DNA of 64,000 nucleotides from a virus (lineage: Duplodnaviria > Caudoviricetes): the IMG/VR virus record IMGVR_UViG_3300021399_003927, positions 65,492 to 129,491 of that record. The stretch is one strand, 5' to 3'. Position numbers and translations under genes: made by a program. The notes beneath the pieces are model-generated. The model saw nothing but the letters and a program-made list of their open reading frames with translations, was not told where the DNA came from and ran no database searches. How positions within the stretch are numbered: position 1 is the stretch's first letter; each line of letters starts with the position of its first letter. This document shows, one piece after another, positions 1 to 64,000 of this stretch.

Positions 1-185
1 AAGTGTCCACCATTGCGCCTAGATGTAATTACTCACACCCTCAGTAGCTGTTAATTCAGTTAACGTTAGCCCACGCTTGTACCCCTACGCCTCTATCGTA
101 AGTTTATTGATTAAGGAATTGGAAACGCTAAAGTCACACTATGAAACTCTCTACCTACTCATCGTAGCATTATCCAAAACCTTAG

Positions 186-259
186 TGGAGCCAGTGGGAG
201 TCGAACCCACGACCCCTTGCTTGCAAAGCAAGTGCTCTAGCCAACTGAGCTATGACCCC
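186..259 (-). tRNA. tRNA-Ala(TGC)
   Basis: Cloverleaf GGGGTCA/TGGCTCC, G3-U70, anticodon loop TTTGCAA, T-loop TTCGACT. Confidence 0.95.
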
Positions 260-501
260 AAAACTTGTGGATTTGAAACAAACTCTCCAACTATTTTAGG
301 CTACCCTTCCGTATAATGTCCATTCGTCTGTTATAATAGATTGATGAACGAACTCAAGTAGTCAAGGAATCGTTATCTTTGAGAAGAACGGCATAAGAGT
401 CATCACTTTCTTTCCGAAGTCCGAAAGATATATTCTCTAATGAGAGCAGACCACAAAAACTACTCTGTTCCTTTAAAAACCTAGAATTAGTTAATATCTT
501 G

Positions 502-542
502 TCACCCATTATGGAGTCGAACCATAAAATACCACTTGGGCA
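502..542 (-). ncRNA. tRNA minihelix-like remnant (acceptor + T arm only)
   Basis: TGCCCAA-GTGGTATTT-TATGG TTCGACT CCATA-ATGGGTG-A; no D stem or anticodon arm. Confidence 0.45.
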
Positions 543-551
543 TTGGAGAAT

Positions 552-878
552 TTAAAGTATCTCCACAACTTTACCATAGATTTGATTTCTACCTACCCAT
601 CCATTCATATGACCATGATTGTTACCAATTAGGTACTCACTATCATTCTTAATGGCATGGATTAGATGCAAATAATGATGACCTCTAACCTTACATAATA
701 CAATGTCCTTTTTGTTAAGTTTAGTGTCATCTTTCACAGGTTCGCATATAACTGCTTGCCTTGATTTCAAAATAGGTGTCATAGAATTACCAATTCCAGT
801 CACCTTACATGTTTCACCTGCTCTCAGATGGTTGCATGTCTCTTGGTTTTCAAAACCACTATAAGTAAAATCTCTCAT
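552..878 (-). CDS. Peptidase S24/S26-like small protein
   Basis: GNSMTP serine motif, DIV, HLIH and GNN motifs typical of the S24/S26 fold. Confidence 0.65.
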   Translation of the reverse strand: MRDFTYSGFENQETCNHLRAGETCKVTGIGNSMTPILKSRQAVICEPVKDDTKLNKKDIVLCKVRGHHYLHLIHAIKNDSEYLIGNNHGHMNGWVGRNQIYGKVVEIL

Positions 879-897
879 AATAAAAAAAGTTTACTTG

Positions 898-1021
898 CAG
901 GGACTGATGGACTCGAACCACCATTGTTCATTAACAGTTAAAGGCGTAATCTGTTCCGCAGTCGAGACTACGTTAATTCCTTAAGACGTAACAAACCACT
1001 TTACCATTAAGCTAAATCCCT
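898..1021 (-). ncRNA. tRNA-like RNA (Asn-like) with about 50-nt insertion in the anticodon arm
   Basis: Acceptor AGGGATT/AGTCCCT+G, normal D and T arms, extended stem GTTTGTTA/TAATGAAC, CTGTTAA just before the 3' strand. Confidence 0.7.
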
Positions 1022-1035
1022 ATATAAATATACAA

Positions 1036-1820
1036 AAGACTGAGAATGTTGTCTTATTGTTGATGCCATCACACAACGGTTGGACGTTGCTCTTCACACG
1101 CTGCCTTACAGCAGACGTAGACACCATGCACGATGATTTTGCGAAAACCACCCAAAAAACTTACTAGTTTAAACCTCTCGGTGCAGCATCATAGCTTTCA
1201 GTTCTTCGCCAAGCTCTTGCGGATTCATAGGATGCCTCCTATTAACTCAGACGAGTACTTTTACACGCTCATTGAATTCCTTGCGAGTCCTCAATGTCTT
1301 CATATTGCAGAAGAATAAGTGCATTTTAGCTGCCTAGTGTCGCACACTTTTGCTACTCTAAAAACTGTTTGAACCTTATTTCAAATTTTTTAAATTCCGC
1401 TGACCTTGGAAGACGAGGTGCGACCCATCGCATTCGTACCTTTTGAGTACGACCCACGAAATCGCCTTCCTACAAAGACTCACCACAAGTCCAATTGTTG
1501 TTATCTGCTATCAGCCTTACGGTTCTCACGCCTTTCAGCGCAAGACTAGCGAATAACTAAACCCAACACGCCAACTGGTGATTATTGCATCGAGTTCAGC
1601 ACAGTAATCTATTGTGTCACCACTCATCCAAAGACTCCTCACCCTTGGAAGCCTACACCTATGGTGTTACCCACGATGTAGACAGTACCATGCTCTTTTC
1701 AGTGAAATGCCTCAGTCACCCAAGACATCTGCAACGCTACTTGGTCAATTTCACGCCACATTTATCCTATTACTAGATTATCCTTAATGGCTACGAAAGC
1801 TAGCAAAACCCCTTGCGAGA
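1036..1820 (-). ncRNA. GOLLD-like large structured RNA (~780 nt)
   Basis: GC-elevated, no credible ORF, many hairpins with GNRA loops (GCAA, GAAA, GTAA), GTACTCAAAAGGTAC hairpin, ends ...ATTCTCAGTC-TTTT, lies inside a phage tRNA array; boundaries approximate. Confidence 0.55.
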
Positions 1821-1825
1821 TTCGT

Positions 1826-1935
1826 TGGTAAGAAGAGATTTGCACTCTTGAAGCCTCCGAAGAGGCACATCAAGCACGAACTTGATGCCCATTTGTCTAC
1901 ATCAGTCTCTCGACTGTTCTCCTCTGGTACTTACC
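1826..1935 (-). ncRNA. tRNA-scaffolded RNA with bipartite guide loop, copy 1
   Basis: Acceptor GGTAAG/CTTACC, T arm AAGAG-TGCAAAT-CTCTT, V arm GCCTC-TTCG-GAGGC; D arm replaced by CCA[GAGGAGAA]CAGTC-GAGA-GACTG[ATGTAGACAAA]TGG. Confidence 0.8.
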
Positions 1936-1972
1936 AAAAGGTGGTTTTTCAATTTGTCCACCACAAAATAGT

Positions 1973-2079
1973 TGGTAGAGCTAGATTTGCACTAGCGAAG
2001 CTACCTAAGTAGCACAATACTTACCGTATTGCCGATTTGTCTACATCAGCCTTGCGACTGTTCTCCTCTCGTATCTACC
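1973..2079 (-). ncRNA. tRNA-scaffolded RNA with bipartite guide loop, copy 2
   Basis: Same fold as copy 1 with compensatory stem changes; identical GAGGAGAA / ATGTAGACAAA loop strands. Confidence 0.8.
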
Positions 2080-2086
2080 AAATGAG

Positions 2087-2159
2087 TAGCGGCAGAAGGA
2101 TTTGCACCTTCGAGACTCTAGGTTATGAGCCTAGCATGATACTACTTCACCATGCCGCA
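2087..2159 (-). tRNA. tRNA-Met(CAT), initiator-like
   Basis: CTAGG-CTCATAA-CCTAG; 1-72 mismatch (T:T); A73. Confidence 0.85.
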
Positions 2160-2173
2160 ATGTTAAAAAATAA

Positions 2174-2249
2174 GGAAACGTGCTCAGAATGCGACTTTTT
2201 GTTTTTTCAAGAAACATTTACATACTTAAGTTAGTTGCTGTACGTTTCC
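2174..2249 (-). ncRNA. ACAGCAA-stem RNA 1 (short, no tRNA cargo)
   Basis: GGAAACGT-ACAGCAA ... ACGTTTCC. Confidence 0.75.
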
Positions 2250-2287
2250 ACTATTCTATGGATTTTATTATCTTTTTTCCAACTGTG

Positions 2288-2319
2288 CAAAGATATATAT
2301 TTTTTTTCTAACTTCCAAA
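2288..2319 (-). promoter_or_regulatory. Bacteroidetes sigma-A-type promoter (one of about 20 in the window)
   Basis: TTTGG(-33) ... TATCTTTG(-7). Similar sites near 2612, 4230, 6279, 12854, 13681, 14938, 20109, 24631, 26227, 29777, 30600, 34117, 35227, 39297, 41704, 43285, 45109, 50672, 53120, 57362. Confidence 0.85.
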
Positions 2320-2323
2320 TTTT

Positions 2324-2590
2324 TTATGAACTTTTTTCAGCTTTTTTGAAAAATTCTTTCAACTTGGTCAATTCTGCAAGTTGGAAGGTGTATTCATCAG
2401 CACTGATTATCAATTCATCTTTATCTTCTTCAATGCTAACAATCTGTGCCTTTAGCTTTTCAATAAGGCTTGCTTTTAATGCCTCACGATACTTGACGCT
2501 AACTATATTAGTAGCTTCACCTTTACTGTATCCAGCATCACATAAGTTTTTATACAACTCGTTTCTAAACTCTTTGTCTAATATTTTCAT
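2324..2590 (-). CDS. Hypothetical protein
   Basis: 88-aa ORF downstream of a promoter motif, phage-like composition. Confidence 0.7.
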   Translation of the reverse strand: MKILDKEFRNELYKNLCDAGYSKGEATNIVSVKYREALKASLIEKLKAQIVSIEEDKDELIISADEYTFQLAELTKLKEFFKKAEKSS

Positions 2591-2644
2591 AACCGTTTTG
2601 TTTTTAACAGTGCAAAGATATATAAAATATTTGAAACTTCCAAA

Positions 2645-2896
2645 TTATTTATGAACTTTTTTCTTAAAAATCACAATTTCTTTTGATTTTTCCCATATAG
2701 CCCATCCCATCATCACAAAAAAGGCAAATATCATAAATATTAGCACAAGCCAAGATAATGTACAACATATCAAAGCAGCAATGATGTCAGATAGCCTAAT
2801 TTCATCAATTCGGAGTTTTTCACTTCTATCACATCGTACTAGTAGAACTAATAGAAATGCAACAAAGCACCCAATAAGATAAATTGTCATAACCAT
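2645..2896 (-). CDS. Hypothetical membrane protein
   Basis: Two hydrophobic segments. Confidence 0.65.
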   Translation of the reverse strand: MVMTIYLIGCFVAFLLVLLVRCDRSEKLRIDEIRLSDIIAALICCTLSWLVLIFMIFAFFVMMGWAIWEKSKEIVIFKKKVHK

Positions 2897-2916
2897 TTGT
2901 CCATCAATTTGTTAAG

Positions 2917-3274
2917 TGGAGCTAGAGTGAATCGAACACTCGTCCATACTACCATCCCATAAGAGATTACACAAGCTTTAAAATTGGAAAGTTGACATTG
3001 CTGTCCTCACCGCCACCTCATTTTGCGAAAACGAGGAAAACTAGGGGGATGACTAGAGTCATCAGTCCACCATTCGGTTTCAAAAAACCGACAAAAAGTT
3101 GCATGGATGTTCTGTTCCTAAGAGCCATGCCTCTCGGCTCACATTACGCTGCTACAGCGTACTCGTAAGCAGGAGAATCAACATTCTCGCCGTTTATATT
3201 TTTTTGCTATTTCTAGTGTATGCCCACTGCTTGTCTCTTACCAAATGTATAGCTGTCTATACCATTGTAGCCCC
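2917..3274 (-). ncRNA. ssrA: tmRNA, tag peptide GENVDSPAYEYAVAA (3144-3191)
   Basis: 5' GGGGCTA...GAC, 3' T arm + TAGCTCCA with G3-U70; resume codon after ATAAAC; tag ends AVAA*. Confidence 0.93.
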
Positions 3275-3301
3275 ATTATGTCAAAGAACTCTTTCTTATT
3301 G

Positions 3302-3378
3302 TCGAGACGGCAGGAGTTGAACCTGCGTGTGACCTACTACACTTTCTACTCCTTATCAGGGAGAGGTGATACGTCTCG
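3302..3378 (-). tRNA. D-armless tRNA-Ile(GAT)-like RNA with long variable hairpin
   Basis: CGAGACG/CGTCTCG+A; 8-nt linker in place of D arm; CTCC-CTGATAA-GGAG; GTG-TAGTAGGT-CAC in variable region; normal T arm. Confidence 0.7.
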
Positions 3379-3381
3379 CTG

Positions 3382-3591
3382 TTATAAAAATACTGTTTTA
3401 GCCTTGCTTAAAAATTCATCCACATTACCATTAAAAGTGAAACTATTACCTCCTACTCTAATATAGGTTTTTTCTTCACCATCACGGTTTTTATAGTCAT
3501 AAATATAATTTATATCAGCTTTTCTAAACAAATTTTTATGACCATCTGGATTAGTTATTTCCAAAAACGAATTTGTATAATCGTAATTCAT
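3382..3591 (-). CDS. Hypothetical protein
   Basis: 69-aa ORF. Confidence 0.6.
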   Translation of the reverse strand: MNYDYTNSFLEITNPDGHKNLFRKADINYIYDYKNRDGEEKTYIRVGGNSFTFNGNVDEFLSKAKTVFL

Positions 3592-3610
3592 ATTTCTATC
3601 TTAAAAAAAC

Positions 3611-3674
3611 GGAAGCGATTTTCTAGAATTATCAATTAAAAGTTGAGTCCTATTAGAAATTGCTGTAAGCTTCC
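3611..3674 (-). ncRNA. ACAGCAA-stem RNA 2 (short)
   Basis: GGAAGCTT-ACAGCAA ... GCTTCC; starts 2 nt after the upstream tRNA CCA. Confidence 0.75.
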
Positions 3675-3675
3675 T

Positions 3676-3754
3676 TGGTGCTTGCGATAGGATTTGAACC
3701 TACTGTACCCCACTATAAGATGGCGTGTGTCTGCCAATATATCACCCCTCAAGC
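3676..3754 (-). tRNA. Degenerate tRNA (Leu-type D arm, 6-nt loop CTTATA, encoded CCA)
   Basis: GCTTGAG/CGCAAGC-ACCA, T arm GTAGG-TTCAAAT-CCTAT; anticodon ambiguous. Confidence 0.5.
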
Positions 3755-3943
3755 ATGTTCGCACTCTGTACTCTTTCAAGCCATCGAGCACTTGTCTTGC
3801 ATTATCGTAGTTAAGACCAATATACGGCATTCTTGACCTAAAGTATGCTTACGGTGGAGTTAAATGTGTGTCCTCTGTTTTAAGTCCGCGCAATTTCCCC
3901 ATAACTCCCAAGAGACTTATGCGCTTGACTGATACTCAAGTAG

Positions 3944-4019
3944 TTGGAGGTAACGGATTCGAACCGATGACCTTCTGCTTGTAAGGCAGACGCTGCTGAA
4001 CCAACTGAGCTAACCTCCA
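3944..4019 (-). tRNA. tRNA-Val(TAC)
   Basis: TCTGC-CTTACAA-GCAGA, full cloverleaf. Confidence 0.93.
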
Positions 4020-4023
4020 ATTT

Positions 4024-4173
4024 GGGAGCGTTTGTTTTATGTGTGACTCGCCCTTTCAACAAGACCTGAGGTTTCCGAAGATTCCACTATTACAGTTCTC
4101 TTGTTCCACAATCCCTATCGTCTGTTTACTTGTCCATCAGAAACTTATATCCGAAAACTCCACAAACAGCACC
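4024..4173 (-). ncRNA. Candidate structured RNA
   Basis: Terminal pairing GCTGTTTGT/ACAAACGC and internal TTTTCGGA/TTCGGAAA; lies between a promoter and tRNA-Val. Confidence 0.4.
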
Positions 4174-4280
4174 AACAATAAATGTAAGCATAATAATTTT
4201 TTATTAGTTAGACATTTGAATTAACAATGCAAAGATATATAAAATATTTGAAACTTCCAAATTTTATTCCTTAAAAAATG

Positions 4281-4952
4281 TTACCATTTGTCTATATTGT
4301 CAGCTACCCATTGTTTTACTTCTTTCTTTTCGTATTCCTCTTGGATTGCGTCAGCGTCAGCAGCATCAAACTCATCTTCCAATTCACTTTCATCAAACTG
4401 AACATGCAATCCATATTTTTTCTTATGAGGCTTTTTGCAAGTTTCTTGTTTGCATATTACTGCATTCTTGCCGTCACCCCAACGGTATTGTAGCCACCCT
4501 TCGTATTCTCCAGTGTCAAATAAATATCCTTTTGGAATTTCATCATCACCTCTGAAAAAATCATCAAGCATTTCTAGCCCAATGCGTACAGTTCCGCGCC
4601 ATGTTTTCATAACATTGCGATGATATTGGTAAATACCATCACCGCCTATTTTTAATATCTTGCTTTTTTCAAAATCAAGAACCAAATATCCCCAAAAACG
4701 GCTTTCAATTTTAAACTCCCAAATTTCTTCATGCCATTTGGAGCGCAAATTAGGAACTTTATATGGCCTTGGCGTGTCCGCATAGACCTCTTCTATGAGG
4801 TTAACCTCTTCCTTCCATTCAGCTTCGGTATCAAATTCTGTCTCAGAATGAGAATATTCCTTCAAATTATACAAATCTTGCATATCCCTAGCTGTAGGGG
4901 ATTTGCCCCACATGGAAAAAATTACCATATATCTTTTTGTATGCTTTTTCAT
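4281..4952 (-). CDS. Hypothetical protein
   Basis: 223-aa ORF, start overlaps the upstream stop. Confidence 0.8.
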   Translation of the reverse strand: MKKHTKRYMVIFSMWGKSPTARDMQDLYNLKEYSHSETEFDTEAEWKEEVNLIEEVYADTPRPYKVPNLRSKWHEEIWEFKIESRFWGYLVLDFEKSKILKIGGDGIYQYHRNVMKTWRGTVRIGLEMLDDFFRGDDEIPKGYLFDTGEYEGWLQYRWGDGKNAVICKQETCKKPHKKKYGLHVQFDESELEDEFDAADADAIQEEYEKKEVKQWVADNIDKW

Positions 4953-5566
4953 GATTCTTTTCTTTTTCTAAAAGATGTCTTCAAATCAAAACCGTGAGCT
5001 AATATTTTACCTTCGTTGGTTTGTGTTTTCACACCCTCTGGAGAACCAAATAAATCACAGAAACAGTCATGTTTAAACACATTTATTTCTTTCTCATCAT
5101 ATTTATTTTCATGTAAAAAAGCAACGATGTTATTCATCACCTTTTCCAAATCACTAATGAGGTGGTCTTCAATTCCGTTTCCAATCAAATCCCAAGGTCT
5201 AATTTCATGACCTATTGAAGTGTTATTCCTATTTGTTAAATAACTTATTTCATAGTAGCCACCTTGAAAGTTTATCCTATACACCTTTCTAATGCCTTCC
5301 TCTTGGTATTTTTTCTTATTGTTTAAAGAACTTTCGCTTTTGTAGTAGTAAAAGCCCAAAGGAGAGAGACATTTCAAATTCCTTCCACCTTTACCTACAC
5401 GGCTAATAACTCTTTCATCACGGACAATTTCTTCTCCCTTTTGAAAGGTAATGGCATTGCTATATATAAATTGAGCATTAATTGTGGGGTTTTCTACTTT
5501 CTGTACAATAACCTCACATTTACTGAACAATGTTTTCCTTTTTTCTCTTACCTTATTGTCTTTCAT
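4949..5566 (-). CDS. Hypothetical protein
   Basis: 205-aa ORF, translationally coupled. Confidence 0.8.
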   Translation of the reverse strand: MKDNKVREKRKTLFSKCEVIVQKVENPTINAQFIYSNAITFQKGEEIVRDERVISRVGKGGRNLKCLSPLGFYYYKSESSLNNKKKYQEEGIRKVYRINFQGGYYEISYLTNRNNTSIGHEIRPWDLIGNGIEDHLISDLEKVMNNIVAFLHENKYDEKEINVFKHDCFCDLFGSPEGVKTQTNEGKILAHGFDLKTSFRKRKES

Positions 5567-5775
5567 GACACGAAACTTTCAAACCAATTTTTAATAAGTT
5601 TTACAGGCCAAAAGAACATAAGGAAAACTATAAGCAGAATAGCCATAGGCTCTTCAACCTCGTCAATGTCTTTCTCATATTCGTATTCTGGTTTATATTC
5701 ATCATTCCACCACACTAGTGCTAGAACCAAACCTATTATAAAATAAGCTATTAATATAACTTGACCTACACTCAT
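5563..5775 (-). CDS. Hypothetical membrane protein (start at MSVGQ)
   Basis: Two TM segments; the longer ORF call overlaps a tRNA. Confidence 0.65.
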   Translation of the reverse strand: MSVGQVILIAYFIIGLVLALVWWNDEYKPEYEYEKDIDEVEEPMAILLIVFLMFFWPVKLIKNWFESFVS

Positions 5776-5798
5776 AACAATAAAAACTAAATTAACAG

Positions 5799-5883
5799 CT
5801 CGCAGGGTGCGATTCGAACACACGGTAGCGTAAGCTACGACAGTTTTGGAGACTGCTGGGTTAAACCACTCCCCCACCTGCGA
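5799..5883 (-). tRNA. tRNA with CCA (Trp) anticodon and long variable arm
   Basis: GCAGT-CTCCAAA-ACTGT; V arm GTAGC-TTAC-GCTAC; G73. Confidence 0.85.
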
Positions 5884-5889
5884 ATGTTG

Positions 5890-5963
5890 TGGACCGTAAG
5901 GGATTCGAACCCTTCCTATAGGCTTGCAAAGCCCACGTGCTAGCCAACTATCACTAACAGCCC
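5890..5963 (-). tRNA. tRNA-Ala(TGC)
   Basis: G3-U70, loop TTTGCAA. Confidence 0.92.
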
Positions 5964-5980
5964 AAATTGCAGTCTATGAT

Positions 5981-6262
5981 TTAGTTCAAATACCCATGTT
6001 CAATAAGGTATTTTTCACCTTTCTTTGTAGCATGGTACTTTGTTCTTATTATCTCTCCATACCTCTGTCTGTATTCCTTTGTACGATACTTATGCCTATC
6101 GGCAACCTTTTCAATGATAAAGTTTTTCCTAATCAGCATTTCGATTGAAAAACTAATACCATAATCGGAAATCGTCTTCAAATATGGGAGTTGTTCTACC
6201 TCACCATAAGACATCGGCATTGCATGTATGCTAGCTAATATTTTTTCAGTCACTTCTAACAT
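5981..6262 (-). CDS. Hypothetical protein, possible winged helix (start MLEVT)
   Basis: Follows promoter at ~6279; YHATKKG wing-like motif. Confidence 0.6.
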   Translation of the reverse strand: MLEVTEKILASIHAMPMSYGEVEQLPYLKTISDYGISFSIEMLIRKNFIIEKVADRHKYRTKEYRQRYGEIIRTKYHATKKGEKYLIEHGYLN

Positions 6263-6314
6263 ATTCTGTAGTTTTTTGCAAATATACGAAAAAAAATTCA
6301 TATAACAAAATCCT

Positions 6315-6890
6315 TTAACGTATATTAACAAAATCTATTGCCAATATGTCTTTATCCGTTCCTTTTTTAAGTGTCTTTTTGTTATTCAATTTGGCAAACA
6401 ACCAAGGAAACCAATCATCAATTATCTTAGGGTCTTGAACTGACGAATATACAGCCTCCTCAGTTGGCTCATACTCATACTTATAGTCAAATTCCCAATT
6501 GTAAAGATTCCTACCACAATAGAATTTTATATTAGGAAACCTAACTTCCATAGCTTGACAGAAATCCTTGAATCTTTCAACGCTTTCTTTAGTATATTGT
6601 TTTTTGTTCCTTGCCTCATGCAACACCCTAACAATACACCCATTATCATTCATGAACTCCAAATGCTTCATTAAAGTCATGTAGTTAATGTCAAATTGAA
6701 AGAATCCATGAGCAATTACAATTCTGCCCTTTTTGTCGAATCTTATCCTCAAATCAAAACTTCTAACACCATAATCATAATATTGGTGATATATTGAAGC
6801 TTTTTGGCATCTAGCCATAAATCTAAATGGTCTTAACCACCATTTCTCTGGTCTTAAATATGACCACGAATTGTGAGATTGTAATATCAT
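6315..6890 (-). CDS. PI-PLC-like phosphodiesterase
   Basis: SHNS, GVRSFDLR and AHG motifs of the PI-PLC X domain. Confidence 0.75.
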   Translation of the reverse strand: MILQSHNSWSYLRPEKWWLRPFRFMARCQKASIYHQYYDYGVRSFDLRIRFDKKGRIVIAHGFFQFDINYMTLMKHLEFMNDNGCIVRVLHEARNKKQYTKESVERFKDFCQAMEVRFPNIKFYCGRNLYNWEFDYKYEYEPTEEAVYSSVQDPKIIDDWFPWLFAKLNNKKTLKKGTDKDILAIDFVNIR

Positions 6891-6910
6891 TTGCTTTCCA
6901 TTTATATTAG

Positions 6911-6982
6911 AGGCTTCACCCAGAATTGAACTGAGAACTAATCCATACCACAGACTTGTTTTACCATTGCTACTATGAAGCC
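6911..6982 (-). tRNA. tRNA-Thr(GGT), somewhat degenerate
   Basis: AGTCT-GTGGTAT-GGATT; GGCTTCA/TGAAGCC. Confidence 0.7.
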
Positions 6983-6987
6983 ATTTG

Positions 6988-7059
6988 AGCTGGTGATGGG
7001 GGTCGAACCCACAGCCTGATGATTACAAATCACCTGCACAACCATCGTGCTCCACCAGC
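6988..7059 (-). tRNA. tRNA-Thr(TGT)
   Basis: GGTGA-TTTGTAA-TCATC. Confidence 0.92.
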
Positions 7060-7065
7060 ATGTAA

Positions 7066-7196
7066 GGGTACATAAAACCAACATTTCAACCCCTCCAAGT
7101 TTAAATAAATATTTGCGGAGGGGGTAGGAATCGAACCTACGTTACACAAATTGACAGTCTGCTTGAAGTGTAAATTTAAACTTGCTGTGTGTACCC
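7066..7196 (-). ncRNA. ACAGCAA-stem RNA 3 with permuted tRNA-Asp(GTC) opened in the D loop
   Basis: GGGTACAC-ACAGCAA ... TTCAA, GCAGA-CTGTCAA-TTTGT, T arm, CCCCTCC-G, linker, GGAGGGG, TTGAA ... TGTACCC. Confidence 0.8.
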
Positions 7197-7203
7197 ACTT
7201 TTG

Positions 7204-7276
7204 AGCCTTGTGTCGGAATCGAACCAACGACATTCACGTTACGAAGGTGACGCTCTACCGACTGAGCTAACAAGGC
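7204..7276 (-). tRNA. tRNA-Thr(CGT)
   Basis: Loop TTCGTAA, full cloverleaf. Confidence 0.9.
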
Positions 7277-7580
7277 ATTAACTTTAATGCGTCACATAAA
7301 ATAAGACCCATATTAATTGTATAAACAACCCTATCAACGCTAATGTCTTCTAAATACCCAAATATATTACCATTCAAATAATATTTTATATCACGTTCTA
7401 AATTTGTTGCTTCTGATTTATGCATTTTACCAACAACACCAAATTCTACTGTAAACGAATCATGCCCACCTTTCGTATTTTCAAGATATACGTGGTCTAA
7501 ACACTTGAATTTAACCACAACACTATCAGTAGTATTAATGTGTCTGTTTTCTGTTTGTACTATTTCATCAAAACTAACTT
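7267..7580 (-). CDS. Hypothetical protein (start uncertain; both ends abut or overlap tRNAs)
   Basis: Open frame with protein-like composition between two tRNAs. Confidence 0.45.
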
Positions 7581-7584
7581 TTTG

Positions 7585-7656
7585 TTCTCCCAGAGGATTC
7601 TGCCACCTCGACCCCATGTTTAAGAGACACGTGCTCTACTTCTGAGCTATGGGAGA
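7585..7656 (-). tRNA. tRNA-Lys(CTT), atypical T loop
   Basis: CGTGT-CTCTTAA-ACATG; T loop TGGCAGAAT. Confidence 0.8.
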
Positions 7657-7663
7657 AAATTAG

Positions 7664-7738
7664 TGCGCCTAGTGGGAGTCGAACCCACGTAGTCACAGAT
7701 TAAAAGTCTGGTGCATAAAGCCACTCTGCCATAAGCGC
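7664..7738 (-). tRNA. tRNA-Lys(TTT)
   Basis: Loop CTTTTAA. Confidence 0.9.
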
Positions 7739-7746
7739 AAATATTG

Positions 7747-7819
7747 TGCGCTCAGAGGGATTCGAACCCTCGCCCCACAGGTTAAAAGCCTGTTGCTCTA
7801 CCAACTGAGCTATGAGCGC
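7747..7819 (-). tRNA. tRNA-Lys(TTT)
   Basis: ACAGG-CTTTTAA-CCTGT. Confidence 0.95.
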
Positions 7820-7842
7820 AATTTCTACTATTTTACCTATAG

Positions 7843-7930
7843 TTAAAAGAGGCCGCAGCTCTACCGTTAAGCTATAGGAGCAATTATCTATACCTTATTC
7901 ATAACGCTCCTAGTCCAACGGTGTTGGTAC
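7843..7930 (-). ncRNA. Degenerate permuted tRNA-like element lacking the ACAGCAA stem
   Basis: 3' acceptor strand TAGGAGC precedes 5' strand GCTCCTA + D arm (GCTTAACGGTAGAGC). Confidence 0.5.
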
Positions 7931-8023
7931 TCGACAGAGCGTTACATCTGTTTACGTTTTATGCACTTTATCTTTCTCATACGTTTATTTGTTTTTTTTT
8001 TTTAATCTTCAACTTCTTCTTTT

Positions 8024-8269
8024 TTACTTAATTTTGATTAGTGTGTCGTTTTCATTGGCTCTCCTAATCCACCTCATAAGAAGCACACCCTTCTCTGTAG
8101 GCTTGAATGCAGCAGTCTCACCGACATCATGTTTGTCTGAAAGGTCTATCTCTAACTGATACTTATTGCCATCAACATCAAAGATGTGATAAACTGCAAT
8201 ACCTCCAGACATGATATACTGCAACTTAGCGATTCCTTTAACAATCGGTTTAATATCTTGTACTACCAT
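8024..8269 (-). CDS. Hypothetical protein
   Basis: 81-aa ORF. Confidence 0.7.
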   Translation of the reverse strand: MVVQDIKPIVKGIAKLQYIMSGGIAVYHIFDVDGNKYQLEIDLSDKHDVGETAAFKPTEKGVLLMRWIRRANENDTLIKIK

Positions 8270-8271
8270 TT

Positions 8272-8580
8272 TTACTTCTTTTTCTTATATTTATTAAGTT
8301 CATTTAAGAACATTTCCTTAGTGTTTAAATTATCCAATTCATACTCCTTCTTTTTTTCACTGTATGTGTTTAAATCCCACGCGCCTATGACAAAATTAAG
8401 TGCTGCCAATATGAATTGACCACATAAAGCACAACCTATGGCAACTAAAGTAGCACCTATGGTCATAAACAACCAACCAAGAACAACCTTTTTTTGGTCA
8501 ATATTCATCGTAAGAGATAGACCACAAAGGATGAACACTAGACATAATACTGAAAAAATCGAACCAATAATTGAAATCAT
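8272..8580 (-). CDS. Hypothetical membrane protein
   Basis: Three hydrophobic segments. Confidence 0.7.
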   Translation of the reverse strand: MISIIGSIFSVLCLVFILCGLSLTMNIDQKKVVLGWLFMTIGATLVAIGCALCGQFILAALNFVIGAWDLNTYSEKKKEYELDNLNTKEMFLNELNKYKKKK

Positions 8581-8602
8581 AACACTTAGTTTTAAAATTA
8601 TG

Positions 8603-8688
8603 CGGAGGGGCAGGAATTCGAATCCTATACCCTAATGGGTACGTTCTGATTAGCAGTCAGACCCAGTTCCTTTCTGGTTGCGCCCTCC
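8603..8688 (-). tRNA. tRNA-Ser(GCT)
   Basis: TCTGA-CTGCTAA-TCAGA, long V arm, G73. Confidence 0.88.
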
Positions 8689-8835
8689 TTTATATTTTCT
8701 ACTATTATACGCCACTATTTAAATACTTACATTCCACTATCTCGTACAACTGTAAAGAATACCTTGATAAATGATATATTCCATCGTTGCCTACGATAAC
8801 TTCTTCAAGTAATTAGCTTGATGTTTCCTTCAGTA

Positions 8836-9129
8836 TTATAATGTTCCATTAAATTCTATACTTTTAATATTAGCCCTTTCTAGTGTCACATAAAGATTTT
8901 CCTTGTGCAAATGACTTGGCGAACTAATTACCCATCTATGTTGTTCAATTACTAAATCAACTGAATCATTATTGAATTTTGCCTTTATTATTTTATCGTC
9001 AGCAAATGAATGGCATAACAAATTCCACCTATTATAGAATTCTCCATTAACTTCTACAGATTCAAACAAATCAATTCGATAAGTTTCATTAATTCTTCTC
9101 TTCCAGTCATTCCAAAATTTTTTAGTCAT
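8836..9129 (-). CDS. Hypothetical protein
   Basis: 97-aa ORF. Confidence 0.7.
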   Translation of the reverse strand: MTKKFWNDWKRRINETYRIDLFESVEVNGEFYNRWNLLCHSFADDKIIKAKFNNDSVDLVIEQHRWVISSPSHLHKENLYVTLERANIKSIEFNGTL

Positions 9130-9158
9130 TTTATATCAACCGCCACCAACTATATTTG

Positions 9159-9533
9159 TTACTCCCCTAATGTTGGAAGGGATGCTTTTCTTATCATTGT
9201 CGGCATAAGTGGGTCATCAGTTCTTTCAAACCCAAATTTCTTATAGAAAGCAACCAAACCGCTTACAGTTCTATGATTGATACTTTCATCCACTCTTGGC
9301 ATAGGTACTACGTTTAGACGTAATTCATAACCTTTAAAGTCTTCAATCATCTTGTTCAACATAGAGGTTGCTATACCATTTCCACAAGCTGATAGGTTAG
9401 TTATGACATATATAATTTTAGCAACTTTTCCATCGACATATACGCCCAACTTGCCTATTCTGTTGTCGTTATTGTCAAAAGCATTAACATAATAATAGTC
9501 TTTGCCTCTTTTAACTTGTAGTTTATACTCCAT
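9159..9533 (-). CDS. GNAT acetyltransferase
   Basis: CGNGIAT acetyl-CoA motif; FYKKFGF. Confidence 0.8.
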   Translation of the reverse strand: MEYKLQVKRGKDYYYVNAFDNNDNRIGKLGVYVDGKVAKIIYVITNLSACGNGIATSMLNKMIEDFKGYELRLNVVPMPRVDESINHRTVSGLVAFYKKFGFERTDDPLMPTMIRKASLPTLGE

Positions 9534-9539
9534 AACTAT

Positions 9540-10340
9540 TTAAATATTTTGCAAATTGTTTAATATATGTTCTTTCCAATAATTTCTTCTAGTGCTGTTT
9601 TTATTTTTTGACTTAAATGTGTCTAACTGACTATCACAATTAGGACATATCATCCGCAAATTTTCTCTTTTGTTGTTAGAAGCATCACCATCAATATGGT
9701 CTAGTACAAATACTAACGGTTTACCATTATGTTCTGGTTTACCTCCACATATTGGGCATATACCACCTTGTTCCTTTAAGAATTCTTTTTTAAAAGCTTT
9801 TGGTGTATAATTTCCTCTACAGTATTTATTGTTATTTTCTAGAAAATCTTTATAAGATTCTCTATGCCTATGTTCTGCAACACATTTTTCAGAACAATAT
9901 TTAGCATCTTTTACTGTAGTTTCAAAATATTTTCCACAAACAACACATTTTTTTGTATATTTAATTAATTTCTTTTCTTTTTTAATGTGTTCTTTTTTCG
10001 TTTTCTTTAACTTACTAGCAATACCATCATAAACAGATTTATCCCTATGTTCATTGTTATACTTCGCAGCACAAGAACGGCAACAAAATTCCTTACCCCA
10101 TTTATTAGTAATTTCTTTTCCGCATTGCTTACAATATTTAATTATTTTTTTCTTTTTATAAGTATCTAAATCAAATCCAACTGACGTTGCAATTTCTTTC
10201 AAATATTCAGAACCTTGTTTATTATCGCTTATTCCGAAATATTCATGTGCTTGATTTTTGCTAGTAAAACTATCAAATTTATCAAAGACCTCTTTCTTTT
10301 TTTCTTCTGTACTAATGTCAATAATCTTTCTTTTCCTCAT
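9540..10340 (-). CDS. HNH homing endonuclease with Zn-ribbon repeats
   Basis: LDHIDGDASNNKRENLRMICPNCDS; several CxxC motifs. Confidence 0.9.
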   Translation of the reverse strand: MRKRKIIDISTEEKKKEVFDKFDSFTSKNQAHEYFGISDNKQGSEYLKEIATSVGFDLDTYKKKKIIKYCKQCGKEITNKWGKEFCCRSCAAKYNNEHRDKSVYDGIASKLKKTKKEHIKKEKKLIKYTKKCVVCGKYFETTVKDAKYCSEKCVAEHRHRESYKDFLENNNKYCRGNYTPKAFKKEFLKEQGGICPICGGKPEHNGKPLVFVLDHIDGDASNNKRENLRMICPNCDSQLDTFKSKNKNSTRRNYWKEHILNNLQNI

Positions 10341-10429
10341 AATTAAATGTATTATATATAATATATAATACTTTTTGCGGAAAAATCAAGGTTTTGACCA
10401 AACTTTTTTTTGTTTTTTTTTTTGAAATG

Positions 10430-10524
10430 CGGTGGGAGTAGGATTCGAACCCACGCTCCGATATATCTCAACCGAACTAAGAGATTTCAAGTCTCCCCCC
10501 TTATAACCACTTGGGTATCCCACC
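10430..10524 (-). tRNA. tRNA-Ser(TGA)
   Basis: GGAGA-CTTGAAA-TCTCT, long V arm. Confidence 0.92.
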
Positions 10525-10530
10525 AAAATA

Positions 10531-10769
10531 AAGGAATATACTAGCGAATCGTGTGTTGTATTTCACTCCACGTCTTTGACCACTACCATTTCGTCTACCA
10601 TACTTTCACATGTTTGGAATAATTAGATAATCAGTAATAACGACTATAGTCTCCTGAAGTTTGTCCATCTAATCCATGTTATTCATACAGCCTACTCTTT
10701 CATTTGTAATTTAATACAGATGATACTCTATGCATCACGAACTTACTGTTCTTCCGACCTTTATTCCTT
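10531..10769 (-). ncRNA. Candidate structured RNA between tRNAs
   Basis: 8-bp terminal stem AAGGAATA/TATTCCTT filling the inter-tRNA gap. Confidence 0.35.
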
Positions 10770-10771
10770 TG

Positions 10772-10844
10772 TGGAGCTGAAGAGAATCGAACTCTCCCAC
10801 GAACCTTGCAAAAGTCCATCGCCAGCCTTGGAACATGCAACCCC
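10772..10844 (-). tRNA. tRNA-Ala(TGC), atypical D arm
   Basis: G3-U70, loop TTTGCAA. Confidence 0.8.
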
Positions 10845-10848
10845 AAGC

Positions 10849-10983
10849 AATGCACAGCAGCAGTATCGTTGGCTTAGTGCGTCCTTACGGCTAGGTAAAA
10901 ACCAATCCATCATGGGGGGAACAACCCTAGCCACTCATATGTACATCTTTGAGTGTTGTTTTAGACCCACGTCTGGGTGCGTT
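10849..10983 (-). ncRNA. Candidate structured RNA
   Basis: Terminal stem AACGCAC/GTGCATT; internal ACTCA/TGAGT and GGCTAGG/CCTAGCC. Confidence 0.45.
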
Positions 10984-12054
10984 CTATTTCTTGTCAAATA
11001 TCACCCCATCTGGTAAATCATTGTCTACCACTTTCTTCTCCTTGTAGTAGTCCAAATAGGCATTTCCATCGTCATTGATGATGTATTCGATGCCTCTTGA
11101 ATATTCATAGGTAGATGCAACACCTTGCAGCATAAAGAAGAAAAATCCATCCTTATCTACTAGTCGCAACCAATGGGAATCATTTGTATTTTCCTCTTGT
11201 ATGATTTTGTACTTGTCCGTTGCCTTTACCTTTTCTATGTATTTGTTGAAAGTTGGGGCAAACTTACCAGTTGCACAATCACCTCTGAAACGAACAGATT
11301 CAAACCCTATTTTCTTAGCCCATTCGACAAAATTCTCAACGAATGTAGGAAAGTTCTCAATTTCCTTATACACAACACTCACTGCTGATGTTGTTATGTT
11401 TCTGTCAAGAAGCTGTACTATCAAGCTAGTAAGCTCTTCGTCTGTCGGAATTCTCCAAGTGTTAAATATCTCTCTTCGTGCATCTAAATTATAATGATGA
11501 ATTGAAATATTTACATAGTTAACCACGCCAATTAATGAATCTAAAACTTCATTCAGCTTATATCCATTTGTGGTAAGGGTCACTCTGTTAATTTTATCCA
11601 ACCATTTAGAGTTTTTTAGCCTCCTTAACACTTTCCTTAACAAGTCTGGATTGAACGTTGGTTCATTTCCAGTTATGTCAAGACTAATTGGCTGTTTGCC
11701 GTATACTCTATCAACCACATCGCCAAGAGAATCAATAAATCTGCTCAAGAATAAGTCATAGTCATGCTCCATGTTCTTATATCCGTTCATAAAACAAAAC
11801 TCACACTTTGCTTGGCAGAAAGATGGGATTATCAACTTAATTGAAACCACATTCTCATAGTCAACTCTTACGTTGTAATTGTCAAGTACCCATAAATGCC
11901 ATTTTGCAGCATTCACAACATTTTCATTCTCATGCTTTAGAAGAGATTCAACATAACCTCTGTCCAAGGTAAAATCCTTTTTCAGCTTATGGTATATGTC
12001 TGTCCATTTCTCCCTTTTGTGTTCTAAAATTGTCTTTTTGACATCTTTCCACAT
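10984..12054 (-). CDS. Radical SAM protein
   Basis: CQAKCEFC (CxxxCxxC), TGNEP, TTNG, NISIH. Confidence 0.9.
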   Translation of the reverse strand: MWKDVKKTILEHKREKWTDIYHKLKKDFTLDRGYVESLLKHENENVVNAAKWHLWVLDNYNVRVDYENVVSIKLIIPSFCQAKCEFCFMNGYKNMEHDYDLFLSRFIDSLGDVVDRVYGKQPISLDITGNEPTFNPDLLRKVLRRLKNSKWLDKINRVTLTTNGYKLNEVLDSLIGVVNYVNISIHHYNLDARREIFNTWRIPTDEELTSLIVQLLDRNITTSAVSVVYKEIENFPTFVENFVEWAKKIGFESVRFRGDCATGKFAPTFNKYIEKVKATDKYKIIQEENTNDSHWLRLVDKDGFFFFMLQGVASTYEYSRGIEYIINDDGNAYLDYYKEKKVVDNDLPDGVIFDKK

Positions 12055-12084
12055 ACTACTGAGTTATTAATTGATGAAACATTG

Positions 12085-12155
12085 CGGAGGTAGAGGGAAT
12101 CGAACCCACACCTAATGGTTAACAGCCACTTGCTCGACCTTCGAGCTACACCTCC
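12085..12155 (-). tRNA. tRNA-Asn(GTT)
   Basis: AGTGG-CTGTTAA-CCATT. Confidence 0.9.
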
Positions 12156-12162
12156 AATTTTG

Positions 12163-12240
12163 TGGATGCAATAGGATTCGAACCTATGTTTTTTTACCAT
12201 TGTATATGGTCACTCCCCAGAGGAGTCCTTACACGCATCC
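12163..12240 (-). tRNA. Atypical tRNA-like RNA (Val TAC-like loop, aberrant D arm)
   Basis: GGATGCG/TGCATCC, normal T arm, ACTCC-TCTGG-GGAGT, ACCA-TATACAA-TGGT. Confidence 0.55.
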
Positions 12241-12244
12241 ATAT

Positions 12245-12436
12245 TTAGTCATTACAAAAATGTACCCAATAGGTATCATCTTTAATATCCTTTAAAACTT
12301 TTTTCCTATCCCAATTATGTAGTATACATAATTTCCATAACATTTTTTTAGATAAAGGATTTATACACCCAAAAGGTGTAGTTCCAATAAGAGAATTTAA
12401 CACCTCAATATGCTTTGTGTTACGTATTTTATGCAT
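12245..12436 (-). CDS. Hypothetical protein (start MHKIR)
   Basis: The longer ORF call overlaps tRNA-Asp. Confidence 0.55.
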   Translation of the reverse strand: MHKIRNTKHIEVLNSLIGTTPFGCINPLSKKMLWKLCILHNWDRKKVLKDIKDDTYWVHFCND

Positions 12437-12458
12437 AGTTATTATAATTTCAATTTTG

Positions 12459-12530
12459 CAGTGACGATGGGATTCGAACCCACGACTTTTGGTTAGACAG
12501 ACCAACGCTCTACCACTGAACTACGCCACT
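12459..12530 (-). tRNA. tRNA-Asp(GTC)
   Basis: TTGGT-CTGTCTA-ACCAA, G73 (unusual U37). Confidence 0.85.
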
Positions 12531-12548
12531 ATTTGAACTAATTTTTTG

Positions 12549-12621
12549 AGCCGTGTGAGGGATTCGAACCCACGACATTCACATTACAAGGGTGACGCTC
12601 TACCAACTGAGCTAACACGGC
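12549..12621 (-). tRNA. tRNA-Thr(TGT)
   Basis: Loop CTTGTAA. Confidence 0.9.
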
Positions 12622-12703
12622 ATTGTTAAACTAGGTCTGCACTCCCCTCGCATGCTACGTGTCGGAGTTACTTGCATTGCTGCATTTGTTGTTACCTAGT
12701 TTG

Positions 12704-12776
12704 TGGGGCTGGGTGGAGTTGAACCACCGACACGAGGATTTTCAGTCCTCTGCTCTACCACCTGAGCTACAGCCCC
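12704..12776 (-). tRNA. tRNA-Phe(GAA)
   Basis: GAGGA-CTGAAAA-TCCTC. Confidence 0.95.
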
Positions 12777-12924
12777 AATATTCATTTGTCAATTTTATCA
12801 AGAATCTCTTGAGCCAAATTTATCATCTTGCCTAATTTTCCCATTTTTTTTTGCAAATATATGATTTTTTTTTCAAATAGCCAAATTTTTTCTCCACTTT
12901 AACATACCTTAACTATAGGCACAT

Positions 12925-12967
12925 AAAAAAGCTGCTGAATACTTTTTTGAGAGTTCTTCAACAGCTT
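12925..12967 (-). terminator. Intrinsic terminator, possible attenuator
   Basis: AAGCTGTTGAA ... TTCAGCAGCTT followed by T-run. Confidence 0.65.
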
Positions 12968-13006
12968 GGGAAATATATAGTGAAGTAAGTGCCTACATTA
13001 AACCTT

Positions 13007-13132
13007 TCATACCTCTATATCACCGTCTAGCTGTTCTAGAACTGCGTCTGAATTAAACACAACTGTATCATTCCATTTACTATTCGCAAATGAATCAGAT
13101 GTCTTAACGATATTTTTAATAGTTGTGTTCAT
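13007..13132 (-). CDS. 41-aa small ORF, possible leader peptide
   Basis: MNTTIKNIVKTSDSFANSKWNDTVVFNSDAVLEQLDGDIEV, directly before the terminator. Confidence 0.45.
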   Translation of the reverse strand: MNTTIKNIVKTSDSFANSKWNDTVVFNSDAVLEQLDGDIEV

Positions 13133-13216
13133 GATATAAAAGTTTAATTGATTTTTCTATAATTATATATTAACTCTCAAAAAGTTCTATTTTTTTGTAA
13201 TTTTTTTTGTATTTTT

Positions 13217-13648
13217 TTAATTTAAGTAGTTTTCATACTTTTTGCACTTTTCTTTCACCTCATTAAAATACTGCATGGCAGCTTCATTTGAAGTAAATCT
13301 TTTATGTACATTGTTGTTATAATCAGAACAATACACATCGACCTCTGCTTTAAAATATACGGTGTCATTCTTTAGGAAATAATGATGCCATCCATACTTA
13401 CTTTCAGCAGCATCTTTCAATTTTGCAAAACGGCACATACGGCCACTTGCTTTGTATAAGTTATGTTTCGCATGAAGTGGAATAAGAGGTATTATCCCCC
13501 AAAGTTTCCAAAAATAAATTTTTCCCTTCGGTACTGCTACCTCCATTTTTTCACCTTCTTGTACTGGAGTAAACTCTATGCTTTTAATACTTCTGTAAAA
13601 AGCTCCACCTTCTAATCTAATAGGTGCGTATGTTTCATTATTGTCCAT
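13217..13648 (-). CDS. Hypothetical protein
   Basis: 143-aa ORF after a promoter. Confidence 0.75.
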   Translation of the reverse strand: MDNNETYAPIRLEGGAFYRSIKSIEFTPVQEGEKMEVAVPKGKIYFWKLWGIIPLIPLHAKHNLYKASGRMCRFAKLKDAAESKYGWHHYFLKNDTVYFKAEVDVYCSDYNNNVHKRFTSNEAAMQYFNEVKEKCKKYENYLN

Positions 13649-13771
13649 TGTTAATATGGTTATTTAAAAATTTCACAATGCAAAGATATAAAAAATATCT
13701 TTAATTCCCAAATTTTTTCAGAAGTTTTTAAAAAAAAATTCAAAAAATTCAAGTATTTGAACTATTTTTTG

Positions 13772-13859
13772 TATAGGGGGTGGGAGTCGAACCCACAACT
13801 ATCTTTCGATAGACTGGTTTCGTAGACCAGGACGGTCATCCATTACGTTTTACCCCTAC
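13772..13859 (-). tRNA. tRNA-Arg(ACG) with long variable arm
   Basis: CTGGT-CTACGAA-ACCAG; V arm CTATC-GAAA-GATAG. Confidence 0.85.
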
Positions 13860-13865
13860 ATAAAA

Positions 13866-14024
13866 AGGAACGACCAATTTTATGTCTTGGCTCGACATTC
13901 GCTCTTACTTAAGGAGCATAGGTAAGTGCCTCGCAATGATGATTTAACGCTTCTCTTACCCTTGTCTAGTCTGAATTAAAAAATGTTGTTCGTGTAAATT
14001 TTAATCAAACTGCTGTACGTTCCT
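13866..14024 (-). ncRNA. ACAGCA-stem RNA 4 (non-tRNA multi-hairpin cargo)
   Basis: AGGAACGT-ACAGCAG ... CGTTCCT; internal GGTAAG/CTTACC, GCTC/GAGC, ATGTC/GACAT. Confidence 0.7.
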
Positions 14025-14067
14025 ACTGACACGCAGCTAGGCGCAACTGGGCTTCCTAGATACGATG

Positions 14068-14602
14068 TACATCCGCTGGGACTCGAACCCAGAACCTACG
14101 GCTTCGTACTACTCTATGTTACCATAGCCAAACTTAACAATAACGTATATACGAGGCACATGTCCCCATGCATCCAACCGATGATGCGTTAAATTTGTTG
14201 TAGTCTGGAATACATCTTTACCATATTGAAATTCTTGCGCAAGTTGAGCGTGCTTTATACGTTTACACTACTATACACGGTTGAGTATCTTATTGCCTCT
14301 CAATTTCAACTTAGGTATCTCCTATATACTCTCTACACATTTATGAGAATCTTTCACTATCCATCTTCTTCCATTTTATTGATGGCTCTTCTCAATTTAG
14401 CACGGTATAATCCTTACACATTATTGGTTAGTGTGTTTTTCATAAGCGATTGGGCATCTTTGTGTTCCAATGTAACTTCAACTTATTACTCTAACTTAAA
14501 AGAACTTCCACCGTTTTAGGGAGATTCTACTATGGGATTTCTCGCCATAGCATCCAATTTTACATAGAAGGCCGTTGCTCTAATCCATTGAGCTACGGAT
14601 GC
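14068..14602 (-). tRNA. tRNA-Arg(TCT) interrupted by a group I intron (exons 14566-14602 and 14068-14104)
   Basis: Joined exons give ACGGC-CTTCT|AA-GCCGT and a complete cloverleaf. Confidence 0.92.
14105..14565 (-). mobile_element. Group I intron (461 nt) at tRNA position 36/37
   Basis: Exon ends in U paired to G in P1 (TCT|A with TGGA); terminal G; P7 GAGTAT/GTATTC in GTAGAGAGTATA and AAGATGTATTCC. Confidence 0.88.
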
Positions 14603-14969
14603 ATTTACATTAACTCAATGTTGGGTCATTTTTGGGGTCGTAGTCATCGTGCAAAAAAGGCTCTGTTGGTGGAACTTCTACTGCATTGCGAAATTCATAC
14701 ACCATTATGCCTATAAATGCTACTAAAAACGCCAATACGATTATTCCAATTATTCTCATTTTTATTTATTTCTTTTTTTAGAATATTCTTCCAACTCTTC
14801 TTTAAAGGATTTCATTTTTTCCTTTTTACTTGGACGTTTCTTAGGGGAAAAACAAACTAGCATAATAAGCATGTATCCCCATATAAACAAAAATAAAATA
14901 AATAGTAACCTTCCCATAACATTTTCTATTTACGTTGCAAATATATGAAAAAAAATTGAAATAGCCAAA

Positions 14970-15992
14970 TTATTTTGACCTTTTTAACTTATTTCTATAC
15001 CAATTTTTCAAAATATCATAAATTCCTTTATTTCTTTTAACAAATATATCACCTTGTGGAATCTCCTTTGATGAATATTTTTTGAAACTACCTCTAGCAG
15101 TACCATTTTCCTCATTCCATCTTCCAATGACCCTTCTCATTTTCTTAATCAAATAAGAAATGTTGGCATCGCATAATTTAAAATAGTTTTTTGGTTCATC
15201 TATTCTCCTAATAGATGCATCAATATATTCTTTTGTGTTATCTTTTGTGTAATAATCATCTTTTGAAACATACACTCGTTTCAACAATTTGTAGTCTTTA
15301 ATTGTACCAGATAGCATTTTATAGGTCTTAGTGTCTCTGATGTCATTTTCATATTGTGACTCCATATACATTTCTTGAACCCACGCATCTATTTCGTCTC
15401 TATCTAATCTATAATATATCCAAGGTATCGTATAATCTACAATTTGTTTAATAGGGGTATTTGCGGCTGAATTAAAACCAAATTTGTTTTCTATTTCTCT
15501 TTGCGCCTTTGAATACTGGGGTGTGATATTAGTACCACCTCTTCTATATGACTGATAAGCATGTTTTATTTCGTGATTAATTGTAGATACAATATAGTTT
15601 TTTTCCCTATGAGGTATAGCATCTGTCATTGCCCACACAAACGAAAATGTTATCACTCTATTACTAGGAGAAAAGTTATTTTTCAAATAGCCATTACTAG
15701 AAATAAAATCCATAACGTCATCAAACGTTTCATTCTGTGGGTTATAATAATACAAATTGACAGTAATTCCATTTAAAAAAGACAATGTTTGAATATTATC
15801 AATATCTAAATTAAATGTTTTACCATATATTTTTTTATCACCAATCTGGAACGTTTGGCTTCTATATTCTCTATGATGTTCATATATCAAATTAAAAATG
15901 GCTATAGATATTTGCATAATATCATTTGACACGCCACCATATTCTAATATTACTTCTTTTACTATGGATTCTATGAGATTATTTTTAATCAT
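14970..15992 (-). CDS. Hypothetical protein with HExxH (zincin-like) motif
   Basis: NHEIKH plus downstream EIDA. Confidence 0.75.
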   Translation of the reverse strand: MIKNNLIESIVKEVILEYGGVSNDIMQISIAIFNLIYEHHREYRSQTFQIGDKKIYGKTFNLDIDNIQTLSFLNGITVNLYYYNPQNETFDDVMDFISSNGYLKNNFSPSNRVITFSFVWAMTDAIPHREKNYIVSTINHEIKHAYQSYRRGGTNITPQYSKAQREIENKFGFNSAANTPIKQIVDYTIPWIYYRLDRDEIDAWVQEMYMESQYENDIRDTKTYKMLSGTIKDYKLLKRVYVSKDDYYTKDNTKEYIDASIRRIDEPKNYFKLCDANISYLIKKMRRVIGRWNEENGTARGSFKKYSSKEIPQGDIFVKRNKGIYDILKNWYRNKLKRSK

Positions 15993-16047
15993 AACAAAAA
16001 TGACATCTATTATTTTAATTTATAATAAATATCATTTTAAACTAAAA

Positions 16048-16369
16048 ATAACTGAATGTGTTGTTACACCAAAGACAACGTATATACTTTACGCCTCACG
16101 ATTCACGTTTACAATTCGACCAAGAATCCAGCAGCGGCTTTAAAGGTTCTCCAACTTGACTTCACGAGCCTCATTCGGTCTTATATTTCAGATTCTCAGA
16201 CTTCGACCTCTCGTCTCTCGCCTATTAGGGATTTGCAACTCCCAAGTTATTTGGATGCACCTAGGGTTTTTATACGAGGTGTAAACCCATAAAACATACT
16301 ACCTCACCACTTACTGAGTACTGTCACTCCTTAGAAGATGGACACTACCAATCCTACTTTTTCAGTTAT
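16048..16369 (-). ncRNA. Candidate ~320-nt structured RNA
   Basis: 9-bp terminal stem ATAACTGAA/TTCAGTTAT, GC-elevated, no credible ORF, directly after tRNA-Leu. Confidence 0.5.
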
Positions 16370-16374
16370 CTATG

Positions 16375-16462
16375 TAGGGTAGAAGGGATTCGAACCCCCA
16401 CAAACCTCTCGGTTTCCACATCCTAAGTGTGGTGCGTCTCAACCTAATTGCGCCACTACCCC
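16375..16462 (-). tRNA. tRNA-Leu(TAG)
   Basis: CCACA-CTTAGGA-TGTGG, long V arm. Confidence 0.92.
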
Positions 16463-16475
16463 ATAATAAAAACTC

Positions 16476-16602
16476 GGAAACAATTGTTTTTAGACTGCCG
16501 TGTTTAGCCACTCCACCAACTTTCATCTAAGAAAGTGTGGGATTCGAACCCACGAAATCAATTACGATTAGCTGTTTTGAACAAATATTGCTGTTTGTTT
16601 CC
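16476..16602 (-). ncRNA. ACAGCAA-stem RNA 5 with permuted type-II tRNA module
   Basis: GGAAACAA-ACAGCAA ... ACAGC, V arm, T arm, ACTTTC-TTAGAT-GAAAGT (capped acceptor), D arm, GCAGT ... TTGTTTCC. Confidence 0.8.
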
Positions 16603-16630
16603 TTTATAAAAAAAAGCGATTGAATAATTG

Positions 16631-16704
16631 TAGGGGCGATGGATAATGCTCCCACTATCTCATGCTTATAAGGCATGTGCTTTTACTGTCTAAGCTACAC
16701 CCCA
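16631..16704 (-). tRNA. tRNA-Ile(TAT)
   Basis: CATGC-CTTATAA-GCATG; atypical T loop AGCATTA; T1:T72 mismatch. Confidence 0.8.
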
Positions 16705-16898
16705 ATCTTCCAATATGGATAATTCCTCTTTTCAGATTCTGGCGTATCTGTTAATTCATACCTTGCGCCACAGTAAGGACAATGGGCATAAGTCACCATT
16801 GCATCGTCTTCTTCACTCAAATCTTCTCCGTTGATTTCACTGAGCATAAAGTTTCCCTCTAGAATTAGGTCATGCTCACAACGCATACATTTTTCCAT
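16695..16898 (-). CDS. Small Zn-ribbon protein
   Basis: CMRC ... CPYC. Confidence 0.65.
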   Translation of the reverse strand: MEKCMRCEHDLILEGNFMLSEINGEDLSEEDDAMVTYAHCPYCGARYELTDTPESEKRNYPYWKIGV

Positions 16899-16916
16899 AT
16901 TGAATTAGTTTTATTG

Positions 16917-16988
16917 AGCAGTGTAGGAGATTCGAACTCCCTCCTTGACCTTGGCAAGGTTATATGCTACCATTAACACCAACACTGC
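16917..16988 (-). tRNA. tRNA-Gly(GCC)
   Basis: Loop TTGCCAA, U73. Confidence 0.9.
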
Positions 16989-17157
16989 AAAGTCAGTTTT
17001 TATAACCGTAAAACTGAAAAACTTCCTCCACCTACGATGAGGCAATAGTTTGAATTCCTTCAGGGACTACTGACGTTACGTTGAGCCTCAAATCTCTTTT
17101 GATGGTCTTTTTTAACGTGCAGATAATCTAGCAAGTAGTATGTACACGATATTTTAA

Positions 17158-17303
17158 GGAAACGTTTGTTGTTTATTTTAAGTGCTCTAGCCGACTGAGC
17201 TACCACGCTATGTTATTATAATTTAGCAGCGTGGGCAGGACTCGAACCTGCGACCCCTAGCTTGTAATGCTTTTTTAAACGATATACATTGCTGTACGTT
17301 TCC
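17158..17303 (-). ncRNA. ACAGCAA-stem RNA 6 with permuted tRNA (Val TAC-like)
   Basis: GGAAACGT-ACAGCAA ... TTACAAGCTAG, T arm, CCACGCT-G, AT-rich linker, AGCGTGG, D arm ... CGTTTCC. Confidence 0.82.
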
Positions 17304-17309
17304 ACGTTG

Positions 17310-17867
17310 AGCGAGTGAACGGAATCGAACCGTCATATTCAGCTTGCTTACCACACTATGTTACCATAGCCAAACAAATGCTTCCCTTTCAAGGCATATT
17401 TAACTCTTCTAAGCTCATTTGTCTGTTGTAGTCTGGAATACATCTTTACCATATTGAAATTCTTGCAAGATATATTTGAACATTCTTCCTCTTCTTTTTC
17501 CCAATAGGCTCTATATATTACGCAAAGAGTTGTACGCTATTATCCTCTTGGCAAGTTCAAATATAAATTTCAACTTAGGTATCTCCTATATACTCTCTAC
17601 ACATTTATGAGAATAAACTATTGGTTAAATAGACTTACTTACAAGGTTTTTCCTTTTCTTGTACCTATTATTCTCAATTTAGCACGGTATTATCCTTCCC
17701 CATTATTGTTTAGGAGGCACTGATAGTCTTATACAGTACGATTTATTATTATACTACTCGTAAGGACTTCCACCGTTTTAGGGAGATTCTACTATGGGAT
17801 TTCTCGCCATAGCACTTCATTTTCAGTCCTTTGGAGGGCTGACATTCTACCATTGAACTACACTCGC
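17310..17867 (-). tRNA. tRNA-Gly(TCC) interrupted by a group I intron (exons 17834-17867 and 17310-17346)
   Basis: Joined exons give TCAGC-CCTC|CAA-GCTGA, GCGAGTG/CACTCGC+U73. Confidence 0.85.
17347..17833 (-). mobile_element. Group I intron (487 nt) at tRNA position 35/36
   Basis: Core near-identical to the Arg intron; terminal G; exact 5' splice site inferred. Confidence 0.82.
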
Positions 17868-18015
17868 TTGGTGAACTAACTTAGTGATGTTCCACAAATG
17901 TATTTTATGAACACATATATTTAATGAAAAGACAAGAACATCTAGTTTGGTATTAGTTCGTGAGCTGTTTACTTTTCGCAGCAACCGTTTATCTAACTAC
18001 CTACTTTGCAGAAAT

Positions 18016-18031
18016 GAGGAGAATGTAGACA
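18016..18031 (-). promoter_or_regulatory. Putative target site of the guide-loop RNAs
   Basis: TGTCTACATTCTCCTC is complementary to GAGGAGAA+TGTAGACA and overlaps the ATG of an 11-aa ORF (17997-18032). Confidence 0.5.
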
Positions 18032-18106
18032 TTTGATAGTCGATAAACTTGCGGTTTTAACGATTCACCGCCAACGCCTTATTTTTTAGTATTCTCCTAA
18101 AACTCT

Positions 18107-19129
18107 TTACTGAACAGTAGTTGGCTTAACGATTGCCAAACGGTTAAGCTTAACACCCTCACCTACGGCCTTATTAACTCTCACACCACGAGCCTTAAGG
18201 TACTCTGCAACAGCATCTGCTCTGCGCTGTGAAAGCTCCTTGTTATAAGCTTCACTACCCTCTGGTGATGCATATCCGAACACGTCAACGATACCATCTT
18301 GTCCGATTGTGTTAAGAACTGCCTTTGCATCACTTGTAAGCTCTGCGCTATTGAAAGCGAACTCAACCGTCCACTCATTAGTCTTTTCAACAACACGGAA
18401 GATAGGTTTCTCAACAACAACTTGCGTTACAACCGTATCAACTGGATGTAGTCTCTGACACTCATCAAGAGCACCATTGAGTCGGCTAATCTCAGCATTC
18501 ATTGCGCCAATGTCATAAGTCTTGAAGTGATGAGTACCGTTGCTAGTCTTGAAGTGGTATACATAACTTACGTTAAGTGCCAACTGTGAACCACGCTTAT
18601 CAAACTGAATATCACCAAACTTGTGGAGATTCCAATAGATTGCTGGAGTCAAGACCAACGAATGAGCCTTTTTCTTACCAATGTTCCAAGCAAAGTCAAG
18701 ACCTGTCTTAGAACTTAGATAGTTGTTACTTGTGTTCCATGTATGAAGCCAACCGATACCTGCAATTGCACTAACTTCAAACTTCCTAGGAGTACCTTGG
18801 TATCCACCAAATACATTTGACAAATTGAGTGCGCCATTAAGACCTACGTTTGTTGCCTTTACTGATGTCTTGATGTCAGTGAAATGGTTGTCATTCAAAA
18901 ATGCCAAACCTTCTACTTGGAAACCGAATGCTGGAGTGAAATCCTTAGTGAACTTAAGACCAACATTTGTGTTGAGAGGGAAAACTGAGTTGAAGTCAAG
19001 CGGAGTTGAAACGCCACCAGTGATACCGATGCCAATGTTATCAAGTGCTGAACTGTTCTCAGTTGCAATCTGTGCCTTTGCACCAACTACGGCACTAAAA
19101 AGTGCCAACATTAAAATTAATTTTCTCAT
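18107..19129 (-). CDS. OmpA family outer membrane protein
   Basis: Signal peptide, beta-barrel region, C-terminal FAFNS ... GYASPEG ... YNKELSQRRA. Confidence 0.92.
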   Translation of the reverse strand: MRKLILMLALFSAVVGAKAQIATENSSALDNIGIGITGGVSTPLDFNSVFPLNTNVGLKFTKDFTPAFGFQVEGLAFLNDNHFTDIKTSVKATNVGLNGALNLSNVFGGYQGTPRKFEVSAIAGIGWLHTWNTSNNYLSSKTGLDFAWNIGKKKAHSLVLTPAIYWNLHKFGDIQFDKRGSQLALNVSYVYHFKTSNGTHHFKTYDIGAMNAEISRLNGALDECQRLHPVDTVVTQVVVEKPIFRVVEKTNEWTVEFAFNSAELTSDAKAVLNTIGQDGIVDVFGYASPEGSEAYNKELSQRRADAVAEYLKARGVRVNKAVGEGVKLNRLAIVKPTTVQ

Positions 19130-19208
19130 AACTTTTTTTAATTGTGCTATTTTTTAATAATGTTATTTCAAATGCAAAAATATACAAAAAAATTGTAAAT
19201 CCCAAATT

Positions 19209-19514
19209 TTAGAATGGTAATTTATCAATTTTCTTTAATTTCCATTTGTATGTATACGTTCTAACCCCATTGTTCTTAACCATTTTATATGTTGGAGTGC
19301 TCACATAAAAACTTTTTCTTGTGAACGCTTTTATTATCAACGTAAATGCATCAGAACAATAAGGATAACTAGATGTTTCTATTGTAACCTCTATTTCATC
19401 ACCGACATTTTTGACGTCATATTCATCAATGCTGTCTTGAATTTCCTTAATGAAGAAATAGCAATACCTTGGAAAATCAATATGCTCTTTTGTTATTTTT
19501 TGATATTCGCCCAT
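19209..19514 (-). CDS. Hypothetical protein
   Basis: 101-aa ORF. Confidence 0.7.
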   Translation of the reverse strand: MGEYQKITKEHIDFPRYCYFFIKEIQDSIDEYDVKNVGDEIEVTIETSSYPYCSDAFTLIIKAFTRKSFYVSTPTYKMVKNNGVRTYTYKWKLKKIDKLPF

Positions 19515-19534
19515 AACATTTAATTAAAAAAAAC

Positions 19535-19648
19535 GGATACTTTTGTTTTAACCAATACCTCCGAAGAGGCTTTCTTCCTATTTTTGACGGAAAAATTTGG
19601 ATTCGAACCAAAAAGCTGTAACAAAAGTCACACTTGCTGTTAGTATCC
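19535..19648 (-). ncRNA. ACAGCAA-stem RNA 7 with minimal permuted T/acceptor/D module
   Basis: GGATACTA-ACAGCAA ... TTTGG-TTCGAAT-CCAAA, TTTTTCC ... GGAAGAA, GCCTC-TTCG-GAGGT ... AGTATCC. Confidence 0.78.
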
Positions 19649-19652
19649 TAGG

Positions 19653-19784
19653 TTGATGGTATGGGATTCGAACCCATGTTGCCGATAGGCTGCGCTCCTA
19701 CAAAATCATTCGCCCATTCATAGGATTCACTACTCTCTAGTTTCTTTTAGTGCCGCCTTGCGCAATCCTCTTACTGAACCATCA
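19653..19784 (-). ncRNA. tRNA-like RNA with ~65-nt domain replacing the anticodon loop
   Basis: TGATGGT/ACCATCA+A, perfect T arm, stemless D loop with AGAGGA, TGCGC/GCGCA, GCC-TATC-GGC. Confidence 0.7.
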
Positions 19785-19789
19785 ATTTG

Positions 19790-19862
19790 TCTAGGTGACC
19801 AGACTCGAACTGACAACCTCAGCATCCCAAATGCCGTGCGCTACCTATTGCGCCACACCTAG
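19790..19862 (-). tRNA. tRNA-Pro(TGG)
   Basis: CGGCA-TTTGGGA-TGCTG. Confidence 0.93.
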
Positions 19863-19963
19863 ATAAAACGATGCAAGTGATAAACCTCGCAGTTTTTTTA
19901 TTTAACGTGGAGAACCTTGGATACTTCCTGCGTTACCAAACTCCATTCCTACCTTATGGTTTC

Positions 19964-20098
19964 GGAAACATTTTTTTGCTTTCTCTACCAACTGAGCTAC
20001 CTCCCCAAGTTATCTGATTTTGTGGGGAGGGTGAGACTCGAACTCACGACCCTTTGATTATCAGTCAAATGCTTGCGTAATACTTGCTGTATGTTTCC
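19964..20098 (-). ncRNA. ACAGCAA-stem RNA 8 with complete circularly permuted tRNA-Ile(GAT)
   Basis: GGAAACAT-ACAGCAA ... CA-TTTGA-CTGATAA-TCAAA-GGGTC-T arm-CCTCCCCA, 16-nt linker, GGGGAGG-TA-GCTCAGTTGGTAGAG ... ATGTTTCC. Confidence 0.88.
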
Positions 20099-20158
20099 TT
20101 ATGTTTTGCAAAGATATACAAAATATTTTTTATTTCCAAATTTTCAAAGAACTTTTTT

Positions 20159-20341
20159 TCAATCCACCTCTATTTTGTTTCCGCAACTTGGACAAGTGAT
20201 AAACTTACCAATATAGGTTTCTCCAGCATATGACTGAACACCATAGGAACACTCTTTTTCTTCAATGTCAGATGCACTATATTCCAAATAAGAACAGCAT
20301 TTTGAACATTTAACTATATTTCCTTCTAATTTTTTTACCAT
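20159..20341 (-). CDS. Small Zn-ribbon protein
   Basis: CSKC ... CPSC. Confidence 0.65.
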   Translation of the reverse strand: MVKKLEGNIVKCSKCCSYLEYSASDIEEKECSYGVQSYAGETYIGKFITCPSCGNKIEVD

Positions 20342-20496
20342 TTTTTTTTTGACGTTAAAATCCCATTTCTTCTTTGGTAGGTTCTTCTGAACCGCCTATT
20401 CTTATACCTTCTGCCAATAGTTTCAGCATTTCCCTATCTTTTTCGTTTGGAAATCTTTTTTCTGCCATTCGATAAAATTTTCTTTTTTTCATATTT

Positions 20497-20528
20497 GGGT
20501 GTACGACAGGATTCAAACCTGCGTATAC
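20497..20528 (-). pseudogene. Orphan tRNA 3' half (His-like end ...CACCC)
   Basis: GCAGG-TTTGAAT-CCTGT-CGTACAC-CC directly after the HNH stop. Confidence 0.6.
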
Positions 20529-20530
20529 AT

Positions 20531-20941
20531 TTATTCTATTAATTTAATTTTACTTCTATGAAATCTCTTACTATTTTTATTTAAACTGCCAAAATTTTCT
20601 GTTAAACAATGGCAGTTGGGGCATAATAATTGAAGGTTTTCTAATTTATTATTTGTACAGTCCCCATCAATGTGATGAACCTCTAATGGAATGTTGTGTG
20701 TTATTGGGTGTTCTTCTCCCCAACCGCATTTTTCGCATTTATTATTATGCAACTCCATTAAATATTTTTTTATAAATGTTGGTATTTGATGTCCACCTTT
20801 CACAAAATTTTCTCCACTTAACCATCTTTGAATTAACTCATTATATCTATATTCAGCTGAACATTTATGACAACAAAATTTATTGTTTCTTTGTTCGTAT
20901 GTTAATTCTTTACCACAGTTAGTACATATATGCTTTTTTTT
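20531..20941 (-). CDS. HNH endonuclease (no ATG; frame open up to tRNA-His)
   Basis: EVHHIDGDCTNNKLENLQLLCPNCH; upstream in-frame KKHICTNCGK ... FCCHKC Zn ribbon. Confidence 0.75.
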   Translation of the reverse strand, partial: KKKHICTNCGKELTYEQRNNKFCCHKCSAEYRYNELIQRWLSGENFVKGGHQIPTFIKKYLMELHNNKCEKCGWGEEHPITHNIPLEVHHIDGDCTNNKLENLQLLCPNCHCLTENFGSLNKNSKRFHRSKIKLIE

Positions 20942-20944
20942 TAG

Positions 20945-21017
20945 GGTGAAAGGAGAATTTCGAAATCTCGCCCTCTTGGTTCACAGCCAAGCGCTCTTCC
21001 TCTGAGCTACAATCACC
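20945..21017 (-). tRNA. tRNA-His(GTG)
   Basis: G-1:C73, CTTGG-CTGTGAA-CCAAG; two acceptor mismatches. Confidence 0.85.
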
Positions 21018-21209
21018 ATATTTGAACAGTAGTATATACCATTACGAGCATATACCATTACTAGTTACTATCAATTACCTCAACATATCGTTATCATTTT
21101 TACAGTACTACTATTATATGACTATTGTTTGCCTACTTCTTATCAAGTCTGTTCTTCTATGTAGACTTCCGAGCATTGTCCAAAGCGGTGACTACAATCC
21201 CCCAATGCG

Positions 21210-21294
21210 TAGGCTGTATGGGACTCGAACCCATCGTTCTGTATGGTCTTCGTGCGCCTAACCGACTAGCGTTTCCCTACCACATTGACAGCCC
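21210..21294 (-). ncRNA. tRNA-like RNA without anticodon arm; D-like hairpin displayed on a stalk
   Basis: GGGCTGT/ACAGCCT, perfect T arm, TGTGGT/ACCATA enclosing CGCT-AGTCGGTT-AGGCG. Confidence 0.6.
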
Positions 21295-21306
21295 ATGTTA
21301 AAAAAC

Positions 21307-21419
21307 GGAATCCTTTAAACTAAGGTAGGTAGGGAGTCGAACCCTAATCTCTTGGTAAAATCCAAGGCTCTACCATTGAGCTACCCATCTGGAGTTTTTA
21401 CCTTATGCTGCAAGATTCC
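21307..21419 (-). ncRNA. RCAGCA-stem RNA 9 enclosing a non-permuted tRNA-like body
   Basis: GGAATCTT-GCAGCAT ... full cloverleaf with 6-nt loop ATTTTA ... GGATTCC. Confidence 0.72.
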
Positions 21420-21423
21420 TTTG

Positions 21424-21506
21424 TCAGGTGGGTAGGATTCAAACCTACGAACTTCTGCTATATCAACACGGCTATATTTGCAGAACAATGATGCCGTTTC
21501 CACCTG
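21424..21506 (-). ncRNA. tRNA-like RNA with possible D-region/anticodon-loop pseudoknot
   Basis: CAGGTGG/CCACCTG+A, T arm, TTCTGC/GCAGAA with 21-nt loop; ACGGC can pair with GCCGT. Confidence 0.6.
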
Positions 21507-21511
21507 TTTTG

Positions 21512-21584
21512 TCTAGATGAAAGGACTCGAACCTTCGACCCCAGCATCCCAAATGCCGCGTTCTACCTACTGAACTACACCTAG
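21512..21584 (-). tRNA. tRNA-Pro(TGG)
   Basis: CGGCA-TTTGGGA-TGCTG. Confidence 0.93.
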
Positions 21585-21593
21585 ATAGTTTTG

Positions 21594-21687
21594 TCGAGGG
21601 GGTGTGACTTGAACACACTTACTGCGAGTCCACTACGACAATTTGTTAATGCAGGGCGGTTTTACAGACCGCTGCCGTTACCCCTCG
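21594..21687 (-). tRNA. D-armless tRNA-Tyr(GTA) with extended variable domain
   Basis: CGAGGGG/CCCCTCG+A; 8-nt linker; GCGGT-CTGTAAA-ACCGC; CTGC ... GTC-GTAGTG-GAC ... GCAG; T arm. Confidence 0.75.
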
Positions 21688-21819
21688 AATTAAGCATAGG
21701 TTTCTCAACCACAATCCTTTCGAATTGACCACAGTGGTGAACTGTGTATGCTTTTATGTTTATTTAATTTTGGTAACGATATACCTGTTGGCTATATCTT
21801 TAAATTATTTTTATTAGAA

Positions 21820-21912
21820 AGTCAGTGGCGAGAGCATCGCCTGGTAAAATATTCACATACTCCACCAAGCTAAGTTGGATAAAATATATTAGAGTATGCT
21901 CTGCCACCGACT
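21820..21912 (-). ncRNA. Candidate ~93-nt hairpin RNA
   Basis: Long terminal helix AGTCGGTGGC-AGAGCAT / ATGCTCT-C-GCCACTGACT. Confidence 0.5.
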
Positions 21913-21919
21913 ATAGTAA

Positions 21920-21980
21920 GTGGTGCTTGCTGTTACACGCAATTTAAGAGAATGACTGCTTCCAAGCCAACTCACACCAC
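21920..21980 (-). ncRNA. 23S rRNA H43-H44 (L11-binding domain) mimic
   Basis: GTGGTG-TGA-GTTGGCTTGGAAGCAGTCATTCTCTTAAATTGCGTGTAACAGCAAG-CACCAC resembles 23S GTTGGCTTRGAAGCAGCCAT ... TTAAA ... GCGTAAYAGC. Confidence 0.75.
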
Positions 21981-22135
21981 ATATGGTTTAACCAAATAAG
22001 ATTCAGAAGAACGACTTACTGCATGAACAGACCTATGAATATCAGAGACAAAACTACCCATCTTGATATACGGTATGAACTTTTGTTCTTCCTTTCTTGA
22101 TTTATTCAACTTCATATCTCAATCTTGTTTATTCG

Positions 22136-22465
22136 TTATAAAGTATGTTTCATCCACACATAATCAGCATCTTCATCATCGTAACAGAAATCACTATATC
22201 CGTGATTAGCATACCAATCGTGTACCCAAGATGATTTTAGCACCTTCAGACATATTACAGTATAATTGTACTTCTTGACTTCTTTATCAGCAAGTTCAAG
22301 TATTCTGTTACCAAGTCCACGACCTCTTGCTGATTGCTCTACCTTTACGTTTGATAGATACATAGTATTCTTATCATCATTATAGGCATATAGAGCAAAC
22401 CTACAGCAATCATTCTTGTAATGATAAACTACACCCCAATCTGTTGTTTCTTTCGTGATGTTCAT
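22136..22465 (-). CDS. GNAT acetyltransferase
   Basis: V ... ARGRGLG; WYANHGY. Confidence 0.85.
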   Translation of the reverse strand: MNITKETTDWGVVYHYKNDCCRFALYAYNDDKNTMYLSNVKVEQSARGRGLGNRILELADKEVKKYNYTVICLKVLKSSWVHDWYANHGYSDFCYDDEDADYVWMKHTL

Positions 22466-23017
22466 ACCTTATTTATTATACCCACGCTGCTGCTTCTCTT
22501 GCATCAGCACGGTAGTTCTCACTGTCTACTGCGTCCTTAATGGCACGTTGAATTTCTTCATCGTTCTGTATCAGTTCTAATAATTCTTCTCTTGTCATAG
22601 TAACAAATATTAATAAGGTGGATATAACGAACTAACAATAATATTCTCTGAGAATTCTGTAGCAAGTTCTTGCAATATCTCTGCTGCATACTTATCACCA
22701 CGCATCAATCCGTGCTTAGAAAGCGTATTCTTGATGTCATTTTTAATTTCTGGTTTCAATAAATCTTGTATCATATTTATCATACATTATAATGAAAGTC
22801 TTTGCATTTCATCTTAGACAAAATTAAACTTGATTTGGTTTCACGCTCAAGTTTTTTAAGTCTCTCGTTCATTGCAATTGTCTCTTCTGTAATTTCTTTC
22901 TTATCCATATCTCAATCCTCCTTTACTTTACTGTGTTGACCTAATTTGTAGCCAATAAGGAACGTGAACAAACACGCTAATAAAAATTGAATAAATGTAC
23001 TCATATTTCAATCTCAT

Positions 23018-23617
23018 TTATATGCCTAATGCTGTTTTATACTCTTTTGTCAAATCGTCACCGTAGATACTATTCCACCTCATATAGTGTTTACTGTAAA
23101 TGGTCTGTTTCGTTGTATCGAAATCCATATTATTAGGACTCAAGTACAGAAGATTAGAATCGTATGATGATGCCTTGCTCGTTCTGTTCTGTAAGCATAC
23201 ATTAAGCATCACATACTTGTATGGCTCACTGAACCTCTTGAAGCCAAACATCTGATATAATCTGCACAACCCCTCTGACTCAGCCTCTACAACAACTGGA
23301 CGTTTGAATTGTTTCAATATGTCTATCACCCTATTCATTACCTCTTTGGATGAACGTCTATGGGCTGTATCAATGATGAAATAATCAACTACTACGAACT
23401 CATTGAGTTTTACACCTGATAGCATACCTATCAACTCACCGTCATCTTCAATCTTGTAGACGAAGTAATCTTCTCCGCTATACAGTTTACTATAGTTCTC
23501 AGTGTAATAGACAAACTCATTGCTTGAGACTATTTCGTGAGGTTTGAAATATTCTCGCATCAATGCTTGAACCTTTGCCAAGTCATCTATGTTCTTCGTG
23601 CGCTGGATGTTTATCAT
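23018..23617 (-). CDS. GNAT-fold protein
   Basis: VDYFIID..HRR, RLYQMFGF. Confidence 0.65.
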   Translation of the reverse strand: MINIQRTKNIDDLAKVQALMREYFKPHEIVSSNEFVYYTENYSKLYSGEDYFVYKIEDDGELIGMLSGVKLNEFVVVDYFIIDTAHRRSSKEVMNRVIDILKQFKRPVVVEAESEGLCRLYQMFGFKRFSEPYKYVMLNVCLQNRTSKASSYDSNLLYLSPNNMDFDTTKQTIYSKHYMRWNSIYGDDLTKEYKTALGI

Positions 23618-23846
23618 ACGCTACCCCTTTCATATTTTCTCAATTCATTTACGAAGTCATAGACACCTACGACAACTATAAGTATTAGTCCAAATAGATT
23701 TGATGCCATACGCTATTTATTTACCTACATTCAAGATTTCTTTAATACCTTTCAGTATATTGAAGCCTACATAGCACAAATATCCTGCTACTGATACAAC
23801 TATAATTAACCCAATTGCTATCAGTATAAGTGTAATCGTATTCATA

Positions 23847-24587
23847 TCAACTCTCCTTTATTGCAGATTCTTTTTCTACGGCATCTATAGTTGATGTAAC
23901 CTCTTTCAAACAACTAAAGAAGCCACTCCACCACATACCATAACCCTTAGAATGTAATGGGTACTCTTCTTCTTCGTGTTCAAGAACATACTTAGCCTTC
24001 ACAATTAGAGGCAGCAGAGTAGCACCATCAGTCTTCTCGCACTTGACAGCAATCACCTTGCCACCACGCTGAACCATACCGAACACAGGTGTCTTGGTCT
24101 TGGTTGAACGACCTTGAGTTCCTGGTGTGCGTCTGCTCTTGTGCTTGTTATTCTCTCTACCACCGATGTAAGCCTCGTCACACTCAACATCACCCTCAAG
24201 GGCGATAGTGTCATCTTGTGCGAACAGAGTTCTAATCTTCTGTAGGATGAACCAAGCGGTCTTCTGAGTCACGTCAATGTCTCTTGCAAGCTGATGGCTG
24301 CTGATACCCTTCTTGTGAGAAGAAATCAGATACATCGCCATAAACCACTTGCGAAGGTCAATCTTGGTGTTATTGAATATTGTACCAACCTTCTCACTAA
24401 AGTTCTTGTGACAGTTGGAACAACAGAAACGACCATCGGCTCTCTTGTGGCAATGGTGCTGACCGCAGTGAGGGCATACGACATCATCACCCCAACGAGA
24501 CTCAACGAGGGCTTGTTGGCATTTTTCCTCAGTGTTAAAGTAGGTAGCCACTGAGTACAGCGAATTGAATTTACTGAAATTAATCAT
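23847..24587 (-). pseudogene. Truncated IS1595-family (ISXO2-like) transposase fused to an unrelated ORF tail
   Basis: Zn ribbon RWG..VCPHC, HTH ISSHQLARDIDVTQKTAW, VECDEAYIGG; recognisable transposase sequence stops at LLPLI (~24001), before the later catalytic motifs. Confidence 0.8.
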
Positions 24588-24892
24588 AATGTCTCTAATA
24601 TATTTTATCCGTATCTTATTTATCTGTGTGCAAAGATACGAAAAATATTTGAGAAAAACAAATTTTTCAGCAACTATTTTCAGTCTGTACCTCATTTTTA
24701 GCTTATTTTATATCTTTTTGTAGCCAACAAGTATATCGTTACCTTAATTTTTCTATTTCATTTATTTATTATCGTCATAACAACACGGATATGGACATTT
24801 CACCCTTAATGCTCTATCACGCCCATCACAAGGGTTACAAGAGCATGCGTCACAACGTTTCTTCCATCTTTCATTATATTCATCCATAATAC

Positions 24893-25330
24893 TCATTTAA
24901 ACTTCCCTAATCTAATACCTTCTACAAGGTAGTTATACAATATCTCCCAATCTGTTTCTGCCTCAAACCCAAACTTGTCATCAATACCTACGTTGAAATA
25001 TGTTTTCTCATCGAAACAAGACAACGATGTATTTTCCGTTTCAGTGTTTCGGTTAATATAATCAAACCGAATGCCATTAGCTTTAAAATATCCAATATAC
25101 TCATCTATTATGCTTTTATAAGTTGATGTCCATAGTATGAGAGAAATCTGCTGTGCATGACTCATAATGTCCAATGCTTCTTTTGCAAAAGGATACCACT
25201 TATACTCTTCTTTCTCGTGATAGCAAGCCTCAAATACAGTGTCGTGAATATCCACAAGCACGTATATTTTCTCCCAATTACGGTCTTTCATTCGTTTGAA
25301 AGCACTATCGAAACTTTTTTCTATACTCAT
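24893..25330 (-). CDS. HAD-superfamily hydrolase-like protein
   Basis: DIHDT, ILWTS, IDDK motifs. Confidence 0.7.
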   Translation of the reverse strand: MSIEKSFDSAFKRMKDRNWEKIYVLVDIHDTVFEACYHEKEEYKWYPFAKEALDIMSHAQQISLILWTSTYKSIIDEYIGYFKANGIRFDYINRNTETENTSLSCFDEKTYFNVGIDDKFGFEAETDWEILYNYLVEGIRLGKFK

Positions 25331-25620
25331 AATATAATTTCATTTTAGAAAAGATTCCTACATCTGTCATAGAGCAATTAACTCAAAGGCAAATAGACTT
25401 CATATTCGATGTAGAATTACTTCTACAAGTTTTCAATCCATCACCACTTTTATTTACCTCGAAGTGCAGATTCTCACTGCTTTTCCCTTTCACAGTCTCC
25501 ATCTGGTTGCTTTACCAATCACACTGACCTCAATCACATGTTTGCCACTACAAGGTCTTCCAACTGTCAATTCAGTATCCCCATTGAAATAAATTATTTC
25601 GCCCTCGGAATCTTTTTTTG

Positions 25621-25817
25621 CTACATCGGTGGGATTCGAACCCAACGTAGAAACTAAAGCGTTTCGAGTCATGTCTAACGTGGGTATCATTGTTTAAGGT
25701 CTCTGCTAGCAACGACCCCCTCATTTCATTGACTGTATCTCTCATTTGTCCCAGATGTGGCATTAAGACTTGCAATTTTCTTAAATAATCCATACCCATT
25801 CCTCTGATACGATGTAG
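25621..25817 (-). ncRNA. ~195-nt tRNA-like RNA with large insert
   Basis: TACATCG/CGATGTA, T loop TTCGAAT, stemless D loop with AGAGGA, TGGGTAT/ATACCCA enclosing about 100 nt. Confidence 0.65.
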
Positions 25818-25820
25818 TTG

Positions 25821-25893
25821 TTGGGATTAAGGGAATCGAACCCCTACAGACCAAGAGTCAGAGTCTTGCGTACTACCATTATACTAAACCCCA
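25821..25893 (-). tRNA. tRNA-Gln(CTG)
   Basis: CAAGA-CTCTGAC-TCTTG, U1-A72. Confidence 0.9.
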
Positions 25894-25900
25894 AAGTAAA

Positions 25901-25976
25901 GGGAACATTTTTAACCGTATTCTTAAAACCCAAATTTAATTACTTGTTAATTCAATAATACTTGCTGTAAGTTCCC
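25901..25976 (-). ncRNA. ACAGCAA-stem RNA 10 (short)
   Basis: GGGAACTT-ACAGCAA ... GTTCCC. Confidence 0.75.
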
Positions 25977-25981
25977 ACTTG

Positions 25982-26053
25982 TAGCGCATAGCGGAGTCGG
26001 ACCGCTCTTCCCAGAATGAAAATCTGATGTACTAACCGATATACGAATGCGCC
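25982..26053 (-). tRNA. tRNA-Glu(TTC)
   Basis: TCAGA-TTTTCAT-TCTGG. Confidence 0.88.
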
Positions 26054-26130
26054 ATTAAAGAAAGATGCTGTGTTGGAGGCGTGAATCTCTCGCCCACTTT
26101 TCGAACTACACCTTTTCTAACATCTTTTTG

Positions 26131-26203
26131 TATTGGGTACGAGGCTCGAACTCGTAGTCTTCACAGTGAGAGTGTGATGCCTTACCAATTTGGCCAACCC
26201 AAC
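26131..26203 (-). tRNA. tRNA-Glu(CTC)
   Basis: TCACA-CTCTCAC-TGTGA. Confidence 0.9.
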
Positions 26204-26545
26204 ATAGTGTTTTTGTTTTCACGTTGCAAATATATGAAAAAAAATCGGAATATCCAAATTTTTAGCCAATTTTTAACGTATTTAAACAATTTAAGGTGGA
26301 TAATCCGTAGACTACCCACCTATACATTATATTTTGCCGATGTAAGAAGAAATCTTGTTTAAATATAATAATAAAATGATTGAGTCTACACTTAACATAT
26401 GGACATGCCACCTAGTCTTGGGTATTCATATCCAAGCTCTCTAGGCTGTTCTATATGTAGACTAAAAGTAATCATATTATTATTAACTGTTTATTATAAA
26501 TATAATGTATTTCAAAAAAAATTAAATGGAAAATGAAAAATATTT

Positions 26546-26974
26546 TTATTCCCCATTATGTTCTTCCCAAGAGGCTCTTATTTCGTCAGTAACCTGTTGG
26601 TATATGTCCGTGCCCTTTGCAAGGCCATAGACTTTCTTTGTCCATCCGAAAACGGACGTTCCAGTGCTACCAATTTTAAACCAAAGTTCATGATTGTGAC
26701 TTGAACTTGATATTTCCCACACTTGGTGCACCATAGGATATTCGTTGCCGTATCCGTCATCAATAAGGCAGAATACACAATCGCCTCTTTGAACGTCATG
26801 TGGAACACAAGGTTTAATCTTGCAGTATTCCATGTGGTTAATCAACGGACGAAGTGATGTTCCAGCTTCCCAATGATATACGGTTTCACCATTTTTAAGG
26901 GCTTCTTCGATTTCCTTATAATCTTGAACTACCCTTATTCCGTCTATTTCTTTTGGCTCATTTACTATTCTCAT
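26546..26974 (-). CDS. Peptidase S24/S26-like protein
   Basis: GTSLRP, GDCVF, MVHQV; similar layout to 552-878. Confidence 0.55.
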   Translation of the reverse strand: MRIVNEPKEIDGIRVVQDYKEIEEALKNGETVYHWEAGTSLRPLINHMEYCKIKPCVPHDVQRGDCVFCLIDDGYGNEYPMVHQVWEISSSSHNHELWFKIGSTGTSVFGWTKKVYGLAKGTDIYQQVTDEIRASWEEHNGE

Positions 26975-28434
26975 AGCATTTCAAATAAATTATAAAGTTT
27001 GTTTGTATCATCATCAATTGTAATTTTTCTATTCTTTTTTACGCCACTGAGTTTACACATTGTGTTCAAGTCTTCTTTCATAATTGCGATAGAAGAATTA
27101 AGAGACTTCACATAGTTGCTCAGAGAGTTTACCATCATGTCAACTGATGCCACACTACCATTGAAATTCATTCGTGGCAAAGAAGGAATTGTGGGCATTT
27201 TAATGTTGTAGTTTTTCATTCTGAAAACTGCTGCTTCTGCCCTTTTCCTTTGTTCTTTGATTCTTTTTTCCTCTGCTTCTATTATTTTACGTTTTTCTTC
27301 CTCTTCTCTTCTAGCCCTTTCAGCAGCTTCTTTAGCTTTCCTTTCCTTTTCAGCTTCGTACTCTTCAATGGTAATTGCACCTAGTTCATCCCAACTAATT
27401 GTGAAATACTCATTTGGGTTAACACCATCGAAATAAGCCCTATCAACGCCAAAACATCTATCAATTGAGTCTTCTACACCTTCTTTCGTTAGTTTGATTA
27501 AGATGTAAATAGTATCCTCAGATGATATGAAATTGCCATGATTGAACAGAATACCTTTTGGATAAACAATCTGAATATCCAAATTTGTTTTATCTTTGGT
27601 GATATAACCGTTGCCATATACTAGTGGTTCAATCGTCTGAATCCTTACACTCTTCTCAAACTGCTTTTCGGTGATAAGATGACCACTAGGAGTTAGGACA
27701 TACCCATCAAAGTAATCCTTAAACCCATCAAGTCTTATAAGTATGTTTCTAACGGTGTTATCAATGTCTGACAATGGAGTAGTACCTAAGTTGTTCTTAT
27801 CAAATGGTATAATGTCTTTAACCCTTTTCCAAGCTAGTTTCTTAGGAAAAAGCTGCAAACCAGTCTGATATTCAATTCCAAGCTGTGCACAGTCATTTTT
27901 AGATAATGTGAATATTAATCCTTTTTCTCCACCTACTTGTTTTACGATGACAGAATCAACTTTAACTCCATGAAACTCATCAACTATACCAACAAGTTCA
28001 TAGACTTTCTCTTCCATCTTAAACCCATCGCAAGCTACACCCCTTAAAGCATACTTCTCACCTTCAATAAACTTAGGTATCATATGCTTTGGTTCACTTA
28101 CCACGCTCATGTCGGTAAAGTCAACAGCTTCAAACAACTCTTTAGGCTGAGAAAATAGCTTCTCAACCTTTGGTGTGCTGCGTTTGCGAGGGTAGCCCAT
28201 AGCTTCCCAAGCAGCGTTGTTAATTTCGTCTATTAGCATTAAACTTCTTGCACTTTTATATAAAGCCATTTCACTAGTGTCTATCATCATAGACAACGGA
28301 AAAATAATACCGCTATCTGTGTCTAATAAAAGATTATTACCTTGTATGTCTGTTACTATCTTAACAGCACCTAACCCACTAGGGAGTTTAACCCTAGTGG
28401 GAGGCGGTATTCTAGATGGAATTATTTTTGCCAT
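26971..28434 (-). CDS. Hypothetical protein with C-terminal coiled coil
   Basis: 487-aa ORF coupled to the TelA-like gene. Confidence 0.85.
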   Translation of the reverse strand: MAKIIPSRIPPPTRVKLPSGLGAVKIVTDIQGNNLLLDTDSGIIFPLSMMIDTSEMALYKSARSLMLIDEINNAAWEAMGYPRKRSTPKVEKLFSQPKELFEAVDFTDMSVVSEPKHMIPKFIEGEKYALRGVACDGFKMEEKVYELVGIVDEFHGVKVDSVIVKQVGGEKGLIFTLSKNDCAQLGIEYQTGLQLFPKKLAWKRVKDIIPFDKNNLGTTPLSDIDNTVRNILIRLDGFKDYFDGYVLTPSGHLITEKQFEKSVRIQTIEPLVYGNGYITKDKTNLDIQIVYPKGILFNHGNFISSEDTIYILIKLTKEGVEDSIDRCFGVDRAYFDGVNPNEYFTISWDELGAITIEEYEAEKERKAKEAAERARREEEEKRKIIEAEEKRIKEQRKRAEAAVFRMKNYNIKMPTIPSLPRMNFNGSVASVDMMVNSLSNYVKSLNSSIAIMKEDLNTMCKLSGVKKNRKITIDDDTNKLYNLFEML

Positions 28435-29738
28435 TACTTCTCAAGAATTCTTATGCCATCATTTTGAAGTTCCTTGGCAATAACACGCTGTGTCGATTCA
28501 GCAACACCAAGTGCTGTCTGAGACATCTGTTTCTCCAATTTGGCAATTTCAGCCTCAGCAGCAGCACGCTTCTGAGCACCCTCTTGCTGTGCTTTCTGAA
28601 CACCTTCAACCGTAGCTAACAAATCTGTCGTAGTCTTACGAAGCGTTTCAATGTCAATGACAGTGCGCTGATTCTGCTTTGCAACTTCAATTGCTTGAGT
28701 CTTCATCATTTCAGAATTCTTCTTGAAGATTTCATTGGTTGCATTTGCAACCTTACTACTAACTTCAAGGCTTTGCTTCTGATTATACAAAGCCACTGCA
28801 AGTGAAAGCTGATTCTTCCAAAGAGGAATTGTCATGGCAATCTGAGACTCTGTATTGTTGGCATCCATGATATTGGTGCGCTGAATAATGCGAATCTGCG
28901 TGAGAGACTGCTTAAACGCATAGCGAAGCATTGTAAGGTCTGTGAGACGCTTATCCAAAGAATTTTTGTACTCTTCGATGTCGCTAATCTGATAGTCCTC
29001 ATACTCACTTGCCCTAGACTTCATGTCTTCAATCAGTGTTCCAAGCTCATCGGACTTAATCTTACCTGCAATGATAAGGTCTTCAAGTTGGCCTACATAA
29101 TCACAGTTGTTTTCAAACTGCTTCTGCAAAAGGTTGTTGTCACGAATTGCAATCTGACGAGTGGCCTCAAGCTTATTGACAATACCATCAATGTTCTTCT
29201 GAATGGTGTTGTACTTGGCTTTAATCTGTTCAACAGATACCACAAGTTTGCGCAGCATAGGAATCTTACGCAAAAACCTCTTCATCTTACTAGGTGCTTC
29301 AAGGTCATCAATGTTGACTTCATGCAATTCACCCAAAAGATTGGAAATAAGCTCTGCTGATTCGATGCTTGTACGAGAGTCCATCTGCTGAGACAAGAAA
29401 TCATTGGAATACGTGTCCATAGCCCTCTGTAGGTCAGAACCATAGCTAGAGATACTTGTCAAGTCCTTTTCGTCAAGAACTTTTGCAATTTCAGCATAAT
29501 AAGCTTTCTTTTGAGCTGGCAAGTTTTCCGTGTTAATCGTACCATCATCAGATACTCTCTTCTGAGGCAGATTTCCACTAATGTTCTCACCATTAAGCTC
29601 TGCTTCTGCTTCTTCCACAATGGTTTCAGCTACTTTCTTAGCCTTACGTCTTGACACAGTTTTCTTAGGAGCTACATCTGTTACTTCGTAGTCCTTCACA
29701 TCAACTACAGTTTCTACTGTTTTAGCCTTAGTTGCCAT
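28434..29738 (-). CDS. telA: Toxic anion resistance protein (TelA/KlaA family)
   Basis: YG..LQ, QIRIIQ.TN, TIPLWKNQL, QR.VIDIETL motifs. Confidence 0.88.
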   Translation of the reverse strand: MATKAKTVETVVDVKDYEVTDVAPKKTVSRRKAKKVAETIVEEAEAELNGENISGNLPQKRVSDDGTINTENLPAQKKAYYAEIAKVLDEKDLTSISSYGSDLQRAMDTYSNDFLSQQMDSRTSIESAELISNLLGELHEVNIDDLEAPSKMKRFLRKIPMLRKLVVSVEQIKAKYNTIQKNIDGIVNKLEATRQIAIRDNNLLQKQFENNCDYVGQLEDLIIAGKIKSDELGTLIEDMKSRASEYEDYQISDIEEYKNSLDKRLTDLTMLRYAFKQSLTQIRIIQRTNIMDANNTESQIAMTIPLWKNQLSLAVALYNQKQSLEVSSKVANATNEIFKKNSEMMKTQAIEVAKQNQRTVIDIETLRKTTTDLLATVEGVQKAQQEGAQKRAAAEAEIAKLEKQMSQTALGVAESTQRVIAKELQNDGIRILEK

Positions 29739-29879
29739 ATTATTCTAAAAATTAAAGTTATTATTCAACATTTTTGCAAATATATGAAAAATAAATGAAA
29801 TAGCCAAAATTTAAGCGTTAAAAAATATGAATTCATAAAAAACTACCCATCATTAAAGGTGGGCAGTATTAAATGTTAA

Positions 29880-30308
29880 TTAAAATGGTAAATCATCAGC
29901 TTCGTTTGTCTCATTTTTTGCAGTGGCTGCTGCAACTGCTGGTTCCTTTTTCTTGAAAGTTCCTGTTTCAGCAACTGCTTCATTAGACTGAGTACCACCG
30001 CTATTGCTTGATACGAAATCAACTCGGTCTGCAAACACTGAAACGTCTATTGCAGACTCTCCGCTCTTAGCCTTGTACAAAGAATACTTAGGCGTACCAT
30101 TAATGATTACTTGGCTACCCTTTTTCAAGTGCTCTGCCATTTTAACAGCTCTCTCACCACCCCATAGGACACTAATCCATGTGGTAAGATTCTCTCCACC
30201 AATGAAGTCATTGCTAGCGACTCTCATTGTTAAAAACTGTTTTCCATTTTTTGAAGTCTTGAGTTCAGAATCAGCCCCAAGTCTTCCGATTACTTGTAAA
30301 TATTGCAT
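29880..30308 (-). CDS. ssb: Single-stranded DNA-binding protein
   Basis: IGRLGAD, LKKGSQV, C-terminal DDLPF. Confidence 0.93.
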   Translation of the reverse strand: MQYLQVIGRLGADSELKTSKNGKQFLTMRVASNDFIGGENLTTWISVLWGGERAVKMAEHLKKGSQVIINGTPKYSLYKAKSGESAIDVSVFADRVDFVSSNSGGTQSNEAVAETGTFKKKEPAVAAATAKNETNEADDLPF

Positions 30309-30315
30309 GTTTTAA

Positions 30316-30579
30316 TTAGTTTTTTAAATATAACACTAAAAATTTATTATCTTCTGTAAAAGCCCAACCTTGTTTTTTCAATGTTTCCAATTCACTTGAT
30401 GGAAAATCCGATTCAAGTAACTCATTAACATTTATTTCGTAATAATAATCAAGAGTTTGAAAATCCATTTGCAAATTGACATTCACAAATTTATAAATGT
30501 TAACCAATTCTGCTGTACTAACTGAACAGTATTCTACTTTGTTGTCCTTTAACGTTTCCTTTAACTCCTCTAAACTCAT
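30316..30579 (-). CDS. Hypothetical protein
   Basis: 87-aa ORF after a promoter. Confidence 0.7.
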   Translation of the reverse strand: MSLEELKETLKDNKVEYCSVSTAELVNIYKFVNVNLQMDFQTLDYYYEINVNELLESDFPSSELETLKKQGWAFTEDNKFLVLYLKN

Positions 30580-30658
30580 ATTTTACTATTTTAACATTGC
30601 AAAGATATACTTTTTATTTTAAAAAACCAAAATATTTATAGTAAAATTTACAAGAAAT

Positions 30659-31156
30659 ATGAAAAAACCTAGTAAAATTAAAGCAGTAACGGCTAAAATA
30701 GCCTTTTTGCTACCTTCAAAATTCAGAATAATAAACCTTTTTGGCGTTGCTTATTGCAATAAAGTTAAAGACGCGCAAGAAATCAACAAAAGCGGTGATA
30801 AAATCGACAGCGTTCTAAAATGCCATGAAACAATCCATGTTAGGCAAGCAGAAAGCACTAAAAACTCTTGGCTCTTATATTATCTAAAGTATATATGGCA
30901 ATGGATATGCAATTTCCCATTGGTATTCGTTGGTTGGCACATGGCTTATAAGTTCATACCATTTGAACTAGAGGCATATGCAAACGAAACAAACTACGGC
31001 TACGCTTATGGCAAAGCTGAACAATGGAGGCTATTCAAACAATTAACACTGAAAGAAAAACGTAATTACTCAAAACAATATAAAAATGCTCACTGCGCAT
31101 TTAGAGATTTTATAAATAATGTCATGTTACAAGAAATGATTGGAGGCTATTATTAA
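30659..31156 (+). CDS. Hypothetical zincin-like protein
   Basis: HETIH.RQ ... PFELEAY; one of two credible plus-strand genes. Confidence 0.75.
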   Translation: MKKPSKIKAVTAKIAFLLPSKFRIINLFGVAYCNKVKDAQEINKSGDKIDSVLKCHETIHVRQAESTKNSWLLYYLKYIWQWICNFPLVFVGWHMAYKFIPFELEAYANETNYGYAYGKAEQWRLFKQLTLKEKRNYSKQYKNAHCAFRDFINNVMLQEMIGGYY

Positions 31157-31172
31157 CCTCCAATCATTTTTA

Positions 31173-31400
31173 TTATTCCTCTGATGCCTTGATGTTCATT
31201 TTAGGCTTCATGAAGAACAAGATATTCACAGTTGGCTCTATGTTTTTGACAATCTCTTCCATTGGCTTATAAGCATCTGGAGCCTCATCCAATGTCTGCT
31301 TATCAGCAGTTGTGGTATAGATGCCAGCTTCAGCCATCTGCTTCTGAAACTCTTCCACGTCAAGGTTCTGTTTTGCTGCTGAACGAGACATAATACGTCC
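31173..31400 (-). pseudogene. Displaced 3' fragment of rtcB
   Basis: GRIMSRSAAKQ ... TLDEAPDAYKP ... MKPKMNIKASEE parallels the RtcB C-terminus. Confidence 0.88.
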
Positions 31401-31403
31401 TAG

Positions 31404-34100
31404 TTACTTCTTCCTATATATAAAATAGGTGAACATATTATGTCGGTCATAGCTAGTAATCTCAAAACCAATCTCAATAGCACCGCTAAAATACAAACTC
31501 TGGTCAATTTTATCAGTAGGTTCTGCAACATACATTATTCCACCTTTCTTAAGCATTCTATAGGCTTCCTTGTAGTAGTCAATTTTATTTACACCCCACA
31601 AAGACAATGAATATATAGCGATGTCCAAAGACTCGTTATCAACATATGACGATAAATCTGTCGTATCCGCTTTAATAACAGTTTCATCCCCTAATTCGTT
31701 GCTATGGTCAAATGACAACCACTTATTATACGGTATTGCTACTTTGTTTTTTAACTCATTTCTACCACATCCAAGGTCTGCTATAGTCCCACAATATTGT
31801 AACTCATTAATTTTACTCGCAATCACATCTTGTGGGTCTTCTTCCCAAGTGGAACGGATAATATCTCTAGCATCGTGATACTTAACCAATTCTTCTGGGT
31901 GCTCAGAATAATGTTTATGGGCAGTTGAAGAATTTGCTCTATTAACAAAGCAATGAGTATCTTTGACAACTGATAAACTACGAGATTTTACTACCTCTTG
32001 TGTTTCGACTTCCAAATTAACAGTAATACCACTATCTTGCCGAACAAAAATATCATCAGAGTTAACTCGTTCCTTCCAGGTCTTCAATGCTTCTACGGAC
32101 TTTCTGTATAAAGTCTCACGAGTATAAAACTGCATCTGTGGTATGACACCATCAATTACACAATCGGCTAGGGTTTTCTTATATTTAATAACATCAAATC
32201 GTTGCTTATCCCAACTCCATTCTTTGCCGTTAGCATCGTGAACAATTACTTGTGGGATAATAATCCTAACAGTTGCGTCTTCGTTCATTCCTTGACGATA
32301 AATTCTCCCTTTCAACTGTTCAAAATCAGCATTAGTCCAAGGAAGGGTTATTAGAATCATTGTATCACAAACCTCTTGCAGTCTATCCACTCCAGTAGTA
32401 ACAGGGTCAGACGCTATCATAATATCGGCACTGCCATTACGGAAACGTCCAAGTTCATCGTCACGAGTTTCTCTGTTATCAGAGTATATAGCTGTTGAGA
32501 AGCCTTTACTCTCAACAAATTTACGTATGGGTATTATAAAGTCAGTGGTATAGTGTGTGTATATCAGCACCCCTTTTTTAAGAAAAGGTACGATAGCATT
32601 CAACTTATCCATAACAAACATTTTCTCAGTATCAATTGACTTAATCCCCTTCAAGCTCTCAAGATACTTATCCCCATTTATTAACAAAGAGTCAGTATTA
32701 TCACTTGTAAGCATAACTAATTCCTTGTCATACTTAGGAACAAATCTTAAACCATGTATCAAAAGCATCTGATGAAGCTTTAGAGCATTAGATAAAGTTC
32801 GATTAGTCTTTATGTCATCAAACTTGTTATTGGTTAACAGTGATAATAAAGACTTAGCCTCAGATAATTCATTAATGACTGGTGTTCCAGACATAACCAT
32901 ACCAAACATATCCTTATTTATCTCTCTTGACCAATTAATCAGTTTAACAAGTCTTTCCCTCCTTGCTGATTCCTTCACGTCTTCTCCACGTTTTTTAGCC
33001 TTATGTACTTCATCAATGATAATGAAATCAACCCTATAATCAGCAATGCGCTTCAAGCTAGGTTCTTCATTGGCTTGAGAAAACCTACTATAAGGTATAA
33101 GTACATAATTATACTTGCTCATGTCGAACTCAATATTATCATACTTATTATCATCTATGATGCGCACATAAGTTCCAGTAGATTCTGGAAATGCATTGAG
33201 AATATCGTTTTTCCACTGCTGCATTGTGCTATTTACGCCAACAATAACGGTTAAATGCGACTCAACTTCTCTTGACGATATGATGGCCGATAAAGTTTTA
33301 CCAGAACCCATTCCAGACCAATTGCCGTACCAATGATTCTTCTTAACTCTATGAACCATTAACTTCTGCATAAGGTTAGGCTCAACTACTACGATATTGC
33401 CATTTTTTCTCACCTTATACCCAAAACCGCTAGGAACTTTATATCCTATAACGTCTTTATATTCATCAATAAAACGCTCAAACACAATCTTAGAATATTT
33501 ACCACAATTTTTGTGCTCCTGGTAAATATCGTCTAATGTGATAACGTTGTTTATAACAGATTCCCATAATTTTCTCATTTTGTTGGTAATAAGCACTTCT
33601 ATGGCCTCACCATCATCTATGGCGTTTACTAGGGAATTATCAATTGTTTTAAGATTTTTCACAAGACGTAACTTAGCAAGCTTCTTGTCATCTTCATCAT
33701 CTTCTGATGACTTACTTTTTTCACTATCTGTTGTGTTATTGCGCTTACTACTTGAACTATTAGATGATTCTTCTTCATCCTCTTCTTTGTCTTCTGGTAT
33801 TTCATTGCTATCGTAAGTTGACTTTGATATATCTTCGCCACCATCAATAGCAGTCTTTATACCTTCCAAAACCGTTTTTCTCTGGTCTGAGAATGGTTCT
33901 GTGGTAAGTATACTCCTAGTAGAGTCATTATTTGGTAATATACCTTGGTTAATGATTGTCAATAAATCAACTGAGTCCATTGCCAAAAGGTCACTGTCTT
34001 CAATATTGTTAAGCAATTCAGTGAACACCTTACCGCATATTGAAACAGCACCACTTTGTCTTCCTATGTTTTTTCCTCTTATAATCATATTATCAATCAT
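31404..34100 (-). CDS. SNF2-like helicase fused to Rrp8-like (Methyltransf_8) methyltransferase
   Basis: GMGSGKT, DEVH, SGTP, QLKGRIYR; C-terminal IADLGCG, AIYSLSLWG, EAYRMLKKGG. Confidence 0.82.
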   Translation of the reverse strand: MIDNMIIRGKNIGRQSGAVSICGKVFTELLNNIEDSDLLAMDSVDLLTIINQGILPNNDSTRSILTTEPFSDQRKTVLEGIKTAIDGGEDISKSTYDSNEIPEDKEEDEEESSNSSSSKRNNTTDSEKSKSSEDDEDDKKLAKLRLVKNLKTIDNSLVNAIDDGEAIEVLITNKMRKLWESVINNVITLDDIYQEHKNCGKYSKIVFERFIDEYKDVIGYKVPSGFGYKVRKNGNIVVVEPNLMQKLMVHRVKKNHWYGNWSGMGSGKTLSAIISSREVESHLTVIVGVNSTMQQWKNDILNAFPESTGTYVRIIDDNKYDNIEFDMSKYNYVLIPYSRFSQANEEPSLKRIADYRVDFIIIDEVHKAKKRGEDVKESARRERLVKLINWSREINKDMFGMVMSGTPVINELSEAKSLLSLLTNNKFDDIKTNRTLSNALKLHQMLLIHGLRFVPKYDKELVMLTSDNTDSLLINGDKYLESLKGIKSIDTEKMFVMDKLNAIVPFLKKGVLIYTHYTTDFIIPIRKFVESKGFSTAIYSDNRETRDDELGRFRNGSADIMIASDPVTTGVDRLQEVCDTMILITLPWTNADFEQLKGRIYRQGMNEDATVRIIIPQVIVHDANGKEWSWDKQRFDVIKYKKTLADCVIDGVIPQMQFYTRETLYRKSVEALKTWKERVNSDDIFVRQDSGITVNLEVETQEVVKSRSLSVVKDTHCFVNRANSSTAHKHYSEHPEELVKYHDARDIIRSTWEEDPQDVIASKINELQYCGTIADLGCGRNELKNKVAIPYNKWLSFDHSNELGDETVIKADTTDLSSYVDNESLDIAIYSLSLWGVNKIDYYKEAYRMLKKGGIMYVAEPTDKIDQSLYFSGAIEIGFEITSYDRHNMFTYFIYRKK

Positions 34101-34167
34101 TATTTATTTGACGGTGCAAAGATACGAAAAATTTACTAGTCAGCCAAATATTTTGTGTTAAAAATAA

Positions 34168-35229
34168 TTAATATAGCTCCTTACGATATTTTACAAACTT
34201 ATTATTGGATATTTTATAATCACCAAATTCAGACTCAATGTGTTCTTTCGCATATTCCCAAGCATTATCATCAAACACATTGTTGGATAGGTCAAATACC
34301 CCACCAATAAAAGATGGCATCCCAATAAAAGAAGATAAATTTTCATCCTTACATATAAAATCGCCAAACACTCTTCTTGGACATCCTTCAAAAGTATTAA
34401 CCCTTTCACCTTGAATCCATTTCTCAGTAAATGAATCCCACATCTTTGACGTTATGGTAAATCTGCTTACTATTGCTTCACCAAACTTTATATACTCTGG
34501 TATGGATTTGTCTTCAACTGACACTGAAACTCCTTTATTTGGGTTGTTAAGACCTTGCCAAGCATATTCATATCCAGGTTCAATATCAATGGTGTAGTCA
34601 TCATTGATAAAATATGTATAGTATATATTGGGAGTTATATTACTATTAAGAAAGACTACGATTTTATTAACCAATGCTTTGTCCTTGCATAATGGACTCA
34701 CACATATATCCTTATCTTGTTGACTTCTTGGGTGTGCAATATATAACTTTTTATCGTGAGCACTAAATCCATATCTTTCCATTCTACAGATTGGACATAG
34801 TTTGCTACCATTTAGAAATTCTTGTGGATATGTTTCAAATGATATGTTGTGATTCTTACAAGTAACTTTAATCTGAGAGTTCTTTGACGTTAAATTAGTT
34901 GCCTCCATTCCCCAGTATGTCTTATAGTTAAACTCAAACTCATTATCCATATGTTTTTTCAACGCAGCGTTTAAAAAGTCTTTAGTTAAAATATTAACTT
35001 CTTTCGCCTCATTACTTACAATTGGACACCATTCTGGTTTAACGCCATACCCATAATACCAGTTTTCTGAGTAATGTTTGCCTATGCCGCCAGAAAGTAG
35101 ATTATATTCTTCTACTACGTTTTCTCCAACTTCCTTCATATCAGAAGCGGAACAACATAATTTTTGTCCATTCCAAACACAATATGTACAATCAAAATCA
35201 CACATTTTACTTATATTTTCTTGGTGCAA
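34168..35229 (-). CDS. Hypothetical protein (Zn-ribbon and LRR-like tail)
   Basis: TCKNH ... CPIC; FEGCP..V.GDF repeats; start uncertain. Confidence 0.7.
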   Translation of the reverse strand: MHQENISKMCDFDCTYCVWNGQKLCCSASDMKEVGENVVEEYNLLSGGIGKHYSENWYYGYGVKPEWCPIVSNEAKEVNILTKDFLNAALKKHMDNEFEFNYKTYWGMEATNLTSKNSQIKVTCKNHNISFETYPQEFLNGSKLCPICRMERYGFSAHDKKLYIAHPRSQQDKDICVSPLCKDKALVNKIVVFLNSNITPNIYYTYFINDDYTIDIEPGYEYAWQGLNNPNKGVSVSVEDKSIPEYIKFGEAIVSRFTITSKMWDSFTEKWIQGERVNTFEGCPRRVFGDFICKDENLSSFIGMPSFIGGVFDLSNNVFDDNAWEYAKEHIESEFGDYKISNNKFVKYRKELY

Positions 35230-35471
35230 AGTTACGAAAAAAGATTGAGATAACCAAATTTATCCCAATCTTTTAACATTATTTACCATTACCCTTAGTT
35301 TCCTTATTAGTTATTGGATTATCAACATCTTTGAATTTCCTATCTCCAGGGAAACGTTGCCTTGGGCATTTGGTTAGAGCTATTTTTATTTTCTCCATTT
35401 TTTTTTAATTTTTAAATGAGTCTTAACGACTCTTATTTTATATTCAAAATATAAGATGTTTTTAATAAAAA

Positions 35472-36557
35472 TCAAGTACTTCCCTTACTTTTTTTAACCA
35501 TCCACGTATAATCATTAAGCCAACCATTACGTTGAGCAGCTTGGTATGCAGCACCATTCTTTTTCTTGAACTCGAACTTACCACTATACTTCTTAGCCTC
35601 TTCCATTGCCTTCTCGTAAGTCCATTTCCTAGGTGTCTTAGATGTGTCGAACCAAGTATATGTATCAAGCCACTCATTACGGATACTAGCCTTATACGCT
35701 CCAGGTGCTCTCATAGCAAACTGCTTCTTAGTGCCACAAGTCTTGGCGAACTCATAACACCTCTCTTGAGTCCAATAGTCACAGTCTTCTTGGTATGGTA
35801 TAAACCAAGTATATTCATTAATCCACCCTCTCTTTCTAGACACATTGAATGCCCTCTGATATTTTTCTTCAAACTCAGACCTACAACTGCACTCTTTGGC
35901 TGCTTTGTAACAAGCATCATAAGTCCACTTACCGTTTCCTAGACCACCAACAGACCCACTATTAACACCAGTTTTGCCAACATTGATGATGTTGTACCCA
36001 TCAGCCTTATATTTGTTTTTCCAGTAGTCCTCTCTTGCTAGTCCTTCCTTAATGGTAAGATTTTCTTCAAGTATTACCATTTTAGGGACTTCTAAGCCGT
36101 GTTCTACTGAGTGTCTACGTACTGTGTCATCCTTGTCATAAAGATGCCTACTATGCCTCTCGTCTTGCCTTATCATCAATGTTCTACCAACATACACAGA
36201 GTTAGTTTCTGTGAAGATATAGCAATACACAGAATCAACCTTTGCACCATCAGCTTTAAGGTTAGGTAGCCAGCCGAACTTGTCTAGCCATCCGTTCTCC
36301 TTGCATATATCATATGCCTTTCTGTTCTTGTCGTGGAACTCCCTTCTGCTCTTATACTTCTTAGCTTCCTCATAGCAATGGTCATAATCCTTCCAATAGC
36401 CATTCACTCTCTGGCTTCTAGCCAACCAAGTAAACGTCTTCATCCATCCCTTTCCATATGCAAAGCTACAGTATGCTGGATTCTTCTTATAAAATTCTCT
36501 GAGAGTTGAATATTTCTTTGCTTCATTGAAGCATTGTTCATAGGTAATGTTAATCAT
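35472..36557 (-). CDS. GIY-YIG homing endonuclease with tandem W-rich repeats
   Basis: VYCY ... VYVGRT ... R...H, E..W, IIN; repeats WTYE.C..EAKKY..R.EF ... GWL. Confidence 0.8.
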   Translation of the reverse strand: MINITYEQCFNEAKKYSTLREFYKKNPAYCSFAYGKGWMKTFTWLARSQRVNGYWKDYDHCYEEAKKYKSRREFHDKNRKAYDICKENGWLDKFGWLPNLKADGAKVDSVYCYIFTETNSVYVGRTLMIRQDERHSRHLYDKDDTVRRHSVEHGLEVPKMVILEENLTIKEGLAREDYWKNKYKADGYNIINVGKTGVNSGSVGGLGNGKWTYDACYKAAKECSCRSEFEEKYQRAFNVSRKRGWINEYTWFIPYQEDCDYWTQERCYEFAKTCGTKKQFAMRAPGAYKASIRNEWLDTYTWFDTSKTPRKWTYEKAMEEAKKYSGKFEFKKKNGAAYQAAQRNGWLNDYTWMVKKSKGST

Positions 36558-36661
36558 ATTATAAAGAATTATACTATACCTATAAATATCTGCATACCGC
36601 CAAAAGTTCCGTTTTTTAACAAAAAAATTCACCTACATTCTCAAGTGTAGGTGAACTAAGT

Positions 36662-38014
36662 TTACTCAGCAGCTTTGATGTTCATGCGAGGTTTCATCAT
36701 ATATAGAACATTGACTGTAGGTTCTATCAGTTTGACTATTTCCTCATAAGGTTTATAAGCTTCTGGGGCTTCGTCTAACGTGGAGGCATCTGCTGTAGTT
36801 GTATATACCCCTGCTGCTGCCATTTCAGCCTTAAAGTCCTCTACGTTGAGCTGCTGATGGGCTTTCGTCCTTGAGAGTGACCTACCACAGCCGTGCGGAG
36901 CTGTATAGTTCCAATCCTCATTTGACTTACCCTCACAGATTGAAATACCATCCCTCATGTTAAATGGAATAATTACCCTTTCGCCAGCGTAAGCACGAAT
37001 AGCACCTTTACGAATCATCATATTAGGCTTACCCATAAGTGCCTTAAGGTCATAGTCGATGTAGTTATGCGTAGTGTGAATGGTATCAATTATACTTGCA
37101 CCTTTCGCCATCTTCCTATAGATGTCAACCACTTGCTCAATAATTGTCTCGTGGTTCAAACGAGCATACTCTTGTGCAAGCAATACATCAACAAGATAAC
37201 CCATAAGGTTCTCACCACTCAGATAACCTGGAATCTTCTTTGACAGATATTCCTCTTTTGCTGCTTTGATTTCTGACGCAAGGTTCTTCTTATCCGTGTT
37301 CTTTTCTTTTACGGAATCGGTAAGCATTTTCATTTCCTCTTTGGTAATCACCATGCTCTTGGCAATCTTATTCCAGTAGTTAAATACCTTTAGACCAAGA
37401 TTACGTGAGCCGCAGTGCACACAGATACAATACTTACCCAACTCATCATTTACATCATACTCAAGAAAATGATTACCACCCCCAACAGTACCGATAGACT
37501 TGAGGAACACACCGTAATCCATGTTTATCTTCTTACACCATGCCTCCAAATCCCTCTCTGTAGTCATTTCTACGCGATAAGGGGCAAGCTGTGGATAGAA
37601 TGAACACATACGGTTAAGAGCGGCGTTAAAACGCTTTATAACGAATTTGACATCTATCTTCTTCTTGTCATTGATTTCAAATCCAAAAGGAATGGCCTTT
37701 CTAATTTTGTGTTCAAACTCCTTCATTGCATCGTCACCAATAGGTTTGTCGAAAAACACAGCAGATATGGTACAACCTAAATCGCATCCCACCACTTCTG
37801 GCGAAACAAAATCATGCTCAATATCTATTGGGCAAGAAAAACCGATGACGCAACCCTTTCCTTGGTGTACATCTGGCATTATTCTTATTTTTTTATTTTT
37901 ATAAGCCATAGATTCTGCCATTTTGTATATGGTAGATAATGCTTCTTTTTCTATATTATCCGTAAATATTTTAATATCTTTACAATATTTCCCTTTCAAT
38001 TCTAATGCGTCCAT
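36662..38014 (-). CDS. rtcB: RNA ligase RtcB
   Basis: MPDVH, GCDLGC, GGGNHF, HCGSR, HNY, HGCGR, DEAPEAYK. Confidence 0.95.
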   Translation of the reverse strand: MDALELKGKYCKDIKIFTDNIEKEALSTIYKMAESMAYKNKKIRIMPDVHQGKGCVIGFSCPIDIEHDFVSPEVVGCDLGCTISAVFFDKPIGDDAMKEFEHKIRKAIPFGFEINDKKKIDVKFVIKRFNAALNRMCSFYPQLAPYRVEMTTERDLEAWCKKINMDYGVFLKSIGTVGGGNHFLEYDVNDELGKYCICVHCGSRNLGLKVFNYWNKIAKSMVITKEEMKMLTDSVKEKNTDKKNLASEIKAAKEEYLSKKIPGYLSGENLMGYLVDVLLAQEYARLNHETIIEQVVDIYRKMAKGASIIDTIHTTHNYIDYDLKALMGKPNMMIRKGAIRAYAGERVIIPFNMRDGISICEGKSNEDWNYTAPHGCGRSLSRTKAHQQLNVEDFKAEMAAAGVYTTTADASTLDEAPEAYKPYEEIVKLIEPTVNVLYMMKPRMNIKAAE

Positions 38015-38952
38015 AACTCTTTTACTATTTTATTTATGAATTTGTAACGGCAACAAAGTCCGTAACATGTTCTACTATTTTCTCTAAATTCTTTTCTTGA
38101 ACTATACTTACTAGCTTCTTCTAAACAGTTCTCGTATGTCCAATATCCATTGTTGTGTATCTTCTCCTTGAGCCAATCATACTCATCTATCCATTTGTTC
38201 TTTCTAGCTGCCCTATATGCGCCATAACAAGTTTTTTGGAACTCAGTTCTAGATGAATACTTCTTGGCTTCCTCATAGCACAATTCATATGTCCATTTTT
38301 TCAACGAGCCACCTAAAGAGCCACTATCCTTGCCAGTTTTACCTGTATTCAGAACATTTACCCCCTCCTCTCTAAGTTGCTGTACATAATGGTCTTCCAT
38401 CTTACGAGCATCTTCAGCGTTAAGGTTCTCTTCTAAAACAATTGGCTTTGGTATAGGAAGATTGTTACCATCCGCATATTTTTTAACTATACTGAGGTAT
38501 GTCTTACCGTTTTTCCTAATTTCCTTTTTGTGAGTCCTATCACGCTCTCTGAGGTCTTTGGTGAGTCCAACGTAGGCTGTATTAGTTTCTTCCCACAAAT
38601 ACTTGTATACAACATATTTCTTCGTATCTAGGTCATACACGCCCATATCGTTGACAAGCCAAGTAAAATCTTTCAACCAATCCATTTTCAAACACTTCCT
38701 GTACACCACGTAGTTGTTAGCATTGAAGTTAGAGTATGAGGTATATTTCTTAGCCTCTTCCTCACACCTCTCGTGCGTCCAGTATCCAATAGGCTTGGAA
38801 TTTGGTCTTGTCTCAAACCAGTCCTTTAACCAGCCCTTCACATATGCTTTGGCAAATGCGCCACTTTCTTTTTTTCTGAGTTCTCTAGCACTCTTACAAG
38901 TCTTAGCTAGTTCCTCGCATCTTTCGTATGTCCAATAACCGTGTGATTTCAT
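38002..38952 (-). CDS. GIY-YIG homing endonuclease with tandem W-rich repeats
   Basis: VYKY ... AYVGLT ... R...H, LN; paralog of 35472-36557. Confidence 0.8.
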   Translation of the reverse strand: MKSHGYWTYERCEELAKTCKSARELRKKESGAFAKAYVKGWLKDWFETRPNSKPIGYWTHERCEEEAKKYTSYSNFNANNYVVYRKCLKMDWLKDFTWLVNDMGVYDLDTKKYVVYKYLWEETNTAYVGLTKDLRERDRTHKKEIRKNGKTYLSIVKKYADGNNLPIPKPIVLEENLNAEDARKMEDHYVQQLREEGVNVLNTGKTGKDSGSLGGSLKKWTYELCYEEAKKYSSRTEFQKTCYGAYRAARKNKWIDEYDWLKEKIHNNGYWTYENCLEEASKYSSRKEFRENSRTCYGLCCRYKFINKIVKELWTH

Positions 38953-39008
38953 ATCTCTCTTTTAATATAAATATCATATTGGTGTAAAAAGTGTTATGTA
39001 TATTGGAT

Positions 39009-39080
39009 TTATTTTTTTATAAATTTCAAATCGGTAAAAATCTTAACGTCCTTACAATATTGTCCTTTTATTTCTAACAT
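39009..39080 (-). pseudogene. Displaced 5' fragment of rtcB
   Basis: MLEIKGQYCKDVKIFTD(LKFIKK*) versus RtcB LELKGKYCKDIKIFTD. Confidence 0.85.
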
Positions 39081-39086
39081 AATGTT

Positions 39087-39287
39087 TTATTCTTTATTAA
39101 CTGTTATAAACTTGTCTATTAAGCCACCATTGTTATTAACATAACATAGTTTTAGTTCTCCGTCTATCGTGTGAAATGAAATAGAATGGTCTTTAGGACA
39201 CTCTACTATCGCCTTGACAATCTTATCAAAATCCACATATCTTCTATCAAGCGGAAGCCATAAGTCTGAATGAGGGTATTTAACCAT
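39087..39287 (-). CDS. Hypothetical protein (start MVKYP)
   Basis: Follows promoter at ~39297. Confidence 0.6.
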   Translation of the reverse strand: MVKYPHSDLWLPLDRRYVDFDKIVKAIVECPKDHSISFHTIDGELKLCYVNNNGGLIDKFITVNKE

Positions 39288-39364
39288 TTTTTTTTGCAAA
39301 TGTACGAAAAAATTCTGAGATAGCAAAACATATCTCAGAATTTTAACATTATTTTACTGCCTAT

Positions 39365-39622
39365 TTAGAATTTAATGGTTTTGACGTAGTTTGTTCTTTT
39401 GAACTTGTTGTGAACGTCTTGAAGAAGGTCATGAGATTCTTGCTTCATCTGTCTAATAACATTTTCCAAAGCACTGATACACTCACTAGCATTGCGAAGA
39501 CTTGCGATAGCGTAGTCAAAACTACCGTTATCCTCGCCATTCCTTTTCACTTCTGTATTGGCTTGGTCAAGTCGCATGTTGAAATTGTCAACACACGCTT
39601 CAACGTAAAACTTATCTATCAT
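39365..39622 (-). CDS. Hypothetical protein
   Basis: 85-aa ORF. Confidence 0.7.
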   Translation of the reverse strand: MIDKFYVEACVDNFNMRLDQANTEVKRNGEDNGSFDYAIASLRNASECISALENVIRQMKQESHDLLQDVHNKFKRTNYVKTIKF

Positions 39623-39629
39623 AGTTGTA

Positions 39630-40535
39630 TTACATTAAATTACCGTTCTTCTCAAGAATGTTGCCATTATAAATGTCAATCACAAAAGGACGCTGCTTGC
39701 GCTTAAACTCAGAGCGTACAGAACGCATAATAACTGATTCTACAGTTTCGCGCCCATGCTTCTCACAAAGCTTCTTGAACACGCCATAGTCAAAATAATT
39801 TGCTAGCACATGGCTCTTAATCCTAGAATCAAGTCCAACCCATGCGTGCAGAATCTCATCAACATCGTCATAGGTCTTTCCTGGTGCAATCTGAGCCAAG
39901 TCACCACCAGCCTTTACACCATTGCCATCAGTAGGAATAATTGCAATTGCAGCCTCAAGTGCCTTAGAATCCTTGTAGACGTTTTCCTTCATCCACTTGG
40001 CAAGGCCATACACCTCATGCTTCCACAAGCAACCAATGGGATTGAAATCACCGTCATCGCCATGAATAGTCCAGAAGCCAAGGAAATGTTCTGTAAGGTT
40101 ATCTGTGTCAACGACAATACCACCAACCTTTGATGCTATATCGTATAGCGTGACCATACGTAAACGTGCCTTAATGTTACCTTGTGAAATTGGAGTACTA
40201 TCCAAATCACTAGAATCCTTGCAAAAACTTTCAACGGTTTCAAACGTTGACTGGAGATTAATCTCCTTAAACCTTGTACAAAATTCGTTTCCAGTTAAGG
40301 CTGCTGAACTGATTTCATCTGACCCATTTGTTGAGCAAGGCATACTAATCCCAATCAAAGGAATGTTCGATGACTTGCACAAAGCAGCAACGACTGTCGA
40401 ATCGATTCCACCACTGATACCAAGAACAAGTGTCTTGATATTATTCTTCTCACAATAAGACTTAATGCCGCTGACAAGAAGATTATACACGTTCTTGTAA
40501 TCCAATGGTTCTACTCTATAACAACTAATTTTCAT
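39630..40535 (-). CDS. nadE: NH3-dependent NAD+ synthetase
   Basis: LGISGGIDS, NIKARLRM, T.N.TE...GFWT.HGD. Confidence 0.93.
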   Translation of the reverse strand: MKISCYRVEPLDYKNVYNLLVSGIKSYCEKNNIKTLVLGISGGIDSTVVAALCKSSNIPLIGISMPCSTNGSDEISSAALTGNEFCTRFKEINLQSTFETVESFCKDSSDLDSTPISQGNIKARLRMVTLYDIASKVGGIVVDTDNLTEHFLGFWTIHGDDGDFNPIGCLWKHEVYGLAKWMKENVYKDSKALEAAIAIIPTDGNGVKAGGDLAQIAPGKTYDDVDEILHAWVGLDSRIKSHVLANYFDYGVFKKLCEKHGRETVESVIMRSVRSEFKRKQRPFVIDIYNGNILEKNGNLM

Positions 40536-40538
40536 ATG

Positions 40539-41036
40539 TTATTTGTTTATTAAATTTTCTACTGTTTTAATTCTTTTATTCTCTAAATTGTAGTTCATTG
40601 CAGTGTTATTACACTTCTTAATAAAATCATCTATTTCTACGCCATACCCAATACAATATCTGAGGTACAAGTCTGTCCTACCGCCATCACATGCTGATGG
40701 CTCGAAATCTACAACAAATTTTAAATTTAGATTTTTATCAACTGCGATATAAGCAATTAACCCACAATATCTTTTAGCTTCAATTTTAAGATGAAATTTA
40801 TCATAAGGCTTCCTAACTTGATACTCATTAGACTGCATAAAATTTTCGAACCTCTTATTGAGACTATTAACCCAATTAAGTGTAATTGGGTCATACTTAC
40901 ATTTTTTAATTAACATATTGTAATCACATAACACTTTTCCTTCGGTTTTATCCTTTTGCTCCTCGTGGTCGTTGTATATTGACACAATGCACAAAAGGAT
41001 AAAAATACCAACTCCTATTAACATAAACTGTAGCAT
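40539..41036 (-). CDS. Hypothetical protein with N-terminal TM helix
   Basis: 165-aa ORF. Confidence 0.7.
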   Translation of the reverse strand: MLQFMLIGVGIFILLCIVSIYNDHEEQKDKTEGKVLCDYNMLIKKCKYDPITLNWVNSLNKRFENFMQSNEYQVRKPYDKFHLKIEAKRYCGLIAYIAVDKNLNLKFVVDFEPSACDGGRTDLYLRYCIGYGVEIDDFIKKCNNTAMNYNLENKRIKTVENLINK

Positions 41037-41037
41037 A

Positions 41038-41685
41038 TTAACTCTTAATTATTGCGTTAATTTTATTTTTAACTTCCTCAAAATTGACACATTCATAATC
41101 AGCACCAACCAAATTCCACTCAAGTAAAGGTGTACTCAATTCATCGTCATAGTTCACCATGACAAATACCTTGTTTTCACCCTTTGTAAGCGCATCTTTC
41201 ATATCCCTTACATAGTCAGTTTCCTTTGATGATAATGGCTCTCCTCCTTCACCTTTTACCCCTAATGAATTCAACAACTTCACGCAAGACTTAACTTCAT
41301 TGCTTGAAGATAATACAAATTCAAATGAGGCATTGTTTTCTCTCATATACTTCTGAAATACTTTAGCCTTGCTCTTTAGTATCTGAAAACAAACAGTAAC
41401 TTCGCCACTTTCCTTATTTTCAGGCTTTGAATACCTAACAACTATGCTGTTGTTGCCCTTGAAATATTCAGCCGCTAGAAGCATCGTTTTTGAAAAGGCT
41501 CTTGCTGACGTAAAACTACTAGCCTTGAAAGTAATAGGCTCAACAGTGATTTCAGTTTCTTTGATTTTATCCATCACAATGTTGGCCTCTTCAAGTGCAG
41601 CCTTATTCCTAACGTCTAACTCTTCATCAGACATACAATGTGTTCTAGCCCATTCAATAAGCCATTCAGTTGTTAGATATTCCAT
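41038..41685 (-). CDS. Hypothetical protein
   Basis: 215-aa ORF. Confidence 0.75.
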   Translation of the reverse strand: MEYLTTEWLIEWARTHCMSDEELDVRNKAALEEANIVMDKIKETEITVEPITFKASSFTSARAFSKTMLLAAEYFKGNNSIVVRYSKPENKESGEVTVCFQILKSKAKVFQKYMRENNASFEFVLSSSNEVKSCVKLLNSLGVKGEGGEPLSSKETDYVRDMKDALTKGENKVFVMVNYDDELSTPLLEWNLVGADYECVNFEEVKNKINAIIKS

Positions 41686-41781
41686 ATTATTTTATGTTTT
41701 TTGCAAATATACGAAAAAAAGTTGGATTAACCAAACGATTAACCCAACTTTTAACATTATAGATAGAAAAAGTCGATTTTT

Positions 41782-43056
41782 TTAAGAATTTTTTGCAACT
41801 ATAAGGCAATAATCCTTTTTACCTTTCTGTAGAAGAACATATTTACCCCAAGGGTTAGTAAACACCGCTTTTTCATCGTTTACCTTCTCTCTGTTGACCG
41901 AAAAGCCGTTTGCCTTGATGAGCTTACGAGCCTCGGACTTTGAAGGAACTTTGTCATGCATGAGAGCTAAGTCTAGGGCTGTAATGCCGTTAATTTTATC
42001 CTTTTCAACTTCAATGGTTGTTACCTCTGACTTAATGGCTTCCCAACCATTTTCATCAAGTTCCGATACAGGCAGACCACCGAACAGAAAGTCAGTTGCT
42101 TGCTGAACTCCAACCAACGCATCCTTGCCATGCACAAGTTCAGTCATATACTTAGCAAGCTTATTCTGTAGCAAACGTTTGCTTGGGTTCTCACGATGCT
42201 GTTTAATCATTTCGTTAATCTCGTCAAGAGGAATGAGTGTAAACAGCTTAATGAAACGTTCAGAGTCTTCGTCAGACTGATTCAACCAAAATTGATAGAA
42301 TTCATATGGACTTGTCTTTTCTGCGTCAAGCCAAATATTACCCTTCTCTGACTTGCCAAACTTAGTGCCGTCAGCCTTAGTCACAAGAGGCCATGTAATC
42401 ATGCAAGCATCTGTGCCGCCAACCATCTTACGGATAAGCTCAATGCCAGTTGTACCATTACCGTATTGGTCACTACCACCAATCTGCAACTTACAGTTGT
42501 ACTTTCTGTAAAGCTCTACAAAATCGTAGCCTTGAATCAACTGATAAGTAAATTCTGTAAATGACATACCGTTGCCATCACGCTCAAGACGCTTTTTAAC
42601 GGATTCCTTTGCCATCATGTAGTTTACGCTGATACACTTGCCAACCTCACGCGCAAAATCAATGAAAGAAAAATCCTTCATCCAATCATAGTTATTCACC
42701 ATGATTGCACCATTCGGTTCGTTTGAGTTGAAATCAAGCAATTTGCTCACTTGGGCATGAATACCCTTAATGTTATGTGCCACAGTCTCAGCACTAAGCA
42801 GTTTACGTTCCTCTGCCTTAAACGAAGGGTCTCCGATAAATGCCGTAGCACCGCCTAAAAGAACGATAGGCTTATGGCCATACTTCTGCAACAGTTTAGC
42901 GGTTGTAAAGGCAAGCAAATGGCCTAAATGAAGACTATCTGCTGTAGGGTCAGTACCCACGTAAAACACGGTTGGTGTCTTTAACAATTCCTCTAGATTG
43001 CCAGAGGTGCTTGCAAGAAGACCTCTTTCTTTAAGTTCTGAAATTAATGGATTCAT
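41782..43056 (-). CDS. tyrS: Tyrosyl-tRNA synthetase
   Basis: DPTADSLHLGH, QIGGSDQYGN, KFGKS, C-terminal S4 domain. Confidence 0.96.
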   Translation of the reverse strand: MNPLISELKERGLLASTSGNLEELLKTPTVFYVGTDPTADSLHLGHLLAFTTAKLLQKYGHKPIVLLGGATAFIGDPSFKAEERKLLSAETVAHNIKGIHAQVSKLLDFNSNEPNGAIMVNNYDWMKDFSFIDFAREVGKCISVNYMMAKESVKKRLERDGNGMSFTEFTYQLIQGYDFVELYRKYNCKLQIGGSDQYGNGTTGIELIRKMVGGTDACMITWPLVTKADGTKFGKSEKGNIWLDAEKTSPYEFYQFWLNQSDEDSERFIKLFTLIPLDEINEMIKQHRENPSKRLLQNKLAKYMTELVHGKDALVGVQQATDFLFGGLPVSELDENGWEAIKSEVTTIEVEKDKINGITALDLALMHDKVPSKSEARKLIKANGFSVNREKVNDEKAVFTNPWGKYVLLQKGKKDYCLIVAKNS

Positions 43057-43396
43057 CTGTATTTTATTTTAATATTAAAGGTTTTACTACAATGTTTCTG
43101 CATAAACCACCAATCTTTTTTTCCTTATTATGGAATCAGAAATAGCGGCTAACTGTTCATATGTTAGGCTTCCCTTTTTTGTCTTAGAAGATGAATTCGT
43201 TCTATTTCTTTTCCTTTTTGATTTACTTTTCTTGAAAAAAAAGAACATGATTATATTACTATTTATTGTTTACAATTTTCAATGCAAATATATATAAAAA
43301 AAATTACAATTACAAGATAGTTAACATTGTTTAACAAAAAAAAATGAGCATAGACTTTCGTCAATGCTCATGAAAACAGTAAAAGTATAGAATCAG

Positions 43397-45070
43397 TTAC
43401 ATATTGATGTAACTCAAAATCTCTTGGTTAAGAGCCTTGGCAACAAGTTCCTCTGCGGTCATTTGACGAACTTGTCCAGTCACCTCGTCAATGACCTTTG
43501 TTTCTCCTAGGAGCAATGAAATAATCGAGCCATCATAGCCACTAAAGAAATGACATCCTGGGGTCAAAGCATTTCCCTCAAAGTCTTGCGTCCTACGTGA
43601 AGCGCAATCCCACCAAATCCACTTCATATTGTCCACAAAGTCACTTGGGAACACAGTCTTCAATGACCTTACAGAATACTCGTAGTTGGTAGGCTCTGTA
43701 CGCCTTGAACGCCAACCATAGCCAACAGGATTGAACTGCATATCACTGACAACTAGGATGGTTGTAGGATACTGCTCAAGAGGAATCTCTGGGTGCTCCT
43801 TCCTAATCTTGATGATTTCATCAACGGCAGATTGGAAGTTAGTGCCGCCACAGCCCACACTTGGAAGGTTCATGATGCGGTCACAGAATGACTCTCCCTT
43901 CATGTCGTAAGGATATGACACGTCATCGAACATGATGACCTTGTTGTGGAAAGGTCCAGTATTGAGGTCAGCGAAGAACAATGCAAGTGAACTTGCAATA
44001 TCCTCACAAGTGATGTCCTTAATACCTTCTGCTTGACGGCTCATAGAACCGCTAGTGTCAAGACAGCACCAAACGTTCTCCGTAATCTTGCCATCGGCAC
44101 GTGCCTTATCAACAAGACCCTTGAACTGAGCGTCAAGCGTGTGCTTAACCTCAATAGATATGTTCTTACTACCGCCATAGTAGCCCCTACTACCGCGTGC
44201 CTCACGCAGCTTACGAGCAAGCTCGAAAACGTAGCCTGTGAATTTGGCCACTGGCTGTGCCATAATCCACTTCGTGTACTCATCCTTCAAATTGTGGTTT
44301 GAAAGGAACTTAGAGGTCACAAGGAGATTAAGTGCACGTCCTGGAATGTGACTCCAATTCAAAGCGTCATAGTTACGAGAACAGATGAGCTTTTGGAAAT
44401 CGTGTCCATTACCACTAGTCTTGAGCTTGTTGTACTCCTTATAGGTAAGACCCATGTGCTCTGCAAACTCCTTTGCAAGACCATTGGTAATCTTAGTCCA
44501 AGGAGTCTTACACTTGCTCTGAGACTTGATGCGAGGCATATACTTCTTCACTAGGTCAACATGCGTGTCGCAAAGAAGACCTTGCGCAATAACCTCATAG
44601 ATGGTCTTACGATTAACCACATTGGTAGCCTCGTTGATGTCATAGAACATCAGAGTCCAAAGGTCTTTCCAAGAACCAACAAGAGGGAGTGCCCAAATGT
44701 TGTTGTTGAAAACCTCTGAATGCTCTTGAGCAATCCAAAGCAAACGCTTGAATGACTCGTCACGAGCACCTTGGCCGTTCTGAACCTTATCGGTCTCATT
44801 GTCAGCGTTCACCTTCACCTTACGAGTAATCATACGCAAGTAGAATGGGAAACGCAAAGCAGCCTCTGCATTCTCAGCCCAAATCTGAGCTTGGTCTGCA
44901 AACACCTCTGCAATAGGACGGCCTCTAAAATTGCCAGCCTTGCCAAACTGGTCAACAATTGCGCTGCCAGTTGATACGTTTGTTACTGCGCCATTCTCAG
45001 TCAAAGTAGTTGACTTGTAGTTAACGGCATTGATAAACGCATTTGTCTTAGTTGCTGTCTTTGTATTCAT
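43397..45070 (-). CDS. DUF2828 / TROVE(Ro60)-like protein with C-terminal vWA domain
   Basis: TENGA, GQGAR, GSWKDL, KYMPR helical region; MIDAS DTSGS, GGTNF, SDMQF. Confidence 0.8.
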   Translation of the reverse strand: MNTKTATKTNAFINAVNYKSTTLTENGAVTNVSTGSAIVDQFGKAGNFRGRPIAEVFADQAQIWAENAEAALRFPFYLRMITRKVKVNADNETDKVQNGQGARDESFKRLLWIAQEHSEVFNNNIWALPLVGSWKDLWTLMFYDINEATNVVNRKTIYEVIAQGLLCDTHVDLVKKYMPRIKSQSKCKTPWTKITNGLAKEFAEHMGLTYKEYNKLKTSGNGHDFQKLICSRNYDALNWSHIPGRALNLLVTSKFLSNHNLKDEYTKWIMAQPVAKFTGYVFELARKLREARGSRGYYGGSKNISIEVKHTLDAQFKGLVDKARADGKITENVWCCLDTSGSMSRQAEGIKDITCEDIASSLALFFADLNTGPFHNKVIMFDDVSYPYDMKGESFCDRIMNLPSVGCGGTNFQSAVDEIIKIRKEHPEIPLEQYPTTILVVSDMQFNPVGYGWRSRRTEPTNYEYSVRSLKTVFPSDFVDNMKWIWWDCASRRTQDFEGNALTPGCHFFSGYDGSIISLLLGETKVIDEVTGQVRQMTAEELVAKALNQEILSYINM

Positions 45071-45208
45071 CTTTTTTGCTGTTTTTGTTTCACGTTTAAA
45101 TTACTTTGCAAATATATGAAAAAAAATTGGAATAACCAAATAATTTAACACTTTTTTTCAAAAAAAATTGTATTTATTGTATATATAACGTTATAAATGT
45201 AATTTATT

Positions 45209-45703
45209 ATGAATAGAATTGATAATATAATTAACGAAGAGATTAATAAAGCTATTATTACAGAAGGAGTGCTAGATTATTTACGTAATCTTTTTAGAAA
45301 ATTCACGAATAAGTCTCATAAGAAAGATGATGATGAAAAAGAAATTAAATCTAAAGAGGAAATTCGTAAAGAAAGAAAACGCAAGAAAAAAGCTGAGAAG
45401 GATAAGAAAGGTAGAAAGAAACTCCGTAAGCTCGTAAAAGGTGGTAGTAAATACTATGACTATGATGACTATGAGAGAAAGCATAGAAAACTAAGTAAAG
45501 GTGATACTGATTCAATTACCGATACTGTTGACCAAGATAACACCGACATTGCTGCCGTAGCTAGGAGCGTATTTCCAGACCATACAGAAGAAGGTGCTCA
45601 ATCACAGCTTAGAAAAATTCTTAACCATGAACGTCCTATGACAAAGGACGTTGCATCAAAACTAGAGAAAATGATTTCTAGAGGTAAAATAGCAGTTAAA
45701 TAA
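45209..45703 (+). CDS. Hypothetical basic protein, possible C-terminal HTH
   Basis: Plus-strand ORF ending at a bidirectional terminator. Confidence 0.7.
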   Translation: MNRIDNIINEEINKAIITEGVLDYLRNLFRKFTNKSHKKDDDEKEIKSKEEIRKERKRKKKAEKDKKGRKKLRKLVKGGSKYYDYDDYERKHRKLSKGDTDSITDTVDQDNTDIAAVARSVFPDHTEEGAQSQLRKILNHERPMTKDVASKLEKMISRGKIAVK

Positions 45704-45730
45704 AAGGAATGCATTTTGTACATTCCTTTT
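45702..45730. terminator. Bidirectional terminator
   Basis: AAAAGGAATG ... CATTCCTTTT between convergent genes. Confidence 0.7.
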
Positions 45731-45741
45731 ATTTTTTATGA

Positions 45742-46641
45742 TTAGAGCAAAGTGCTTATTCTACTGCCGTACTCATTTCTAAGTTTTCTAATTGCTTCTT
45801 GTTCAATCTGTCTTACTCTTTCAGATGTCAAACTAAGCTTTTCCGCAATTTCAGTCAATTCGTACTCTCTTTTCAGTCCATCGCCATCGTAAAGACCAAA
45901 CCTCATCATTATAATTTCCTTCTCACGAGGCTTAAGCACCTCTAAAAGGGAAGAAACCAACGTTGAGTTATAATCGTCAGACTCTTTCACCTCATACTCA
46001 TTGACTGATGCACTAGCTTTGTTGTAATCCGTAACGTCACCAAATGCATAGCTCTCATCGTCTTCGTTTTCAACGTCAATGCTAGCAATATGTGTATCCA
46101 ACAAATCATTTTTGTCTTTAATGCCCTTGCCATATGTTTCATTGACAATCTCAAGCAGTTCTTCTTCGCTAGGATTGCGTTCAGTCTCTTGCATGAATTT
46201 GTTCCTAGCCTTTGAAATCACATGGAAAGTCTTGAAATAGTTTGGCTTCTGAACAACTTGTGCAGTACCATACTTATAGGTGTTTATTGCCCTAAGAATA
46301 AACCACATTGCATAACTAGCAAACTTGACTCCTTTCGTCACATCAAACTTCTCCACAGCTTCGATAAGGCCAAAGTTTGCTTCGTTTATGTAATCAGTCA
46401 AAGTTTCTGTAGTAGCATAATTCTTAGCTGCTGCAACTACAAGTCTCTGATTGCACTTAATAATGTAATCACGCGCATGTTCTCTTTCTTTTGGAGTGCC
46501 CTCCTTCATCAAAGTAAACCATTTAACCTCATCCTCACGGTCAAATGTTTCAAAATCTTTGATGTCCTTATAGAATCTAGTTGTATTTTCTGAACGGTCT
46601 ACAAGACCAGTATCTGCTTTAAGATTTATTACGAAACCCAT
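45742..46641 (-). CDS. Sigma-70 family RNA polymerase sigma factor
   Basis: NQRLVV..AK.Y, GLIEAVEKFD...G.KFASYAMW, region 4 LTSERVRQIE..AIRKLR. Confidence 0.92.
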   Translation of the reverse strand: MGFVINLKADTGLVDRSENTTRFYKDIKDFETFDREDEVKWFTLMKEGTPKEREHARDYIIKCNQRLVVAAAKNYATTETLTDYINEANFGLIEAVEKFDVTKGVKFASYAMWFILRAINTYKYGTAQVVQKPNYFKTFHVISKARNKFMQETERNPSEEELLEIVNETYGKGIKDKNDLLDTHIASIDVENEDDESYAFGDVTDYNKASASVNEYEVKESDDYNSTLVSSLLEVLKPREKEIIMMRFGLYDGDGLKREYELTEIAEKLSLTSERVRQIEQEAIRKLRNEYGSRISTLL

Positions 46642-46658
46642 TGTTTTACTGTTTTATG

Positions 46659-47186
46659 TTATTTTTTCTTTTTCAAAATCACAACTGTTTTGTTAGCCTC
46701 ATCTATTGGGGCAGACTCAGGAACCGCAACGTCTTCCAACATCACGATAAACTCAAGAATGGACTTTTTATTCTCATCCCTTCTCATAAGTTCTCTACCT
46801 TTCATGGAAAGCGTGACTCTAACTCTGCAACCTTCTTCAATAAATCTTCTTGCGTTATTTGCTTTTGTCTGCAAGTCATGCGTAGCAATGTTAACGCTAA
46901 GTTGTATTTCTTTAAGAGGTTTCGCATTCTGTTTAGTTTTCTTTGCGATTTTCTTAAGCTCATACAACATTTTTTCATAATTACAAATCCTAATGATGGG
47001 AACATCAGACTTACCTTGTATTTCAACTAAGTCTAATTCCATTTCATCGGCAATTTTACGTGCCTTGGACATAGGAACGATTTCACTCTCAATTCCTTCT
47101 CCAACAATTCTGACGTTACCGTTAAAACGTATTTCATCGTTCACACGGTACTTTGAAGAAAAGTCATTCTTGTTACCTTTCGCCAT
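46659..47186 (-). CDS. infC: Translation initiation factor IF3
   Basis: NDEIR, LDLVEI, YEK.LYE, KEIQL..NI..HDL..K, KGRE. Confidence 0.93.
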   Translation of the reverse strand: MAKGNKNDFSSKYRVNDEIRFNGNVRIVGEGIESEIVPMSKARKIADEMELDLVEIQGKSDVPIIRICNYEKMLYELKKIAKKTKQNAKPLKEIQLSVNIATHDLQTKANNARRFIEEGCRVRVTLSMKGRELMRRDENKKSILEFIVMLEDVAVPESAPIDEANKTVVILKKKK

Positions 47187-47490
47187 TTAATTCGTTTTCT
47201 AATTTTTTTATTTTGTCCTCTAAATCTTTAATCCTATTTTTCCTCTCTTCCAACTCCCTTTCTTGAGATTCTAAGAAGAACTTTTGAAACGCAAGGTCAC
47301 GTTTTAAAGCCTCCAAAGTAGGAGGCTCATTCATGCGTTTTTTAGCCTCTTCTTCTACCTTGGCAGCTCTTTCTAGAAACAAACGTGCTGATTCACCACT
47401 TAACGTAGGTACATCTTTACCCACGTCAGTTGCTAATGCAGTAGGTTCGTCATCGGTTGCAAATTTACGACTTTTTTCCGACATAGCCAA
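47173..47490 (-). CDS. Hypothetical coiled-coil protein
   Basis: 105-aa ORF. Confidence 0.7.
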   Translation of the reverse strand: MAMSEKSRKFATDDEPTALATDVGKDVPTLSGESARLFLERAAKVEEEAKKRMNEPPTLEALKRDLAFQKFFLESQERELEERKNRIKDLEDKIKKLENELNGER

Positions 47491-47547
47491 AATCTTTTAT
47501 GTTAAACTTTGTTAAACGCTTATTATAAATGGAAAAAAAGTCGCATT

Positions 47548-47913
47548 TTATGAGCAAAATTCCCATACCATTTCGTTGTCTTTTGCTTTGTAATGCCCTG
47601 GTTTTATACCCTCAAACACCTTTTGATGCAAAAGTGTCTCAATTAAATACAGATTTTCAGACACATAGTTATATGTATCTAACATATATTGTTCTACATC
47701 ATCAGGATATGCTGCTCCATCTGCATCTTCCTCTGTGTTTTTAATGGCTTTGTCTCTAAGTCCTAGAATCATTGCCACATCATCCAATATGTGAGTCTGC
47801 ATTGTGAGCATCACCTTTTTATTAATGGTGAGCACATCATCGTCTTTGTCTTCAATGTTCAAAAATCTAACCAACTTGAGGTGGTCTTCTGTTAGGTTTA
47901 AATGTAATATCAT
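47548..47913 (-). CDS. Hypothetical protein
   Basis: 121-aa ORF. Confidence 0.75.
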   Translation of the reverse strand: MILHLNLTEDHLKLVRFLNIEDKDDDVLTINKKVMLTMQTHILDDVAMILGLRDKAIKNTEEDADGAAYPDDVEQYMLDTYNYVSENLYLIETLLHQKVFEGIKPGHYKAKDNEMVWEFCS

Positions 47914-47916
47914 ACT

Positions 47917-48534
47917 TTAATATCTTCTATGTCCGTTATTTTTAAATCTTTCTTCTGCTTGTTTCTTACGCTCCGCTACAGCCTTATTATAAGCCTCGTA
48001 GTCGCGTTTTTTAAGCTCTTGCTCATTGGTGTACCATTCTTTCATTTCTTCGGCTCTAGACTTCTGGAAATAGTCAAAAATCGTAACGTCCGTATCTGTC
48101 ATACATTCATTAAAAATTTTGTATATTCTTTCCTTATCGCCATTACCATCAAAACGACTTGAGCCAAGCAAAGGGCAAGCAATTTTCTTACCCTTATACT
48201 TGATGTTAACAAGTTTCAAACAACTCTCAAGTGCTTCATAAGAAAGGTAGTCTTTTTGTAAATCAGGTCTGAAATTATATCCAACTGTAATGAAACATAA
48301 ACAGAACGTAGGTTGTCCGTCTGACTTACATTCCAATATAGTGCCTAATTTTTCACTGTCACCATACTTAGTGCCAAGATTGGATTCATAAGCATAGTGA
48401 TAGTTAAGCATTACTTTAAGTTGAATACCTTGTGACATGGTACAATAAAGGTTAGTACCTATCAATATCGCATCATACTCTGAAAAATGGTCGTATATGT
48501 CAATATCTTTTATAACATTAATCATTAGCTGCAA
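47917..48534 (-). CDS. Macrodomain-like protein
   Basis: DI ... DAILIGTN..TMSQGI, YEALESCL, IACPLLGS. Confidence 0.7.
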   Translation of the reverse strand: MQLMINVIKDIDIYDHFSEYDAILIGTNLYCTMSQGIQLKVMLNYHYAYESNLGTKYGDSEKLGTILECKSDGQPTFCLCFITVGYNFRPDLQKDYLSYEALESCLKLVNIKYKGKKIACPLLGSSRFDGNGDKERIYKIFNECMTDTDVTIFDYFQKSRAEEMKEWYTNEQELKKRDYEAYNKAVAERKKQAEERFKNNGHRRY

Positions 48535-49549
48535 ATCCTACAACTCTTTTATTACATTGACTACCCTCTAGTGCAGGATGAGGCTCATTTGCTGGGGCAT
48601 CAGCCGCATCTTCATCCACTTCTGCACCCTCTGTGACAAAACCTATTTTTTTACTTTCCTTTTCACCTTCTGTTACCTTTACTTTGCCGTCCTTTTTAAT
48701 AAGGTCTTCCAACCTATCAAATATAGCAACCTCAGATATACCGTCAACATAGATGCCTTGAATTACTTCTTTGACGAAATCGAAAGTATAACCCTCAGTC
48801 TTTTCCACATACCTTTGTATATCCCTCTTAACGGTTTCATCTTCAATGTCAATTCCACTGTCAGAAAGTTTCATTTCCATGTATGCTTTCCTTATTTCAG
48901 CCGTAGGCTTCTTATATTCAATGACAAGATTGAATCGGCTAGGTCTGCATGTAAACCTTTTCTCCAATATCTCTGGATAATTGGTCGTTGCTATTGTTAC
49001 AACGTTGTCAAACTGACCATTACCGTCCAACAATTGTAAAAGCATTGCGGCATAATAATCATCCTTTGCCAACCTTTCAAAGTCTTCGATAAGAGTGATA
49101 ATCTTTCTATTAGGTTCAACACTTCTTAATCTGTCCATGCAAGGACTATAAGCGTTAAGTTCATCAATGTTATCTATGCAAATGACTACGCCATCATAAT
49201 CATCAATGAGTGTCTTGCATATGATGTTGATGAGAGAAGTCTTACCATTTCCTGGAAGTGAATACAGTAATATATTCCTCTTATAAACTTGTCCAAACTG
49301 TCTGTATCTTTCTTCTGACTTCCAAAACCTTTTGATGTCATCTAAAATTCCAATCTGAACATCATTCGGTAGGGTGTACAACTTAGGCATAATCACATCT
49401 TTACTAGAAAAGAAATATCTACCATTGTATTTATCCCACACTGGTTTATAGAACCCACTTGGTAACATTTCTTCGGTGATACCAATAGGCTCATACATAT
49501 TACCAACTTTCTCGTAACGAGTAAAATGTTTCTCTTTTTCTTTTGCCAT
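48518..49549 (-). CDS. AAA+ ATPase
   Basis: SLPGNGKT, IEDFE, ATTNYP ... RPSRF. Confidence 0.9.
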   Translation of the reverse strand: MAKEKEKHFTRYEKVGNMYEPIGITEEMLPSGFYKPVWDKYNGRYFFSSKDVIMPKLYTLPNDVQIGILDDIKRFWKSEERYRQFGQVYKRNILLYSLPGNGKTSLINIICKTLIDDYDGVVICIDNIDELNAYSPCMDRLRSVEPNRKIITLIEDFERLAKDDYYAAMLLQLLDGNGQFDNVVTIATTNYPEILEKRFTCRPSRFNLVIEYKKPTAEIRKAYMEMKLSDSGIDIEDETVKRDIQRYVEKTEGYTFDFVKEVIQGIYVDGISEVAIFDRLEDLIKKDGKVKVTEGEKESKKIGFVTEGAEVDEDAADAPANEPHPALEGSQCNKRVVGFAAND

Positions 49550-49559
49550 AACTTATATT

Positions 49560-50642
49560 TTATTTAAAATGTTCTTCTTGTCTAAGTTGTCCTAACAAGG
49601 CTTTTTCGTTGTTATTTAATTGGGTTGGCATATCCACCTCTATAATAACAATCATATCACCATTCCCATTACTTCCGTAGATAGGCATACCGTAACCTTT
49701 GAATCTGAATTTGTGGCCATTGTTAGTTCCTTGTGGAATCTTAACAGTTAACTTCTTTTTATCAATCGTATCTACCACCACTTCACAGCCTAGTATGGCA
49801 TCTACGACCCCTATACAAAGGTTATAGTGTAAGTCATTACCAACCAAATCAAATTTATCATGTTCGATTGCTTCAATAGAAACAATAAGGTCTCCAGGTG
49901 TTCCTTTTCCTTTTGGTGGGAAATTACCTTTCCCTTGTATAATAAGATTCATTCCTGGAATTACACCTTTTCCTACCTTTATTTCAGTCTCATTGCTTGT
50001 TTTTTGGACAATTCCATGCCCCTTACAATGAGGACAAGGATTCTCTATGATGTAGCCTTGACCGCCACAAGTAGGACAAGTTTGTGAGAATGACATAAAC
50101 CCACCACCAAAACTGTTGCCACCTATTACAGTACCACTACCGCCACAAGTTCTACAAGTCTTCCTACGGCTCTCAGCAGTCATGCCACTACCATTACAGT
50201 TGTCACAAGGTTCAAACCTCTTATACTTTACTTTCTTGGTAACACCATCATGCATTTCCTCTAAAGTAAGTTTAAGGTTAATCCTAATGCTACTACCTTT
50301 TATATTCTGCTCCCTTGGTGTACGATTTCCAAAACCAAAGTCACCCATGCCCATATTGGTAAAATGTCTAAGAATTTCATCCATTCCCATACCCCCAAAA
50401 TCAGGACCTCCACTAAAGTTGAAATTACTTTGTGGGTTATCGTACTCCTTTCGTTTTGTTTCGTCACCTAGTACAGAATAAGCTTCTGCGATTTCCTTGA
50501 ATTTCTCTTCTGCTTGCTTACTTCCTTGATTCCTATCTGGATGATACTTAATTGACAGTTTACGGAAAGCCTTTTTAATATCATCTTGAGAAGCTTCCTT
50601 ATTAACTCCTAAGATTTTATAGTAATCTTTTCTTTCTGCCAT
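49560..50642 (-). CDS. dnaJ: Chaperone DnaJ
   Basis: J domain HPD, four CxxCxGxG repeats. Confidence 0.97.
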
Positions 50643-50785
50643 ATTAGTCTTAAATTAAGTTATAATTTATGCAAAGATATAAATAAAAAATTAAATTCCA
50701 AAATAAAACACCAAAAATCTGAGGAACTTATTTATAAAAATCCCTCAGATTTAATGGAAATATTTATAGACCTTGCCAAGTCAAA

Positions 50786-52702
50786 TTACTTAACCTCTTC
50801 AAAATCAGCATCTTGGATGTTTTCACTAGCTGCTTCCTCTGCTGCTGCTTCATCAGTAGTTGCATTGGTCTGAGTTTGCTGAGTTTGCTGAGTCTGTTGC
50901 TGATTTGCATAAACGCGCTGAGAAATGGTGTTCCACTCAGTGTTGAGTGCTGCTTCAATCTCATTAATCTTATCAACGTTCTTTGCGCTTACAGCATCTT
51001 TCAAGTCCTTAATCAAACCCTCTAGCTTTGTTTTCTCGTCAGAAGTGATGTTATCCTTCTGCTCTTCAATCATTTTCTCTTGAGTGAAAGCGATTTGGTC
51101 TCCTTTGTTCACAGCATCAGCGATTTCACGCTCTTTCTTGTCGGCATCAGCATTTGCCTCTGCCTCTGCTTTCATGCGTTCAATCTCTTCCTTGCTGAGT
51201 CCGCTAGATGCTTCAATACGAATGGACTGTTCCTTGCCAGTAGCCTTATCCTTTGCAGACACCTTGAGAATGCCGTTTGCGTCAATATCAAACGTAACCT
51301 CAATCTGAGGAATACCACGCTGTGCTGGCATAATACCTGTCAAGTTGAACCTACCAACTGACTTGTTCTGAGCTGCCATAGGACGTTCACCTTGGAGCAC
51401 ATGGATTGTAACCTCGGTCTGATTGTCTGCTGCCGTGGAGAACACTTCGCTCTTCTTGCATGGAATTGTGGTGTTAGCTTCAATAAGCTTTGTCATAACT
51501 CCACCAAGGGTTTCAATACCCAACGTCAAAGGAGTAACATCAAGCAGCACAATGTCACCAACACCATCCTCCTTGTTAAGGATTGCGCCTTGGATTGATG
51601 CACCGATAGCAACTGCTTCATCAGGGTTAACTGCCTTTGAAGGCTCTTTACCGAAAATCTTCTTCACCAACTCTTGAAGGGCTGGAATTCTTGTTGAACC
51701 ACCCACAAGGATAACCTCATCAATGTCCTTTGGCTCAAGCTTTGCGTCAGCCAACGCCAATTCGCATGGCTTCATATGACGCTTAATAATGCTGTCTGCC
51801 AACTGCTCAAACTTTGCGCGAGTAAGAGTCTTAACCAAATGCTTTGGCTGTCCTTCGACAGGCATGATGTAAGGCAAGTTGATTTCTGTCGCATTTGAAG
51901 ATGACAACTCAATCTTAGCCTTTTCAGCAGCATCCTTCAAACGCTGAATTGCCATTGGGTCAGTTGATAAGTCAGCACCCTCATCGTTCTTAAACTCTTG
52001 CACGAGCCAATCAATAATCACTTGGTCGAAATCGTCACCACCAAGGTGTGTGTCACCGTTGGTTGAAAGCACTTCGAATACGCCTCCACCAAAATTAAGG
52101 ATTGAAATATCGAATGTACCACCACCTGCATCAAATACGGCAATGTTCATATCCTTGTCTGACTTGTCAATACCATACGCAAGTGCAGCAGCAGTAGGCT
52201 CATTCACAATTCTACGGACGTTAAGTCCTGCAATCTGACCAGCCTCCTTGGTTGCTTGACGCTGTGAGTCACTGAAATATGCTGGAACCGTAATAACAGC
52301 GTCCGTAACATCTTGGCCAAGATAGTCCTCTGCCGTCTTCTTCATCTTCTGTAGAATCATTGCAGAAATCTCTTGAGGTGTATATTTACGACCTTCAATG
52401 TCAACACGAGGATAACCACCCTCATTCACAACATTAAATGACACACGCTCTGCTTCACTCTTAGACTGGTCATAGGTTTCACCCATAAAACGCTTAATAG
52501 AGTAAACTGTGTTCTTAGGGTTAGTAATTGCTTGACGCTTTGCAGCATCACCAACCTTACGGTCTCCATTCTCAGCAAAACCGACAATTGACGGAGTAGT
52601 TCTCTTACCTTCACTGTTCACAATAACAGTTGGTTCATTTCCCTCATAGACTGATACACATGAGTTAGATGTACCTAAATCAATACCAATAATTTTTCCC
52701 AT
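50786..52702 (-). CDS. dnaK: Chaperone DnaK
   Basis: [35 protein letters not shown]. Confidence 0.98.
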
Positions 52703-52727
52703 TGTTTAAAACAATATTTATTTTACG

Positions 52728-53027
52728 TTATTTTATTTTTTCCCATCTAGGCTCTAATTTACCTTCACTATTTAAAAATGGTAAACTAGCACGAGTTCCG
52801 AACAAATTTTTAGCCCCATATTCTACCATCATTGATTTATCGTGGCTTTTAACCACAATTGGGTCTTCTTGCGGTATCCTTGAAGTACCAATGTACCAAA
52901 CAAGGCTTAATGTTCCGTCATTCATGACAGTAAGAACATACTTTGAAGCCATTATTGTTCCATTCGTTACGTATAATTCCTTTATATTATCCATAGCAAA
53001 TACCGTGCCAAAATTAGAAATGTGCAA
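52728..53027 (-). CDS. Hypothetical protein
   Basis: 99-aa ORF; start uncertain. Confidence 0.55.
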   Translation of the reverse strand: MHISNFGTVFAMDNIKELYVTNGTIMASKYVLTVMNDGTLSLVWYIGTSRIPQEDPIVVKSHDKSMMVEYGAKNLFGTRASLPFLNSEGKLEPRWEKIK

Positions 53028-53226
53028 TCCTATATTTGGTCACGGACATTAAAAGTAATGTGTATGCGGCAACTCCGCAAAAAACTAAAAACAAATCTTT
53101 CATAAAATTTCAATTTTTGCAAATATACAAAAAAAAAATTGGAATAACAAAATATTATCCCAACTTTTAACATTTTTTAGTACCATTCTATTATATCTTC
53201 AATGAAACGAAGGAAAAAAGTCAACT

Positions 53227-53637
53227 TTAAGGTAAAAATTCATCAATGTTTTCACAAATGTGATTCAACTTCACAATCAACTCAGCCTCTATTGCATCGT
53301 CTGTAAGCATTGTGACATTGTTTGTCTCTAGAACGCCTAGGTTTTCACCTTTGTTGATTCTACTCAACGCAATCTCAACACCCTTTTGTTCATCGAAATC
53401 ATCTGATGGGTGACAAATTGACACACCTAATGTCAACTTTCTCCTCATTTTCTTTGGTTGATATGTCAAAATGCCATCAATAAAAGTGTTAGGTTTTACT
53501 TCGACATCTACAAACTCTTGGACAATCTCTCTGTTCCGAGTCTGCTCAAACTTTCCCACAACCGTTACGTAATGCTTCTCTCCCTTGGAGTCGATTGCCT
53601 TTCCGTAAACATTAAAAATCTTTGTTCTTGTACTCAT
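53227..53637 (-). CDS. Hypothetical protein
   Basis: 136-aa ORF, GVSICHP.D.FD...G..IA motif. Confidence 0.75.
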   Translation of the reverse strand: MSTRTKIFNVYGKAIDSKGEKHYVTVVGKFEQTRNREIVQEFVDVEVKPNTFIDGILTYQPKKMRRKLTLGVSICHPSDDFDEQKGVEIALSRINKGENLGVLETNNVTMLTDDAIEAELIVKLNHICENIDEFLP

Positions 53638-53655
53638 AACTATATAGTTTTTAGT

Positions 53656-53964
53656 TTAATTATTTTTCTCGTATTCTTTGTCTCTTCTTTCAATTTCATC
53701 AAATGGCGATACTCCCATTGGAAGGGTTGTAATTTTTTCAAACCCATTTTCCTCAGTGATAAGTGAATCCTTTTCTGAAACACAACCTTCATAACGCTCT
53801 CCATAAGAGCCAGTCATCTTCTTTGTTGCTGGGTCTAAATCACCCCAATCTGCTGAATGTGTGTTTCCTATCACCTCAACAAAATATTTCTTTCCAGTGA
53901 CCTTTGACTTAACAATAAAACGTCCAGTTTTATCGCTATCTTTTAAAAATCTATTAGAATTCAT
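53656..53964 (-). CDS. Hypothetical protein
   Basis: 102-aa ORF. Confidence 0.75.
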   Translation of the reverse strand: MNSNRFLKDSDKTGRFIVKSKVTGKKYFVEVIGNTHSADWGDLDPATKKMTGSYGERYEGCVSEKDSLITEENGFEKITTLPMGVSPFDEIERRDKEYEKNN

Positions 53965-54154
53965 TTTTATTAATTTTTATTTTCTTCACATAATTTGAAT
54001 CATTTACCAAATTAAGGAATATGTCGTTATATGATGGTGGAATTGGGCCTCCATTTACCCACACTTGCCCCCTGAAGCATATAATTTCAGTTCCAACTGG
54101 CAACACACCATATTTGCATTCATAAGATTTGGTTAATACATACTTTTCGTTCAT
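53954..54154 (-). CDS. Hypothetical protein
   Basis: 66-aa coupled ORF. Confidence 0.65.
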   Translation of the reverse strand: MNEKYVLTKSYECKYGVLPVGTEIICFRGQVWVNGGPIPPSYNDIFLNLVNDSNYVKKIKINKNEF

Positions 54155-54636
54155 AATACTACTTTATTTAGGTTGACGCTGATATGTTCCAATATCGGTG
54201 TCATTATTTTATCCACTTCAACCCAATCAACATATGGCCTAGTACAGTCTTCATACCATTTAACTGGTATGTTCACATTTCTGTCATCAACTGAAAAAAC
54301 AGCAAATGCCTTTGGAACTGTATTACCGTCTTTGTCTTGCTGCGGATTCTTTCTTAAACCATATAGTTTTACCCCATATTTTTCAAGAGTTTCTAATGGT
54401 TCTTTTAAAATTTCATCATGCCTCATGGTATCCAATATAAATCCAACGTTATAATCTTTTATCCAACGCTTCATAATATCAAACGCCTCAGTGTTGATTA
54501 CCATTTCTCCACTTTCCCATGACGAACACTTGGTAAGTGTGTAATCCCAATCCACTACAATAGGAATTATCCACCTTCCGTCTTCACTTCTTTCACTATA
54601 GAAAAGAATTTCATCAATTATTCCATCGTATTTCAT
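54151..54636 (-). CDS. HAD-superfamily hydrolase-like protein
   Basis: DWDYT, ILDTMR, VDDRN. Confidence 0.7.
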   Translation of the reverse strand: MKYDGIIDEILFYSERSEDGRWIIPIVVDWDYTLTKCSSWESGEMVINTEAFDIMKRWIKDYNVGFILDTMRHDEILKEPLETLEKYGVKLYGLRKNPQQDKDGNTVPKAFAVFSVDDRNVNIPVKWYEDCTRPYVDWVEVDKIMTPILEHISVNLNKVVL

Positions 54637-54778
54637 AACCTATTTACATAATTTTCACAACTCTCTCCATGAAGAGACATAAATATAGTTTCCTCTTCTT
54701 CGTTTAACGATTCAGTCAATTCTTTTAAAACCCTACAATTTGGAAATGATAAACAATTAAAACAAGTTCTTTCTTTCA

Positions 54779-55345
54779 TTAATCTATTTCTGTGATTTCA
54801 GACTTTATTAAATCTTCTGGATACTCTGCCTCATCATTCTCATAGTCATACATCCTATGTTTCTTCCAATAAGCGTGTTTAAGCCTCCTAAGAACACCTT
54901 GATTAAGTATTGTTGTGTAGCTGTTCCTATCATCATATTCAACTTCTATACCCTTATCATTGCATAATCTATATATAAATTCAAAAATCGCACGAGAACG
55001 AGACATTCCAGCTCTACAGTGACCTTCAATACATTCTATATCACTATGAATAACTTTTTCAATAAAATCAACAGTTTTCTCAGCTTGTTCCATACTCATT
55101 GTTCTAAATATATGACCATTATAATTAACATCTGTTGAAGTATCGTCAAAATCAAGATTTAATACATTTGGATGGTCTTTAAAGTAATGCTTAGTATCAC
55201 TTTCATCCAAATAGTATTTCAAACATTCTTCAGTACCTATAATTGATATAAATGCCATATTGACGTCTTCAACGTTATTGTCGTTAAGATTCATTTCCTT
55301 CATATCTTCATCAAAAAGATAATGAGATAACACTTTAAGCTTCAT
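54779..55345 (-). CDS. Protein-tyrosine/dual-specificity phosphatase-like protein
   Basis: HCRAGMSRS (CX5R). Confidence 0.85.
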   Translation of the reverse strand: MKLKVLSHYLFDEDMKEMNLNDNNVEDVNMAFISIIGTEECLKYYLDESDTKHYFKDHPNVLNLDFDDTSTDVNYNGHIFRTMSMEQAEKTVDFIEKVIHSDIECIEGHCRAGMSRSRAIFEFIYRLCNDKGIEVEYDDRNSYTTILNQGVLRRLKHAYWKKHRMYDYENDEAEYPEDLIKSEITEID

Positions 55346-55954
55346 TTAAAATAATTTTATAAATTCATCTTTATTATATACATTCCCATATTTGTATATT
55401 ACATTGTCTGTTATATATTTTTTATCATCAACAACATAAATCACTTTGACACCATTTTCTGTACACTTATTAAATTTTTTTATATCATTACTAATATTTT
55501 TTTCCAAATTTTCATTTTTATCGTTTTTACCGCCAAAACTTTCTGGTTTAAAGTGCTGTATTCCTTGGCATTCAATACAAAGTTTCATTTCTGGGATATA
55601 AATATCTAATCTTTGTCTTCCTAACCAAGACAAGTTTTTTTTACTACATTCATGAATAAACTTTATTTTCCGTTCATTAAGTGTATTAACAACAAATTGT
55701 TCTAATTTAGACATATTGCACTTAGGGCAACCACATTTAAACCCCAATATATGATGACGTGGCATTTGCCAGAATTCACCATGTTTAGGGCATATTATAC
55801 AAACGTGATTCTCTAAACCATCATATTCCACTTTTGAATAGTCATATTTATCTCCATGAATTTCTTTAGCTTTTTTTATAAATTCTTCTGTGGTCATTTT
55901 TACATTATGCTTACAATATTTACACCCCTTTCCTTCTAAATGACCATTTGGCAT
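55346..55954 (-). CDS. Putative homing endonuclease (CPKHG Zn repeats + Vsr/DUF559-like nuclease)
   Basis: HGDKYDYSKV..IICPKHG; RLDIYIP...IECQGIQH. Confidence 0.75.
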   Translation of the reverse strand: MPNGHLEGKGCKYCKHNVKMTTEEFIKKAKEIHGDKYDYSKVEYDGLENHVCIICPKHGEFWQMPRHHILGFKCGCPKCNMSKLEQFVVNTLNERKIKFIHECSKKNLSWLGRQRLDIYIPEMKLCIECQGIQHFKPESFGGKNDKNENLEKNISNDIKKFNKCTENGVKVIYVVDDKKYITDNVIYKYGNVYNKDEFIKLF

Positions 55955-55970
55955 TTGCCATACTTTTTAA

Positions 55971-56366
55971 TTAAAGTTCATTTATTGCTGACGTATAAGT
56001 ATAAGTAGGGATATATTGAACAGCGTAGTTGGCAGTATTGGCAGCAGTGGTTATTGTGTAAGCACCATTGTCATCTTGCCTTAACGAAACTCCATAAACA
56101 TTGCTATAATCGTTATAATAGAATTTTTTCTTTTCATAATTCAACTGTTGTTTTATCCCAAATGTCGTTTGCCTATACTTCAAGTTAGAGTTTTTCAAAA
56201 AGTAAAACGCCAAATGCAGATAATCGTCTTCATTGTCAGTACACAATTTGAACGTGTTAATAGCAATACTAACGCTAAACTCGCCTAAGACTTTTTTTAA
56301 GTTCTCTAACCTTTTGACAATTTCATCATGTCCGTACCTTTTAATCATAGTAGCTCCTCCCCCCAA
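55971..56366 (-). CDS. Hypothetical protein
   Basis: 131-aa ORF; start uncertain. Confidence 0.6.
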   Translation of the reverse strand: MGGGATMIKRYGHDEIVKRLENLKKVLGEFSVSIAINTFKLCTDNEDDYLHLAFYFLKNSNLKYRQTTFGIKQQLNYEKKKFYYNDYSNVYGVSLRQDDNGAYTITTAANTANYAVQYIPTYTYTSAINEL

Positions 56367-56493
56367 TTTTCAAAATCCTTAGACATACTATCTGTCTGCT
56401 TATTTAAATGCTTGTGCAAGTTTTCCGTTGTCAAAGACAATACAACACTCAATCCTACTATGCTTCCTAATATAAATATTTTTGCTTTTGTTT

Positions 56494-57345
56494 TCATAAC
56501 ACTTCTCTTAATCTATCTGTTACACTTTGTAATGGTATTAGTTCATATTCCCCATCATCTTTAAGCCATACTATCCTTCTAGCTATCACCTTCAATCCTA
56601 TGTCCTCTAGAGGAATCTGATATGCAGACAATTGAAGAGTGTAATATGACAATGGCTCTTCAAATAAATCACCAAACGGAGGTGCTAAGAACCTTCCCAT
56701 TTCTCTACTGAAATCCTTTTTTAATTCCTTGTTGGTTTTAAAGTCGAATATACACAATCCACTTTTTGAATCATCTTCCTCATCTTTATAATAGAAAAGA
56801 ATGTCAAATGTTCCACAATAGTCTTGTTTAAGGTTTGTAAGCTGTTTGTTCTTTCCTGTGTATACCTTTGTTTCAGCTAGGACAAAATGAAGATTGGAAT
56901 GTAATTCGTTATAAAACTTCATTATTGCTTCTTCTTTTGGCCTCGTTGGTATTAACCAACCCTTATCTTTTATATATTTGCATTTGTTTTCTTCTGTTAT
57001 AAACTCTGGATGACCATTCCTTAGCCATCCCAATGATTCCCCATATGCATGAACCAATGTTCCGCTTGTCGTTGCTTTTAAATTGGTGAATTTCCATTTA
57101 TCCAACCAATATTGTGGTGTTTCACCATGTTTTTCAGCATAAGCCACCGATTGTGCTTGTTCGTCAAATGGATATGCGCAAAACTGATGCGTTACCTCTG
57201 ATACTGATGGTAATTGCTGCCCATTAAGGAAATACTTATGCCCATCTTCTATAAATTGAAGGTCTTTGAATTCTGATAATATATTATTTCTTATATCTGT
57301 TACTTCCTTTGGTTCTCCATCTACTTTGATTAGTTTTTTAGTCAT
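56494..57345 (-). CDS. PD-(D/E)XK exonuclease (start MTKKL)
   Basis: PSVS, GTLVH, CGTFD, DFKT, Y.LQLSAY. Confidence 0.85.
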   Translation of the reverse strand: MTKKLIKVDGEPKEVTDIRNNILSEFKDLQFIEDGHKYFLNGQQLPSVSEVTHQFCAYPFDEQAQSVAYAEKHGETPQYWLDKWKFTNLKATTSGTLVHAYGESLGWLRNGHPEFITEENKCKYIKDKGWLIPTRPKEEAIMKFYNELHSNLHFVLAETKVYTGKNKQLTNLKQDYCGTFDILFYYKDEEDDSKSGLCIFDFKTNKELKKDFSREMGRFLAPPFGDLFEEPLSYYTLQLSAYQIPLEDIGLKVIARRIVWLKDDGEYELIPLQSVTDRLREVL

Positions 57346-57468
57346 TATTCCAATATTTTTGCAAATATATATAAAAAATATTAAAAAAACAAATTTTATA
57401 ATAATAAAAAAATATCTCATATTATTTTTAATATAATACAAGATATTTTAATATATTAAATAAAATTT

Positions 57469-58713
57469 TTATCTACAAGGACTAATATATCCACAATCAC
57501 CATAAAGATAGCCAGATGACCAACTATTTCTCATCAACTGTATTGGATAATTTCCAATAGTAACATTTACGCACCAACAAGTGTTACCATCAGAGAAATT
57601 TGGAAGATGATGAGTGCCGTTATTTGAAAGTGTAATTTGTAAAACACTTCCATCCGAAGTAGCATTTAAAATCAAATCTTTTACTTGGCTAGCACTGACA
57701 ATTTCCGTAAAAGATGTTGTTCCTGTTGCTGTACCTGTCGAATTTGCATAATATTTGTATGACCAAGTTATATTGAACCCATTTGTTATTGTGTCTGCCA
57801 AAGTTTGTCTTTTTGACTGGGTAATCATTTCATTATTACACATGCGGAAATGGCATTTTAAAACTGAATGTTGTGCATTCTTGTTTGGTTGTATGCTAGG
57901 GTTACTTAAAACAACTTGAAGATTGTTTGTTTGCCATAACCATTCTTGTGCTTGAGTTATAACTGTTGAAGCTGTTTTACCCAAACAGTCTGTTACAGTA
58001 ATTGTAGCACTTCTAGTACCAGTAGCATTATTGATGCTAGTGAAAGTATCGTTGAAATATAAACGCACAACGCCATTAGAAGCATCATAAGTTCTACCTG
58101 TAACCCAACTCTCAGATGATGTTACTGCGGTTATCGGTGCATCACAAGAACCTAACGTTACTGGGTAGTATGTACCGTCTGAACAACCCCAAACAGTTTG
58201 AGTTGCTGGTACTGTAGGTCTAGTACAACTACTTACATTAGGAGTAAGTCTTATTGAAAAAGTCACACTTCTTCCGCAGTTGTTAGTAACAGTAAACTGT
58301 TGTGTTATCGTGCTTGAAGGTGGTTTAAGAATGCTTATTTCCACGCTATAAATTGCAGCTTGAGGATTAGTTAAAGTAGGCGTGCCCACACTAAAATACT
58401 GTGAGCTTCCTCCGTTTATTGTCACGGTTGGTGTTCTAGGGTCACTAGCACTTGAACCATAAGACTGTATTGACACCATTTGACTTGCAGTACACGATGC
58501 AATTGTAACTAGATATATTCCATCAGTAGGGCCTAGGACTTTCAAGTAACATGACGCTTTAGGTACTGTATATACTAAATTTCCAGTACATCCATCATTG
58601 TCTGTATATTTGATAGTATATACTTTGTCACTAGTAGTCGTATTAGCTGGAAAATTAACAACACCACTGCTACTAATTGAAACATCACTAGGACTTATAT
58701 TCCATGTTGCCAT
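57469..58713 (-). CDS. Putative tail fibre / adhesin with BACON-like domain
   Basis: Thr/Ser-rich, SESWVT ... RSATITVT ... ITQ. Confidence 0.7.
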   Translation of the reverse strand: MATWNISPSDVSISSSGVVNFPANTTTSDKVYTIKYTDNDGCTGNLVYTVPKASCYLKVLGPTDGIYLVTIASCTASQMVSIQSYGSSASDPRTPTVTINGGSSQYFSVGTPTLTNPQAAIYSVEISILKPPSSTITQQFTVTNNCGRSVTFSIRLTPNVSSCTRPTVPATQTVWGCSDGTYYPVTLGSCDAPITAVTSSESWVTGRTYDASNGVVRLYFNDTFTSINNATGTRSATITVTDCLGKTASTVITQAQEWLWQTNNLQVVLSNPSIQPNKNAQHSVLKCHFRMCNNEMITQSKRQTLADTITNGFNITWSYKYYANSTGTATGTTSFTEIVSASQVKDLILNATSDGSVLQITLSNNGTHHLPNFSDGNTCWCVNVTIGNYPIQLMRNSWSSGYLYGDCGYISPCR

Positions 58714-58754
58714 ATATTATATTTTTTTATTAATCTATTATTAATTTAGTTTTA

Positions 58755-58790
58755 TAAGATACCCTAAGTATTAACCCTAGGGTATCTTAT
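58755..58790 (-). terminator. Inverted repeat / terminator
   Basis: ATAAGATACCCTA ... TAGGGTATCTTAT. Confidence 0.6.
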
Positions 58791-58802
58791 TTAAACATGT
58801 TA

Positions 58803-61800
58803 TTAACAAGTAGGATTAGAAGGTGAGAATGTTACTTGACCTCCACTTGATGTTACTTGTTGACTTGCACTGACTGTTATCGTGCCACACTTGCTAACTG
58901 CAATGGTTTTTCCACTACATACACTTCCATTTACATATAATTGTATGGTTGCGCTAGATTTATTGTTAGTTAAAGACGTAATTACTACGTTTCCGTTGCT
59001 AACAGAAGCACCAAAACAACTTGGCTTAGAAGACTGTGCTGTCACAGTACCTCCTGCACAACCTACTAATTCATATGGAACGCTAGCAGTTGATGCGGTT
59101 AATACTACCGAACTAGCACCTAATACCAAGTTGCTACATGCGCAACTAGGTGCATTAGCATATATGTCAACTAAATCAGAAGTATAACAGCAATCTGCTT
59201 CATCTGTAGTTAGCGTCTTATACAACTTATATCCAAGTGTTCCAACCTTTACTGGAAAATCAACATTAGTAAAGTGACTAATATCACCAATCGTTACTTG
59301 AATTGTCGTAACATGGCTAGTTGTGTCCGTGCTAACGCTACAACCATATGCGCTTATCAAGTTTGCTACTACATTGGCATTTCCACAAGGATGAGATATG
59401 GTAAACACTGTGATTGTACTACTAGGCGCACCTGAAGTTGCACCTGTCGTTGTTGTAAACAATCCACAGCTACATCCTGCTGCTTGAGTGAACGTTACAG
59501 TTTTACATAAAGTACCATTCAAGTAGAAGCGGATATATCCAATTCTAACTGCATTGACACCATTCTCTGCGACTTGATAAGTAACCGTCTTAGTTGAAGC
59601 ATAATGGTTAATAGTAATCCAATTAACTGTAGAATAAGCACTGACGCTACCACAATTAGCAGTATACGTTATTGAATCATTTGTTGCTCCTGAACCAACA
59701 CTTTGACTAGTACCAACACTTAAAGCAAAGCTTGAAGTTGAACAGTTACATCCTTGTGCCGCTTGCGTTATACTAAATTCTTTACAAGCACTGCCTCCGT
59801 TTACGCTTAAGTAGAAATGAGCCGTTCTAGAACTAAACGTAGTATTGGTTTGTGCAGTAATACTAAGTTTCAACACACGAGTAGACATATCTATAGTAAC
59901 TGCGGATGTAAACCAAGATGCACTTCCACCAGAAACACGGATGTTTGAGTTGTTAGGACATGTAGAAGATACAATTACTATGTCTCTATATACACCTGAA
60001 CTAGATGGTAATGGGTTGGTAGTTGTGCCAGATGTTTGTCTTACACTTGCTGAAACCACATCACAATTACATGTTTTTGAGTATCTATAGGCGTTAAAAC
60101 TAGCGCAGCAACCTGTATCACCTTGAGTACAAGTTAAACTATCAGTTCCAGTACGTATTGTAACAGTTGTCGTTCCTGTATCGGCTGCATCAAAACCTGT
60201 GCTTGGTAGCAATCTTATATATGCTTTACCTTTGTACAACGTACCACTTGAATTTGTAGTAGTGCTAGTTAAAACTACAGATGAATTACTTCTATCAAGC
60301 AAGCCTGATGATGGATTAGGATTCGTTTCTGACAAGTAGAAATTAGGCGTGCAAGTAGTTGCAGTGTTTGGAACAGCTTTTTGCCACTCTACATAAGCAT
60401 CAGTGTTACCGTCTCCATCAAAAAACATCATAGTGCTAGCAGAAGATGGAACTGTCCAAGCAGTAAATGTTTGCTGGTCACAAGCGCAATCAGGACTTGG
60501 ACATGCGCTTCCTGCACCTTGTACTACTGGGAAGTCATAGTAACATGGATGTCCTTCAAAACCAACCATACCTCTTATGACGCCAGTTCTTGCTGGAGCA
60601 CCACATTGCTGTGCAGTTGCACCTGTAATTGTTACATAATAACTTCTAGAAGTGTCGCTTGTTCCTGTTATGTTGAAATCTGCTCCTTGAACCCAACTTG
60701 GACTTGATACAACGTATATACCAGCTTGTCCGATACAAGAGAAGAAATCAGAACTTGCTTTTCCTCCACTTATTTGTAAACGATTACTTGAACTACCTGT
60801 ATAACCAGTGCTTGGAACAATATTACTGCTATACTCTGTATATACCACGTTTTGACTACATTCACCTATACAATCACATATTGGTAAAGCGTCTTGCTTC
60901 CTTATCATGGTAAACGTACATGAAGTAGTATTACCATAACCATCGTTGTGAGTTCCTGTAAACGTGAAAGTAACACTTCTCTCAGAATTACCACATAACT
61001 GTGCAGTACAGTCTCCTGTTAAGTAATACTCAGTGTTCATGTAACTTTCAAGACCTAAAGTATTATCATCTACCCAATTAGCATTACTTGTAATGGAAAT
61101 GTTCGACATACAATTTCCAACTGTTACCATTGGCAATGAGAACGTTGTTGCTGTAGCTGGAATTGTTATTCCACTGTAAGTGCTTTCTGAATGTGCGGTT
61201 AATTGACTACTACAGTTATTACAGCTACAAGAAGTGCGTCCATCTTGCCAAACAGTGAATGTCTTTGCACATGTCAAAGGACTAGTTGCTGCAACACTAT
61301 AGTTAAACGTTACAGTTCCACTTCTAGGGTAAGATGTTTTAAGGCAATCTCTTTCTGCTACTGTTCCCCAAATATACACATTTTTAAGATTGACAGGTGG
61401 ACGAGAAGCAGTATATTGTGTTCCGTTTTCGTCACCATAATAAAGATTTGTAATCCAAGAAACATTAGTGGTAAGTCCTGTTAAATCTATCGTTACACAG
61501 TTTGAAGTAAGACTTATATCACCGTTAAATACCACTTGAGCTAAATTAACAGTACCTCCACTATAAGTAGCACCACTTGATTTTGAAGTTAATGCGAATA
61601 AACTCTCAACTCCGTCATCACAGTCCATGCCTGCACATGGGTTACAACTTGAAGGGTTACCTGCTTGTGTTACGCTTATGGTATCACTTGTACAAGACAA
61701 TCCGTTGCTTAAGTGAGCAATAAGTTTGAAACTGTCAGTTCTAGAAGGACTTTCACAAGCTGAGTTACTAGTAGTATTAGCTGTTACTGTACCATCTGAT

Positions 61801-64000
61801 TTAACTGTGATGTTGGTTAACCATGAACCTGTAGTTACACTAGTATCAACAGTAACTGAAGTTACACATGAACCAGAGATATATGTAGCAACTTTGACAC
61901 CACTGTGAGAAGAGTTGGTAAGTGTACCTACTCCTGCAACGTTAAAGTTAGCAGTTTCACAAGTGGCTGTAATACATGGGTTACATCCACTGCTACACAA
62001 TGCGCCTTGAGTAAATGTTACACTATCACTTTGTATAGTACCACCAGTTTCGTCTGTTATTGTATAATAATACATTCCTGTCAGTTGTCTGTTCAGACAG
62101 TTATCATGCTCTAATGGGGCATATTTAGTACCATTAAGCTGCATGTAATTATCACCAGTTGAGAAATTCCAAGTAATATCGTAATCTTCATAAAGAATCC
62201 AATCACCTTGTCCACTAGGATTTGTACATTTTCTCATCACTACAACTGGAAATTCACAAGGTTCTGTAGCACATGCTCCACAAGCTGGTAAAACAATGTC
62301 CTCCAAACCACTTACACTCCATGTCCATGAACTACATGGGCAACTTATGCAAGGTCCTGCACTTTGAGTTACTGTAAAGTCCTTATATGTTGCAGTTATT
62401 CCATTAACTGATGCAACAATCCTATAACTATAGCTCCTAGAACTTGAAGAACAGTTGTAATTGGTGCTGCTGTCGTATCTAATACTGTGGCTCGTATTAT
62501 CTATATTACCAAATGCTTGAGTATTTCTATCCACTATATTTACGGTAGCTTCACCGAAATAGTCTTCCCATTGGCTACTCCAAGTAGCACATCTTGTCTG
62601 TATGCCATAGTTAGGATAAAGAACACCACCACATGCACTGATGTTATATGTGGAATCACCAGTTACTCTATACTCTACAGTTGGACATTCACAATTTCCA
62701 GTGCAATACCCAGCAGTTTGGTCAAATCTGTAGTTACAATAATCAACATTACTATCCCATGAAGCATTTGGGTCGTTTGCTATTACTGCCGTTACTTTCC
62801 ATGTAGAATACTTAGAGCTTGGAGTGCAATTATTTGCGACTGCAAATGTATTGCCTTGAGCTATATAAAGCATATCTGCGTCACCACCAGTATTAGTCCA
62901 TACGTAAGAAACAGCACCTTCATAATCGTGCGCATCTGCCCAACTTTCTCCCTTACTAGAGCAAATCCACTTAACAGTAGGAGTAACTATGTTCTTAATT
63001 CCCTCATCACACTCAGAGCTACTATAAGCCGTTGTGCTTGGGCAATAAATTTTGTATTCAACTTCAGAACAAGAACATGATGAACATTGCCCAGCTTTCT
63101 GTTTAAACTTAACAGTAACCGCGCTTTCAGTCTGATTTGTTCCATCTAGCTTATGAATAACAACTGTTAAATTATAAACTGATTCTGCTGTACTAGTAGT
63201 ACAGTTTGTTGGAACTGACCAAGTACCATTTGTTGAATTAACTGTTGCGTTACCACTAACTTTAGTCCAAGTAGCAGTAAAATCGGTATATGACTGCCAC
63301 TCTTCTGCTCCAAAAGTAGTACATCTATATTGAACTGTCAAATCTGGTAAATTATCAGAATTGCCACATTCAGAAATATTCTCTACATCATATGCTCCTT
63401 GACTGTAAACAAACCTGTATTCATAATTCTGGCATCCACAACATGTCTGACATGGTCCAGCTACTTGACTGAATGTCACATCGCAATAGTTATTTCCTAC
63501 CCATGAGACGTTGCTGTCGCTTGGAGTAAATGTAAATCTGATAACTTCGCTTCTAGCTGAATCACAGTTACAGCTTGCAGCCCAATAATAATTTCCGTTA
63601 CTCTTACTAATGGTTATGAAATTAGCACCACTCTGATGAGACCAAGTAAGACCAGTTGAGAAATTAACTATGTACCATCCTTCAGTCGATGGATTTTGAC
63701 ATTGCTTGTATATCTCCATTCCACCTAACACACCGTTAGTAGGACAAGCTTGGATACCACTAACACCATGGAAGCAATACTCCATTTCATATAGCCAAGA
63801 TGTGCATGGGCAAGTAGAACAAGGTCCAGCTGCTTGAGTGAACGTTACGTCACAAGTTAATGCAGTAACAGTTGTACCACCACTAGTAACTGAAACATTC
63901 AAACCAAGTGTAGCACTTTTAGCTGTTGAATCACAGTTCTTATCAATTGTCCATGTGTGGTTGCTGTTGTTTACTGTTACGGCTGCTGCACCACTCTTCT
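58803..64000 (-). CDS. Large Cys-rich BACON-like repeat fibre protein (5' end outside window)
   Basis: More than 1730 aa open to the window edge; ~110-125-aa repeats W ... N.C...R ... C..TFTQ.AG.C..C.C. Confidence 0.8.
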   Translation of the reverse strand, partial: KSGAAAVTVNNSNHTWTIDKNCDSTAKSATLGLNVSVTSGGTTVTALTCDVTFTQAAGPCSTCPCTSWLYEMEYCFHGVSGIQACPTNGVLGGMEIYKQCQNPSTEGWYIVNFSTGLTWSHQSGANFITISKSNGNYYWAASCNCDSARSEVIRFTFTPSDSNVSWVGNNYCDVTFSQVAGPCQTCCGCQNYEYRFVYSQGAYDVENISECGNSDNLPDLTVQYRCTTFGAEEWQSYTDFTATWTKVSGNATVNSTNGTWSVPTNCTTSTAESVYNLTVVIHKLDGTNQTESAVTVKFKQKAGQCSSCSCSEVEYKIYCPSTTAYSSSECDEGIKNIVTPTVKWICSSKGESWADAHDYEGAVSYVWTNTGGDADMLYIAQGNTFAVANNCTPSSKYSTWKVTAVIANDPNASWDSNVDYCNYRFDQTAGYCTGNCECPTVEYRVTGDSTYNISACGGVLYPNYGIQTRCATWSSQWEDYFGEATVNIVDRNTQAFGNIDNTSHSIRYDSSTNYNCSSSSRSYSYRIVASVNGITATYKDFTVTQSAGPCISCPCSSWTWSVSGLEDIVLPACGACATEPCEFPVVVMRKCTNPSGQGDWILYEDYDITWNFSTGDNYMQLNGTKYAPLEHDNCLNRQLTGMYYYTITDETGGTIQSDSVTFTQGALCSSGCNPCITATCETANFNVAGVGTLTNSSHSGVKVATYISGSCVTSVTVDTSVTTGSWLTNITVKSDGTVTANTTSNSACESPSRTDSFKLIAHLSNGLSCTSDTISVTQAGNPSSCNPCAGMDCDDGVESLFALTSKSSGATYSGGTVNLAQVVFNGDISLTSNCVTIDLTGLTTNVSWITNLYYGDENGTQYTASRPPVNLKNVYIWGTVAERDCLKTSYPRSGTVTFNYSVAATSPLTCAKTFTVWQDGRTSCSCNNCSSQLTAHSESTYSGITIPATATTFSLPMVTVGNCMSNISITSNANWVDDNTLGLESYMNTEYYLTGDCTAQLCGNSERSVTFTFTGTHNDGYGNTTSCTFTMIRKQDALPICDCIGECSQNVVYTEYSSNIVPSTGYTGSSSNRLQISGGKASSDFFSCIGQAGIYVVSSPSWVQGADFNITGTSDTSRSYYVTITGATAQQCGAPARTGVIRGMVGFEGHPCYYDFPVVQGAGSACPSPDCACDQQTFTAWTVPSSASTMMFFDGDGNTDAYVEWQKAVPNTATTCTPNFYLSETNPNPSSGLLDRSNSSVVLTSTTTNSSGTLYKGKAYIRLLPSTGFDAADTGTTTVTIRTGTDSLTCTQGDTGCCASFNAYRYSKTCNCDVVSASVRQTSGTTTNPLPSSSGVYRDIVIVSSTCPNNSNIRVSGGSASWFTSAVTIDMSTRVLKLSITAQTNTTFSSRTAHFYLSVNGGSACKEFSITQAAQGCNCSTSSFALSVGTSQSVGSGATNDSITYTANCGSVSAYSTVNWITINHYASTKTVTYQVAENGVNAVRIGYIRFYLNGTLCKTVTFTQAAGCSCGLFTTTTGATSGAPSSTITVFTISHPCGNANVVANLISAYGCSVSTDTTSHVTTIQVTIGDISHFTNVDFPVKVGTLGYKLYKTLTTDEADCCYTSDLVDIYANAPSCACSNLVLGASSVVLTASTASVPYELVGCAGGTVTAQSSKPSCFGASVSNGNVVITSLTNNKSSATIQLYVNGSVCSGKTIAVSKCGTITVSASQQVTSSGGQVTFSPSNPTC

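Follow-up and report, generated by a model that had tools for sequence, protein, structure and literature searches.

What is the 16-nt sequence that follows an OmpA-like gene on the minus strand of this phage, and does it pair with the two short strands elsewhere in the genome that it matches base for base? The window analysed here (64,000 nt) is the second half of a virus record of 129,491 bp with an estimated completeness of 44%. An earlier note, made from the sequence alone, had pointed out that the site (TGTCTACATTCTCCTC, 18016–18031) is exactly complementary to two supposed guide strands, GAGGAGAA plus TGTAGACA, which occur together at 1894–1924 and again at 2038–2068. Its coordinates and its sequence are both confirmed, and a genome-wide count, which it had suggested, found TGTCTACATTCTCCTC just once in the entire record. 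We find that the site is the invariant apical loop of a previously undescribed structured RNA of giant gut phages. Judged from the sequences, the 16-nt complementarity is real, RNA-level and conserved, and not a chance match.

A structured RNA between the OmpA-like gene and a tRNA

Related phages were reached through the whole records behind loci that matched the gapped pattern of the two strands (see below), and a search of viral contigs with the OmpA protein found no related loci. Five of these relatives are complete (295–413 kb), with OmpA homologues that are 61–67% identical, and alignment of the relatives' flanks showed conservation all the way from the OmpA stop codon to the tRNA that comes next. 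Homologues of this region came via a 17-mer anchor taken from beyond the target; eight of its 12 matches in viral contigs were genuine structured-RNA loci and 43 of its 106 matches in metagenome contigs genuine copies, and two further copies came from whole-record searches. The resulting alignment (A3) holds 32 distinct full-length sequences. In the window the locus has the following parts, given in minus-strand order:

19175–19206, minus strand: promoter-like site TTTG-N-TAnnTTTG, upstream of the OmpA-like gene
18107–19129, minus strand: OmpA-like gene (Pfam OmpA, E 4.6e-11), with the structured RNA as its 3′ flank
17870–18100, minus strand: 231-nt structured noncoding RNA that separates the OmpA-like gene from the tRNA
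18091–18098, minus strand: cis competitor AGGAGAAU (AGGAGAAT), candidate pseudoknot partner of loop AUUCUCCU
18049–18073, minus strand: P2 hairpin (GGCGGU...ACCGC), compensatory change in 2 of 6 pairs
18035–18048, minus strand: 5′ strand of P3 (GUUUAUC-GACUAUC), a 14-bp stem with change on both sides in 5 of 14 pairs
18016–18031, minus strand: 16-nt target UGUCUACAUUCUCCUC, in the apical loop that caps P3; single-stranded in the consensus
17987–18001, minus strand: 3′ strand of P3, from covariation analysis of that helix
17873–17959, minus strand: closing stem P5, which encloses P6; compensatory change in 2 of 8 pairs
17886–17942, minus strand: variable hairpin P6, compensatory change in 6 of 7 pairs
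17309–17867, minus strand: tRNA-Trp(CCA) with a 464-nt intervening sequence, beginning 3 nt after the structured RNA

In relatives the structured RNA is 177–241 nt long. Across its six helices, compensatory change was found in 15 of 51 pairs (in P2, P3, P5 and P6), and 98.7% of the alignment cells were paired, as opposed to 31–45% when partners were slid; P4 and the candidate pseudoknot showed no covariation. Many pairs in the covarying stems are G-U, which assigns the RNA to the strand of the OmpA-like gene and the tRNA. This, and the finding that the target and the tRNA-like genes described below share one strand in 6/6 genomes, upholds the earlier proposal of a minus-strand RNA rather than a DNA motif. 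Searches against Rfam 15 returned no match at E ≤ 10 for 17300–18200 and none in the relatives at E ≤ 1, and in the literature we found no description of this RNA or of the tRNA-like RNAs; the supplementary motif lists of a 2017 survey could contain either.

From 19206 to 14969 the minus strand has no TTTG-N17-23-TAnnTTTG site other than the promoter-like one at 19175–19206, and terminator-like sites number zero in 16800–19400. We infer that the structured RNA is co-transcribed with ompA and the tRNAs and then released by processing. The tRNA begins 2–5 nt past the last helix in relatives, and the 3′ end of the structured RNA is probably set by RNase P cutting of that tRNA.

The target stands out within its loop. 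Its core GTCTACATTCTCCT (GUCUACAUUCUCCU) is unchanged in 32/32 distinct homologues, while the loop nucleotides that flank it vary freely on both sides. Among the 43 metagenome copies the target reads UGUCUACAUUCUCCUU in 34 and CGUCUACAUUCUCCUU in nine, position 1 being U in the former and C in the latter; the last position is C in the window alone and U elsewhere, and a U there still pairs with G as G-U. Measured from the OmpA homologue's stop codon, the site follows after some 100–120 nt in every complete relative, and it is syntenic in all five of them and in two fragments (36–37% complete). Expressed as the composite 16-mer, it recurs in 5/5 complete relatives, with one mismatch (AAGGAGAATGTAGACA) in four and two mismatches in the fifth (G002), whereas a reversed-pattern control in the same genomes gave 0, 0, 0, 0 and 1 matches. 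The segment at 18091–18098 that the earlier note had seen as a cis competitor is conserved as well: AGGAGAA(T) is paired with the loop in 27–32 of 32 sequences at each of its eight positions. This helix shows no compensatory change among the 32 sequences, and it accounts for just 8 nt of the invariant target block.

tRNA-like RNAs beside a GOLLD-like RNA

Both 8-mers occur twice on the minus strand, GAGGAGAA at 1917–1924 and 2061–2068 and TGTAGACA at 1894–1901 and 2038–2045, and within each pair they are separated by a 15-nt hairpin segment. The pairs belong to two tandem units of about 115 nt (repeat families D2 and D3) that lie directly 3′ of tRNA-Met and are followed by a third RNA:

1969–2083, minus strand: tRNA-like RNA copy 1, 126.9 bits with the R1 model; guide strands GAGGAGAA at 2061–2068 and UGUAGACA at 2038–2045
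1822–1939, minus strand: tRNA-like RNA copy 2, 135.2 bits with the R1 model, fold z-score -3.47; guide strands GAGGAGAA at 1917–1924 and UGUAGACA at 1894–1901
1037–1821, minus strand: GOLLD-like RNA, directly 3′ of the tRNA-like pair; RF02032, 73.7 bits, E 2e-18

A gapped-pattern scan of viral contigs matched at least 114 stretches; among the matches listed, 26 in 14 loci share this context, and the others proved unrelated when their flanks were read. Alignment of 23 distinct copies, folded with RNAalifold, gave a consensus cloverleaf with an 8-bp acceptor stem, a 3-bp D stem, a variable-arm hairpin, a T arm with the loop UGCAAAU and an 'anticodon' stem of 7 bp capped by UUCGUG or GGUAA, in which 23 of 35 pairs show compensatory change. 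Inside an enlarged D-loop, a covarying hairpin is flanked by GAGGAGAA and AUGUAGACAAAU, both invariant and single-stranded. These RNAs thus have the cloverleaf, acceptor stem and T arm of tRNA (RF00005), but neither its 5-bp anticodon stem nor its 7-nt loop with U33, and they escape tRNA finders: the copies in the window were not called by ARAGORN, and Rfam gave no match, tRNA included, at E ≤ 1 over 1822–2083 or in locus L110. Of the earlier idea of guide RNAs the complementarity survives; free, programmable guides are rejected, the 'guides' being fixed D-loop segments of tRNA-like RNAs. We also rejected a hammerhead reading of the CUGAUG at the hairpin junction, a motif that varies among the copies.

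A covariance model (R1) built from the alignment found two copies in this record and 14 strong ones (93–136 bits, two or three per genome) in the five complete relatives. All 14 carry GAGGAGAA, and the second strand is UGUAGACA in 10 and UGUGGACA in four, a G variant that still pairs with the target as G-U. Weaker R1 matches include true type-II tRNAs with a GUA anticodon, whose D-loops read AGUAGACAAA with the T-loop UGCAAAU or AGUGGUCAAA with UUCAAAU; UGUAGACA itself is present in one true type-II tRNA (L163) and is ordinary D-loop sequence. D-loop and T-loop track each other in the tRNA-like copies too, GUGGAC going with UUCAAAU in 4/4 and GUAGAC with UGCAAAU in 9/10. Over copies and type-II tRNAs together, in genomes G001–G005 (L149–L165), GUAGAC was seen with UGCAAAU, and GUGGAC or GUGGUC with UUCAAAU.

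This co-change fits a tertiary pair of the 18/55 type with switched identity, and since the A/G variant tracks the T-loop, the bases of UGUAGACA are probably busy in the elbow of the folded tRNA-like RNA. From sequence comparison we read the units as derived from a Tyr-type tRNA that lost its decoding anticodon loop and gained a D-loop insertion, GAGAAC-hairpin-GAU. 'Guide 1' would then be the insertion, and 'guide 2' largely native D-loop that probably touches the T-loop.

On the 43 short metagenome loci with the structured RNA, the R1 model found ordinary tRNAs only (≤ 52 bits), and one of 10 pattern matches in prokaryote genome contigs is a family member. This copy (L296), with a loop nearer to a Tyr anticodon loop, sits on a 3.1-kb contig of a metagenome-assembled genome labelled Candidatus Onthovivens merdipullorum, and is probably phage DNA that was binned with that genome.

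The RNA next to the tRNA-like pair matches RF02032 over its full length, at 73.7 bits in the window against a gathering score of 150; each of the five complete relatives has one such match (62–86 bits, all below 150), and control genomes have none. It consists of a 3′ domain (1037–1470) and a conserved 5′ domain of 351 nt (1471–1821). Along the minus strand the order is promoter (2288–2319), tRNA-Met, two tRNA-like units, the 351-nt conserved stretch and the GOLLD match, and the same order holds in 5/5 complete relatives, where one or two tRNA-like units lie 371–626 nt upstream of the GOLLD match. Conservation extends over the stretch between the two, which contains covarying hairpins. All told, one or two tRNA-like copies stand just 5′ of the GOLLD-like RNA in 6/6 genomes. 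A second GUCUACAU on the minus strand (1677–1684) was rejected as a target because it is part of a local covarying hairpin in the 5′ domain of the GOLLD-like RNA.

Possible pairing of the loop with the D-loop pocket

As the earlier note expected, the site is kept together with the guide strands: both RNAs are present in 5/5 complete genomes and in the two fragments that are 36–37% complete, and tRNA-like copies accompany the structured RNA on 10 of 11 viral contigs, the exception being an 18-kb fragment. Three fragments carry tRNA-like copies only, but at 8–20% completeness they are uninformative. The complementarity is exact at the junction of the two strands, its edges coincide with the edges of the conserved target block, and the loop block, the best conserved unpaired segment of the structured RNA, faces the sole invariant unpaired strands of the tRNA-like RNA. 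Cofolding of the structured RNA with either window copy predicts a 16-bp duplex split around the hairpin, with gains of -10.1 and -12.0 kcal/mol; shuffling the loop 100 times gave gains that averaged -5.0 and reached -7.5 kcal/mol at best, so that 0/100 did as well. The trans duplex is calculated at -20.2 kcal/mol, the cis helix at -9.2 kcal/mol. Covariation between guide and target, to which the earlier note had looked, is not seen in relatives; with both partners invariant it cannot test the pairing, and further records held no informative variant. Matches with two or three mismatches in G012 and G013 were rejected as chance sites, since they lie outside the structured-RNA context.

From the two structures, their invariance, their synteny and their complementarity we infer that the RNAs pair, and on balance we think it somewhat more likely than not that the site is a trans RNA-RNA docking site which forms a three-way junction and has a pseudoknot as its competitor. 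In this model the loop of the structured RNA would dock into the D-loop pocket of the phage tRNA-like RNAs. The 3′ half of the target (UUCUCCUY) would pair with GAGGAGAA, the D-loop insertion, and its 5′ half (UGUCUACA) with UGURGACA, the native D-loop, and the covarying hairpin would protrude between the two 8-bp helices as the third arm of the junction. Where target position 1 is C, as in nine of the 43 metagenome copies, the duplex would end in a mismatch. Competition would come from the conserved 5′ AGGAGAAU, which could form a pseudoknot with half of the loop; this conserved partner in cis also speaks against docking, as do that terminal mismatch and the probable engagement of UGUAGACA in the tRNA elbow. 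As for consequences, our guess is that docking might tether or titrate the tRNA-like RNAs that flank the GOLLD-like RNA. A more elaborate version, in which loop and pocket serve as the addressing system of a GOLLD-type assembly, with the tRNA-like RNAs as handles, the OmpA-downstream RNA or the ompA transcript docked as cargo or partner, and the pseudoknot as a lid, strikes us as speculative and quite unlikely; if true, a GOLLD-class RNA would for the first time have a defined RNA partner, and the two would form a natural hetero-RNA complex.

The conserved cis partner also allows a simpler account, in which the loop is kept for the pseudoknot with the 5′ AGGAGAAU and/or for a protein, and its match to the tRNA-like RNAs has no function. 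This cis-only account would explain the conservation of AGGAGAA(U), paired as described above, and it sits well with UGUAGACA being usual for a D-loop and probably in contact with the T-loop in cis. However, the pseudoknot covers AUUCUCCU alone, whereas the adjoining GUCUAC is equally invariant (32/32) and no GUAGAC is visible in the structured RNA's own aligned sequence; moreover, the cis helix is weakened in some copies (AGAAGAAU in L249, GGGAGAAA in L179) with no change in the loop. Nor would it account for the junction-spanning 16-mer, of which an arithmetic estimate expects about 0.01 matches per genome at ≤ 1 mismatch, yet which is syntenic in seven genomes. We regard this account as unlikely. 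The same numbers make an accidental match extremely improbable: the exact 16-mer does occur in 11 unrelated viral contigs and neither 8-mer is remarkable alone, but accident is disfavoured by the retention of the site at its syntenic place in every sufficiently complete relative and by its invariance in 32/32 homologues.

If the two RNAs do pair, the pairing might also serve other ends than docking. Two strands that flank an upper hairpin, with a lower stem to close the pocket and one continuous target bound, resemble an H/ACA pseudouridylation pocket, and by analogy the D-loop could be a guide-type pocket that positions a loop nucleotide so that an enzyme of phage or host can modify or cleave it; the tRNA island does contain three GNAT ORFs and a radical-SAM ORF. 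Against this, the model leaves none of the 16 target bases unpaired, reading of the sequence shows no ACA or box elements at the expected spacing, no candidate enzyme is tied to either RNA and each genome has a single target, and we consider such a role distinctly improbable. The analogy with C4 control of icd drawn by the earlier note, in which an antisense switch would act on the start of an 11-aa ORF, the 3′ end of ompA or read-through into the tRNA cluster, has in its favour the two-segment antisense recognition and the competing cis helix. The ORF (MSTFSSFLQSR, 18032→17997) does overlap the site, but its start is not conserved, the start position reading ATG in seven of the 32 sequences, TTG in nine and a non-start codon in 16, and the peptides diverge immediately after the invariant block. 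Read-through control has no substrate, as there is no terminator-like site in 16800–19400, and Shine-Dalgarno sequences are not enriched (GGAG lies upstream of 3/98 ORFs against a background of 4.2%), for which reason anti-Shine-Dalgarno mimicry was rejected as well. With no Rfam C4 match in the window at gathering score or in 1–4000 at E ≤ 1, and a target that is the loop of a noncoding RNA, a C4-like switch is very unlikely. Finally, the plus strand reads GAGGAGAA|TGTAGACA, the D-loop minus its hairpin, and, as a relative of the hairpin-bearing D-loop, could be taken for an 'empty site' or for a site used by a protein or in recombination. Such a DNA-level feature is highly improbable given that the RNA hairpin whose loop holds the site is strand-specific and contains G-U pairs, that the D-loop hairpins differ among copies by compensatory changes in the fashion of RNA stems, and that the flanks share no similarity.

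Known RNA systems and the tRNA island

Antisense pairing between phage RNAs and tRNA mimicry are both known in kind; the architecture and the partners described here are new. The C4 antisense RNA of phages P1 and P7, which controls icd/ant, belongs to a family that we take to be RF01695 in Rfam. As in C4, two short antisense segments of a phage RNA would recognize two adjacent segments of another transcript (8 + 8 nt, contiguous on the target, in a duplex predicted by cofolding), and both kinds of RNA are made beside tRNA-type processing signals. In contrast to C4, the target forms a loop in a noncoding, structured RNA and covers neither the start nor the ribosome-binding site of any conserved ORF, and the antisense strands flank a hairpin within a tRNA-like D-loop.

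In the H/ACA pocket and in the U4/U6 three-way junction, a single uninterrupted strand is bound by the strands on both sides of a hairpin; these complexes of protein and RNA, from archaea or eukaryotes, have defined boxes and leave a target base unpaired. The strand topology proposed here would be the same, but boxes and unpaired target base are not seen: every target base is paired in the model, and no ACA box was found at the expected distance of about 14–16 nt. T-box riboswitches recognize a tRNA by its anticodon and its 3′ end. Here too a structured RNA would recognize a tRNA-shaped RNA by base pairing, although via the D-loop; there was no Rfam match to T-box at E ≤ 10 in 17300–18200, a region in which terminator-like sites are likewise absent.

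The bacterial and phage Y RNAs (YrlA) mimic tRNA and, going by the parts of that source available, are likewise noncoding RNAs with a tRNA-like module (PMC4201824). Unlike YrlA, the RNAs described here have an intact acceptor stem and an enlarged D-loop; Rfam gave no Y RNA match, and a Ro60/TROVE gene was found in 0/5 complete phage genomes, with two matches in the controls.

GOLLD forms a 14-mer cage, and GOLLD-class RNAs have solved cage-like structures and, in the accessible portion of that preprint, no reported function (Kretsch et al., 2025, bioRxiv). GOLLD is said there to lie often near tRNA islands, in one example downstream of a Met-tRNA, and tRNAs are sometimes located in its linker (Kretsch et al., 2025; cf. 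Weinberg et al., 2017). The tRNA-like pair described here similarly lies between tRNA-Met and the GOLLD-like RNA. The present case differs from GOLLD as described (RF02032) in that the matches score 62–86 bits, below 150, and that the flanking RNAs are tRNA-like and non-decoding; a complementary partner RNA of GOLLD is not mentioned in those parts of the literature that were available (including Kretsch et al., 2025; Weinberg et al., 2017). Thus two further conserved RNA families that lack an Rfam match are tied by an invariant complementarity of 15–16 nt, and one of the two physically adjoins a GOLLD-like RNA. Non-decoding tRNA-like genes in phage 'tRNA islands' can, on this evidence, carry dedicated recognition pockets.

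The surroundings gave several further observations. The island holds a tmRNA (2914–3274, minus strand, tag GENVDSPAYEYAVAA), 25 tRNAs called by ARAGORN and four more tRNA matches from Rfam only, all on the minus strand. The tRNA-Trp that follows the structured RNA is interrupted in its anticodon arm, as judged by ARAGORN with introns and by alignment to a relative's uninterrupted homologue; part of the insert (17564–17617) has 89–96% identity to crAss-like phage records, and Rfam gave no group I intron match at E ≤ 10 in 17300–18200. Another tRNA match from Rfam, 124 nt long and not called by ARAGORN (898–1021, minus strand), is possibly a further interrupted tRNA, and ARAGORN assigned a 2-nt anticodon to the tRNA at 21322–21390 (minus strand). 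Outside the window (G000:C1:63924–64009) lies a tRNA with a CUA anticodon, labelled Pyl by ARAGORN, which may be an amber suppressor, in which case TAG could be read as sense in part of the phage. Metatranscriptome runs labelled animal gut hold 20–35% of the words sampled from 12000–21999 of the window, a figure that says nothing on expression or habitat. The window has 25 sites of the form TTTG-N17-23-TAnnTTTG where 4.4 would be expected, and 24 lie on the minus strand; this consensus, which we take to be the Bacteroidota-type promoter, hints at a Bacteroidota host. Protein-coding genes of the island, all on the minus strand, include three GNAT acetyltransferase ORFs (9159–9533, 22136–22465 and 23018–23617), a radical-SAM ORF (10984–12054) and an IS1595-type transposase ORF (23847–24695).

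Follow-up and report, generated by a model that had tools for sequence, protein, structure and literature searches.

A conserved permuted tRNA body within a family of tRNA-shaped small RNAs in the tRNA island of a large phage

The locus at 19964-20098 on the minus strand of the window (the whole stretch of DNA analysed here, 64,000 nt in length) is a real small-RNA gene of ~135 nt, in which a complete tRNA body is encoded in circularly permuted order. On the evidence of its sequence and of those of its relatives, this body is real, conserved, and under structural selection. The reading that we prefer, with a probability of roughly 60%, is that of a new tRNA mimic, which resembles the YrlA RNAs, acts independently of Ro60, and is possibly opened by RNase P, rather than that of a dedicated isoleucine decoder. 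To our knowledge, reports of complete permuted tRNAs are confined to a few algae and a single archaeon, in which these tRNAs rely on BHB splicing machinery. A literature search has found no permuted complete tRNA gene described in a phage or bacterium, just as a preliminary description of this locus had known of no phage example. The window forms the second half of phage record G000 (129,491 bp, ~44% complete by CheckV), and its relatives include the related phage record G001 (295 kb, 100% complete) and G002 (93% complete). G000 encodes 32 tRNA genes and one tmRNA of the conventional one-piece type, all of them on the minus strand.

On this strand, tRNA positions 25-73 (20071-20023) precede positions 1-24 (20006-19983), and a perfect 8-bp terminal helix, the handle, is formed around the whole unit by 20098-20091 and 19971-19964. 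The interval 19964-20098 coincides exactly with the outer ends of both handle strands. In the direction of the minus strand, the unit and its surroundings are composed of the following features:

20109..20116, minus strand: promoter-like box TAnnTTTG, 18 nt upstream of the handle
20091..20098, minus strand: 5' strand of the handle, GGAAACAT, in perfect pairing with 19971-19964
20084..20090, minus strand: ACAGCAA, the signature motif of the family, immediately following the 5' strand of the handle and invariant in 17/17 orthologs
20072..20083, minus strand: leader spacer of 12 nt, with 12 leader variants among 17 distinct ortholog sequences
20023..20071, minus strand: upstream piece of 49 nt, tRNA positions 25-73 as given by the join and by covariation, with C25, A26, the anticodon arm, the variable loop, the T arm, the 3' acceptor strand and A73
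20069-20053, minus strand: anticodon arm, with anticodon GAT at 20062-20060
20007..20022, minus strand: linker of 16 nt that caps the acceptor stem, beginning with C-A-A-A and ending with T-T before G1
19983..20006, minus strand: downstream piece of 24 nt, tRNA positions 1-24, with the 5' acceptor strand, U8 A9, the 5' strand of the D stem, the D loop with GG, and GAG
19972..19982, minus strand: A-rich trailer spacer of 11 nt
19964..19971, minus strand: 3' strand of the handle, ATGTTTCC

The product of a scripted, coordinate-based join of both pieces is recognised by ARAGORN as a tRNA-Ile(gat) of 73 bases with fully paired stems (acceptor 7 bp, D 4 bp, anticodon 5 bp, T 5 bp), which bears out the tRNA-Ile(GAT) in permuted order of the preliminary description. 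The joined body has all the usual tertiary-contact nucleotides, and the C-A-A-A at the start of the linker resembles the tRNA trailers of this phage, as the discriminator is followed by C in 31/32 and by CAA in 17 of the ARAGORN tRNAs of G000. A chance control has been based on a pattern consisting of anticodon arm, variable loop, T arm, 3' acceptor strand, a gap of 5-40 nt and the complementary 5' acceptor strand. It has been found at three places in the 129-kb genome (the unit at 19964-20098, a second unit at 7162-7090, and, across its spacer, a tandem tRNA-Lys pair) vs none in 100 block shuffles, and the permuted tRNA is therefore not a chance match. Rfam 15 holds no model that the unit reaches at threshold; its tRNA match is partial (20031-20088, 28.2 bits, model positions 9-63), and nothing in the window besides tRNA and tmRNA attains a gathering score. 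The thermodynamic fold of the unit is not significant (z = -1.61, with 11/200 shuffles folding equally well), and its minimum free energy structure lacks the anticodon hairpin.

Orthologs have been collected from four further viral records by the leader pattern and from 20 metagenome contigs by the junction pattern. Together with the window, the same architecture has been parsed in 25 loci, equal to 17 distinct sequences, of related large phages; the records L036/L048 and L038/L041 have equal lengths, and either pair may represent a duplicated record. Among the 17 distinct sequences, 85/85 cells are paired in the anticodon stem (double changes at three positions), 85/85 in the T stem (double changes at two), and 119/119 in the acceptor stem (double changes at three). 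The acceptor changes all come from one ortholog, L037, whose stem differs at 4/7 positions. As the junction pattern has fixed the acceptor stem and the linker ends in 20/25 loci, invariance there is given by construction; of the five loci outside this pattern (leader-found or window), four share the acceptor and one differs. The handle is paired in 132/136 cells, a count taken from regex parsing; the MAFFT alignment misregisters its 3' strand, and the covariation score omits it. Independently, RNAalifold on 16 sequences has recovered the anticodon arm, the T arm, and the closed acceptor, with 5/23 pairs changed on both sides and none broken. For the named cloverleaf including the D stem between both pieces, 97.9% of the cells pair vs 36-60% with partners slid, and its covariation score of 0.210 compares with 0.004-0.033 for the slid forms and is reached by 0/500 shuffles. 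The T loop, the variable loop, U8-A9, A26, and A73 are invariant in 17/17, and the linkers occur in 10 variants of 8-19 nt. In L037, A-CCA directly follows the acceptor strand, the appearance expected of a chargeable end. Among conventional tRNAs, the closest is 77% identical to the unit. A megablast comparison of the surrounding 1.2 kb with 50,697 phage records has given no match, and the exact junction pattern has matched nothing in the viral contig set, from which the window's own record may be left out.

The position of the break has itself been found to vary. The split at 24/25 proposed in the preliminary description holds in 11 of the 17 distinct sequences, the window included, in which the downstream D hairpin ends in GAG and C25 is contributed by the upstream piece; in the window, the junction is ambiguous by 2 nt. 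The proposed split does not hold for the remaining six, in which the break falls within the D loop and the complete 3' D-stem strand (TAGC, the partner of GCTA) is carried by the upstream piece. In all orthologs, G-C-A before the anticodon stem is invariant. The break has thus moved in evolution and the D stem still assembles, which argues for the tRNA fold as the target of selection.

A promoter before the unit, also part of the preliminary description, is consistent with the TAnnTTTG box at -18, which we take to be the Bacteroidota -7 consensus element. A similar box has been observed 18-42 nt upstream in 11/16 distinct ortholog upstream contexts, and in three contexts a tRNA directly precedes the unit. 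The RNA data consist of assembled contigs in all four runs. Contigs from three RNA libraries cover the unit colinearly, linker included, with strand, ends, and processing unreadable and DNA carry-over possible (X2 record 7, 19928-20087, no differences; X7 record 22; X9 record 29); neighbouring stretches that lack RNA cover have been given no weight. Among the 15 joints listed for the RNA-run contigs, beside 78 further joints, none is located in the unit.

The unit does not stand alone. About 12 such units have been found in G000, all of them within the tRNA island and on the same strand as its tRNAs, each with a terminal helix of 6-9 bp, (A/G)CAGCA directly after its 5' strand, and often a T run past its 3' strand. 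The leader pattern yields 55 matches vs three for the reversed-pattern controls in six related phage records, nearly all on one strand. The handles differ between paralogs yet always pair (GGAAACGT/ACGTTTCC, GGAAACAA/TTGTTTCC, GGGTACA/TGTACCC, GGATACT/AGTATCC, GGAATC/GATTCC). Seven paralogs illustrate the range of payloads:

7066..7196, minus strand: second permuted tRNA with anticodon arm (GTC, Asp); handle GGGTACA/TGTACCC, the same ACAGCAA, and a 19-nt linker after discriminator G
17158..17303, minus strand: topology like that of YrlA, with T arm, 7-bp acceptor closed at its end, and full D arm, but lacking an anticodon loop
16476..16602, minus strand: T arm, 6-bp acceptor closed by a short loop, then D arm
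19535..19648, minus strand: T arm and closed acceptor, with simple hairpins in place of the D and anticodon arms
21307..21419, minus strand: handle GGAATC/GATTCC around a tRNA-like gene in normal order, with a 6-nt anticodon loop
2174..2249, minus strand: short non-tRNA payload with the same handle and motif
13866..14024, minus strand: non-tRNA payload directly before tRNA-Arg, with an ortholog in G001

Pairing is retained in these members as well. In G001, the ortholog of 17158..17303 has a rewritten acceptor stem that still pairs, that of 16476..16602 carries compensatory changes in the acceptor and D stems, and that of 19535..19648 has replaced its hairpin sequence and kept the pairing. Orthologs of 7066..7196 in two relatives read GTT (Asn) and form a perfect 4-bp D stem between both pieces, and the 6-nt loop of 21307..21419 is conserved in nine distinct sequences of relatives. 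Most family members are tRNA-like, and several cannot decode; in the G001 ortholog of 16476..16602, the acceptor stem is closed by a tetraloop. G002 has shown other handle units and no permuted unit, this record having been only partly read. Two other interpretations of the handle region have been discarded: terminal inverted repeats of a mobile element, since the strands covary between paralogs and whole handles are swapped with pairing kept, and a likeness of the leader to hairpin or hammerhead ribozymes, since neither ribozymes nor other Rfam families match at E <= 10 over 19900-20160. Mimics of permuted tRNAs are already known in the form of YrlA, as are permuted tRNA genes. The handle-ACAGCA RNA family to which the unit belongs is well supported as a new one; the literature search, whose scope did not extend to the supplementary phage-YrlA lists of PMC4201824, has found no description of it.

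Regarding its function, the least conserved part of the tRNA body is the anticodon loop. Among the 17 distinct sequences, it takes the forms CTGATAA (9), CTGAAA with 6 nt (4), CTAATAA (2), CTGTAAA (1), and CTAGTAA (1). The anticodon GAT in a canonical 7-nt loop is accordingly kept in 9/17, and the others show AAT, GTA, AGT, or the 6-nt loop. The latter is found in four distinct sequence contexts, each with intact stems, and has therefore persisted. As a baseline, conventional tRNAs from the same 25 sources have been grouped into 11 clusters of 44 distinct sequences, with within-cluster identity down to 0.81. Ten of the 11 clusters keep one anticodon, the exception being a switch from CTG to CTA, so that the anticodon is kept in 43/44 conventional vs 9/17 permuted sequences (Fisher p = 6e-5). 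Reciprocal-best tRNA pairs between G000 and G001 include five at >=80% identity, a thin sample, and have the same anticodon in all five. The second permuted unit also switches its anticodon, from GTC here to GTT in the two relatives. All loop changes fall within positions 34-36, with 32, 33, 37, and 38 fixed, which could also mean that these are evolving decoders.

The permuted unit also fills no gap in the tRNA set, because conventional Ile(gat) genes occur in G000, by the ARAGORN call, and in G001. The preliminary description had stated that no conventional Ile(GAT) gene occurs in the window, and this holds for the window only: just outside it, at genome 63756-63832, ARAGORN reports an Ile(gat) with poor pairing, and G001 has two conventional Ile(gat) genes in addition to Asp and Asn tRNAs. 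Taken as a whole, the evidence is mostly against a working tRNA-Ile(GAT).

These observations bear on the possibility of a genuine permuted tRNA gene, the acceptor of which would be opened by RNase P and 3' processing and receive CCA, and the product of which would serve translation, either as a two-piece molecule with the handle as an extra arm or after removal of the handle by a nuclease and sealing of the D arm by RtcB. We regard this as unlikely. It draws on the perfect cloverleaf with its tertiary-contact nucleotides, the covarying anticodon stem within fixed loop flanks, the invariant A73, the tRNA-type trailer and leader ends of the linker, and the A-CCA of L037. Two enzymes also fit it: a PolyA_pol-family protein, from a family that includes CCA-adding enzymes, in 5/5 phage records searched, and an RNA ligase, which within the window is part of the context and without shown link to the unit:

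36662..38014, minus strand: RtcB RNA ligase gene (PF01139, 202.9 bits)

RtcB is encoded in 5/5 searchable records carrying the unit (this phage and four others) and absent from the partly read G002, a co-occurrence that is confounded by relatedness, as all records are mutually related. Against decoding stand the anticodon, far less constant than that of the conventional tRNAs carried by these contigs, the 6-nt loop in 4/17 distinct sequences, the GTA and AGT variants on the same Ile-type body, the conventional Ile genes, and sister units with the same type of handle that cannot decode. Moreover, RtcB does not take the ends of primary transcripts (5'-PPP, 3'-OH) as substrates, and by this established chemistry such ends are unsuited to it. 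Among the eight proteins neighbouring RtcB, Pfam has identified GIY-YIG, a helicase-methyltransferase, an NAD synthase, and four without family, and no RNA endonuclease candidate has been found among them. A functional tRNA obtained by handle excision and RtcB, as envisaged in the preliminary description, thus retains the encoded ligase in its favour and is opposed by the drifting anticodon and the conventional Ile genes.

A comparison with the known permuted tRNA genes leads in the same direction. Like those of C. merolae and other algae and of Thermofilum pendens, the phage unit carries both halves on one strand, the 3' half lying upstream, and has acceptor strands connected by a short linker and a leader and a trailer that pair. 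The algal and T. pendens genes differ in having a BHB at the junction, which is processed by a splicing endonuclease and a ligase, and neither BHB nor endonuclease has been found here. A conserved leader-trailer helix adjoining the junction is present in 0/17 sequences, the distal 8-bp handle being the sole conserved leader-trailer pairing, and PF01974 is found in 0/3 phage records (G000 and the two relatives of 100% and 93% completeness). The algal and archaeal maturation route, to which the preliminary description had pointed, finds no support in either result, and the missing BHB motif and EndA also speak against a genuine tRNA. The algal and archaeal permuted tRNAs are needed isoacceptors with fixed anticodons, in contrast to the phage unit, which has conventional isoacceptors alongside and a drifting anticodon and is hosted by a bacterial virus. 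For bacteria, a passage of bioRxiv 10.1101/312249 notes that no tRNA-splicing endonuclease has been reported. Two precedents favour a genuine tRNA nevertheless, both drawn from a section of PMC3978253: type I permuted tRNAs of Cyanidioschyzon merolae also have their junction in the D loop (20/21), and two-piece tmRNAs from permuted ssrA genes work without ligation. The latter resemble the unit as products of a permuted bacterial gene for a tRNA-like RNA consisting of two base-paired pieces, but a tmRNA has an mRNA module and a tRNA-like part without anticodon arm.

The closest architectural likeness has been found to the YrlA Y RNAs (RF02553). These are permuted tRNA mimics without anticodon loop, which are tied to Ro60, and the published YrlAs are located within 4 kb of the Ro60 gene. 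Parts of two reports describe them as permuted tRNA-like RNAs with closed acceptor in bacteria and mycobacteriophages (PMC4201824; bioRxiv 10.1101/312249), the latter in terms of a resemblance to circularly permuted tRNAs, and the former, in the portion concerned, counts YrlA RNAs in 22 phages and gives a motif near the 5' end, GNCGAAN0-1G, as the presumed Ro60 contact. The unit shares with them the order of terminal helix, T arm, closed acceptor stem, and D arm, and also the general character of a small RNA with paired ends and a permuted tRNA-mimic body that occurs in phages. If the unit were a Y RNA of the YrlA type, its terminal helix would bind host Ro60/Rsr, and the tRNA-like module would be an effector or stability domain. 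We consider this very unlikely. Beyond the shared topology and the occurrence of YrlA in phages, the matches to the Rfam model are favourable to it, being full-length for the unit at 31.3 bits and reaching 41 (17158..17303), 23, and 16.9 bits for paralogs. All are far below the gathering score of 69, and since the YrlA search also matches 13/14 control genomes, such weak matches mostly reflect tRNA likeness. A Bacteroidota host, a phylum that we infer, could supply Ro60, and a TROVE protein is present in Bacteroides thetaiotaomicron from the control set. In the phage records, Ro60/TROVE has no match at E <= 1 in G000, G001 (100% complete), and G002 (93%), and the unit differs from YrlA in that no Ro60 gene is found nearby or anywhere in the complete relative G001. 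It is further set apart by its signature of handle plus ACAGCA, with GNCGAAN0-1G in 0/17 ortholog sequences, by a complete anticodon arm with 7-nt loop, by a helix whose exit from the body is at the D arm and which does not take the place of the anticodon loop, and by ~12 paralogs per genome inside a tRNA island. Membership in YrlA therefore fails on the score below cut-off, the missing motif, the absence of Ro60/TROVE, and the exit of the helix at the D arm.

A non-functional relic of two tandem tRNA-Ile genes with outer halves lost, or an assembly chimera, is extremely improbable: tandem near-identical tRNAs do occur in the genome, with the Lys-Lys pair yielding the same pattern across its spacer, and D-arm-like remnants in the leader of some orthologs fit an origin by duplication, but the unit is neither misassembly nor decay, because the same order recurs in 25 loci of separately assembled records, with compensatory changes and no broken pair in three stems of 17 distinct sequences, the promoter box and the handle are retained, and the 77% identity to the nearest conventional tRNA means that it is not a recent duplicate. 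As a source of the functional unit, tandem duplication, which is an existing model for the origin of permuted tRNA genes, is plausible.

For the tRNA mimic that we favour, the following course may be envisaged. Transcription would start at the unit's own promoter or, in some relatives, the RNA would be released from a tRNA polycistron. In the predicted fold, the 8-bp handle joins the ends and encloses a complete L-shaped permuted tRNA, with the D stem completed between the pieces and the acceptor stem capped by a linker resembling an inter-tRNA spacer. The RNA would presumably be active as a mimic, by virtue of its tRNA shape, and not in decoding. By analogy with the YrlA of M. smegmatis, whose acceptor stem is also of 7 bp, its 7-bp acceptor stem and its tRNA-type linker mark it as a likely substrate of RNase P, 3' trimming, and CCA addition; near the acceptor, T precedes G1, A73-C follows the 3' strand, and the linker of 8-19 nt is otherwise unconstrained. 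By this analogy, RNase P, 3' trimming, and CCA addition may open the acceptor and leave a two-piece molecule resembling a nicked tRNA, which would be held together by handle, D stem, and acceptor stem and would require neither splicing endonuclease nor ligation. Its role as a decoy or adaptor for a tRNA-recognising protein of host or phage is a guess.

A more far-reaching proposition, which we hold to be quite unlikely, is that true permuted tRNA genes exist in large bacterial viruses, need no splicing endonuclease for their maturation, and allow the anticodon triplet to switch freely. Opening of the capped acceptor by RNase P, with trimming at the 3' end and addition of CCA, would then generate two-piece or RtcB-sealed tRNAs, whose anticodons would switch between Ile, Tyr, and Thr and from Asp to Asn, or give way to 6-nt loops. 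If this were true, the phage would gain a set of decoders able to evolve, or tRNAs that withstand host nucleases, and if the units decode, a pathway for the maturation of permuted tRNAs would be on record for the bacterial world for the first time.

With its complete, covarying body and with neither Ro60 nor splicing endonuclease, the locus sits between the permuted tRNAs of algae and archaea and the YrlA RNAs. It belongs to a new family of small RNAs with the shape of a tRNA, which is widespread among large rumen phages and located in their tRNA islands, is marked by the terminal helix and ACAGCA, and has been missed by current tRNA finders and Rfam. The family offers a test case for whether RNase P and CCA addition can make two-piece tRNAs, and for what tRNA mimics do during infection.

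A helix of the kind that closes the permuted tRNA-Ile(GAT)-shaped unit, with its ACAGCA or ACAGCAA motif directly after the 5' strand, also accompanies tRNA-like genes of normal order. At L016:4236-4354 of the related phage record G002, a tRNA-Lys(UUU)-like gene, for which ARAGORN has returned no call, combines a perfectly paired 7-bp acceptor stem with an insert of ~45 nt that separates the D arm from the anticodon arm, and in which the family handle forms a capped hairpin and ACAGCAA comes after it. This gene and the permuted units are related through circular permutation. In the window itself, the handle encloses a tRNA-like gene at 21322-21390 (ARAGORN 'tRNA-???'; Rfam tRNA, 45.9 bits), whose 6-nt anticodon loop has been kept in 9 distinct sequences of relatives.

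The spacer between the permuted unit and tRNA-Pro (19863-19963, minus strand) has been found to be almost invariant among five relatives, with a mean column identity of 93%, which exceeds the conservation of the permuted unit itself. Its fold comprises two hairpins (z = -2.21; equally good folds in 5 of 200 shuffles), and the spacer may represent either a further small RNA or a processing element.

A tRNA-Gly(TCC) gene carries an insert of ~480 nt inside its anticodon loop, and is uninterrupted in the complete 295-kb relative G001:

about 17870-17829, minus strand, tRNA-Gly(TCC) exon
17351-17828, minus strand, insert
about 17350-17310, minus strand, tRNA-Gly(TCC) exon

No Rfam family has matched the insert at E <= 10. 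In the RNA libraries X7 and X9, seen as assembled contigs in which DNA carry-over is possible, the depth over 17285-17815 amounts to ~8,600-50,000, as compared to 3-60 nearby, and many RNA contigs show different letters at 17469-17566 within the insert. Joints that lead back from 17814/17816 to 17349/17353 have been observed in RNA contigs, which suggests a circular or tandem form. A related insert is also located inside a second tRNA, at about 60650-60850 of the genome.

Rfam has further identified four tRNAs in the window, all at gathering score and missed by ARAGORN, the first of which may be interrupted:

898-1021, tRNA, 124 nt
3302-3378, tRNA
7585-7656, tRNA
16631-16704, tRNA

The phage also encodes a one-piece tmRNA (2914-3274; tag GENVDSPAYEYAVAA), of which G001 carries an ortholog. 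Besides the full RtcB gene, a second, short RtcB-like open frame of 76 aa is found 5 kb away from it (31188-31400, minus strand); its match to the profile (45.6 bits) is confined to the 74 positions at the C-terminal end.

Just beyond the window, at C1:63924-64009 of the genome record, a tRNA bears a CTA anticodon of the amber suppressor type, and one tRNA-Gln cluster of the relatives shows a switch from CTG to CTA, a hint that phages of this group recode TAG.
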